A DNA stretch of 32,000 nucleotides, taken from contig CAXXGY010000001.1 in the NCBI GenBank assembly GCA_963667445.2, positions 1,757,387-1,789,386 on the forward strand, given 5' to 3'. Positions within the stretch are counted from its first letter, which is position 1. Every line of letters begins with the position of its first letter. The position numbers and the translations under genes were made by a program. Origin of the DNA: Dehalococcoidia bacterium (GTDB lineage: Bacteria; Chloroflexota; Dehalococcoidia; Lucifugimonadales; CATOSD01). Of this stretch, positions 1 through 32,000 are shown piece after piece. The notes below the pieces were generated by a model, which saw only the letters and a program-made list of their open reading frames with translations, made no database searches and had not been told where the DNA came from.

Positions 1-2297
1 GGTGGGACGCCATCGAAAGCTGGGACGACCGGGAGGGCGAGACGGTGTGCGGGCTGTTCGTGGCTACGCTGTCGCATCACGGCAGGCCGCTCGCGCTCGA
101 TAGCGCCCTGCACCGCAATTCGGCTTTGTGGCGGGAGTACGGCGGGCTGCGACCGCGCGAGCAGGTGGAGCGCATCGGCGGGCTGCTGCGCCGCTGGTTT
201 CCCGACGACGCCTTCAACGCCAGCGCCCCGCGCTTGCCCAGCAGACCCGCCTTCCAGCACATGTTCCTGGGGCTGTGCACCTGGGCCGACTGGATCGGCT
301 CCAACGAGCGGTGGTTTCCTTACGTCGATGAGCCGGACGACGACTATTTCTTCAAAGTAGCCCGGCCCCAGGCGGCCCGCGCGATACGCGAGATGGGGCT
401 GGACGTCGGCGGGCAGCGCGAGGCGCTCGGCGTTGTGCCGGACTTCGGGCGGCTCTTCGGCGCGGACTTATCGCCGAACGCCATCCAGCGGGCCGCGCTA
501 GACGCCCCGCTGGACACGCCGGTGGTCATCGTGGAGTCCGAGACCGGCTCCGGCAAGACCGAGGCGGCGCTGTGGCGGTTCGCCCGAATGTACGAGAAGG
601 GCCTGGTGGACGGCATCTACTTCGCGCTGCCCACGCGCGCCGCCGCCAAGCAGATACACGACCGCGTGGAGCGATTCGTCGCCAAGCTCTTCCCGAACAA
701 GCCGCCGCCCGTCGTGCTGGCGGTGCCGGGCTACGAGCCGGGCGAGGACGCCGCCGCCAGCGCGATGGCCGACTACGACGAGGGCGCGGCCGGTCATCAG
801 CGCGAGGGCAGGGCGTGGGCCGCCGAGAGTCCCAAGCGCTACCTGGCCGCACAGGTAGCGGTGGGCACGGTGGACCAGGCGATGATGGCCGCGCTCAAGG
901 TCAAGCACTCGCACATGCGGGCGGCCTGCCTCGCCCGCAACCTGCTGGTGGTGGACGAGGTGCACGCCTCGGACACCTACATGGGCCGCGTCATCGAGGC
1001 GTTGCTGGACGCCCACACCGGCTCGGGCGGCTACGCGCTGCTGATGTCCGCGACGCTCGGCTCGGCGGCTCGGCATCGCTGGCTGAATCGCGGGCGGAGC
1101 GCGGGCCAGGGCGCGCCACTGCTCGAACAGGCCACCAAGACGCCCTATCCCGCCGTGAGCGGCGAGGGTATCGGCCTGACCGCCGCCGGACTCAACGACC
1201 AGTCCAAGCGCGTGTTCGTGGAGGCCAGCGCCACGATGGGCGATTTCGCCGACACCGCCCGCCGCGCGCTGGAGGCGGCCCGCGCGGGCGCGAAGGTGCT
1301 GGTGGTGCGCAACACCGTCGGCTACGCCATATCCACGCAGCGCGCGCTGGAGGAGTTGGCCGGGGCGGGGGACGACGCGCTGCTGTTCGGAGTTGAGGGC
1401 GTGACCTCGCTGCATCACGGGCGGTTCGCCGCCTGCGACCGCGCCATGCTGGACGCTCGAATCGAGGAACTGCTGGGCAAGGACAGGCGGGGCGGGGGCC
1501 GCGTGGTGGTGGGCACGCAGACGCTGGAGCAGTCGCTGGACATCGACGCGGACCTGCTGATAACGGACCTGTGCCCGGCGGACGTGCTGCTACAGCGTAT
1601 CGGGCGGCTGCACCGGCACCCGTTCGACAGGCTCAGGGCAGGTTCTGCGAGCGAGCGGCCCGAAGGTTTCGCCGACGCGCGCTGCGTGGTGCTGACTCCG
1701 GACGCGGAAGACATGTCGCCGCTGCTGGCGAGCGGCGAGAACGCCAACGGGCTGGGGCCGCGCGGCTTCGTGTACCCGGACCTGCGCGTGCTGGAGACGA
1801 CGCTGCGGCTGGTGCGCGAGCGGGGCGAGTGGCGCATCCCGCAGATGAACCGCGAGCTTGTGGAGCGGGCCACTCATCCCGACGCGCTGGCCGAGATTGT
1901 CGAGGAACTGGGCGACTGCTGGGCGGCCCACGCCAACGACATCACGGGCGGGAACATCGCCGAGGGCATTACCGCGAGCTACGCCATCGTCCGGCGGGAC
2001 GCGCCCTTCTTCTCCGAGGCGGGCAACCGCGACGTGCTGTTCCCGTCGGACGAGGAGCGCATCCGCACCCGGCTGGGCGACGACCGGGTGGACATCGCGC
2101 TGGACCCGCCGCAGCCCAGCCCGTTCAACTCGGCGAGTCGGATCGACAGGTTGGCGGTGTCGGTGCGGTGGCTACCGGAGGGCGCAGACACGTCGGAGCC
2201 GGTGGCGCCCACGCCGACGGACGGCGGCTTCGTGTTCGCCGTGGGGGAGCGTCGGTTCGTGTACGACCGGCTGGGGCTGCGGCGGCTGGATGCGTGA
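1..2297 (+). CDS. cas3: Cas3 nuclease-helicase, type I-E (5' end truncated by window edge)
   Basis: Frame 3 is open from the window edge to TGA at 2295-2297. HD-domain C-terminal motifs LSHHG and ADWIGS are present. SF2 helicase motifs: ESETGSGKTEAAL (I), LVVDEVHASD (II, DEVH), MSATLG (III), VGTQTLEQSLDID (V), LQRIGRLHRH (VI). Lies directly upstream of a cse1-to-cas2 operon. Confidence 0.93.
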   Translation, partial: WDAIESWDDREGETVCGLFVATLSHHGRPLALDSALHRNSALWREYGGLRPREQVERIGGLLRRWFPDDAFNASAPRLPSRPAFQHMFLGLCTWADWIGSNERWFPYVDEPDDDYFFKVARPQAARAIREMGLDVGGQREALGVVPDFGRLFGADLSPNAIQRAALDAPLDTPVVIVESETGSGKTEAALWRFARMYEKGLVDGIYFALPTRAAAKQIHDRVERFVAKLFPNKPPPVVLAVPGYEPGEDAAASAMADYDEGAAGHQREGRAWAAESPKRYLAAQVAVGTVDQAMMAALKVKHSHMRAACLARNLLVVDEVHASDTYMGRVIEALLDAHTGSGGYALLMSATLGSAARHRWLNRGRSAGQGAPLLEQATKTPYPAVSGEGIGLTAAGLNDQSKRVFVEASATMGDFADTARRALEAARAGAKVLVVRNTVGYAISTQRALEELAGAGDDALLFGVEGVTSLHHGRFAACDRAMLDARIEELLGKDRRGGGRVVVGTQTLEQSLDIDADLLITDLCPADVLLQRIGRLHRHPFDRLRAGSASERPEGFADARCVVLTPDAEDMSPLLASGENANGLGPRGFVYPDLRVLETTLRLVRERGEWRIPQMNRELVERATHPDALAEIVEELGDCWAAHANDITGGNIAEGITASYAIVRRDAPFFSEAGNRDVLFPSDEERIRTRLGDDRVDIALDPPQPSPFNSASRIDRLAVSVRWLPEGADTSEPVAPTPTDGGFVFAVGERRFVYDRLGLRRLDA

Positions 2298-2789
2298 GGC
2301 TTGCATCGGCACCCCCATCCCCGCACTCTCCCACGAATGGGACGAAACCTCGAAAACAGTGTTTCACTCCGTTCTTTCTGTCCCATCCCCTAGCTGGGGG
2401 CTTGGACTTCTGAAACGATTGCTCCGGCGAATGCGACGGTTATGACACCGAAAGCAACCGGGGCGAAACGAAAGCGAGACAGTTCGCAGGGGGCAGTCAC
2501 TCACCCATTCGGCAGGCTCAGGGCGGGTTCCCGACCCTCTCCCGCCGAGGGAAGGCGCCGGAACTGGGCCGACGGGGTCGGTCCCGCGTCAAAAGCAGAT
2601 TAGCACGGATGTGCGTGGCGTTCAAGAGGGGTGGCGAATTTGAATCTGTATCATCCTAGTCGGCGCCCCGTGCGTTGATGAGTCCGCCGCAGACGCCATG
2701 AGTGTGATGACCAACGAGGGCAACCACAAGGGATTGCCCCTACATGTGCATGACCGACTAAACTGTTACAGGCTCTGGCGCGGGCACGA

Positions 2790-2818
2790 TTGACGGACAC
2801 GTCACCCCAGCCTATCGT
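2790..2818 (+). promoter_or_regulatory. Putative sigma70-type promoter for the antitoxin/toxin-relic pair
   Basis: TTGACG (2790-2795), 17-nt spacer, TATCGT (2813-2818), about 60 nt upstream of the antitoxin ATG. Motif match only. Confidence 0.3.
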
Positions 2819-2880
2819 ATGTATGAGTGGGTGGGCAGGAAGGTAGGCCAGGCGCCAATCGCGTTTAAGGAGTGGTTGAA

Positions 2881-3102
2881 ATGGCCCGAATCGAGGCTAG
2901 CGTCCCCGATGAACTGATTGCGGCTCTGGATGCGGCGGCGGCCAGGTTGGAGCGAAGCCGGTCGGAGCTGATTTGCTTCGCCATAGAGACTTACCTGGAA
3001 GATCTGGAAGACATTGAGATAGCCGTGCAGAGGTCGAACGACCCTTGCGAAGAGCCACTCGACTGGGAAGAGGTGAGGAGTGGCTTACTCGGTACGAGTT
3101 AA
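2881..3102 (+). CDS. Ribbon-helix-helix (CopG/RelB-like) type II antitoxin
   Basis: Protein MARIEASVPDELIAALDAAAARLERSRSELICFAIETYLEDLEDIEIA... has the typical RHH beta-strand plus two helices and an acidic C-terminal tail. AAGGAG (2866-2871) sits 9 nt before ATG 2881; the ORF track starts at GTG 2872. A RelE-like sequence follows immediately. Confidence 0.75.
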   Translation: MARIEASVPDELIAALDAAAARLERSRSELICFAIETYLEDLEDIEIAVQRSNDPCEEPLDWEEVRSGLLGTS

Positions 3103-3339
3103 GCCCAGCGCTCTGAGGGAGTTGGAGGGCGTCTCCGAGCCTATGAGAAGCCGGCTATGGCGAGCTATCGAAAGCCTCGCCGAGCGCCCTTTGCCGGTTC
3201 GGTGCTGCGGGGCGACCGGCGCGGATACCGCAGATTGCGTGTAGGAACCTACCGCATAATATACGAACTCCAGAGAGATGTGCTGATCGCCCTGGTCGCG
3301 CGTGTCTCCCACCGCCGAGGCGCCTACCGCAGGCGATAG
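3093..3339 (+). pseudogene. RelE/ParE-family toxin relic disrupted by two frameshifts, no usable start codon
   Basis: Three consecutive frame segments together read like one RelE: frame 3 YELSPAL* (3093-3116), frame 2 LRELEGVSEPMRSRLWRAIESLAERPLP (3113-3196), frame 1 GSVLRGDRRGYRRLRVGTYRIIYELQRDVLIALVARVSHRRGAYRRR* (to 3339). The last segment carries the classic YRLRVGDYRIIY...V.RV.HRR..YR signature. Confidence 0.65.
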
Positions 3340-3479
3340 ACGGGTGGTTGCCGGAACCGGCGAGGCAGTCCTCACCGGCCCCGGCGTCTGGCCCCGCGCA
3401 TGCGGGGGAACAACAGGCTTCGATCCCTAAGCCTGCGCCTGCATGGGTGTATCCCCAGACATATCTGAGGGTATACTGG
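3335..3479 (+). repeat. Degenerate CRISPR-repeat-like fragments (possible vestigial or regulatory mini-array)
   Basis: GATAGAC (3335-3341) equals the repeat 3' end, and GGTTGCC (3346-3352) equals the repeat 5' end. tctggCCCCGCGCATGCGGGGgaacaac (3387-3414) matches the array repeat at 19/28 positions and keeps the 6-bp CCCCGC/GCGGGG stem with a 4-nt loop. Exactly 61 nt later, tgtatCCCCAGACATATCTGAGGGTATAC (3448-3476) has a hairpin starting at the same repeat register, followed by GGGtATA (repeat has GGGGATA). Confidence 0.4.
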
Positions 3480-3908
3480 TGGGACGTTGGCTGACGACAC
3501 TTGCAATCTTAACCATATGTTAGATAATATGCAAGCGTCTGTTTAAGGTTCTTGGAATAGCCGCTTGTACACAGCGGCCGAGTATGGTACGGTGAGCGAG
3601 TTGGAACTAGAAAGCCACCGCCGGAAGGCACTCCAGCGGCGGCCAGAACAACACTCCATAATCGGCTCTCAGACCTACTACTGGAACGTGCTCTGATGAT
3701 GAGATTAACAGATGGCGGCATAGCTGCCAAGTGCGACATCGGAAGCTGCACACGCGCGAAAATAGGTGGCTGTCAACTCTGTCAGAACTACGTTTGAGGT
3801 CTGTGCTGTCAGCCCGGCACACCCAGAATGCAGGACTCATTCGTTTGTGATCCGTGCTTATCTCGGCATCATTTTTCGAAAGGCCAAGGCTAACCTGTTC
3901 ACAAAGTG

Positions 3909-3937
3909 TTGACAGGAAAGGGTTGTGCGGGTATATT
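3909..3937 (+). promoter_or_regulatory. Near-consensus sigma70-type promoter for the Cascade operon
   Basis: TTGACA (3909-3914), exactly 17 nt, TATATT (3932-3937), about 40 nt upstream of the cas8e ATG. Purine-rich GGAAAGGG lies before the ATG. The box TTGACAGGAAAGGG is repeated as TTGACAAGGAAAGGG at 3956-3970. Confidence 0.5.
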
Positions 3938-3978
3938 TGTTCGGAACATAATTACTTGACAAGGAAAGGGCTAGAATC

Positions 3979-5646
3979 ATGCCCAACAACATCCTGACTG
4001 AACGCCTGATTCGGATGGACAAATCCGACGGCTCGCGGGTGGCGGCGTCGCTGCCGGAGGTGTACGCGGCGCTGATGGCGGATGAGGTGGAGGCGTTTCC
4101 GGCGCTGCGTCCGCACCAGCGCCACGCACTCCACGCCTTCCTGGTGCAGTTGGGCGCGATGGCGATGCACGAGGCGGGACTGACTGAGCCGCCTGTCGTC
4201 TCGGGCCATTGGCGTCGGATCATACGCGGGCTTACCCCGGGGTGGCCGTGCGACGAGCCGTGGCAGTTGGTGGTGTGCGACATCACCAAGCCGGCGTTCA
4301 TGCAACCGCCCGCGTCGTCCAAAGAACTGGAGAAAGACTACAAGAACTCCGTTGGGACGCCCGACGAGCTAGACATGCTCGTCACGTCGAAGAACCACGA
4401 CGTGAAATCCGAAGTCGCGGGAGAGGTCCAAACCGACGATTGGGCTTTCGTCATCATCACCCTACAAACTATGGCAGGATACGACGGGGCCGGAAACTAC
4501 GGCATCTCCAGAATGCCAAGCGGGTATGGCAATCGCTCTGCATTTAGCCTGACCGCCTCCATCTCAGCGGGCGGTCATGTTCGCCACGACATCGTAGCTC
4601 TTTTGCAACACCGCGAGGAGATGCTGAACGATATTGCTTACCTTGCCGATAGTGGAAAAGATCTGTTGTGGGTAGAGACATGGGACGGCACGGAAAAGGA
4701 GGCAATAGCTGGTGGACTCGATCCGTTCTACATTGAAGTCTGCCGGCGGATTCGCCTTGTCAAGCGAGGGGGAACTCTGCAAAGCATACGGGCGCCGTCA
4801 AAACGACGGGGGCGACGTGCAATTGACATGAAGGGGTTGACGGGCGACCCCTGGCAACCCGTCGGAATAAACACCAATCCTAGAGGCACGCCACCGGCGT
4901 TCCTCGGGCCGCGCAAGTTTGGTTACGAGCGAGTCGTCGATGGTCTAACGTCTCCGGATTGGAAGCCGCCCTATCTTCTACGCCCATTGCAGTCTGAGCG
5001 AGACAAAGAAATGCTGCTGGTCGCGCGCGGCATGATTCGCGGCGAAGGCGGGACTTCGGGTTATCACGAGCGGACTATCCCGCTCAAGCCCAAGGTTGTG
5101 CGCGTGTTCGGACGTGGGGGTGGTCTCGAAGAACTTGGGGACATCGCACGGGAGCGAATAGAGCAAGTCGGCAAAGTGAAGAACATCTTGCGACATGCGA
5201 TTGCGACGTTCGCGGCCAATGGTGACAGCGACTTTGGCGCACATCGCAACGGGCAGCCTTCTCCGAACCAGTTGGCCCAGCCATGGGCGAACAGACTTGA
5301 CGAAATCGTAGATGCCCGCTTCTTCGAACACCTACAGGACGAGTTTGAAGAGGATGCGAGCGAGCGCGACGATGTTCGCAAGCAGTGGCTACGGAACGGC
5401 AATGACGGGGTGATTGACGAGGCCGAGAAAGTCCTGAGCGCGGCTCAAGACGCTTTGCCCTGTCTGTCGGTCCAGAAGTTCAAGGCGCGGGTGCGCGCTG
5501 ACAGCATATTCTGGGGACGGCTACGCGGCAATGAGGGACTGCCGTCTCTGTTCGATAGCCAAGAGGAGGAAGAAACGTGGGAGAACAGCGACCAGACGAC
5601 ACAGGAACGGAATCCGACGGAAGGGCAGATGACGCTGTTCGAGTAG
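3979..5646 (+). CDS. cas8e: Cas8e (Cse1/CasA), Cascade large subunit
   Basis: 555 aa. N-terminus LTERLIRMD...SLPEVYAALMADEVEAFPALRPHQRHALHAFLVQLG is the hallmark Cse1 opening. Also PAFMQPP, DELDMLVTSKNHDVK and LQTMAGYDGAGNYGISRMPSGYGNR. Position is directly before cse2. Confidence 0.93.
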   Translation: MPNNILTERLIRMDKSDGSRVAASLPEVYAALMADEVEAFPALRPHQRHALHAFLVQLGAMAMHEAGLTEPPVVSGHWRRIIRGLTPGWPCDEPWQLVVCDITKPAFMQPPASSKELEKDYKNSVGTPDELDMLVTSKNHDVKSEVAGEVQTDDWAFVIITLQTMAGYDGAGNYGISRMPSGYGNRSAFSLTASISAGGHVRHDIVALLQHREEMLNDIAYLADSGKDLLWVETWDGTEKEAIAGGLDPFYIEVCRRIRLVKRGGTLQSIRAPSKRRGRRAIDMKGLTGDPWQPVGINTNPRGTPPAFLGPRKFGYERVVDGLTSPDWKPPYLLRPLQSERDKEMLLVARGMIRGEGGTSGYHERTIPLKPKVVRVFGRGGGLEELGDIARERIEQVGKVKNILRHAIATFAANGDSDFGAHRNGQPSPNQLAQPWANRLDEIVDARFFEHLQDEFEEDASERDDVRKQWLRNGNDGVIDEAEKVLSAAQDALPCLSVQKFKARVRADSIFWGRLRGNEGLPSLFDSQEEEETWENSDQTTQERNPTEGQMTLFE

Positions 5647-6575
5647 AGCAACCACAGCAGCGGCCCGAGCCGGAGAGATTCTTCCAGAACGAGGCGCACG
5701 ACGTCGCTGCTCACTACGGATGGCGACCGTTCCATCTGCGCGACAGGGACAGCATCCACATTGTGCGCGGTAGGGGATTCCCCGACCTCGTCATGTGGAG
5801 GAAGGACTGTGAGACCGGGGAGATCGACCTGCTGGCCGCAGAGTTGAAGCGGGATGGCGAAAGCACACTCTTTGCTGAACAGCAAGAGTGGGTAGAGGCG
5901 TTGGGTCAGCACATTCCAACGTACACCTGGCGTCCCGAGAACTGGGACGAGATCGAGGACATCCTCCAGAATGGCACGGCGGGGCACCCAAGTTCGGAAA
6001 GGCAGTCTAGTAGCCCCCGCTCCAGCAGTCCCATACCCCACAACTTTGGCGACGTGATAACGAACACCGTCGAGGCGATTGAAGCCAAAGAGATGCCAAC
6101 CGGGGATAGGGCAAGTCTGCGGCGAATGGACCCTGTCGAACCCAACAGCGCGGTGTTCTGGAAACTGATGAATCAGCGAGGAATATCAGTTAACGCCGAT
6201 GTCAGCAAGTGGGGGCTCATCATGCACGGGATGGCGTTGATGGCGCACACCGCGGGGCTGGCTCACAATCCACGAATCAGAGTCGGGCGCGCGCTGTATG
6301 AAGGCGACGGTAGTAGGCCGCCCTTCTACAGCGAGGACAGGCTGTCAACTCTGCTCGCCGCAAGGGGCGACGCCCTACACCGGCTTCTGGCGCGGTTGTT
6401 CCGTATGCTGGCGAGTCAACGATGCGCCTTCAACTGGCGCGAGATGGCATGGTTCATTCTGAACGAAGGCCACAACGAAGAGCGCGCCGACGAAGCCAGA
6501 ATCCAAATCGCCAGAGCCTACTACCGCACAGAATACAGTTCATACCAGGCAAGTGCCCGGAGCGAAAGCGAGTAA
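5577..6575 (+). CDS. cas11e: VRR-NUC (PD-(D/E)XK nuclease) domain fused to Cas11e (Cse2/CasB), Cascade small subunit
   Basis: Continuous 332-aa ORF. GTG 5577 is preceded by GAGGAGGA (5563-5570). The N-terminal half has GFPDLVMW, LAAELKRDG and FAEQQEWVEAL...TYTWRPENWDEIEDIL (VRR-NUC pattern). A Ser/Pro linker follows. The C-terminal half has DRASLRRMDP, GRALYEG, RLSTLLAARGDALHRLLARLFRML, FNWREMAWFIL and IARAYYR (Cse2 pattern). It overlaps the cas8e 3' end by 70 nt. Confidence 0.85.
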   Translation: MGEQRPDDTGTESDGRADDAVRVEQPQQRPEPERFFQNEAHDVAAHYGWRPFHLRDRDSIHIVRGRGFPDLVMWRKDCETGEIDLLAAELKRDGESTLFAEQQEWVEALGQHIPTYTWRPENWDEIEDILQNGTAGHPSSERQSSSPRSSSPIPHNFGDVITNTVEAIEAKEMPTGDRASLRRMDPVEPNSAVFWKLMNQRGISVNADVSKWGLIMHGMALMAHTAGLAHNPRIRVGRALYEGDGSRPPFYSEDRLSTLLAARGDALHRLLARLFRMLASQRCAFNWREMAWFILNEGHNEERADEARIQIARAYYRTEYSSYQASARSESE

Positions 6576-6587
6576 GGAGAAGTAACC

Positions 6588-7772
6588 ATGACCATTCCCA
6601 AATTTCTGCAAATACACACGCTGCACTCGTACCCCGCTGCGCTGCTGAACCGCGACGACAGCGGCTTGGCCAAGCGCCTCACGTTCGGCGGCAGCGTCCG
6701 CACGCGCGTCTCGTCGCAGTCGCTCAAGCGCCACTGGCGCGTGGCGAAAGACGAGTTCGCCCTAAAGAACATCGATGGCGCGGCGGACGCTATCCGCTCA
6801 CGCAACGTCGTTGACCGCCGCGTAATCCAGCCCCTGCGCGAGGACGGGGCGTTCGAGGAAGAGTTGCTCAACGCCGTGCAGGAAGCCTTCAACGTGGAGG
6901 TGTACGGGACCGGGGGCGCGAGCGAGTCGGGCCGGCAGCCGCTGCTGTTGGGTCTGCCGGAAGTGGAGTACCTGCAAGAGAAGGCGCGCGCCATCTGTGA
7001 AGAGCACTCGGACGACGTGAAGGCCGCGGGCGACGCCGCGAAGCTGCTGTTCCAGGCGGCGCGCCGCAACGAGGAACGTGACAACTTCCGAGCGTTCCGT
7101 GAGCAGGCCAGCCTGCCGGGCGGTCTCATAGGCGCGATGTTCGGGCGCATGGTGACGTCCGACCCCGGCGCCAACATCGACGCGGCAATCCACGTGGCCC
7201 ACGCCTTCACCGTCCACGCAGAGGAGAGCGAGAGCGACTACTTCTCGGTGGTGGACGACCTGCAAGAGCCGGACGAGGACGCGGGCGCGGCCCACATCGG
7301 CGACATGGAACTCACCGCCGGCCTGTTCTACGGCTACGTGGTGGTAGACGTGTCCGGCCTTATCTCCAATCTGGAGGGATGCGACGCGGCGGACTGGCAG
7401 AACGAAGACTGCGGGCTGGCCGCCAAGGTGGTCGAGCACTTGGTACACCTCATCGCCACCGTGTCGCCGGGGGCGAAGCTGGGTTCCACCGCTCCCTACG
7501 CCGCCGCCGACCTGATGCTGATAGAGGCGGGCAGCCGCCAGCCGCGCAGCTTGGCGAATGCATTCCGCAAGGCCGTGCCCGCGCAGACCGAGTGCGCCAC
7601 GGACGCAATAGAGAAGTACCTGTCCGACCTCGACGAATGTTACCCTTCCTCCAAGGAGGCGCGTCGGGTGATGTCCGTCGGCAAGCGCGAACTGCCCGGC
7701 GCGTCGTGGCTGAACTGCGACGAGTTGGCGAACTGGGTCGCCGACGCCATACGCGCCGGCGAGGTCGCTTAG
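6588..7772 (+). CDS. cas7e: Cas7e (Cse4/CasC), Cascade backbone subunit
   Basis: 394 aa. FLQIHTLHSYPAALLNRDDSGLAKRLTFGGSVRTRVSSQSLKRHWR is the canonical CasC N-terminus. AAGGAGAAG RBS lies upstream. Confidence 0.95.
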   Translation: MTIPKFLQIHTLHSYPAALLNRDDSGLAKRLTFGGSVRTRVSSQSLKRHWRVAKDEFALKNIDGAADAIRSRNVVDRRVIQPLREDGAFEEELLNAVQEAFNVEVYGTGGASESGRQPLLLGLPEVEYLQEKARAICEEHSDDVKAAGDAAKLLFQAARRNEERDNFRAFREQASLPGGLIGAMFGRMVTSDPGANIDAAIHVAHAFTVHAEESESDYFSVVDDLQEPDEDAGAAHIGDMELTAGLFYGYVVVDVSGLISNLEGCDAADWQNEDCGLAAKVVEHLVHLIATVSPGAKLGSTAPYAAADLMLIEAGSRQPRSLANAFRKAVPAQTECATDAIEKYLSDLDECYPSSKEARRVMSVGKRELPGASWLNCDELANWVADAIRAGEVA

Positions 7773-7774
7773 CC

Positions 7775-8623
7775 ATGCGGCATCTCATCATCAGACTAGA
7801 AGCGCCGCTCATGGCGTTCGGCGGCGAGGCCATCGATAACCTGGGCGTCATCCGGCCATTCCCGGCGGCGTCGATGCTGACGGGGCTGTTCGCCAATGCG
7901 CTTGGGTGGAGGCGTATCGAGCGCGAGCGGCACCAGCAGTTGCAGGATAGGCTTGTGTTCGCGGCGCGCATCGACCGCGAGCCTGCGGGCGGCTACGCGA
8001 TGACCGACTTCCAGACGGCGCAGTTGGGCGCGAACGACCGCGGCTGGACCACGCACGGCAAGCCGGAGGGCCGGGCGGGTGGCGCGGCGACGTACAACGC
8101 GCCGCATCTGCGCTACCGGGACTATTACGCAGATATGCGCGTGACGGTGGCGCTGCGGCTTGACCCACCGGGCGAGTCCCCTACCCTGGACGAACTGGCC
8201 GCCGCGCTGGATGAACCGGCGCGTCCGCTGTTCATCGGGCGCAAGCCGTGCCTGCCGTCTTCACGCTTTCGCTTGTTCGGCGACTGCCGAGATTTCAAGG
8301 ACACGCCCGACGTGCTGGCCGCGTTGCTGGCAGTTCCCCTACCCGACGACGCGGACGTCCCCCGCTCGGTGCGTATGCTCTGGCCTGAGCGCGATGTAGA
8401 GACGGTTCCGGACGTGGTGTCGGTTGACCGCCGGGTCATGCTGACGGACGAGCGCAACTGGGTGTCGGGTCTGCACGGCGGCGGCAGGCGCGTGGTGGAG
8501 GGGAGGGCGCCGCGGGGCGCGTTCGGGGGGATTGTCCACGAAGGGCACGAAGGACGCGAAGATGGGGGGTGCCGCGGGACGAGTGAGGAGGCGGCGATTA
8601 TCGAGGAGGAGGCGACGCAATGA
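7775..8623 (+). CDS. cas5e: Cas5e (CasD) with about 35-aa Gly/acidic C-terminal tail
   Basis: ATG 7775 lies 2 nt after the cas7e stop, in frame within track ORF 7379..8623. MRHLIIRLEAPLMAFGGEAIDNLGVIRPFPAASMLTGLFANALGW is the canonical Cas5e opening, and FIGRKPCLPS is present. The stop overlaps the cas6e start (ATGA). Confidence 0.9.
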   Translation: MRHLIIRLEAPLMAFGGEAIDNLGVIRPFPAASMLTGLFANALGWRRIERERHQQLQDRLVFAARIDREPAGGYAMTDFQTAQLGANDRGWTTHGKPEGRAGGAATYNAPHLRYRDYYADMRVTVALRLDPPGESPTLDELAAALDEPARPLFIGRKPCLPSSRFRLFGDCRDFKDTPDVLAALLAVPLPDDADVPRSVRMLWPERDVETVPDVVSVDRRVMLTDERNWVSGLHGGGRRVVEGRAPRGAFGGIVHEGHEGREDGGCRGTSEEAAIIEEEATQ

Positions 8624-9471
8624 CGACGGCAACGGCGACGGCGCTGCGGATGGTGCGCGCCGAGATTGACTTGCGCGAGTTCAATCGCTGGATGGGGTCG
8701 AGGCAGTTCCAGGACCCGGACCACGCTATGCACTGCCTGCTGAGGGAGTGTTTCGGCGAGCACGCGCCCAAGCCCTTCCGCGTGGTGGCGACACGCGGGG
8801 CGTCCCGGGCATCCCTGTACGGCTACGGCACGGCGGACGCCGGTGCGCTGCGGGAGTCCGCGGCCATGTGCGCCTGCCCGCTACAGGCGCGGGCGCTGCC
8901 CGCCGACCGGATCGACGACAAGCCGATGCCGGCCGAGTGGCGGGTGGGGCTGCGGCTGGGCTTCGAGGCGCGGGTGCGGCCTGTGGTGCGGGGTACACGC
9001 AGAGGGGAGTGCAGAAATGCCGACGCACCATGCGGCGAACGCCGCCTTGCTCGCAAGAATCAGCGGGGCGAACGCCGCCTCGCTCGCAAGGAACAGTGCG
9101 ACAACTGCCGCGCGAGTCCGGAGCAGGACGCCTTCTTGTATGAAGCCCTGATGCACAAGGATAAGGGCGAAATGGAACGGACCGGACGCACCCGCGAAGC
9201 AGTGTACCGGGACTGGCTCGCCGCCAAGATCGAGAAGTGTGGCGGCGCGGCGCTGGATAAGGAAGCGACGAAGCTGGTGTCGTTCCGGCGCACGCGGGCC
9301 GTCCGCAAGCGTCACCGCCGCTACAGCGAAGGCCCGGACGCGCTGATGCGCGGCGAGCTGGAGGTGACCGACTCGGCCGCGTTCGGCAAGCTGCTGGCGC
9401 GCGGCGTCGGCCGGCACCGCGCCTACGGCTACGGGATGCTGCTGCTGCGTCCCGCCGGAAGGCGCGGCTAG
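8620..9471 (+). CDS. cas6e: Cas6e (CasE/Cse3) crRNA endoribonuclease with an internal Cys-containing insertion
   Basis: 283 aa versus about 200-220 typical. The C-terminal G-rich loop motif LLARGVGRHRAYGYGMLLL is present. RLGFEARVRP resembles the FRLRANP strand. Position is between cas5e and cas1. Confidence 0.9.
   Translation: MTTATATALRMVRAEIDLREFNRWMGSRQFQDPDHAMHCLLRECFGEHAPKPFRVVATRGASRASLYGYGTADAGALRESAAMCACPLQARALPADRIDDKPMPAEWRVGLRLGFEARVRPVVRGTRRGECRNADAPCGERRLARKNQRGERRLARKEQCDNCRASPEQDAFLYEALMHKDKGEMERTGRTREAVYRDWLAAKIEKCGGAALDKEATKLVSFRRTRAVRKRHRRYSEGPDALMRGELEVTDSAAFGKLLARGVGRHRAYGYGMLLLRPAGRRG
9034..9099 (+). repeat. 33-bp in-frame tandem duplication inside cas6e
   Basis: ggcgaacgccgccttgctcgcaagaatcagcgg (9034-9066) is followed by ggcgaacgccgcctcgctcgcaaggaacagtgc (9067-9099), encoding GERRLARKNQR / GERRLARKEQC. 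Confidence 0.85.
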
Positions 9472-9505
9472 GCGTGGGGCACATGCACGTTAACAATCGA
9501 GGGAG

Positions 9506-9652
9506 GTAGTGGTTAGTGATTAGTTCTTAGTTGTTAGTTGTTAGTTGTTAGTTGGGGGGCAACAGCGTGGATCCCCTTCACGCACCTGACTACTGGCCAC
9601 TGATCACTAACCACTAATAACTGACCACTAACTACTAACCACTAACCACTGG
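9506..9652. repeat. Palindromic element built from inverted blocks of 7-bp tandem repeats (copy A)
   Basis: Left arm: gtggtta gtgatta gttctta gttgtta gttgtta gttgtta gttgg. A GC-rich loop of about 30 nt follows. Right arm: tgactac tggccac tgatcac taaccac taataac tgaccac taactac taaccac taaccac, the complementary heptamers. AT-rich in a GC-rich genome. It shares the 5' end GGGAGG(T/A)AGTGGTTAGTG with the copy at 18024. Confidence 0.7.
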
Positions 9653-9662
9653 AGACTGCCGA

Positions 9663-10595
9663 ATGTTGAGAGGACGCTTGGGACTGGAGACGGCCCGTAT
9701 TCCCCATGCCGACCGGCACGGGCTGTTGTGGCTGTCGCGCGGGGCGCTCACCGTGCGGAACGGCACGCTTCGTTTCGAGCGGGAGAGCGCGCCCACGCGC
9801 GACAGCGGCCTGGATGCGGGGGAGTACGGGATACCGTTCCAATCGCTGAGCATGATCTTACTGGGCCCCGGCTCCACGGTCAGCCACGACGCGCTGCGGC
9901 TGATGGCGAGGCACGGCACGGCGCTGGTGGCGGTGGGTCAGGACGGGGTGAGGTGCTACACCGCGCCGCCGCTTTTGCCGGACACGTCGGACGTGGCGCG
10001 GCGACAGATGCGGGCGTGGGGCGACGCCGAGGGGAGCCGGATAACGATAGCGCGCAGGATGTACGCGATGCGGCTGGGGGAGGTGTTGCCTCACCGCGAC
10101 ATCGCCGCGCTGCGGGGGATCGAGGGTTCGCGCATGAGGCGGACGTACCAGGCGCTGGCGCAGAGGTATGGCATCGACTGGCGGGGTCGGCGGTACGACA
10201 GGGCCAATCCGACGGCGGCGGACATACCGAACCAGGCTATCAACCACGCCTCGGTGGCGGTGAACTCGGCGGCGGTCATCGCGGTCACGGCGACGGGGGC
10301 GATACCGCAGCTCGGTTTCATCCACGAGCACAGCGGGGAGGCGTTCGCGCTGGACATCGCGGACCTGTTCAGGGACACGGTGTTGCTGCCGGCGGCGTTC
10401 ACGGCGGCGCGGGAGGTGGCGCGGAATCCGGGCCTGAACGTGGAGCGTCACACGAGGCGTCTGACGGGCGAGATGCTGAGGAAGGAGAGGGTGATTGCGT
10501 CGATGATCGACAGGATAAAGGATCTGTTCGAGGGCGTGGAGGCGTTGGAGGCGCCGGAGCCTGGCGTCGAAGAAGTGGGAGACGACGTGGCATGA
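9663..10595 (+). CDS. cas1: Cas1 integrase, type I-E
   Basis: 310 aa. RIPHADRHGLLWLSRGALTVRNGTLRF..., GPGSTVSHDALRLMARHG and LGFIHEHSGEAFALDIADLFR are typical Cas1e. GGAGA RBS is present. The stop overlaps the cas2 ATG (ATGA). Confidence 0.95.
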   Translation: MLRGRLGLETARIPHADRHGLLWLSRGALTVRNGTLRFERESAPTRDSGLDAGEYGIPFQSLSMILLGPGSTVSHDALRLMARHGTALVAVGQDGVRCYTAPPLLPDTSDVARRQMRAWGDAEGSRITIARRMYAMRLGEVLPHRDIAALRGIEGSRMRRTYQALAQRYGIDWRGRRYDRANPTAADIPNQAINHASVAVNSAAVIAVTATGAIPQLGFIHEHSGEAFALDIADLFRDTVLLPAAFTAAREVARNPGLNVERHTRRLTGEMLRKERVIASMIDRIKDLFEGVEALEAPEPGVEEVGDDVA

Positions 10596-10879
10596 CGGTT
10601 GTGGTGACGATAAACGTGGGGGGCAGATACAGGGGGTTTCTGGCGTCGGCGATGCTGGAGATAGCGGCGGGGGTGTACACGAGCCCGGGGATGACGGCGG
10701 GCATCCGGGAGCGGATATGGGACGTGCTGAGCCGGTGGTACGCGGAGACGGGGGAGGGATCGATAGTGATGACGTGGCGGGACGATTCGGCGGTGAGCGG
10801 GCAACGGATACGGACGCTTGGGGAGTCGCCGAAGGAGATAGTGGACGCGGACGGGGTGTATCTGGTGAAGTACAGCTAG
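10592..10879 (+). CDS. cas2: Cas2, type I-E
   Basis: 95 aa, MTVVVTINVGGRYRGFLASAMLEIAAGVYTSPGMTAGIRERIWDVL..., the Cas2e pattern (RGFL...E...GVY). In frame within track ORF 9728..10879 and immediately precedes the leader and array. Confidence 0.9.
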   Translation: MTVVVTINVGGRYRGFLASAMLEIAAGVYTSPGMTAGIRERIWDVLSRWYAETGEGSIVMTWRDDSAVSGQRIRTLGESPKEIVDADGVYLVKYS

Positions 10880-10981
10880 CGGCGCGGCGTCGGCGGTCGG
10901 TATCACGAACGAGGGGACGGGACTGGGCGGCGATATTCCCCTGACAGATAAAGGCCGGCGGCTTTTATCGGATGAGTTAGG
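10880..10981 (+). promoter_or_regulatory. CRISPR leader
   Basis: 102-bp noncoding stretch between the cas2 stop and the first repeat. It contains a locally AT-richer segment (cgatattcccctgacagataaaggcc...cttttatcggatgagttag). The degenerate repeat lies at the opposite end of the array, consistent with this end being leader-proximal. Confidence 0.6.
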
Positions 10982-13900
10982 GGTTGCCCCGCGCGGGCGG
11001 GGATAGACCTCGGCAGCATCTCGTTTGAGCCATCATCTCCCAGGTTGCCCCGCGCGGGCGGGGATAGACCATAGCAACGCAAATCGCCAGCGGTGCCGTG
11101 CGCGGTTGCCCCGCGCGGGCGGGGATAGACCTGGCACCGGCGCAGCGAGCACGTCCACCGACGGGGTTGCCCCGCGCGGGCGGGGATAGACCCTATCCGC
11201 AGGACGCGCCGCACATTCCGCAGGCGGTTGCCCCGCGCGGGCGGGGATAGACCATAGAGCGTGGCGAACGACACATCTAACTCAGTGGTTGCCCCGCGCG
11301 GGCGGGGATAGACCTTAGCAATGACAACTCGTCGCTCCCTTCCGGTGGGTTGCCCCGCGCGGGCGGGGATAGACCGCAGCGACGGGGCCGACGGTCGAAG
11401 ACAGCAGGGGTTGCCCCGCGCGGGCGGGGATAGACCGTTAGCGCCGCTTTCTCCAGGTGGTTGCCGCTCGGTTGCCCCGCGCGGGCGGGGATAGACCGGA
11501 CACCTGCGTCTGGCAGGGTATGGGCTGGTCGGTTGCCCCGCGCGGGCGGGGATAGACCGTTGCGGCCATGATAGCGGCGCTGCCTTTGGGCGGTTGCCCC
11601 GCGCGGGCGGGGATAGACCCTTTGGACCTTCTATGGTCGCGCTGTGTTCACAGGTTGCCCCGCGCGGGCGGGGATAGACCGCTGCTTGCCTTTGGCGCCT
11701 TCGCGGTGTTGATGGTTGCCCCGCGCGGGCGGGGATAGACCGTTGCGGCCATGATAGCGGCGCTGCCTTTGGGCGGTTGCCCCGCGCGGGCGGGGATAGA
11801 CCCTTTGGACCTTCTATGGTCGCGCTGTGTTCACAGGTTGCCCCGCGCGGGCGGGGATAGACCGCTGCTTGCCTTTGGCGCCTTCGCGGTGTTGATGGTT
11901 GCCCCGCGCGGGCGGGGATAGACCCCGCCATGAAGCCATGAAGCGCCACCATCACCAGGTTGCCCCGCGCGGGCGGGGATAGACCGGAGCGCGCCAGGAC
12001 GCAGCCGCCGCCGCAGGTGGTTGCCCCGCGCGGGCGGGGATAGACCGTCCGACGCGTCCGGCTTATGAGCGCGAACAACGGTTGCCCCGCGCGGGCGGGG
12101 ATAGACCCCCGAGGTGGATTGATGACCACCGGCTCAGGAGGGTTGCCCCGCGCGGGCGGGGATAGACCTCGACGGCAGACTCAAAGCCGACGAGATAGCC
12201 CGGTTGCCCCGCGCGGGCGGGGATAGACCAAGATCGCCCTCTATGTCAGACCGAGTAGTGTCGGTTGCCCCGCGCGGGCGGGGATAGACCCGTCCGGCCC
12301 CACAGCGTCTATCAGGTTAGCCCGGTTGCCCCGCGCGGGCGGGGATAGACCGCCAAAGGAGGCAACATGGAAACGTTGATCGACGGTTGCCCCGCGCGGG
12401 CGGGGATAGACCCCGGTCGTGGGTCGCACGCAAGAGACGCCGGTCGGTTGCCCCGCGCGGGCGGGGATAGACCCTCTCCATCACGCAACTCAACTCGATC
12501 TGTTGGGGTTGCCCCGCGCGGGCGGGGATAGACCCGTCTGGGGGGGTTATGGCACAGGCAAATCGCAGGTTGCCCCGCGCGGGCGGGGATAGACCCGCCC
12601 GAGAACTGGAGCCAGACCTGGCCATCATGGTTGCCCCGCGCGGGCGGGGATAGACCGTTTGAGGACGTGGGGGAAAGCGTATCGGGATAGGTTGCCCCGC
12701 GCGGGCGGGGATAGACCGATGGTGTTATCGGGGTTGGCCGACATAGGTTGGGTTGCCCCGCGCGGGCGGGGATAGACCGTTGACCAGGTCATCGGCAACT
12801 ACGCAGACACGGGTTGCCCCGCGCGGGCGGGGATAGACCCCTCGCCCTCACCCTCACCCTCGCCCTCACCCTGGTTGCCCCGCGCGGGCGGGGATAGACC
12901 TCCGGCCCCGCGCAGCTTCCCGCCGCAATCGACGGTTGCCCCGCGCGGGCGGGGATAGACCCGTTGATTCCGGGCGTTGGAGTCCACCAGGCGCGGTTGC
13001 CCCGCGCGGGCGGGGATAGACCTCCGGCAACGTCGCCACGGCCACCACCTGCAGGGGTTGCCCCGCGCGGGCGGGGATAGACCCCCGTCGACGGCCCCGT
13101 CCAGCGCGCCCGTGTCGGTTGCCCCGCGCGGGCGGGGATAGACCCGTCGCTTTTAGCGTTTTGTCCATCTCCTCGGCGGTTGCCCCGCGCGGGCGGGGAT
13201 AGACCCTGGACATAGAGCGTACCGTCAGAACACTGGACGGTTGCCCCGCGCGGGCGGGGATAGACCCCAGCTACACGGCTACTACCTCGGACGCGAGCGG
13301 GTTGCCCCGCGCGGGCGGGGATAGACCCCAGACCGTGACCTTGCCCATAGCCCAGGTGGAGGTTGCCCCGCGCGGGCGGGGATAGACCTGAGATTCCCGA
13401 ATCTTTCCACTCACTCGAGGCGGTTGCCCCGCGCGGGCGGGGATAGACCGCTAGATGCCTCCCCGTCCTCTTCGCGGCCAGGGGTTGCCCCGCGCGGGCG
13501 GGGATAGACCTCTCGCACGAATCGCGCAATCGTGGTGTCCGAGGGTTGCCCCGCGCGGGCGGGGATAGACCCAGCTAGAGGCAATCGAGCGCGCGAAGGA
13601 ACTAGGTTGCCCCGCGCGGGCGGGGATAGACCCGACGTTTCGATTTCGCCGCCGCGCACGGCGATGGTTGCCCCGCGCGGGCGGGGATAGACCGATTCGC
13701 GCGTCGGCGTCCACGGGTCGCCCGGAGGTTGCCCCGCGCGGGCGGGGATAGACCTCGCGCACGTCAGCCCACGCCAGGCCGCCGCGTGGTTGCCCCGCGC
13801 GGGCGGGGATAGACCCCGGCCTGCCCTGGCCCTCGGTCGGCGTCCAGGGGTTGCCCCGCGCGGGCGGGGATAGACCGCTGCGCCAGGCCGCCGACCGACC

Positions 13901-15645
13901 GCCCAGGACGGTTGCCCCGCGCGGGCGGGGATAGACCGGTCGACCAGCGCCCTTAGCGCCTGCTCTCCGGGGTTGCCCCGCGCGGGCGGGGATAGACCGC
14001 AATGGCGCGCCCAGGGTGACCCGCGCGGACTGGTTGCCCCGCGCGGGCGGGGATAGACCTCGACGGCGTGGCCCTCGGTCGGCGTCCAGGACGGTTGCCC
14101 CGCGCGGGCGGGGATAGACCCTGGTGGCGCGCGTGCTCGGCTCAGGCGCGCGCGGTTGCCCCGCGCGGGCGGGGATAGACCCCCTGATACCGCCCTTATC
14201 GGGGCGAACCCGCCGGTTGCCCCGCGCGGGCGGGGATAGACCCCCCCGCCGTCAGATTCAGATAAACCCAACGGGGGTTGCCCCGCGCGGGCGGGGATAG
14301 ACCCCGCTGGCGTAGTTACGGGAAGCACGCCCGTTGGGTTGCCCCGCGCGGGCGGGGATAGACCGCCTCTCTATTCAGTCTGACTAGGCGGGCTACCGGT
14401 TGCCCCGCGCGGGCGGGGATAGACCTCGAACATCGGGGAGCGGGACGGATTGTAGTATGGTTGCCCCGCGCGGGCGGGGATAGACCTCCGATGCTAGCGT
14501 CACCCACACTAACTGATAAGGTTGCCCCGCGCGGGCGGGGATAGACCCAGGCGCTGCAAGCGCCGCGCCCCGGCCGGATTGGTTGCCCCGCGCGGGCGGG
14601 GATAGACCCTGGTATGGCGTGGTATCCTTCTCTCTCTTTCAGGTTGCCCCGCGCGGGCGGGGATAGACCTCGTGCACATACGGAAGCACGGAGGAATCTG
14701 AAGGTTGCCCCGCGCGGGCGGGGATAGACCCGGCCGCCCCGAATCCGACGCCCTGGGCGGCCGGGTTGCCCCGCGCGGGCGGGGATAGACCGCGTTCGCC
14801 TTCTCTGTCAGCGTGTAGCGGGTCGGTTGCCCCGCGCGGGCGGGGATAGACCGCGTTCGCCTTCTCTGTCAGCGTGTAGCGGGTCGGTTGCCCCGCGCGG
14901 GCGGGGATAGACCTCATGGCCTTCCTCCTTTCTTTAAGATTGCAGGGGTTGCCCCGCGCGGGCGGGGATAGACCGGGGCCAGGACATAGCGGGTTGCCGT
15001 GCGACCCGGTTGCCCCGCGCGGGCGGGGATAGACCTGAGCATGTAGACCATGATATGCCGGTTCGGAAGGTTGCCCCGCGCGGGCGGGGATAGACCCGGC
15101 ACGAGCAGCTAATCGAGCGGCTGGAGTCGGGTTGCCCCGCGCGGGCGGGGATAGACCTCACGGCCTGGAGTCGCGCGCTGGACATCGAGGGGTTGCCCCG
15201 CGCGGGCGGGGATAGACCGCGCGACCCGCTCGTGCGGGAGGTGGTGGGCAAGGTTGCCCCGCGCGGGCGGGGATAGACCCTTGCCGTCCCTGAGCTTCGT
15301 ACCGCAGCCGCAGGTTGCCCCGCGCGGGCGGGGATAGACCGCCGCCGCAAACGACGGGATGCCCGAAGACGTCGGTTGCCCCGCGCGGGCGGGGATAGAC
15401 CGGTTCGGCGAACTCGGGTGGCAGCCCTTCATGGGGTTGCCCCGCGCGGGCGGGGATAGACCTGAGCAATCTCGGCACAGGTCGAATCCGATGGTGGTTG
15501 CCCCGCGCGGGCGGGGATAGACCCCAGACTCGGAACGAGAGACATACTCGGACTGAGGTTGCCCCGCGCGGGCGGGGATAGACCGTGCGAAGCTCCGAAC
15601 TGTCGCAGCCGCAAGGAGGTTACCCCGCACGCGCGGGATAGACAG
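10982..15645 (+). CRISPR. Type I-E CRISPR array, 77 repeats / 76 spacers
   Basis: 28-nt repeat GGTTGCCCCGCGCGGGCGGGGATAGACC recurs at a strict 61-nt period (10982 + 61n), with spacers of about 33 nt. It has the same architecture and orientation as the E. coli I-E repeat GAGTTCCCCGCGCCAGCGGGGATAAACCG. The terminal repeat 15618-15645 (GGTTACCCCGCACGCGCGGGATAGACA) is degenerate. Confidence 0.98.
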
Positions 15646-15805
15646 GCGAGAGTTTTACGGCTGGCGTTGTTCGTGAAAAGGAGATAGTGGTCGGCCCCGG
15701 CGAAGCCAGGCCGCTACACGAGCCCGATGCCTCAGACAGCCGCATGGCCGGACGGGACGCGGAGGGCGTGGCCGTACCCAGGCCGGTTCCGTCTACAGTA
15801 AAGGG

Positions 15806-15882
15806 TGGTAGCGCATAGGGGATTCGAACCCCTGATCTCCGCCTTGAGAGGGCGGTGTCCTGGGCCACTAGACGAATGCGCC
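15806..15882 (-). tRNA. tRNA-Glu (anticodon CTC), CCA encoded
   Basis: Reverse complement is GGCGCATTCGTCTAGTGGCCCAGGACACCGCCCTCTCAAGGCGGAGATCAGGGGTTCGAATCCCCTATGCGCTACCA. It folds as a 77-nt cloverleaf with anticodon stem CCGCC/GGCGG, loop CTCTCAA and T-loop TTCGAAT. The G1-U72 wobble is slightly unusual. Confidence 0.82.
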
Positions 15883-15910
15883 ACGCAAAGGCCCGCTTGG
15901 AGCGCCAAGC

Positions 15911-15984
15911 TGGCTGGGGATCGAGGATTCGAACCTCGGCCTACGGATCCAGAGTCCGTCGTTCTGCCACTAGACTAATCCCCA
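15911..15984 (-). tRNA. tRNA-Gln (anticodon CTG), CCA encoded
   Basis: Reverse complement is TGGGGATTAGTCTAGTGGCAGAACGACGGACTCTGGATCCGTAGGCCGAGGTTCGAATCCTCGATCCCCAGCCA. Acceptor TGGGGAT/ATCCCCA, anticodon stem ACGGA/TCCGT, loop CTCTGGA, T-loop TTCGAAT. Confidence 0.9.
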
Positions 15985-16130
15985 GCGCATCTGTATTTTA
16001 TCAAGCGTATTTCGCCATTTCAAGCCCAACCTCGTCCACGCTCCCGCCGTCTTTCCCGCGCAGGAACGTCACCCCCGCGAAAGCGAGGGCGGGAATCCGG
16101 CGGGACGGGGCCGCAACACGGAGAAAGCTC

Positions 16131-17132
16131 TTGAAGATAGGACTGTTTCTGAACACCCAGACGCCCGACAACGACAAGCTGCCGTCCGTCATCGCCGAAA
16201 GCGCCGAGCAGGTGCGCGCCGCGCGCGACGCCGGATTCGACGTCATCTGCGCCGGCCAGCACTACCTGTCCTCGCCCTACTCCCAGCCCGCCACGCTGCC
16301 GTTCCTCGCGCGCATGGCCGCAGAGTCGGGCGACATGGCCCTGTGCGCCGGCATCATCCTGCTGCCGCTCCACAACCCCGTGGACATAGCCGAGACCGTC
16401 GCCACCATGGACGCCATCACCAACGGGCGGTTCATCTTCGGCATCGGGCTCGGCTACCGCGACGAGGAGTACGCCGCGTTCGGCGTCCGCCGTTCCGAGC
16501 GCGTCCCCCGCATGACCGAGGCGCTCGATGTCATACGCAAGCTGTGGTCTGAGGACGAGGTCGAGCACCGGGGACGCTTCTACCACGTGCCCAGGTCCAA
16601 CCCCACCACGCGGCCCGTGCAGAAGCCGCACCCGCCCATCTGGGTGGCCGCCAACCACGACAACGCCATCCGCCGCGCCGGACGCTGGGGCTACCCCTGG
16701 ATGATCAACCCGCACGCCACCATGTCCATGATCGCCGAGCAGATTCCGCTCTACCGCGACGCGCTCGCCGACGGCGGCCAGCCGGATCCCGGCGAGCTGC
16801 CGCTGGTGCGCGAGATGTACGTCGCCGCCGACAGGGAGACGGCTTTCGTGGAGAGCCAGCCCTACCTGGAGGGCAAGTACGCCGCCTACGCCTCCTGGGG
16901 CCAGGACAAGGCGCTGCCCGGCGAGGAGGATTTTACGATTCCCTACGCCGACCTCGCCCGCGACAGGTTCGTGCTCGGCGCCCCCGACGACATCGTGCGC
17001 GAGATCGAGCGTTACGAGCGTGACCTGGGCATCACCCACATCCTCTTCCGTATGCAGTGGCCCGGAATGCCGCACGACCAGGTCCTGCGCCAGCTCGACA
17101 TCCTCGACCGCGACGTGGTGCCGCGCATCTAG
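16131..17132 (+). CDS. LLM-class (luciferase-like) flavin/F420-dependent oxidoreductase
   Basis: TTG 16131 with GGAG 7 nt upstream. The track ORF start at 15855 would overlap both tRNAs and was rejected. (M)KIGLFLNTQ..., GFDVICAGQHY, FIFGIGLGYRDEEYAAFG, PHPPIWVAA and LGITHILFRMQWPGM are typical of the luciferase-like monooxygenase family. Confidence 0.85.
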   Translation: MKIGLFLNTQTPDNDKLPSVIAESAEQVRAARDAGFDVICAGQHYLSSPYSQPATLPFLARMAAESGDMALCAGIILLPLHNPVDIAETVATMDAITNGRFIFGIGLGYRDEEYAAFGVRRSERVPRMTEALDVIRKLWSEDEVEHRGRFYHVPRSNPTTRPVQKPHPPIWVAANHDNAIRRAGRWGYPWMINPHATMSMIAEQIPLYRDALADGGQPDPGELPLVREMYVAADRETAFVESQPYLEGKYAAYASWGQDKALPGEEDFTIPYADLARDRFVLGAPDDIVREIERYERDLGITHILFRMQWPGMPHDQVLRQLDILDRDVVPRI

Positions 17133-17170
17133 CCCTGCCTGAACCCAGATACTACAAAGGAGCCGCCACC

Positions 17171-18040
17171 ATGAAACTAGGCGTAGTTTTTCCGCAGACC
17201 GAGATAACCTCAGACGCCGGCGCCGTCAGGGAGTACGCGCAGGCCGCCGAGGAGCTGGGCTATAACCACCTGCTGGCGTTCGACCACGTGCTGGGCGCGA
17301 ACGCCGACAGCCGCCCGGGCTGGAGCGGCGCCTATCGCCACACGGACCAGTTCCACGAGCCGTTCGTGCTATTCGGCTACCTGGCGGGCGTCACCGAGCG
17401 CATCGAGCTTGTGACCGGCGTCATCATCCTGCCCCAGCGCCAGACCGCGCTCGTGGCGAAGCAGACCGCCGCGGTGGACGTGCTGAGCGGCGGACGGCTG
17501 CGACTGGGCATAGGCGTGGGCTGGAACGCCGTGGAGTACGAGGCGCTCGGTGAGAATTTTCATGATCGGGGGCTGCGCTCGGAAGAGCAGATCGAGCTGA
17601 TGCGCCGATTGTGGACGGAAGAATTGATAACGTTCGAGGGCCGTTGGCACAAGGTCACCGACGCGGGCATCAACCCGCTGCCCGTCCAGCGTCCCATCCC
17701 GGTGTGGCTCGGGGGCCGCGCGCCGCAGACCATCAGCCGCATCGCGCGCATGGGCGACGGCTGGTTCCCGCTGTTCCCGCCGGACGACGAGGGCCGCGCC
17801 TTGATAGAGGATCTGCGCGAGCAGACTACCGCCGCCGGGCGCGACCCCGACGCCATCGGCATCGAGAGCTGGGTGTCGATAGGCCGAGGCTCCCCCGACG
17901 ACTGGGCCGCCGTCGTCGAAAGCTGGCGCGAGCTCGGCGCGACGCACATATCGGTGAACACCATGAACGCTGGCCTGTCGTCGCCGGCCGAGCACATCGA
18001 GGCGATACGGCGGTTCAGGGAGGAAGTGGTTAGTGGTTAG
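17171..18040 (+). CDS. LLM-class F420-dependent oxidoreductase (Rv2161c-like subgroup)
   Basis: ATG 17171 with AAAGGAG upstream. MKLGVVFPQTEITSDAGAVREYAQAAEELGYNHLLAFDHVLGA..., RLRLGIGVGWNAVEYEALG and PIPVWLGG are present. The stop codon lies inside the heptamer-repeat element. Confidence 0.88.
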   Translation: MKLGVVFPQTEITSDAGAVREYAQAAEELGYNHLLAFDHVLGANADSRPGWSGAYRHTDQFHEPFVLFGYLAGVTERIELVTGVIILPQRQTALVAKQTAAVDVLSGGRLRLGIGVGWNAVEYEALGENFHDRGLRSEEQIELMRRLWTEELITFEGRWHKVTDAGINPLPVQRPIPVWLGGRAPQTISRIARMGDGWFPLFPPDDEGRALIEDLREQTTAAGRDPDAIGIESWVSIGRGSPDDWAAVVESWRELGATHISVNTMNAGLSSPAEHIEAIRRFREEVVSG

Positions 18041-18182
18041 TGATCAGTGGTTAGTTATTAGTTATTAGTGGTTAGTTGTTAGTGGGTCAGTGGCCGTGGT
18101 CTGCGTATCGCCCGCAGTCTGGTGGCGAACCACTGATAACTGATAACTGACCTACTGAACAACTGACAAACTGGCCTACTAA
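18024..18182. repeat. Palindromic element built from inverted blocks of 7-bp tandem repeats (copy B)
   Basis: Left arm: gtggtta gtggtta gtgatca gtggtta gttatta gttatta gtggtta gttgtta gtgggtca. A GC-rich loop follows. Right arm: gaaccac tgataac tgataac tgaccta ctgaaca... It lies between convergent genes and contains both of their stop codons. Confidence 0.7.
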
Positions 18183-19363
18183 TCGTTGGTCCACAACTCG
18201 GTGTCTGGGTAGTAGTCGCTCCAGCCGAACCAGAAGGCGTTGAAGGATGGGTACGTCTCCAGACGCTCGCCCTCCAACTCGCCCGCCAGGGCCACGCCGG
18301 TCAGCTTGTTCCACGTCGAGCCGGTCTCGGCGTCCACCATCTCGTCCGAGGCGTCGCCCTGCTCGAACGTCAGCGCGCGGTCGCCCACGCGCCGGCCGAA
18401 CGCGCCCACCGAGCCGCTGGCGTCGTCTCGCGCCACCACTATCTCCGCGCCCTCGAACACGTCGTTCACCACCTGGGCGCTGTCCAGGTCGGCGTGAGCG
18501 TAGGCCCTCTGTGAGCTATCGCCTACGAGTCCCAGCACTAGCTGCTTGATGGACAGACGCTCGTCGCTGTTCGCCTCCGGCATGATCCCGGTCCTGGGGC
18601 TGATGTAGTAGCTCGAGTATGAGTCATAGGGCCGGCTACCCGTGTCCAGCGCGAGCGTGTCCGGATGCTCCGCCTTCCAGTCGCCCCAGGTGGTCAGCCG
18701 GGACGGGACCAGCGTCAGCCGCTCGCCGAGCAGCGGCCCCTCGACCGCCTCGCCCAGGAACTGGCTCCACAGCGTCTCCGTCTCCCTGTCGTACATCACG
18801 AGGGCGTTCATGATGAGCTTGCCGGACACCCCGAACGTCAGCGTCTCCGCCTTCACCGTGCGGGCATACACTATGCCCGTGAAGCAGAGCGGTCACCACG
18901 TTACCGCTACCGGCTCACCGCCCACCGTGTCGTTGACGATCTCGTGGCCGCTCAGGAACGCCGTGGAGTAGGCCCTGTGCTCATCCCCGATAGACAGCCC
19001 GATGACGAGATGCCCGTCGCTCATCAGCTCCGACGCCCGCTCGACGTTCAGAAACTCGGGGTCGTCGATGGAGGGGATGGCGTCGCGCGGCAGCACCGTG
19101 CGAATCTCCAGCGCGCCGGCGTCCGGCTGTGGCGCGGGCGTCGGGGTCACGCGCGTTCTGGTCGGCCCGGCGCCGCCGCTCGGCTTGGACGGCTCCTGGG
19201 CGGGACCGAGGCGCGTGGGGGGCAGGCCGCCGTTCGCAGGCGCCGCAGCGCCCGGCGCCACGTCGACGCCGGCGGGTGTCGCCTCTGGCGCGGCGCTTTC
19301 GGTGGAGCACGCCGCGAGCAGAGCAGTCACGAACACCGCCAGCGCCACGAGGCGCTCTCTCAC
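18179..19363 (-). CDS. DUF3179-family secreted lipoprotein with one in-frame TGA (18893-18895): candidate selenoprotein or recent pseudogene
   Basis: Track ORFs 18893..19444 and 18179..18871 are in the same frame (1185 nt in total) and separated only by the TGA. The joined protein reads ...HEIVNDTVGGEPVAVTW-[TGA]-PLCFTGIVYARTVKAETLTFGVSGKLIMNALVMYDRETETLWSQ..., the DUF3179 core. The N-terminus has a lipobox (VFVTALLAAC). GTG 19363 overlaps the upstream esterase stop (GTGA). Confidence 0.7.
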
Positions 19364-20259
19364 ACCCAACTCTCCTCGAGAAACTCGCCGATGGCTTCGA
19401 TGGCCTGCTGGCCCTCGGGCAGTATCGGCGCGAAAAGGTGCCACGCGTGTACCATCTCCTCCCAGACCTGAAGCGTCGCATCGACGCCTGCGGCGCGTGC
19501 GCGCTCATCCAACCGCGTGGAGTCGTCGTACAGCGTCTCGGATGTGCCCACCTGTATCAGCAGGGGCGGCAGCCCTCGCAGGTCGGCGTAGATGGGCGCG
19601 GCCAGCGGCGTTCGCGCGTCCGCGCCCGCCAGGTACGCGGCAGCCGAATCGAGCAGGCCCTCGCGTCCCACCATCAGGTCCCACTTGGCCCGCGTCGTCA
19701 TGGACTCGCCCAATGTCTCCATGTCAACCCACGGCGATAGGCACACCCCCGCCGCGGGCAGAGAGTGCCCCGCGTCTCGCAGCGCCACCATCGCCGCGAC
19801 GGTCAGGCCGCCGCCCGCCGAGTCGCCCCCGATTGCCGCGCGCGCCGGATCGACGCCCTGCCCCACCAGCCAGCGGTACGCGGCGGTGGCGTCTTCCACC
19901 GCCGCGGGGTAGGGATGCTCCGGGGCGAGCCGGTAATCCAGCGCCAGCACGCGCGCGCCTGCTGCCGCCGACAGACGCCTCGCCAGCTCGCGGTGACTCT
20001 CAGGCGAGCCGGCGTTGTAACCGCCACCGTGCAGGTACAGCACCACGTGGCCCGCGTCCGCGCCCGGGGCGGACACCCACTCGGCCGGTACGCCGCCGGC
20101 GTCCACCTTCTCCGAGGACACGCCCGGCGTCGCGCCAAGCAAGCCGAAGAAGGCATCCATGCCCGCGCGTCGGTCCGCGACGCTTGGGCGTGTACCGCCC
20201 GTTGCCTGCCGGCGCATCTCCAGCATGTGCAGCACTCTCTCCAGTTCGGGGGATGGCAT
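19360..20259 (-). CDS. Alpha/beta-hydrolase fold-3 esterase/lipase (HSL family)
   Basis: HGGG oxyanion motif (VVLYLHGGGYNAG), nucleophile elbow GDSAGG, LALDYRLAPEHPYPAA. ATG 20259 is preceded by GAGGTGA; the track start at 20298 lacks an RBS. Confidence 0.85.
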   Translation of the reverse strand: MPSPELERVLHMLEMRRQATGGTRPSVADRRAGMDAFFGLLGATPGVSSEKVDAGGVPAEWVSAPGADAGHVVLYLHGGGYNAGSPESHRELARRLSAAAGARVLALDYRLAPEHPYPAAVEDATAAYRWLVGQGVDPARAAIGGDSAGGGLTVAAMVALRDAGHSLPAAGVCLSPWVDMETLGESMTTRAKWDLMVGREGLLDSAAAYLAGADARTPLAAPIYADLRGLPPLLIQVGTSETLYDDSTRLDERARAAGVDATLQVWEEMVHAWHLFAPILPEGQQAIEAIGEFLEESWV

Positions 20260-20552
20260 GATTTCACCTCGTCGTTGCATCTGCGCTACTGGTATCAATC
20301 TTACACCAAGCGCTGACTGGCCCGCCGTCGCCCCCCGGAGACCGTCACTCGCCCTGTGAAGCGAGGCTCCTGTGCGCTCTCAACCGCCGGCTTGCCAAGT
20401 CCTTGACATCGCCCTTAATCGTTGTTAACGTTCGCCCCAATCGTCTTCTGGTCGACGGGGGAGGGCCGTGTGGCCGCGACTTGAGACCGCCCATGAGAGG
20501 CGGGCGCCAAGCACATCCCCGTCTCAAAACCGCAACCCGGCAGGAGGACAAG

Positions 20553-22715
20553 TTGAAGAGAGCACGATCGAAGCTAGCAGTTTTCGCGTTGGTCGCGATT
20601 ATGGCCGCATTCGCGCTGGCTGTAGTCGCCTGCGCCTCCGCGGAAGAAGAGGCGCCACCCACGCCGACGCCTGTAGACGTGTCGGGCATAATCAGCCAGG
20701 TGATGGCTGCCCAGCAGCCCGGGGTGACCACCGCAGACGTGACAGCCGCAATCCAGGCGGCGTTGGCCGAGCAGGAGGGTCTCACCTCCGCGGACGTGGC
20801 CAACGAGATAGCCAAGGCGCTGAGCGCGCAACCCGGCGTGACTTCCAGCGAAGTGGCATCGGCAATCGCGAGCGCGCTGGACGCGCGCCCCGGCGTTACC
20901 AGCCAGGACGTGGCGAATGAGATAGCCAGGGCGCTGAGCGCGCAGCCCGGCGTGACCGAGGAACAGGTCGCGGCCGCCATCGCGTCCGCGATGGCCGAAC
21001 GCCCCGGCATCACCGAAGCCCAGGTCGCCGCCATCGTCGATAAGGCGATGGAAGAGCAGCAGAGCGAAATCATCGCCGCCGTCACCGAGTCGATAAACGT
21101 CAGCCTGGACGCGCCCGCACCGGTCGTTACCGGCGAGGCCCAGTACGGCGGTACACTCGTCACCATCGAGGCGGGGAACCTTCAGTCCATCGACTTCCAC
21201 CGGGTGCTCAGCATTGGCACCATGCAGTGGTTCGCCAACATCCACCTGAATCTGCTGGAGGTCGATACGCAGACCCGCGACAGGGTGATAGGCGACGTTG
21301 CCGAGTCATGGGATGTCAGCGACGACGGCACCCAGTGGACCTTCAACATCCGAGAGGGCCTCACCACGCATCAGGGCAACACCTTCGACGCTGAGGACGT
21401 TCGCTACAACATCTGGCGCTGGCTCAACCAGCCAAACGACGTTGTAATGGCTCGCGCCGGCTGCGTTCGCAACACCACCATCGACGTGTCGTCACCGGAC
21501 GCGCATACCGTGATCATGACCACAGGCTCCGAGGCCGGGCCCGCGCCCGCGGCGTCCTTCCTGAACTGCATCAGCCAGGCGTACCTGCTGCTTCAGCCCA
21601 AGGGTAATATGACTCCCGTGGACGAACCGGGCATGGACAGAGACCTGGAAGTCGAGGAAGTGGACGGCATCGGGCCGTTCATCTTCAACGAGTACGTGCC
21701 GGACAACATCATCAAGTCGACCAGGTTCGAGGACTACTACGAGAAGGACCCGGACCTGCCCTACCTGGACGCGTATCACTTCGCAATCATCACGGATGCC
21801 GCTTCCAGGATAGCGGCGTTCCGGACCCAGCGGGCGGACTTCTTCCCCACGTTCTCCACGCCCCGCAAGCCCGAGGCCGACCAGCTCAAGAAACAGTACG
21901 GCGACGCTATTACATACGTTCGCGTTCTCGCGCCCGGCAAGCGCGGCCTGCCGATAAACAACAACAGGCCCCCGTTCGACAACCCTAACATTCGCCAAGC
22001 GATGCACTTGGCCATAGACCGCCACGCGGTGAACGCGCTCCACCACGACGGCGTTGGCTTCTTGGCTGCCCCGTACCTGGGCATGTGGGACTGGATATAC
22101 TCCTTCGACGACTACTACACCTGGCCCGGCTTCCGTTCCTACCCCGAGGGCCGCTTCGATGAAGACCTGGCAGAGTCCAAGCGCCTGCTCGAGGCCGAGG
22201 GCTACAGCGAGAGCAACCCGCTGAAGGTCTCGATCCTATCGGGCACCACCGAGTCCGACGAGATTACGATTGGGGACTCGCTTGACGACTCCTGGATCGA
22301 GGTCAGCTTCGACAGGGTGACCGGACCCGAAAACCGCGCGAGGAGGGCCAGCACGGAGTACGACACCTACTTCGAGAGTAAGGGCACCGAGTTCAACGAC
22401 CCCGACGCCTACAACGGCCTGCTCTACATTCCGACCGCGGGCTTCAACTATACAAAGTGGCAAGACGACCGCTGGCTGGAGTTGAACGAGCTGCAGAAGG
22501 TGGAACTCGACCAGGCCCAGCGCGGCGTTTACCTGCGCGAGATGGCGGACATCATCTTCGACGCGCAGATATTCGTTGGCGTGATACGTCCCCGCCTCAA
22601 CCAGATAAACTGGAGCTACATGGTCGGTTACGTCCACCCCAAGTTTACCCACCAGTCCACCTACCGATGGGACCACGTCTGGCTGAACAGGGACGCCGGC
22701 GCGCCGGATCGCTAA
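20553..22715 (+). CDS. ABC transporter substrate-binding lipoprotein, family 5 (peptide/nickel type), with N-terminal 20-aa repeat stalk
   Basis: TTG 20553 lies 5 nt after GGAGGA. Signal peptide and lipobox: KRARSKLAVFALVAIMAAFALAVVAC. SBP_bac_5-like core: WDVSDDGTQWTFNIREGLTTHQGNTFDAEDVRYN, NRPPFDNPNIRQAMHLAIDR. Confidence 0.88.
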   Translation: MKRARSKLAVFALVAIMAAFALAVVACASAEEEAPPTPTPVDVSGIISQVMAAQQPGVTTADVTAAIQAALAEQEGLTSADVANEIAKALSAQPGVTSSEVASAIASALDARPGVTSQDVANEIARALSAQPGVTEEQVAAAIASAMAERPGITEAQVAAIVDKAMEEQQSEIIAAVTESINVSLDAPAPVVTGEAQYGGTLVTIEAGNLQSIDFHRVLSIGTMQWFANIHLNLLEVDTQTRDRVIGDVAESWDVSDDGTQWTFNIREGLTTHQGNTFDAEDVRYNIWRWLNQPNDVVMARAGCVRNTTIDVSSPDAHTVIMTTGSEAGPAPAASFLNCISQAYLLLQPKGNMTPVDEPGMDRDLEVEEVDGIGPFIFNEYVPDNIIKSTRFEDYYEKDPDLPYLDAYHFAIITDAASRIAAFRTQRADFFPTFSTPRKPEADQLKKQYGDAITYVRVLAPGKRGLPINNNRPPFDNPNIRQAMHLAIDRHAVNALHHDGVGFLAAPYLGMWDWIYSFDDYYTWPGFRSYPEGRFDEDLAESKRLLEAEGYSESNPLKVSILSGTTESDEITIGDSLDDSWIEVSFDRVTGPENRARRASTEYDTYFESKGTEFNDPDAYNGLLYIPTAGFNYTKWQDDRWLELNELQKVELDQAQRGVYLREMADIIFDAQIFVGVIRPRLNQINWSYMVGYVHPKFTHQSTYRWDHVWLNRDAGAPDR
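20673..21100 (+). repeat. About seven in-frame 60-bp (20-aa) tandem repeats within the SBP gene
   Basis: Units include QPGVTTADVTAAIQAALAEQ, EGLTSADVANEIAKALSAQ, PGVTSSEVASAIASALDAR, PGVTSQDVANEIARALSAQ, PGVTEEQVAAAIASAMAER and PGITEAQVAAIVDKAMEEQ, plus partial flanking units. Confidence 0.85.
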
Positions 22716-22800
22716 CCGGCGGTCCCTGAGGAAATAAGCAACCCCAACCACCAGCCGCCCGCCGTGCAATGGCGGGCGGCTGAATCACTTTCTCAGCGCC

Positions 22801-23760
22801 ATGCAGCAATACATCCTTAGACGCCTCTTCCTGTTCATTCCTACGCTCATCCTGGTAAGCGTGATTATCTTCACCATGCTCAGGATAGTGCCGGGCGACC
22901 CGGTGCTGCTCATTCTCGCCGGGCCCGAAGGTGAGGGATCGTACACACAAGAAGATTACGAGATGATGAGGGAGCAGCTCGGCTTCAACGACCCTTTCTA
23001 CGTCCAGTACTTCAGATGGTCGTACGGACTTATCACGCTGGACTGGGGCCGCTCGCTCCAGACCAACGAGAGGGTCACGGATATCTTCAAGCGGCGCTAC
23101 CCCGTAACCCTGCAACTGGCGCTGCTGTCGTTCCTGGTCATCTCCACCATAGGCATACCCATAGGCGTGCTGGCCGCCGTCAAACAGGACACGTGGGTGG
23201 ACTACCTGTTCAGGAGCTTCGCCATACTCGGCCTCGCAATGCCCACGTTCTGGCTGGCGTTGCTCATACTGCTGGCCCTGTCTATCTGGTTCAACTGGAT
23301 ACCTCCACTCGAGTTCGTACACCTGTGGGAGGACCCCAGGACCTCTATCACGCAGCTCATATTCCCCGCTATCGCGCTGGGACTGAGCGCCCAGGGCACG
23401 ACGATGCGCATGACACGCTCGCAGTTGCTGGAGGTGATGCGCGAGGACTACGTGCGCACCGCCAGGGCAAAGGGTCTCGCGGAGCGACTGGTCATTTTCC
23501 GCCACGCGATACGCAACTCCGTGCTGCCGGTGCTGACCATCCTCGGCCTGCTGCTGGGCGCGTTGTTGGGCGGCACTATCGTAATCGAGATAGTCTTCAA
23601 CATTCCGGGGCTGGGCCGCCCCGTCATCAACGCGGTCGGCTCGCTGGACCAGCCGGTGCTCCAGGTCATAGTAGTGGCGTTCACTCTCATATTCCTGGTG
23701 CTCAACCTGTTGGTCGACATCGCTTACGCGCTGCTGGACCCCCGAATAAGGTACTCATAG
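22801..23760 (+). CDS. ABC transporter permease (DppB/OppB-like)
   Basis: 319 aa. The opening MQQYILRRLFLFIPTLILVSVIIF is typical. The EAA-like region YVRTARAKGLAERLVIFRHAIRN and multiple TM helices are present. Confidence 0.9.
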   Translation: MQQYILRRLFLFIPTLILVSVIIFTMLRIVPGDPVLLILAGPEGEGSYTQEDYEMMREQLGFNDPFYVQYFRWSYGLITLDWGRSLQTNERVTDIFKRRYPVTLQLALLSFLVISTIGIPIGVLAAVKQDTWVDYLFRSFAILGLAMPTFWLALLILLALSIWFNWIPPLEFVHLWEDPRTSITQLIFPAIALGLSAQGTTMRMTRSQLLEVMREDYVRTARAKGLAERLVIFRHAIRNSVLPVLTILGLLLGALLGGTIVIEIVFNIPGLGRPVINAVGSLDQPVLQVIVVAFTLIFLVLNLLVDIAYALLDPRIRYS

Positions 23761-23777
23761 GGGATGAGGGGGATACA

Positions 23778-24674
23778 ATGACGAGCATAGCGCGATCGAC
23801 GGAACTCGCGGACCTGCGGCCCAAGCGGACGTATCTGCAATCCTTCGTGCGCTTCCTTCGGCAGAAGCCGCTCGGTACGCTCGGCCTCGGAATCATGCTG
23901 GCGTTCGCCATCATGGCGCTGGTGTCTCCCTACGTGGTGCCCAAGGACATTCTTGAAACCAACCCCAGAACCATCCTGCAGGGACCCAGCGGCGACTCTT
24001 GGTTCGGTACCGACCAGTTCGGGCGCGACCTGTTCAGCCGCACCCTCTACGGCTCCCGCATATCGATGATGGTGGGATTCGCGGTGCTCATCATGGGCAC
24101 GACCCTCGGCGCCATACTGGCCATCATCACGGCCTACATCGGCGGCAAGGTGGATCTGCTCACACAGAGAGTCGTGGACGCCATGATGGCCATTCCAACG
24201 CTCGTCCTGGCGCTGACGATAATGTCGGTGCTCGGCGCGTCGATGTTCAACCTCATCCTGGCAATCTCGATAGCGACCTTACCCAACGCGCTCCGCACCG
24301 TCAGGTCCGTCGTCCTGTCCATCAAGGCCACACAGTACGTGGACAGCGCGCGCGCCACCGGCTGCACCAGTCTGCGCATCATGATGTTCCACGTCGCGCC
24401 CAACTGCATGGCGCCCTACCTCGTCATTGCCTCCGTGGCGCTCGGTGGCGCCATCCTGTCGGAGGCCAGCCTCAGCTTCCTCGGAGCGGGTGCGCCCGAG
24501 CAGACCGTCACCTGGGGGTCGCTGCTCAGCCGCGACAAGCTGCAATACTTCGCGCTGGCACCGTGGATGGCCATATTCCCCGGCCTGTTCCTCACGGCGC
24601 TCGTGTTCGGCATCAACGTGTTCGGCGACGCCCTCCGCGACGTGCTCGACCCCAGGCTGCGCGGCTCGCGGTAG
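23778..24674 (+). CDS. ABC transporter permease (DppC/OppC-like)
   Basis: ATG 23778 follows GAGGGGGA, in frame within track ORF 23016..24674. GTDQFGRDLFSRTLYGSRIS, YVDSARATGCTSLRIMMFHVAPN and C-terminal FGDALRDVLDPRLR are typical. Confidence 0.9.
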   Translation: MTSIARSTELADLRPKRTYLQSFVRFLRQKPLGTLGLGIMLAFAIMALVSPYVVPKDILETNPRTILQGPSGDSWFGTDQFGRDLFSRTLYGSRISMMVGFAVLIMGTTLGAILAIITAYIGGKVDLLTQRVVDAMMAIPTLVLALTIMSVLGASMFNLILAISIATLPNALRTVRSVVLSIKATQYVDSARATGCTSLRIMMFHVAPNCMAPYLVIASVALGGAILSEASLSFLGAGAPEQTVTWGSLLSRDKLQYFALAPWMAIFPGLFLTALVFGINVFGDALRDVLDPRLRGSR

Positions 24675-24699
24675 ACAAGCGGCGCGGGCTGCCGTCAAA

Positions 24700-25053
24700 A
24701 TGGACGTAGGTGAACACGTGGTGAAGGCGCGGCAGTTCCTGGCGGACGCTGAGGGCGAATTCGCCACCGGCGACCACATGCAGGCCTCCGAGAAGATGTG
24801 GGGTGCCGCCGCGCACGCCATCATGGCCGTCGCCCAGCAACGCGGCTGGCGCTACGGCGGCCACCGCCGGATGATAGAGGCCACCCAACGTATCGCGTCC
24901 GAACTTGACGATGAGGATTTGCGCTCGGGATTGGAGGCGTCGCGGCAGCTTCACTCCAATTTCTATCACGACCACATCAAAGAGGATGAACTGGAAACCA
25001 TAACAGCGGGCGCACGCCGTTTCGTCCAGAAGATGCTGGCGCTGGTACAATAG
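24700..25053 (+). CDS. PaREP1/HEPN-like small helical protein (divergent paralogue A)
   Basis: ATG 24700, in frame within track ORF 24427..25053. 117 aa: KARQFLADAEGEFATGDHMQASEKMWGAAAHAIMAVAQQRGWRYGGHRRM...LHSNFYHDHI...FVQKMLALVQ. By recall this pattern matches the archaeal PaREP1 family and is shared with the 28.0-29.7 kb tandem genes. Confidence 0.7.
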   Translation: MDVGEHVVKARQFLADAEGEFATGDHMQASEKMWGAAAHAIMAVAQQRGWRYGGHRRMIEATQRIASELDDEDLRSGLEASRQLHSNFYHDHIKEDELETITAGARRFVQKMLALVQ

Positions 25054-25091
25054 AGCACTCGCCAAAGACGATTCGCGATATACCTCTACTA

Positions 25092-25484
25092 GTGAGAAAC
25101 GAGATTGAGGGGACTATCGATTTCATGGTCATCCAGGAACGCAAAGACACGGCTTTAAGGTTGCTGAAGGACGCTGATGGCGAGTTCGTCATCGGCTCCG
25201 ACTTGAAAGCCGCGACGATGATGTGCGACGCCGCAACCCATGCCATCAAGGCCGTAGCTGAGCATCGCGGCTGGCAGTGTCGAGACCTCGACTTCCGAGC
25301 GACTATGAAAGTCGGTCGGCGCATCGCGGACGAACTGGACGACAGCACGCTGCATCTGGGACTGATGGTGGCGGAAATGTTCCGTTTGCACGCTGATGTC
25401 GACTACTTGGAAGACTACGAAATCGAGCCGTACTACCAAGACGTGTGCAGCTTCGTTTACAAGATGCTGGCGCTGGTAGAATAG
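25092..25484 (+). CDS. PaREP1/HEPN-like small helical protein (divergent paralogue B, His of the R...H motif lost)
   Basis: 130 aa from GTG 25092 (start uncertain; ATG 25125 is an alternative). LLKDADGEFVIGSDLKAATMMCDAATHAIKAVAEHRGWQCRDLDFR...FRLHADVDY...FVYKMLALVE has the same architecture and C-terminal KMLALV as paralogue A. Confidence 0.6.
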   Translation: MRNEIEGTIDFMVIQERKDTALRLLKDADGEFVIGSDLKAATMMCDAATHAIKAVAEHRGWQCRDLDFRATMKVGRRIADELDDSTLHLGLMVAEMFRLHADVDYLEDYEIEPYYQDVCSFVYKMLALVE

Positions 25485-25496
25485 GCCGCACAGGAG

Positions 25497-26708
25497 ATGA
25501 CCGAGTTGAGTGAATCCGAAGGGCTGCTTTCCGGTTACAAGGTGCTGGACCTGAGCTCCGGCGTCGCGGGTCCATACGCCACCCGGCTGATGGCCTCCAT
25601 GGGCGCCGACGTGGTGAAGGTCGAGCCGCCCGAAGGCGAAGTGTCCAGGCGCGAAGGCCCGTTCCCCGACGACGAGCCGCACCCCGAACGCAGCGCGCTG
25701 TACCTGTACCTCAACGTCGGCAAGCGGGGCGTGACTCTCGACCTCGACACGCCGACGGGCCAGGCGATGCTGCCTCGGCTGGCGTCGTGGGCCGACGTGC
25801 TCGTCGAGAGCTACCAACCCTCGCGCGCCGCGGAGATCGGCCTCAGCTACGATGCGCTCCACGAGTCCAACCCGTCGCTGGTGATGACGTCCGTAACCGA
25901 CTTCGGCCAGACCGGTCCGTATAGGGACCACAACGCCAGGACGCTGAACCACTACGCCTACGGCGGCCTGATGTACATCACGGGCCGCCCGGAGAAAGAA
26001 CCGCTACAGATGGGGCCGCGCGTGCCGGAGTACGGCACCGGCCAGAACGCCTTCGTCGCCACGCTGTCGGCGCTGTGGCACCGCGAGTCCACCGGCGAGG
26101 GCCAGCACGTCGACATCTCCGTCGCCGAGTACAGCGCGTCCATCCTCGAAAACGCGCTCACCATGTACAGCTACACCCGGCACAAGGTAACGCGCATGGG
26201 CCACCGCGGATACGGACGCGCCGCCTGGGGCATGTACCCCTGCAAGGACGGCTACGTGGGCGTCATAGCCGGCCCCGCACACCGCTGGCCCGCCATGGCT
26301 GAGCTTATGGAGGAGCCGCGACTGAACGACGAGCGATTCTCCACGGCCCGCGGACGCCAGGTGTACGCCGACGAACTGGAGGCGCTCATGGAGCCCTGGC
26401 TCATGCGCAACAACAAGCGCGAGATATTCGAGAAGGCGCAGAACATGGGCATCGCCTTCGCATACGTCGCCAGCCCCGGCGAGATATACTCGTGGGAGCA
26501 CCTGCGCGACCGCGAATACTTCGTCGAAATCGACCACCCCGAGGTTGGGACTCTGGACTACGCCGGCCCACCCTTCCAGCCGGAGGGCGTGCCGTTCAAC
26601 TGGTCCCGCGCCCCGCTGCTGGGCGAGCACAACGCCGAGGTGTACGGTGAAACGCTGTACCTATCTCCAGAAGAGCTAGTTACCCTGCGCGCCTCCGGCG
26701 TCATATAG
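25497..26708 (+). CDS. Family III CoA-transferase (CaiB/BaiF family)
   Basis: 403 aa. LSGYKVLDLSSGVAGPYATRLMASMGADVVKVEPPEG is the hallmark N-terminus. LLGEHNAEVY lies near the C-terminus. Confidence 0.9.
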   Translation: MTELSESEGLLSGYKVLDLSSGVAGPYATRLMASMGADVVKVEPPEGEVSRREGPFPDDEPHPERSALYLYLNVGKRGVTLDLDTPTGQAMLPRLASWADVLVESYQPSRAAEIGLSYDALHESNPSLVMTSVTDFGQTGPYRDHNARTLNHYAYGGLMYITGRPEKEPLQMGPRVPEYGTGQNAFVATLSALWHRESTGEGQHVDISVAEYSASILENALTMYSYTRHKVTRMGHRGYGRAAWGMYPCKDGYVGVIAGPAHRWPAMAELMEEPRLNDERFSTARGRQVYADELEALMEPWLMRNNKREIFEKAQNMGIAFAYVASPGEIYSWEHLRDREYFVEIDHPEVGTLDYAGPPFQPEGVPFNWSRAPLLGEHNAEVYGETLYLSPEELVTLRASGVI

Positions 26709-26730
26709 TGAATGTAAAGGATTCGCAGAC

Positions 26731-27999
26731 ATGACTAAGGCCCTCGAAGGCATAAGGATACTCGACCTCTCCCGCATATGGGCCGGCCCCTACGCCACCA
26801 AGCTGATGGCCGACATGGGCGCCGACATCATCAAGATAGAGTCGGTGGACCGGATGGACACCACCCGGGGCGGCATCAATCCGCCGTCCGGCTCCGGCAA
26901 CTATCCGGAGGCCGAGCCGGGCGAAGACCCCTGGAACCGCAACGGCTGGTTCAACTCGCTCCACCTGAGCAAGTACGGCGTCACCATCAACCTCGCCAAG
27001 GAGAGCGGCAAGGACCTGTTCTCCCACCTCGTCACCATCAGCGACGCCGTAATCGAAAACTACCGGCTGGGCGTGCTCACGCGGCTCGGTTTCGACTATG
27101 AAAAGCTGCGCTCCCTCAGGCCCGACATCGTGCTCATCTCCATGCCGGCGTTCGGCAATAAGGGCCGCTGGAAGGGCTTCGTGCAGTACGGCATAGGCCA
27201 GGAGCAGCTTTCCGGCATGGCCGACATGACCGGCTACTTGGACGAGGACGGCCCGATGAAGTCGGGCATCAACCACGGCGACCCCATAACCGGCTCGCAC
27301 GCCGCCGGCGCCATACTCGCGTCGCTACTCTACCGCAGGCGCACCGGCCGCGGCGTCTACGTGGACCTGTCGCAGCTAGACTCGTCGGTGTCGCTCATCG
27401 GCGACGCCATACTGGGCTTCCAGATGACCAACCGCAACCCCGAGCGCCGGGGCAACCGCCACCAGTACATGGCGCCGCACGGCATCTACAAGTGCCGCGG
27501 TGAAGAAGAGGAGTGGGTGGCTATCGCCGTCGCCTCCGACGAGGAGTGGCGCGCGCTGTGCGCCGCCATCGGCAAGCCCGGCCTCGCGGACGATGCGCGA
27601 TACGCCGACGTCCTGGGCCGCTGGCGCAGCCAGGACGAGTTGGACGCGGTGTTGTCCGAGTGGGCGAAGGACCAGGACAGCAACGCCGCCATGCAGGCGC
27701 TACAGGCCGTCGGCATCGCCGCCACCCCCGTCGAATCGTCGGAGATGATATTCGACGACCCGCACTACCAGGAGCGCGGCCTCATGGAGCTGGTCGACCA
27801 CCCCTCCACCGGCCCGCAGTTCATGCCCGGCATAAGCTGGAAGATGTCCAAGACGCCGGGCGAGGTGCGCTGGCCCACTCCCAGGCTCGGCGAGCACAAT
27901 GAGACGGTCTTCGGCGAGCTGCTGGGCCTCGACGCCGCCGAGTTGTCCGACCTCGAAGCCGAGGGCGTCATAGGCAACGTGCCCACCCGCGACAACTAG
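26731..27999 (+). CDS. Family III CoA-transferase (CaiB/BaiF family)
   Basis: 422 aa. LEGIRILDLSRIWAGPYATKLMADMGADIIKIES, PRLGEHNETVFGELLGL. Confidence 0.9.
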   Translation: MTKALEGIRILDLSRIWAGPYATKLMADMGADIIKIESVDRMDTTRGGINPPSGSGNYPEAEPGEDPWNRNGWFNSLHLSKYGVTINLAKESGKDLFSHLVTISDAVIENYRLGVLTRLGFDYEKLRSLRPDIVLISMPAFGNKGRWKGFVQYGIGQEQLSGMADMTGYLDEDGPMKSGINHGDPITGSHAAGAILASLLYRRRTGRGVYVDLSQLDSSVSLIGDAILGFQMTNRNPERRGNRHQYMAPHGIYKCRGEEEEWVAIAVASDEEWRALCAAIGKPGLADDARYADVLGRWRSQDELDAVLSEWAKDQDSNAAMQALQAVGIAATPVESSEMIFDDPHYQERGLMELVDHPSTGPQFMPGISWKMSKTPGEVRWPTPRLGEHNETVFGELLGLDAAELSDLEAEGVIGNVPTRDN

Positions 28000-28034
28000 C
28001 GCGGCGGGCGGTCGTGCTATAGGATTGACTTACG

Positions 28035-28430
28035 ATGACGACGCAACACGAAACGACAATCCAAGAGTACGTCGCCCAGGCGTTGGAGTTCCTCTCGCAG
28101 TCCGAGGCCGAGTTTGCGGCGGGCGACACGCGGCAGGGTGCCGAGAAGCTGTACGGCGCGGCGTGCCAGGTAGTGATGGCTGCCGCCAAGCAGCGCGGCT
28201 GGGGTTACCGCTCGCACAGGGACAACAAGAACACCGCCATCAGACTGGCCGACGAGTACGGGGACCTTTCGTTATCCCTTGGCTTTGCGGCTGCCGAGAG
28301 GTTTCACGTCCACTTCTTCCACGGCGACATGGAGGACTACCAGATTGACGGGGACCGCCCCCAGGTGGGAGCCTACGTGCGGCGTATGGCGGCCCTCGTC
28401 GAGGAGTACGAGGCCAACGGTAGTGCGTGA
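28035..28430 (+). CDS. PaREP1/HEPN-like protein, tandem copy 1
   Basis: 131 aa: ...AQALEFLSQSEAEFAAGDTRQGAEKLYGAACQVVMAAAKQRGWGYRSHRDNKNTAIRLADEYGD...AAERFHVHFFHGDMEDY... ATG start. Confidence 0.75.
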   Translation: MTTQHETTIQEYVAQALEFLSQSEAEFAAGDTRQGAEKLYGAACQVVMAAAKQRGWGYRSHRDNKNTAIRLADEYGDLSLSLGFAAAERFHVHFFHGDMEDYQIDGDRPQVGAYVRRMAALVEEYEANGSA

Positions 28431-28467
28431 ATCCGAGCTACCGTTGTTGAACAAGGACTGACTTTCC

Positions 28468-28863
28468 GTGACGACGCAACACGAAACGACAGTCGAAGAA
28501 TGTGTCGCCCAGGCGTTGGAGTTTCTCGCGCAATCCGAGGCCGAGTTCGCGGCGGGCGACACGCGCCAGGGCGCGGAGAAGCTGTACGGCGCGGCGTGCC
28601 AGGTAGTGATGGCTGCCGCCAAGCAGCGCGGCTGGGGTTACCGCTCGCACAGGGACAACAAGAACACCGCCATCAGACTGGCCGACGAGTACGGGGACCT
28701 TTCGTTATCCCTTGGCTTTGCGGCTGCCGAGAGGTTTCACGTCCACTTCTTCCACGGCGACATGGAGGACTACCAGATTGACGGGGACCGCCCCCAGGTG
28801 GGAGCCTACGTGCGGCGTATGGCGGCCCTCGTCGAGGAGTACGAGGCCAACGGTAGTGCGTGA
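28468..28863 (+). CDS. PaREP1/HEPN-like protein, tandem copy 2
   Basis: 131 aa, GTG start. Differs from copy 1 at 4 N-terminal residues (V9/I, E10/Q, C12/Y, A21/S). Confidence 0.75.
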   Translation: MTTQHETTVEECVAQALEFLAQSEAEFAAGDTRQGAEKLYGAACQVVMAAAKQRGWGYRSHRDNKNTAIRLADEYGDLSLSLGFAAAERFHVHFFHGDMEDYQIDGDRPQVGAYVRRMAALVEEYEANGSA

Positions 28864-28900
28864 ATCCGAGCTACCGTTGTTGAACAAGGACTGACTTTCC

Positions 28901-29296
28901 GTGACGACGCAACACGAAACGACAGTCGAAGAATGTGTCGCCCAGACGTTGGAGTTTCTCGCGCAATCCGAGGCCGAGTTCGCGGCGGGCGACACGCGCC
29001 AGGGCGCCGAGAAGCTGTACGGCGCGGCGTGCCAGGTCGTCATAGCCGCGGCCAAGCAGCGCGGCTGGAGTTACCGCTCGCACCGAGCCACCCAGAACGC
29101 CGCCACGAGACTGGCCGACGAATACGACGACCCATTACTGACGAACGGATTCACGGCTGCCGAGAGGTTTCACATCCACTTCTTTCATGGCGACATGGAG
29201 GACTACGAGATAGACTCCTCCCGCCCTGGAGTGAGCGCATACGTGCGGCACATGGCCGGCCTCGTCGAGGAGTACGAGGCCAACGGCAGAGCGTGA
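28901..29296 (+). CDS. PaREP1/HEPN-like protein, tandem copy 3
   Basis: 131 aa, GTG start. Variant central and C-terminal segment: RGWSYRSHRATQNAATRLADEYDDPLLTNGFTAAERFHIHFFHGDMEDYEIDSSRPG. Confidence 0.75.
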   Translation: MTTQHETTVEECVAQTLEFLAQSEAEFAAGDTRQGAEKLYGAACQVVIAAAKQRGWSYRSHRATQNAATRLADEYDDPLLTNGFTAAERFHIHFFHGDMEDYEIDSSRPGVSAYVRHMAGLVEEYEANGRA

Positions 29297-29333
29297 AACC
29301 GCTCTATCGTCGTTCGATAAGGACTGATTCTCC

Positions 29334-29735
29334 GTGACGACACAAAACGAAACGACAGTCGAAGAATGTGTCGCCCAGGCGTTGGAGTTTCTCGCGCAAT
29401 CCGAGGCCGAGTTCGCGGCGGGCGACACGCGCCAGGGCGCCGAGAAGCTGTACGGCGCGGCGTGCCAGGTCGTCATAGCCGCGGCCAAGCAGCGCGGCTG
29501 GAGTTACCGCTCGCACCGAGCCACCCAGAACGCCGCCACGAGACTGGCCGACGAATACGACGACCCATTACTGACGAACGGATTCACGGCTGCCGAGAGG
29601 TTTCACATCCACTTCTTTCATGGCGACATGGAGGACTACGAGATAGACTCCTCCCGCCCTGGAGTGAGCGCATACGTGCGGCACATGGCCGGCCTCGTCG
29701 AGCAATACCACAAGGCCCCTGGACATGGTGGATAA
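29334..29735 (+). CDS. PaREP1/HEPN-like protein, tandem copy 4 (altered C-terminus at the repeat boundary)
   Basis: 133 aa, GTG start. Nearly identical to copy 3 until ...MAGLVE, then QYHKAPGHGG. Overlaps the sat start by 11 nt. Confidence 0.72.
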   Translation: MTTQNETTVEECVAQALEFLAQSEAEFAAGDTRQGAEKLYGAACQVVIAAAKQRGWSYRSHRATQNAATRLADEYDDPLLTNGFTAAERFHIHFFHGDMEDYEIDSSRPGVSAYVRHMAGLVEQYHKAPGHGG

Positions 29736-30960
29736 CACCCTCTCACCACACGGCGGCGTCCTCGTCGACCGGGTAGCGACGCAACCAGTGTCCGCCGCCT
29801 CCCTGCGCGGGCTCAAGTCCATCGCCATACGCGACCAGATAGCCCACGAGTGCGTAAGCATCGCCTACGGCTTCTTCTCGCCCCTTGAAGGCTTCATGCT
29901 GCGCGAGGACGTGGATGCCGTCTGCGACCGCATGACCCTCGCGAGCGGCTACGTCTGGAGCGTGCCTGTCGTCTTTGACATCTCCCGTGCCGACGTCGAC
30001 CGTCTGTCCCTGCGAGAGGGCGACACGCTGCTGCTGACCCACGAGAGTCAGCCGGTGGCGACGCTGGACGTGGAGCAGCTCTACTCATTCGACAAGCAGC
30101 ACATGGCCGCTGCCGTTTACGGCACCACGGACGCCAACCACCCCGGCGTGCAGCGCACCTACGCCTACGAGGACGTATTCGTCGGCGGCAAGATTACCCT
30201 GGTCAACCCACCCACCATCAACCCGCCGTTCGACCGCTTCTGGTATCCGCCCTCGGCCATGCGCCGGCGCTTCGCCGACAACGACTGGGGCCGCGTGGCT
30301 GCGCACCAGACGCGCAACGTTCCGCACGCCGGCCACGAGTGGCTGATGAAGGGCGCCTGGTTCGCCGCCAACGCGGACGCGGTGCTGGTCAACGCCGTAA
30401 TCGGCGAGAAGAAGCCAGGCGACTTCATCGACGAGGCCATCATCCTGGCCCACGACGTGCTGCGCGATGCGGGCTACTTCCGCCAGGACGTCCACATGGC
30501 GTCCATGCTGCTGTGGGACATGCGCTACGCCGGCCCGCGAGAGGCCGTGTTCCACGCCATCGTGCGCAAGAACCTCGGCTGCACCCACCACATGTTCGGT
30601 CGAGACCACGCGGGCGTCGGCTCCTACTACGACCCCTACGCCTCACACCGCATATTCGACGAGATACCGCCCATCGGCATCGAGCCGGTGGTTACGCTGG
30701 AGTGGTGGAACTGCCCCGTGTGCGCAGGCATAGCCTACGAGGGGTTGTGCGACCACGCGGACGTCAAGCAGGATCTCAGCGGCACCCTCATGCGCGCCAC
30801 GCTCGAGGGAGGCGTCACCCCGTCGCCGCTCATCTTCCGCGCCGAGGTCTTCGAGCTGGTCATGGAGTGCGCCCAGAAGTACGGCTTCGGCTCACCCTTC
30901 GTAACCGAGAACTACCTCCGCAACCGCCAGCCCGTGCTAACCTTCGGCCCCTTGGCGTAG
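29725..30960 (+). CDS. sat: Sulfate adenylyltransferase (ATP sulfurylase)
   Basis: 411 aa. LSPHGGVLVDRV opening, HQTRNVPHAGHEWLMK (variant of the QTRNP.HRAH motif), and the GRDHAGVG motif. Confidence 0.88.
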   Translation: MVDNTLSPHGGVLVDRVATQPVSAASLRGLKSIAIRDQIAHECVSIAYGFFSPLEGFMLREDVDAVCDRMTLASGYVWSVPVVFDISRADVDRLSLREGDTLLLTHESQPVATLDVEQLYSFDKQHMAAAVYGTTDANHPGVQRTYAYEDVFVGGKITLVNPPTINPPFDRFWYPPSAMRRRFADNDWGRVAAHQTRNVPHAGHEWLMKGAWFAANADAVLVNAVIGEKKPGDFIDEAIILAHDVLRDAGYFRQDVHMASMLLWDMRYAGPREAVFHAIVRKNLGCTHHMFGRDHAGVGSYYDPYASHRIFDEIPPIGIEPVVTLEWWNCPVCAGIAYEGLCDHADVKQDLSGTLMRATLEGGVTPSPLIFRAEVFELVMECAQKYGFGSPFVTENYLRNRQPVLTFGPLA

Positions 30961-30973
30961 TCGCTCAAAGGTC

Positions 30974-30996
30974 CCTTCCCCCTCGATGGGGGAAGG
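30974..30996 (+). terminator. Hairpin downstream of sat (possible intrinsic terminator, weak T tract)
   Basis: CCTTCCCCC-tcgat-GGGGGAAGG, a 9-bp perfect stem, 14 nt after the sat stop, followed by only TT. Confidence 0.35.
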
Positions 30997-31086
30997 TTAG
31001 GATGGGGGTGACGTATCCCAACCCGCATCCCTCTCCTTGCCCAACCGCGCGCTTCCCATTAGAATGGAGTAGGCGCAATCGCGCGT

Positions 31087-31162
31087 CGGGGTGTGGCCCA
31101 GTCGGTAGGGCGCTACGTTCGGGACGTAGAGGTCGCGAGTTCAAGTCTCGCCACCCCGACCA
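31087..31162 (+). tRNA. tRNA-Pro (anticodon CGG), CCA encoded
   Basis: CGGGGTGTGGCCCAGTCGGTAGGGCGCTACGTTCGGGACGTAGAGGTCGCGAGTTCAAGTCTCGCCACCCCGACCA. Acceptor CGGGGTG/CACCCCG, anticodon stem CTACG/CGTAG, loop TTCGGGA, T-loop TTCAAGT. Confidence 0.9.
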
Positions 31163-31233
31163 TTCCTCATCCATCTCTGCGCCGCGCGTCCGGCGAGGTC
31201 GCCGGAGATTCCGCATCAAGAGGAGGTCAGACC

Positions 31234-32000
31234 ATGCGTGTAGCTGTTGTAGGCGCGGGCATATTCGGAATGGGAACCGCCATCGAGCTGCGGGGCCGCG
31301 GCCACGACGTCACCCTCTTCGAGCAGGGCGCCATACCCTACGAAAACGCAAGCTCCACCGACGTCGCCAAGGCCATCCGCCGTGTCAACTACGCGCCCAG
31401 TCATCCCTACGTCGAGCTTGTCGAGCGTTCGGGCAGCAAGTGGGCCGAGTGGCAGCGGCGGCTCGGCGGCTCCTTCTACTTCCAGTGCGGCCAAATATCC
31501 ATTTACTCAGAATCCGAACTCGCGTCCGGCGGCGACTCGATGACCAGCATCGAGCATCTCGAGTCCACCCGTGCGGAGTTCCGCACGCTCACCCGTGAGC
31601 AGGCCGCCGCGCGATTTCCCCAGTTCGCGTTCGACGACTCCGACGAGCGCGTCATCTTCGACTCCTGGGCGGGCTACCTCGCAAGCGGCCAGGCCGTTAC
31701 CGACCTCGCCCGGCTCGCCGCCGCCGATGGCGTGACCCTGAACGAGCACACGCGCGTCGTCGGCCTGACGGAGACCGATTCCGGCGTCGAGGTCGCGACG
31801 GAGCGCGGCAGCTTCGAGTTCGACAGGGTGGTGGTCGCCGCCGGCCCCTGGGTCGGCAGGCTGCTGCCCTCAGTTGGCGACACCATGCTCATAAGCCGCC
31901 AACAGATGGCCTTCTGGAGGCCCGAGGACCCCGCCCCGTTCCGCGCGGACGTGTACCCCGGCTGGTCATGCCACCCCAAGACCGAGGGCTGGTACGGCTT
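31234..32000 (+). CDS. FAD-dependent oxidoreductase (DAO / sarcosine-oxidase-like), 3' end beyond the window
   Basis: AGGAGG lies 7 nt before ATG 31234. MRVAVVGAGIFGMGTAIELRGRGHDVTLFEQG is a Rossmann GxGxxG-beta-alpha-beta with the acidic residue. VVVAAGPW is present. The frame is open to the window end and is absent from the ORF track because no stop occurs. Confidence 0.85.
   Translation, partial: MRVAVVGAGIFGMGTAIELRGRGHDVTLFEQGAIPYENASSTDVAKAIRRVNYAPSHPYVELVERSGSKWAEWQRRLGGSFYFQCGQISIYSESELASGGDSMTSIEHLESTRAEFRTLTREQAAARFPQFAFDDSDERVIFDSWAGYLASGQAVTDLARLAAADGVTLNEHTRVVGLTETDSGVEVATERGSFEFDRVVVAAGPWVGRLLPSVGDTMLISRQQMAFWRPEDPAPFRADVYPGWSCHPKTEGWYG

Follow-up and report, generated by a model that had tools for sequence, protein, structure and literature searches.

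The window analysed here, a 32,000-nucleotide stretch of DNA from a Dehalococcoidia bacterium, carries a type I-E CRISPR locus in which the gene between cas8e and cas7e encodes Cas11e (Cse2) joined to a VRR-NUC nuclease domain through a flexible Ser/Pro tether some 20 residues long. This identity leaves hardly any room for doubt. Taken as a whole, the reading that the protein is a Cas11-VRR subunit whose tethered nuclease cuts at the R-loop has, in our estimate, slightly better than even chances of being right; for the cleavage mechanism itself, which we infer, the balance is about even.

The fusion gene and its CRISPR locus

The fusion gene (5577..6575, + strand, like all features described below) starts with GTG and codes for 332 amino acids. 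It is preceded by a Shine-Dalgarno-like site, AGAGGAGGAAG (5562..5572), which was read from the sequence and whose GGAGG ends 7 nt upstream of GTG 5577. The reading frame is continuous, with no stop codon anywhere including the Ser/Pro linker, and its first 70 nt are overlapped by the 3' end of cas8e. The start at GTG 5577 is supported by the homologues, 94 of 99 of which have an M-x-E-Q-x-P start at the same alignment column. On all these points (a 332-aa frame between cas8e and cas7e, a GTG start with a good Shine-Dalgarno site, an uninterrupted linker) an earlier sequence-only reading of this DNA proved correct. The N-terminal tail (residues 1-30, 5577..5666) is mostly encoded in the cas8e overlap; it is predicted to be disordered (pLDDT below 50 at residues 1-29), and its mean column conservation is 0.39.

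An error in sequencing or assembly might have merged separate VRR-NUC and cse2 genes, or translation might in truth begin further downstream, leaving the nuclease half untranslated. The public record of the same gene (P0004, 260 aa, 100% identical) does start at Met73, and internal methionines are annotated as starts in several homologues as well. However, over 100 independent protein clusters (283-337 aa, 52-83% identity, spanning 83-100% of the query) have the continuous frame, as do 22 of 23 fetched genome loci, which come from several phyla; this shows that the fusion is not an assembly artefact. As to a downstream start, the stretch before Met73 is highly conserved (E33, F36, W49 and G65-D70 are invariant) with low dN/dS, a good Shine-Dalgarno site stands before GTG 5577 and, judging from the structural model, a start at Met73 would truncate strand beta2 within a fold that is well predicted. 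We consider an artefact of either kind extremely improbable.

The genes of the locus are arranged in the order cas3, cas8e, fusion gene, cas7e, cas5e, cas6e, cas1e, cas2e and a 76-repeat array, and the succession cas8e-cas11-cas7 is that of canonical type I-E systems. The 5' end of cas3 (1..2297) is cut off by the window edge, its frame being open to base 3; the gene matches the Pfam families Cas3_HD, DEAD and Cas3-like_C_2, the first at profile positions 121-207 only. In related loci the cas3 orthologues encode 880-919 aa with intact HD motifs, and the earlier statement that a Cas3 with an HD domain is present holds here and also for most of these loci. The divergent large subunit is encoded by cas8e (cse1; 3979..5646), for which the Pfam search gave no match and TIGR02547 casA_cse1 a match below cut-off (E 1.4e-11); its position is conserved, and identity across related loci is 48-68%. 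Downstream of the fusion gene follow cas7e (6588..7772; PF09344, E 5.6e-96; TIGR01869, E 2.6e-90), cas5e (7775..8623, with the start taken at ATG 7775; TIGR01868, E 3.6e-52), cas6e (8620..9471; PF08798, E 2.7e-29; TIGR01907), cas1e (9663..10595; TIGR03638, E 1.8e-82) and cas2e (10592..10879; TIGR01873, E 4.7e-28). The array (10982..15645) consists of 76 identical 28-nt repeats, GGTTGCCCCGCGCGGGCGGGGATAGACC, with a period of 61 nt, the last scored repeat starting at 15557. The locus is complete and apparently active.

The N-terminal half is a VRR-NUC domain

Residues 31-133 (5667..5975) form a VRR-NUC / PD-(D/E)XK domain, despite a sub-threshold Pfam score for the single sequence: VRR_NUC was the sole family matched by the N-terminal half, at E 0.008-0.015 and 15.8-16.7 bits against a cut-off of 23.8. 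The significant VRR_NUC hit on which the sequence-only reading had staked the domain was thus not obtained with this one sequence; the family-level tests overturn that outcome and settle the assignment. VRR_NUC (PF08774) is matched by 34 of 35 family members, with a best E of 5.8e-6, and two relatives with tandem domains, P0059 and P0103, score above the Pfam cut-off (25.7 and 23.9 bits). A phmmer search of 1.84 billion proteins retrieved standalone VRR_NUC proteins of 100-135 aa at E 6e-12 to 1e-8; six of the eight tested are above the Pfam cut-off. When the domain was compared with this standalone subfamily by hhalign, the probability was 100% (E 1.1e-40, 97 columns). A profile search of PDB sequences yielded no match.

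The AlphaFold2 model of the domain (pLDDT 89.8, pTM 0.79) has a short beta1 followed by the order H-E-E-H-E-H. In Foldseek its fold came closest to three VRR-Nuc crystal structures (4QBL, 4QBN and 4QBO), followed by FAN1, at E values of only about 0.01; the match to 4qbn_A has a TM-score of 0.62/0.71 and a probability of 1.00. Profile-profile comparison, fold and conservation together show that the claimed Cas11e/Cse2 with an N-terminal VRR-NUC / PD-(D/E)XK domain is genuine. The terminal W-R-P..W..I..L motif that had been pointed out is common to the subfamily of standalone VRR-NUC proteins.

The three crystal structures are those of the standalone enzymes psNUC (4QBL), stNUC (4QBN) and saNUC (4QBO) (Pennell et al. 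2014, PMC4103454). Like these proteins, the fusion domain measures about 100 aa, and it shares their topology, their E-PD-ExK+Q active site and the WRP..W..IE..L helix at the C-terminus. They are free homodimers resolving Holliday junctions, however, whereas here a covalent tether links the domain to an RNA-guided complex. [quoted passage not shown] FAN1 is monomeric because a helical insertion between beta1 and beta2 blocks dimerisation; the insertion also gives 5'-flap specificity (PMC4103454). Unlike FAN1, the fusion domain as modelled has no such insertion. The predicted beta1-beta2 connector is short, about 15 residues, a feature that would favour a dimer.

The C-terminal half is a standard Cse2

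The two halves are connected by a Ser/Pro/Thr-rich flexible linker (residues 134-153, 5976..6035) with pLDDT below 50 at residues 141-149 and a conservation of 0.39. Across the 99 homologues it is 18-24 residues long, mostly 19-20, while its sequence is free to vary; constancy of tether length with variable sequence would also speak for dimerisation.

The remainder of the protein (residues 154-332, with the stop codon 6036..6575) is a standard Cse2/Cas11e. As the earlier reading had it, this is an ordinary Cse2: residues 177-316 match Pfam CRISPR_Cse2 (PF09485) at E 4.7e-11 and 43.7 bits (cut-off 24.6), and the equivalog TIGR02548 casB_cse2 is matched at E 1.3e-14 and 54.7 bits (cut-off 28.5). 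In the AlphaFold2 model residues 157-331 are all helical, mostly with pLDDT 90-98, and Foldseek aligned this half with 5u07_J, 2zca_A and 5h9e_B (target-normalised TM 0.65-0.71, probability 1.0), which are Cse2 chains of the T. fusca and E. coli Cascades and T. thermophilus Cse2. The C-terminal 180 residues thus have the all-helical fold of canonical Cse2/CasB/Cas11e (E. coli, T. thermophilus 2ZCA, T. fusca 5U07; TM about 0.7). Canonical Cse2 proteins have about 160-180 aa and no enzymatic domain, in contrast to the fusion with its 150 extra N-terminal residues and nuclease.

It had also been proposed that long and short isoforms arise through a second start at an internal in-frame ATG (Met173, 6093..6095). 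This idea did not hold up. Only 49 of 99 homologues have Met in this column, most of the others having F, L, Y or I, and no spaced Shine-Dalgarno site was found before ATG 6093. A start there would remove the predicted helix 157-169. The casB_cse2 match begins at residue 171, which is already position 15 of the 167 in the profile; the canonical fold therefore reaches upstream of Met173, which lies inside the Cse2 fold and is probably not used as a start.

Predicted active site and its conservation

VRR-Nuc enzymes have an E-PD-ExK motif and a family-specific Gln forming a hydrogen bond with the Lys (Pennell et al. 2014, PMC4103454). In the fusion domain this E-PD-ExK+Q motif is made up of E33, P69-D70, E89-x-K91 and Q102, the catalytic codons being at 5673-5675 (E33), 5784-5786 (D70), 5841-5843 (E89), 5847-5849 (K91) and 5880-5882 (Q102). 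E33, G67-F68-P69-D70, E89-L90-K91, Q102 and W105 are invariant in all 99 single-domain homologues. The N-terminal motifs quoted in the earlier reading are present, and their invariance means that they are not chance resemblances; the catalytic residues it had chosen (the D of GFPD, E-x-K and Q-x2-W) are the invariant ones, and the proposed check for loss of the D and E-x-K residues in homologues found them kept in 99 of 99. The dN/dS of the VRR-NUC domain, 0.03-0.19, is as low as that of the Cse2 half. With a complete E-PD-ExK(+Q) metal-binding active site, the domain is predicted to be catalytically competent.

In the variants with tandem domains the second, Cse2-proximal copy lacks the catalytic Asp and Glu, both of which are kept in the first copy: the second copy reads FP(R/H) instead of FPD and has A, T or S at the Glu of AELK (AALK, ATLK, ATLR, ASLR, ATFK). 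Decay of this kind is to be expected of a copy that need not be catalytic, and as a sequence pattern it fits a dimer or pseudo-dimer unit. Inactivated PD-(D/E)XK domains commonly serve as DNA binders, and the second tandem copy is exactly such a dead domain; the VRR-NUC domain in general might accordingly bind branched DNA without cutting it, stabilising or sensing the R-loop or helping to recruit Cas3. Against this non-catalytic role, which we judge quite unlikely, stand the invariance of the five active-site residues in the 99 single-domain homologues and the behaviour of the tandem proteins, which always keep the catalytic residues of one copy while the other decays. That one copy is intact where its neighbour has decayed indicates that the catalytic residues are specifically maintained.

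Relatives of the fusion protein

The fusion had been presented as previously unknown, which is not the case: the same arrangement, "a VRR-NUC nuclease fused to Cas11 subunit in I-E systems", was published in 2023 (Altae-Tran et al., Science 2023, PMC10910872) under the name 'Cas11-VRR (Cse2_VRR)'. That paper devotes to it one sentence and a locus figure with 7 loci; residue analysis, mechanism and experiment are absent. BLASTP aligned the window protein with the published representative cas11vrrA (P0085; supplementary file 5) over 306 columns at 60% identity (E 1e-128). The homology extends across both domains and the order of VRR-NUC, linker and Cse2 is the same, in an operon that likewise holds a I-E effector module beside a CRISPR array. 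By these sequence relationships the window fusion is a further member of the published, uncharacterised Cas11-VRR I-E variant, for which no functional or biochemical study was found in the literature searched. The present analysis extends the variant by a different member, this one from a complete locus, by hundreds of relatives, by tandem variants in which one domain is dead, and by loci where cas3 is not adjacent.

The family is widespread, occurring in Dehalococcoidia, Binatia, Entotheonella and Thermodesulfobacteriota genomes. Of 23 related loci, 18 gave a tblastn match to cas3, near full length in 16 cases. In most fusion loci cas1-cas2 are present and the arrays are very long, reaching over 90 repeats. 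No cas3 was found next to the fusion gene at L002 (where only about 3 kb of upstream sequence is available), L003, L023, L010 and L005, though the genomes concerned may carry cas3 elsewhere. In three orthologous Dehalococcoidia loci (L002, L003, L023) adjacent cas3, cas1 and cas2 are all absent and the catalytic motif is kept; no Cascade gene is disrupted, purifying selection acts on these genes (omega 0.13-0.36), and the Cas6e hairpin of the array repeats is preserved through compensatory changes. The Binatia locus L010 also has the catalytic motif but no adjacent cas3, cas1 or cas2, and its array has three repeats. The short arrays with heterogeneous repeats in loci without adjacent cas3 could instead reflect slow decay.

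These loci bear on the suggestion that the nuclease helps adaptation as Cas4 does, making prespacers in primed adaptation by trimming flaps or the fragments that Cas3 generates. Cas4 is itself a CRISPR-associated PD-(D/E)XK enzyme and is not known from type I-E, and the cas1-cas2 genes and long arrays of most fusion loci suggest active acquisition. However, the domain is attached to an effector subunit and not to Cas1 or Cas2, and in L002, L003 and L023 its catalytic residues and low dN/dS are maintained without adjacent cas1, cas2 or cas3, next to arrays that seemingly no longer grow. Cas4 partners Cas1-Cas2 and carries a four-cysteine Fe-S cluster; this conserved cluster is missing from the fusion domain, whose alignment contains no conserved cysteine, the sole Cys, C78, being variable. 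Identity with Cas4 is thereby ruled out, and the Cas4-like prespacer role, put forward earlier as an alternative, is weakened to the point where we give it little credence. Fusion to an effector subunit and retention of the catalytic motif without adjacent cas3, cas1 and cas2 are features that would favour interference over adaptation.

Possible function of the tethered nuclease

In type I-E Cascade (E. coli, T. fusca) two Cas11 copies lie along the belly, beside the crRNA-target duplex and the displaced strand, and solved structures accordingly contain two Cse2 chains (e.g. 5u07_J/B, 5h9e_B/C). Two Cas11 copies per Cascade would bring two tethered nuclease domains into each complex. Standalone bacterial VRR-Nuc enzymes are obligate dimers that cut branched DNA, acting as Holliday-junction resolvases (PMC4103454). 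By analogy, the two tethered domains of a target-bound Cascade may form a pair at the R-loop, whose DNA is branched, and the paired domains would then introduce a Mg2+-dependent nick or double-strand break independently of Cas3. Since Cas3 with its HD domain is present here and cas3 in 18 of 23 related loci, the need for a second nuclease is not obvious. In loci such as this one, where Cas3 is kept with its HD domain intact, VRR-NUC might serve as a second interference nuclease, either as a back-up when Cas3 is blocked or for a second-strand or entry cut; those without adjacent cas3 would have no other nuclease at the locus.

Cutting need not be confined to the target. Formation of the R-loop could free or pair the domains for nonspecific cleavage of branched DNA or of whatever DNA is close by, with growth arrest and not a precise target cut as the result, that is, collateral or abortive activity, and the flexible tether would permit action in trans. 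Collateral nuclease activity has been reported for the related I-E Cas5-HNH Cascade (PMC10910872), and T6SS effectors are reported to use VRR-Nuc domains as toxic structure-specific nucleases (PMC9635880). However, a short tether of about 20 residues with conserved length is a better fit to a defined local substrate, and in most loci processive destruction is already supplied by Cas3. We therefore regard target-activated collateral cleavage as unlikely, if somewhat less so than the adaptation and non-catalytic roles.

Grafting of a nuclease onto a Cascade backbone subunit is known from I-E Cas5-HNH and I-F Cas8-HNH (PMC10910872; 8YB6), and some relatives of the window locus resemble the HNH Cascades further in having no adjacent cas3. 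The differences are in the fold (PD-(D/E)XK versus HNH) and in the host subunit, which is Cas11, present in two copies, rather than Cas5 or Cas8. Most HNH systems have lost cas3, whereas the window locus and most Cas11-VRR loci keep it. With cas3 present, the window locus is ruled out of the Cas3-less nuclease-Cascade class of the Cas5-HNH / Cas8-HNH type.

R-loop cleavage by paired domains can be taken a step further, though only tentatively: the Cas11-VRR Cascade could be a self-contained RNA-guided cutter in which R-loop-dependent pairing, like that of FokI or resolvase dimers, yields a defined nick or break independently of Cas3. L002, L003 and L023 might then be natural minimal versions, and the tandem variants with one active and one dead domain might be nickase pseudo-dimers. 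We hold this more doubtful than cleavage at the R-loop as such.

Significance

Type I CRISPR systems normally rely on Cas3, a separate helicase-nuclease that shreds long stretches of DNA. A nuclease on the Cascade backbone could instead yield local, defined cuts, the property for which HNH-bearing Cascades became genome-editing tools. For annotation, the fusion is a reminder that gene callers often pick an internal Met, as Met73 in the public record, and so hide the nuclease domain. The comparative data lead to testable predictions concerning five residues, the probable pairing of two domains and relatives that are possibly Cas3-independent. If Cas11-VRR Cascades are indeed self-contained cutters, they would represent a third, mechanistically different route to precise type I cleavage, after Cas5-HNH and Cas8-HNH, and a candidate compact editing tool.

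The fusion gene and its start codon

The VRR-NUC-Cas11e fusion gene (5577..6575, plus strand) begins with GTG and encodes a continuous 332-aa protein, the Ser/Pro linker between the two halves being free of stop codons. The sequence-only reading had described the gene in this way and had also noted a strong Shine-Dalgarno sequence, which was found as AGAGGAGGAAG at 5562-5572, its end 7 nt 5' of GTG 5577. The initial 70 nt of the gene overlap the 3' end of cas8e (3979..5646). When the protein was aligned with 98 homologues (lengths 300-340 aa), 94 of the sequences had Met at the column of the 5577 start, followed by a conserved x-E-Q-x-P, and this shared Met column supports the start at 5577.

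In the public annotation of the same gene (P0004, 100% identical) the start is placed at Met73 and the protein has only 260 aa, so that the public record hides the nuclease domain. Translation from Met73 would leave this domain without helix alpha1, strand beta1 and its catalytic Asp. Met73 was rejected as the true start, since a conserved and well-folded domain would be cut. Similarly truncated annotations were seen for several homologues, e.g. P0012, P0020, P0271 and P0273. An assembly artefact was rejected as the origin of the fusion, because the same continuous gene is present in homologue clusters and in other genome loci.

A short isoform starting from ATG 6093 (Met173), which had been proposed to accompany the long one, is unlikely. 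The Met is not conserved (49/99 homologues; mostly F, L, Y or I otherwise), and there is no Shine-Dalgarno site, the purine-rich stretch directly abutting the ATG with zero spacing. The fold would also be truncated: initiation at Met173 would delete a helix predicted at residues 157-169 in the AlphaFold2 model. The casB_cse2 match begins only at position 15 of the 167 profile positions (residue 171), and the canonical fold therefore reaches upstream of M173.

The two domains

The C-terminal half proved to be an ordinary Cse2/Cas11e, as had been read from the sequence. Pfam CRISPR_Cse2 matched residues 177-316 with 43.7 bits (cut-off 24.6) and TIGR02548 matched residues 171-318 with 54.7 bits (cut-off 28.5). 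In the AlphaFold2 model of the fusion, which was built from the 99-sequence alignment (mean pLDDT 81.7), the chain is all-helical from residue 157 onward, with pLDDT mostly 90-98. The top PDB matches of this half were the Cse2 chains of the T. fusca and E. coli Cascade and T. thermophilus Cse2 (target-normalised TM 0.65-0.71).

Assignment of the N-terminal half to the VRR-NUC family is weak if judged from the window's own sequence alone. VRR_NUC was its sole Pfam match, and the score (15.8-16.7 bits, E 0.008-0.015) falls below the gathering threshold of 23.8 bits. With this half as the query, phmmer against PDB sequences returned chance kinase matches only (E >0.3), the family profile had no match among PDB sequences, NCBIfam held no model covering the region, and PHROGs gave just a weak 'Holliday junction resolvase' match (E 0.41). 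Evidence at the level of the family settles the assignment. Thirty-four of 35 diverse family members matched VRR_NUC (best E 5.8e-6). In a phmmer search with residues 28-135 against a library of 1.84 billion representatives the fusion family ranked first, followed by hundreds of standalone proteins of 100-160 aa (~40% identity, E down to 6e-12), and six of the eight standalone proteins tested passed the Pfam VRR_NUC cut-off. Profile-profile comparison of the fusion N-domains with 20 standalone VRR-NUC proteins gave a probability of 100% and an E-value of 1.1e-40 over 97 columns. The domain call made in the sequence-only reading thus falls short in the single-sequence Pfam score and stands at the family level.

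The predicted fold bore out the same call. The best structural neighbours of the N-domain were 4QBL, 4QBN and 4QBO, the three solved prokaryotic VRR-Nuc proteins (for 4QBN, TM 0.62/0.71 and probability 1.00; the Foldseek E-values were only ~0.01), followed by FAN1 and other PD-(D/E)XK nucleases. Membership of the N-domain in Cas4 was rejected, as there is no cysteine cluster.

Residues E33, G65, G67-F68-P69-D70, E89-L90-K91, Q102, W105 and W118 are invariant in 99/99 sequences, and among them are the D and E-x-K residues (D70, E89, K91) that had been read as part of the nuclease signature. They comprise the E-PD-ExK metal site known from crystal structures (PMC4103454), together with the VRR-specific Gln hydrogen-bonded there to the catalytic Lys. 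Pairwise dN/dS values were 0.03-0.19 for the nuclease domain, comparable to those of the Cse2 half (0.05-0.23). A rival reading would make the domain a non-catalytic DNA binder; the predicted active site is complete and selected for. The linker (residues 134-153) is rich in Ser, Pro and Thr, predicted to be disordered and weakly conserved in sequence, and its length is kept within 18-24 residues across homologues. These comparisons establish a Cas11e subunit to which a VRR-NUC domain with a strongly conserved predicted active site is joined by a flexible tether whose length is constrained.

Six relatives (P0058, P0059, P0087, P0089, P0103 and P0111; 401-460 aa) carry two VRR-NUC domains ahead of Cse2. 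The first copy retains GFPD, AELK and Q..W (AFPD in the 5'-truncated P0111). The second, Cse2-proximal copy reads FP(R/H)W and A-(A/T/S)-(L/F)-(K/R), so that its catalytic Asp and Glu are lost, with FPD changed to FP(R/H) and A, T or S standing in place of the Glu in AELK. One tandem fusion, at 10001-11383 of L024, belongs to a full I-E system that also encodes Cas3 (HD domain), Cas1 and Cas2.

The type I-E locus

The type I-E system in the window is complete. Besides the fusion gene it contains cas3 (1-2297; the 5' end lies beyond the window edge and the frame is open to base 3), the divergent cas8e (3979-5646), cas7e (6588-7772), cas5e (7775-8623), cas6e (8620-9471), cas1e (9663-10595), cas2e (10592-10879) and a CRISPR array that starts at 10982 and has 76 identical 28-nt repeats with a 61-nt period. 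The identity of the repeats and the presence of the adaptation genes indicate that the system is working and acquiring spacers. A 383-aa ORF at 9728-10879 was rejected as a spurious extension; cas2e corresponds to its last 95 codons only (10592-10879), and the remainder overlaps cas1e in a different frame. The array has an internal duplication at 11409-12047, in which three repeat-spacer units (183 nt) were copied, with identical spacer pairs at 11559 and 11742 and at 11681 and 11864.

GC3 is 0.69 in cas8e and 0.69-0.70 in the fusion gene (3979-6575), far below the rest of the locus (0.92 in cas3, 1-2297; 0.83-0.88 in cas7, cas5, cas6e, cas1 and cas2, 6588-10879). The dip of the fusion gene recurs in seven fusion loci from different phyla (L001, L004, L009, L013, L015, L019 and L023), that of cas8e being less consistent; the cse2 gene of L022, which encodes a plain Cse2, has no dip. 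The genes for the large and small subunits may travel together as a cassette from a lower-GC source.

Between cas3 and cas8e lies a toxin-antitoxin pair (2872-3339), made up of a RelB-like ribbon-helix-helix antitoxin (2872-3102; NF048017, E 5e-12) and a RelE/StbE-like toxin in two pieces (3080-3244 and 3157-3339), apparently because of a frameshift. The same gap in L024 is occupied by a PaREP1 gene. Four tandem paralogues of the PaREP1 family (PF05942, E 1e-13; ~131 aa, 433-nt period, 92% identity) are found at 28021-29735 of the window. The gap between cas6e and cas1 (9507-9650) contains 7-nt repeat runs, TAGTTGT about seven times and then the complement CCACTAA about eight times, which form a long imperfect hairpin (-64 kcal/mol, z -5.2). 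Another run of the heptamer is present at 18024-18093, and the hairpin element was seen in none of the related loci. Genes for tRNA-Glu(CTC) and tRNA-Gln(CTG) (15806-15984, minus strand) lie directly past the CRISPR array and one for tRNA-Pro(CGG) (31087-31162) is close to the window end.

Distribution and related loci

The full-length search returned 636 clusters (E up to 1e-3), and the best 120 of these consist entirely of proteins that have the N-domain and of truncated annotations of them. Among species-representative genomes the fusion is found in Dehalococcoidia, other Chloroflexota, Candidatus Binatia, Candidatus Entotheonella and Thermodesulfobacteriota MAGs, the nearest relatives being Dehalococcoidia MAGs. 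A scan of viral contigs revealed no copy of the fusion and so gives no indication of carriage by phages; a tblastn search of 50,697 phage genomes yielded two weak Arthrobacter phage matches (32-33% identity).

In 22 of the 23 related loci compared, the gene order is cas8e, fusion, cas7, cas5, cas6e. The exception is L022, a related Binatota locus with a plain Cse2 instead of the fusion, which shows that the fusion is not universal within the clade. A cas3 match was present in 18 of the 23 loci (near full length in 16), cas1 and cas2 lie downstream wherever they are present and the sequence is long enough, and the CRISPR arrays have up to >90 repeats. Ten Cas3 proteins from these loci were 880-919 aa long with intact HD motifs. 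Since most fusion loci keep cas3 with its HD domain intact, the nuclease domain is normally additional to Cas3.

Three Dehalococcoidia loci with proteins ~82% identical to the window protein (L002, 3053-8915; L003, 5430-11301; L023, 8400-14571) consist of cas8e, the fusion, cas7, cas5, cas6e and a short array. No cas3, cas1 or cas2 adjoining the Cascade genes was found at these loci, the absence of cas3 being less certain in L002, with only ~3 kb of upstream sequence, than in L003 and L023. L003 and L023 have flanking genes in common, and the flank at the array end is shared also by L002. Every Cascade gene is intact (omega 0.13-0.36) and the nuclease motif is unchanged. The 9-14 repeats of these arrays vary among themselves, yet paired changes preserve the Cas6e hairpin; one spacer is common to L002 and L003. 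At the level of the locus, these look like maintained Cascades without an adjacent Cas3. L010 from Binatia (8463-14073) likewise has a Cascade without adjacent cas3, cas1 or cas2 and just three repeats, and in L005 an IS transposase occupies the expected cas3 position.

Possible role of the nuclease domain

The persistence of the domain in loci without adjacent cas1-cas2 and cas3 argues for a role in interference over one in adaptation, the latter being represented by the rival proposal of Cas4-like prespacer processing. Type I-E Cascade has two Cse2 copies, and pairs of Cse2 chains from the same complex are among the PDB matches; a Cascade built with the fusion would have two nuclease domains. 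The standalone VRR-Nuc proteins of prokaryotes form dimers that have two active sites and cleave four-way junctions, and FAN1, whose helical insertion between strands beta1 and beta2 prevents dimerisation, is a monomeric flap nuclease (PMC4103454). In contrast to FAN1, the VRR-NUC domain of the fusion is modelled without this insertion. From the lack of a FAN1-type insertion and the two copies per Cascade we infer that the domains may pair on branched R-loop DNA, where they would make a metal-dependent cut independent of Cas3. We regard this paired, Cas3-independent R-loop cleavage as about equally likely to be right or wrong; its other rival is a target-activated collateral nuclease. The tandem variants, with one active and one dead domain, fit a dimeric working unit, in their case a pseudo-dimer within one chain that has a single active site.

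The survey of Altae-Tran et al. (Science 2023; PMC10910872) contains an entry 'Cas11-VRR (Cse2_VRR), 7 / 7.2' loci. Its representative, cas11vrrA, is identical to P0085, and the window protein shares 60% identity with it across both domains (E 1e-128). A Cas11-nuclease fusion was thus already on record, contrary to what had been believed. As a reading of the sequence, the description of the fusion was correct and careful. The survey presents Cas11-VRR without residue analysis, mechanism or experiment, and in the literature searched for VRR-NUC or VRR_NUC in combination with Cse2, Cas11, type I-E, Cascade or CRISPR this survey was the sole relevant paper, with no functional follow-up found. The window fusion adds one member to an I-E variant that is published but uncharacterised and does not represent a new kind of system, and the Cas11-VRR fusion alone would no longer surprise specialists. 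With its predicted nuclease, possible Cas3-independent relatives and tandem variants with a dead domain, the family is a reasonable experimental target.

Follow-up and report, generated by a model that had tools for sequence, protein, structure and literature searches.

A mosaic tandem array of four PaREP1-family genes upstream of sat in a Dehalococcoidia bacterium

PaREP1/8 is among the few large branches of the HEPN superfamily without an assigned activity or a known partner, and the literature searched reports no demonstrated activity for any PaREP1 protein. The branch is listed as 'HEPN-T(Parep1/8)' in Table 1 of Anantharaman 2013, PaREP1 is placed in Pfam clan CL0291, and reviews treat PaREP1/8 as essentially crenarchaeal and thermophilic. 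In the PaREP1/8 variant of the motif, the His of Rx4-6H is conserved and the Arg is not (Anantharaman 2013). Anantharaman et al. further proposed that a 'second conserved H N-terminal to the motif', which matches the KTHR His of AF0298, is part of the active site. HEPN domains that lack the motif act, according to the literature, as binding domains. The archaeal comparator used throughout is PaREP1/PaREP8 (PF05942), represented by structures 2q00/2jpu of Sulfolobus solfataricus P95883.

Within the window, i.e., the whole 32,000-nucleotide stretch that was analysed, an earlier note made from the sequence alone had described four 433-bp tandem copies of a gene encoding 131–133 amino acids. Tandem Repeats Finder agrees, reporting a repeat at 28021–29648 with a period of 433, 3.8 copies, 92% matches, 0% indels and a score of 2433, and the ORF starts are exactly 433 bp apart, with products of 131, 131, 131 and 133 aa (Table 1). 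The copy 1 protein is 100% identical to database protein P0001 and the copy 3 protein is identical to P0018. The stop codon of copy 4 (29733–29735) lies beyond the sat ATG (29725), so that the overlap with sat, which the same note had observed, is 11 nt long. In two relatives (L005 and L008), each with a single-copy array, the copy upstream of sat likewise ends in a tail of the KAPQHGG type. The hairpin across the copy 1 stop codon recurs at 28848–28879, and copy 3 carries a different stem at 29283–29310 (repeat search). No promoter- or terminator-like site was found by scanning the + strand inside the array, where the only sites are two terminator-like ones on the − strand, fewer than in shuffles. 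The GC content of the array (0.62–0.64) is similar to that of its flanks, and a foreign-island origin was rejected on this ground. Two alternative-frame ORFs (28933–29337 and 29366–29776) were likewise taken to be non-coding, Arg-rich shadows; the PaREP1 frame is preferred because of its Pfam matches and a dN/dS below 1.

Table 1. Features of the array and its surroundings, in window coordinates
Feature	Position	Strand	Basis or remark
Divergent PaREP1 paralogue, 117 aa	24700–25053	+	Pfam PaREP1 E 3.9e-13, 49.7 bits; family HMM 104 bits
Second, degenerate paralogue	25092–25484	+	Family HMM 74 bits; GC 0.55
Two family III CoA-transferase genes	25497–26708, 26731–27999	+	Pfam CoA_transf_3, E 4e-96 and 2e-105; between upstream paralogues and array
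Tandem array, four 433-bp units	28021–29735	+	Tandem Repeats Finder; unit = RBS-like AAGGA, PaREP1 gene and 37-nt spacer
Copy 1, 131 aa; own 5′ segment, type-A 3′ segment	28035–28430	+	ORF; Pfam PaREP1 E 1e-13, 51.6 bits
Hairpin across copy 1 stop codon; 9-bp stem, 14-nt loop	28415–28446	+	Repeat search
Copy 2, 131 aa, GTG start; chimera of copy-3-type 5′ and copy-1-type 3′	28468–28863	+	ORF, Pfam, difference lists
Unequal-crossover junction interval in copy 2	28573–28604	+	Last copy-3-like site (118) to first copy-1-like site (151)
Copy 3, 131 aa, GTG start; type-B 3′ segment	28901–29296	+	ORF, Pfam, difference lists
Copy 4, 133 aa, GTG start; type B, own ...QYHKAPGHGG tail	29334–29735	+	ORF, Pfam, difference lists
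sat (ATP sulfurylase)	29725–30960	+	Pfam PUA_2 and ATP-sulfurylase

Differences among the copies were listed by unit position, counted from 14 nt 5′ of each start codon. Copies 1 and 2 differ at 16 sites, all within positions 4–121, and are identical over 122–432 (28143–28453 = 28576–28886), spacer included. Copies 2 and 3 differ at only two sites in positions 0–150, both private substitutions, and at 62 sites beyond. Copies 3 and 4 show five differences within positions 0–59 and are identical over 60–382 (28947–29269 = 29380–29702), after which copy 4 departs from the repeat. Copies 1 and 3 are told apart by 78 informative sites. Up to position 118, copy 2 agrees with copy 3 at 15 of 16 such sites, and from position 151 on it agrees with copy 1 at 62 of 62, a partition that is not due to chance. 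One unequal crossover at 28573–28604 explains the copy 2 mosaic. From an ancestor with three copies (1, 3 and 4), an unequal crossover joining the 5′ part of copy 3 to the 3′ part of copy 1 yields exactly copy 1, the chimeric copy 2 and copy 3. Copies 3 and 4 became identical across 323 bp through a further recent duplication or conversion. The array expands and contracts via homologous recombination between its units.

The two 3′ variants, types A and B, show a dN/dS of 0.22 with a dS of 0.70 in the 3′ part, whereas copies 3 and 4 are separated by three substitutions over 123 codons. Types A and B are old paralogue types (dS about 0.7) that have been kept under purifying selection and recently reshuffled, which is at odds with the earlier description of the genes as diversifying. 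The 5′ halves share 92–99% identity within arrays versus 86% between genomes, and the 3′ halves share 78–88% within arrays, a figure that leaves out the 100%-identical recent pairs (copies 1/2 and 3/4), versus 81% between genomes. Family-wide, the 5′ half (helices 1–2) is homogenised within arrays and the 3′ half (helices 3–5) remains diverse. The mosaic first noted from the sequence alone, including the shared 3′ end of copies 1 and 2 and the variant shared by copies 3 and 4, is borne out by the difference lists, and its attribution to unequal crossing-over or gene conversion is borne out by the site partition and the half-by-half identities.

A strain-variant chimera or a mis-resolved repeat in metagenome assembly could produce exactly identical blocks such as those of 311 and 323 bp seen here, and the copy number and order of the array do rest on a metagenome-assembled genome (MAG). 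However, the units are exactly spaced and none of the four frames is disrupted, independent related assemblies have two to three copies at this locus and as many as six elsewhere, the 2.99-Mb source contig suggests a long-read assembly, and the array is just 1.7 kb long; an artefact of this sort is very improbable. We are highly confident of the family identity and recombination history of the array.

The family identity rests on matches of all four copies to Pfam PF05942 (PaREP1), with E-values of 1e-13 to 4e-12 and scores of 46.4–51.6 bits (gathering score, 24.4), each spanning model positions 2–109 of 115. NCBIfam has no family for the array proteins. An AlphaFold2 model (pLDDT 93.9) has five helices, and a Foldseek search with it placed the PaREP1 structure 2q00 at ranks 1–2 (TM 0.68/0.73, rmsd 2.6, 119 columns), with the best TM-score for 2hsb (0.75/0.77). 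Foldseek probabilities were 0.97–1.0 for 2hsb, 1wol, 1o3u, 3o10_C, 4nqf and 1ufb, and 0.77–0.95 for the HepT chains 7ae6, 6m6u and 7bxo. The Foldseek E-values were weak (2e-3 to 0.5), as is usual for small helical bundles. Searches of PDB sequences with a single protein or with a close-clade profile gave nothing relevant; only a broadened family profile reached 2jpu/2q00 (E 3.6e-5) and 2hsb (E 6.4e-4), and the alignment has the E..GD..Q..EK.Y.A signature and the helix-4 His in common. The HMM search and structure prediction called for in the earlier note thus place all four copies above the PaREP1 threshold and the model closest to 2q00 and HEPN domains, and the link between PaREP1 and HEPN made in that note holds in Anantharaman 2013, in clan CL0291 and in the HEPN matches of Foldseek. 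The array probably comprises four chromosomal, paralogous genes for stand-alone PaREP1-type HEPN-fold proteins.

The earlier note had observed that RGWGYRSH fits an R-x6-H motif. However, profile alignments with 2q00 and AF0298 put the canonical Rx4-6H position of HEPN domains at A86/A87...H91 in helix 4, where the Arg is gone and the His is retained, the variant described for PaREP1/8: H91 is aligned on the 'TLH' His of 2q00, with A86/A87 at the position of the Arg, and is nearly invariant within the clade. R54-x6-H61 sits instead at the helix 2–3 junction, off the canonical site, and H61 pairs with the 'KTHR' His of AF0298. Residues E26, D31, Q34, E37, K38, R54, W56, H61, R62, E88, H91 and E100 are invariant or nearly so in the clade, and in the wider family H61 is conserved in 60% and H91 in 67% of domains. 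Two-domain fusions make up 14 of the 150 best representative homologues, and in the examples inspected one domain often lacks the His residues.

From these conserved positions, the predicted functional site would comprise H91, H61/R62 and R54 at the helix 2–3 junction, E26 and E37-K38. By analogy with other HEPN domains the proteins would act as dimers, and adjacent copies would therefore supply homo- and heterodimers; we infer that they are dimer-forming HEPN-fold proteins and possibly RNases. The likeliest activity would be the binding of RNA or its metal-independent cleavage, at a level that tolerates constitutive co-expression with metabolic genes. The fusions, and the occurrence of an intact paralogue beside a degenerate one, were counted in favour of the dimer idea. 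The missing canonical Arg and the partial conservation of H61 and H91 in the wider family count against this overall reading. That the array proteins have RNase activity is a tentative and somewhat doubtful proposal, and a toxic RNase would fit poorly with a locus in which copy 4 is translationally coupled to sat.

Upstream of the array lie two further family members, for a total of six PaREP1-like genes in the window, with the upstream pair, absent from the earlier note, about 3 kb 5′ of the array. The first (24700–25053) is 34% identical to copy 1 and retains E26, E37-K38, R54-G-W, H61 and H91; its orthologue in a related locus, L080, is likewise 117 aa long. In the second, which has no Pfam match, E37-K38 is replaced by T-M, H61 by F and H91 by R. 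All of these genes are co-directional, in the order ABC peptide transporter, two PaREP1 genes, two CoA-transferase genes, four PaREP1 genes and sat, with gaps of 12–38 nt to the adjoining genes. These short gaps, the overlap with sat and the lack of + strand promoter- or terminator-like sites in the array were counted as evidence that it is embedded in an operon.

The survey of relatives, found in Dehalococcoidia and Acidimicrobiia MAGs, yielded 239 close homologues and 1455 representative clusters with the wider profile. Of the 80 sources with matches (79 loci and the window), 26 contain tandem runs of two to six copies, and the tandem amplification for which the earlier note suggested surveying homologues does occur; however, 80 of the 107 runs in relatives are single genes and no conserved partner accompanies them. 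At the orthologous locus, eight other MAGs have one, two or three copies and the window has four, and two genomes tallied over the retrieved stretches have 7–8 copies each. The genes occupy at least eight conserved, unrelated contexts, mostly metabolic or housekeeping (CoA-transferases, enoyl-CoA hydratase, luciferase-like monooxygenases, rpL25, TlyA, MiaB-like), and are co-directional with their neighbours. Clustering of neighbours over the retrieved loci and the window (4,501 ORFs, blastp, single linkage) revealed no partner gene common beyond individual syntenic groups. A gene of about 105 aa that lies 3′ of PaREP1 in the largest group was considered as a PaREP1 relative and rejected (hhalign probability 0.1%).

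These contexts bear on the possibility that the proteins are non-catalytic, with the conserved His and Glu residues used for ligand binding instead of RNA cleavage. The proteins would then serve as helical adaptors, as small-ligand or metal binders, or as general accessory factors for the adjoining genes. In every case the genes run in the same direction as the metabolic or housekeeping genes with which they are closely packed, their positions are conserved between genomes and they are under purifying selection; copy 4 is coupled to sat, the canonical Arg is missing, and motif-less HEPN domains are described as binding domains. However, at least eight unrelated neighbourhoods are too heterogeneous for one pathway-specific role, 7–10 copies per genome and tandem amplification would be odd for a housekeeping accessory protein, and the invariant His/Arg/Glu set is kept. 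We regard a non-catalytic role as possible, though on balance doubtful.

The earlier note had also called amplified genes of this kind typical of conflict and defence. On this view the array would encode a HEPN toxin that is amplified and diversifying, with an antitoxin or trigger that lies elsewhere or has escaped recognition. The proteins are indeed members of the HEPN superfamily, their family shows tandem variation and expands in particular lineages, features that have been tied to defence in the literature, Makarova 2013 leaves room for paREP1/8 toxins with an unidentified antitoxin, degenerate paralogues could serve as antitoxin-like partners, and type I-E CRISPR-Cas is encoded 12 kb upstream. 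However, the L080 stretch has no CRISPR-Cas genes, although it starts at a luciferase-like gene and the region corresponding to that of the window lies beyond its start. No PADLOC model was meaningfully matched (the sole match, to DUF3644, had an E-value of 0.051 over 26 residues), the array proteins had no match in PHROGs, and tblastn against 72,556 plasmids returned none. The dN/dS is 0.22, the loci are syntenic between species rather than mobile, none of the eight contexts has a conserved partner, and the genes, which in relatives mostly form single-gene runs, are embedded in conserved metabolic or housekeeping clusters, with one copy coupled to sat. In agreement with the earlier observation that no MNT partner is visible, no MNT gene is adjacent in the window, in L080–L084 or in the other context groups; an MNT/NTase_sub_bind pair in L084 lies 4.5 kb away on the opposite strand. 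A classical toxin–antitoxin pair is unlikely, and the broader toxin or defence reading is improbable.

Tandem variable helical proteins are also known from acquired interbacterial defence clusters, and the copies could be orphan proteins of the immunity type, directed at toxins that neighbouring bacteria secrete. They are indeed small tandem helical paralogues with variable surfaces, and their hosts appear to inhabit dense communities, insofar as MAG names suggest sponge symbionts among them, a lead from names only; a literature search on the habitat of Spongiisocius returned nothing. However, a toxin, secretion or Rhs/CDI gene is absent nearby, invariant catalytic-type residues are atypical for immunity proteins, and the literature search gave no support, which makes an immunity role highly unlikely.

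A further reading takes the arrays as a recombination-driven repertoire of HEPN subunits, i.e., homo- and heterodimeric, antitoxin-less RNases of differing RNA specificities. Unequal crossover would bring the homogenised N-terminal half (helices 1–2) into new combinations with variable C-terminal halves (helices 3–5), which would flank the predicted His pocket. This repertoire is quite improbable as it stands; if true, it would be the counterpart, in bacteria and within operons, of the lineage-specific HEPN expansions in eukaryotic immunity. The window and its relatives reveal a sizeable bacterial PaREP1 clade with stable operon-embedded positions, one to four copies at one orthologous locus and a clean, datable unequal-crossover product. 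Because of these copy numbers, stable positions and clean crossover, the clade is convenient for studying the expansion and homogenisation of small tandem families. It also lends itself to asking if PaREP1 proteins have RNase activity at all, now that the His and Arg targets for mutation have been identified.

The array is not a system of a new kind, and three known groups delimit what it is. HepT/MntA (HEPN-MNT, type VII) is similar in that it has a HEPN fold (7ae6, 6m6u, 7bxo), is small and is expected to function as a dimer, whereas the array has no adjacent MNT gene, no canonical Rx4H and no mobile two-gene organisation. The AF0298/UPF0332-type HEPN-T (2hsb) shares a 'K-T-H-R' that is aligned to R59-S60-H61-R62 (E 6.4e-4); however, AF0298 is only about 16% identical to the array proteins and has the motif Arg and no motif His, whereas the array proteins show the reverse, with the Arg lost and H91 present.

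Archaeal PaREP1/PaREP8 is like the array in its five-helix HEPN-type fold, in the E..GD..Q..EK.Y.A of helices 1–2, in the helix-4 His kept while the motif Arg is lost, and in being multi-copy, often tandem, with no MNT partner. We note four differences. First, PaREP1/PaREP8 is hosted by thermophilic Crenarchaeota, whereas the clade of the array is found in Dehalococcoidia and Acidimicrobiia MAGs. Second, the array clade has an extra conserved Q-R-G-W...S-H-R element at the helix 2–3 junction, which is absent from 2q00. Third, the array clade, in contrast to archaeal PaREP1/8, has no RHH fusion and no DUF1626/MNT neighbour. Fourth, the genes of the array clade lie in conserved metabolic operons, whereas archaeal PaREP1/8 genes lie in variable regions. 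The Dehalococcoidia array is a new bacterial example of the known PaREP1 kind.

All four array proteins match PF05942 (PaREP1/PaREP8) with E-values of 1e-13 to 4e-12 and scores of 46-52 bits (gathering score 24.4); searches of NCBIfam, PADLOC and PHROGs returned no match. An AlphaFold2 model of the array protein, with 37 homologues as input, reached a pLDDT of 93.9 and a pTM of 0.88 and contains five helices (residues 9-28, 32-54, 61-75, 79-96 and 101-129). Among its best Foldseek matches in the PDB were 2q00/2jpu (TM 0.68/0.73), named in the literature as a solved PaREP1-family protein, and 2hsb, the HEPN domain of AF0298 (TM 0.75/0.77), followed by 1wol, 1o3u, sacsin HEPN 3o10, 4nqf, 1ufb and HepT toxins, all with the weak E-values usual for small helical bundles. 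From sequence without structure, the broadened profile A2 of the family reached 2jpu/2q00 (E 3.6e-5) as well as 2hsb (E 6.4e-4). Resting on the concord of Pfam, profile-to-PDB search and fold ranking, the assignment of the array proteins as PaREP1/HEPN-fold proteins is firm, and every tested membership feature of the known PaREP1 family is present in them. Published work assigns PaREP1/8 to the HEPN-T clade and to Pfam clan CL0291; thus, the family assignment and the HEPN link proposed in the earlier note were both right.

That note had also read RGWGYRSH (R54-x6-H61, array protein numbering) as the HEPN Rx4-6H motif, which is contradicted by residue-level alignments to 2q00 and AF0298. In the profile alignments, the helix-4 segment 'A-A-E-R-F-H91' pairs with 'S-A-W-T-L-H' of 2q00 and with 'D-L-R-E-E-S-D-Y' of AF0298, and R59-S60-H61-R62 pairs with 'K-T-H-R' of AF0298. 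These low-identity HMMER alignments, with a possible offset of one residue, place the canonical motif at A86/A87...H91, the Arg being lost and the His kept. The canonical HEPN motif is absent from the array proteins, and Arg loss with retention of the His is the published state for PaREP1/8. In the close clade, E26, G30, D31, Q34, E37, K38, R54, G55, W56, H61, R62, E88, H91, H93 and E100 are invariant or nearly so, and over 131 domains from the best 150 representative clusters the conservation is 82% for R54, 84% for G55, 78% for W56, 78% for E37, 70% for K38, 67% for H91 and 60% for H61. Retention of a putative site of two His residues with Arg/Glu is plausible.

The array is the sole long-period repeat that Tandem Repeats Finder reports in the window (period 433, 3.8 copies, 92% matches, no indels, score 2433), and its four ORFs start exactly 433 bp apart. 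The units were compared position by position, with the origin 14 nt 5′ of each start codon. Between copies 1 and 2 there are 16 differences, all within unit positions 4-121; the other 311 bp, spacer included, are identical. Copies 2 and 3 are separated by only two substitutions, each private, within the first 151 bp and by 62 thereafter. Copy 1 and copy 3 are told apart by 78 sites; up to position 118, copy 2 agrees with copy 3 at 15 of 16 of these, and from position 151 on it agrees with copy 1 at 62 of 62. Copy 4 equals copy 3 over unit positions 60-382 (323 bp), beyond which its sequence is unique, and its 3′ end overlaps by 11 nt the start of sat, an ATP sulfurylase gene by Pfam. The spacing, mosaic and sat overlap described in the earlier note were thus correct in each checkable detail (Tandem Repeats Finder, ORF list, unit comparison, Pfam). 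A hairpin spans the stop codon of copies 1 and 2 (stem 9 bp, loop 14 nt), and another stem sequence forms one at the same place in copy 3; as intrinsic terminators these were rejected because no T-run follows them.

The 3′ segments of copies 1-2 (type A) and copies 3-4 (type B) differ with dS 0.70 and dN 0.15 (dN/dS 0.22), and the 5′ 37 codons of copy 1 differ from the others with dS 0.34-0.41 and dN/dS 0.15-0.22, whereas copies 3 and 4 are separated by three substitutions in 123 codons. Given this divergence between types and the near-identity of copies 3 and 4, the variants are, as read from the sequence, old paralogue types under purifying selection with very recent identical blocks. From a three-copy ancestor (copies 1, 3 and 4), one unequal crossover yields the order copy 1, chimera, copy 3: copy 3 of one chromatid pairs with copy 1 of the other, with exchange at 28573-28604. 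For the identity of copies 3 and 4, a second duplication or conversion is required. Within arrays, identity over the first 150 nt is 92-99%, compared with 86% between genomes; over the rest of the unit it is 78-88%, compared with 81%, where the within-array range leaves out copy pairs 1/2 and 3/4, recent duplicates that are 100% identical there. Two unrelated arrays (loci L069 and L072 of other genomes) have a like 5′/3′ contrast. The pattern is consistent with 5′ halves that are homogenised again and again and 3′ halves that stay diverse. It does not indicate positive diversifying selection, and with dN/dS at 0.22 the reading of the array as diversifying does not hold. PaREP1 genes amplify and contract through unequal homologous recombination, and their proteins are under purifying selection.

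Features of the window, which is from a metagenome-assembled genome (MAG)
Feature	Position	Strand	Remark
Type I-E cas genes	45-10879
ORF at cse1 position	3979-5646		no Pfam match
7-nt repeat blocks, first gap	9507-9554 / 9597-9650		between cas6e and cas1
CRISPR arrays	11043-15643
Identical neighbouring spacers	14764-14913		100% match, period 61
Two tRNAs	15809-15984
Luciferase-like monooxygenases	about 15855-18040
7-nt repeat blocks, second gap	18025-18093 / 18128-18180		after second luciferase-like gene
DUF3179 gene	18179-18871
419-aa ORF	19002-20261		no Pfam/PHROGs match
ABC peptide transporter	20403-24674
Two upstream PaREP1 paralogues	24700-25484
Divergent paralogue	24700-25053		117 aa, intact
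Degenerate paralogue	25092-25484		GC 0.55, lower
Two family III CoA-transferases	25497-27999
PaREP1 array	28021-29735
Tandem Repeats Finder array	28021-29648
Copy 1 ORF	28035-28430	+	131 aa
Copy 2 ORF	28468-28863	+	131 aa
Copy 3 ORF	28901-29296	+	131 aa
Copy 4 ORF	29334-29735	+	133 aa
Stop-codon hairpins	28415-28446, 28848-28879, 29283-29310
sat	29725-30960
tRNA	31087-31159

The window holds six PaREP1-like genes, not four. Upstream of the CoA-transferase genes, the divergent paralogue still has the Glu-Lys and His residues that are conserved, and in the degenerate one EK has become TM, H61 F and H91 R; the two may form an intact-plus-degenerate heterodimer pair. PaREP1 genes sit in co-directional, operon-like clusters: the flanking gaps are 12-38 nt, a scan for promoter- and terminator-like sites was negative on the + strand between them, and the only two in-array sites, terminator-like and on the - strand, are fewer than in shuffles. 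Array GC is like that of the flanks.

Elsewhere in the window, Pfam identifies a complete type I-E CRISPR-Cas locus (cas3, cse2, cas7, cas5, cas6e, cas1, cas2), followed by a CRISPR array of about 4.6 kb with the repeat GGTTGCCCCGCGCGGGCGGGGATAGACC. Locus L080, from another genome, starts at the luciferase-like gene, so that the CRISPR-Cas position lies outside its coverage. Two intergenic gaps carry TTAGTGG/TTAGTTG-type tandem blocks and, about 40 nt on, a complementary CCACTAA-type block; each therefore forms a long imperfect hairpin, possibly an REP-like element or a terminator specific to this genome.

In the protein database the close family numbers 239 members; every one carries the PF05942 annotation, and where NCBI gives a name it is 'PaREP1 family protein [Chloroflexota bacterium]'. 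When genomes were scanned, 132 stretches encoding such proteins were located in MAGs of Dehalococcoidia, SAR202, Acidimicrobiia and 'Candidatus Spongiisociaceae', and a genome has several of these loci; MAG and taxon names suggest a sponge-symbiont habitat. Eight other Dehalococcoidia MAGs keep the orthologous order of transporter, PaREP1, two CoA-transferases, PaREP1 array and sat, with one, two or three array copies, and the 'KAPQHGG' tail of copy 4 recurs on the sat-preceding copy of two single-copy arrays (L005, L008). Runs comprise 80 single genes, 22 pairs, three triplets, one of four (the window) and one of six, and the plasmid collection holds no homologue. The fetched loci represent at least eight distinct syntenic contexts. 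These include positions upstream of the gene for ribosomal protein L25, positions flanked by a MacB-type transporter and an FAD oxidoreductase, ones that follow TlyA or AcrB, and ones among luciferase-like, MiaB-like and NadA genes (L072, eight copies, six tandem). In L081 (ERZ25072076 contig, 2911951-2926346), five PaREP1-like genes alternate singly with genes for enoyl-CoA hydratase and for two family III CoA-transferases, a second and non-syntenic case of PaREP1 beside CoA-transferases. Two of the five also match PF05168 (HEPN) weakly. The L072 array, on a 4.25-Mb Dehalococcoidia chromosome, is the largest seen (9998-12394 and 14352-14732; six tandem genes, period 400-407 bp, two further copies within 20 kb), with 5′ halves 90-96% and 3′ halves 70-85% identical. 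No partner gene, whether MNT, DUF1626, RHH or any other, recurs from one context of the fetched loci to another, in agreement with the earlier remark that no MNT partner is visible.

PaREP1 proteins would act as dimers, because HEPN domains generally do so and 14 of the 150 best representative homologues (about one in ten; 240-290 aa) are fusions of two PaREP1 domains. The fusions include P0123, P0130, P0138, P0139, P0143, P0145, P0147 and P0160; P0145 is not a one-off gene-calling error, since its cluster has ten members, mostly of 287-290 aa (two of 145 aa). Eight fusions were inspected, and several of them have one domain that is missing H61, H91 or both, a pattern that parallels the intact-plus-degenerate gene pair; tandem copies could then supply alternative dimer partners. 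The putative pocket residues H91, H61, R62, R54, E26 and E37-K38 may serve RNA binding or metal-independent RNA cleavage; RNase activity is predicted only tentatively, and a binding role without catalysis has roughly the same probability. A classical toxin is unlikely, given that no antitoxin-like partner occurs, that the genes keep their positions on the chromosome and that copy 4 is translationally coupled to sat.

In the reviews of 2009-2013, the PaREP family is crenarchaeal and thermophilic. Tandem PaREP genes like the window array were already listed (Anantharaman 2013), so the array is a known-family member in an already described arrangement, and the PaREP1 name of some close homologues likewise precedes this work. 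Modestly new relative to these accounts are a large, apparently mesophilic bacterial PaREP1 clade, an extra conserved QRGW...SHR element, conserved operon-embedded positions, and an unusually clean unequal-crossover product whose copy number is polymorphic between related genomes.
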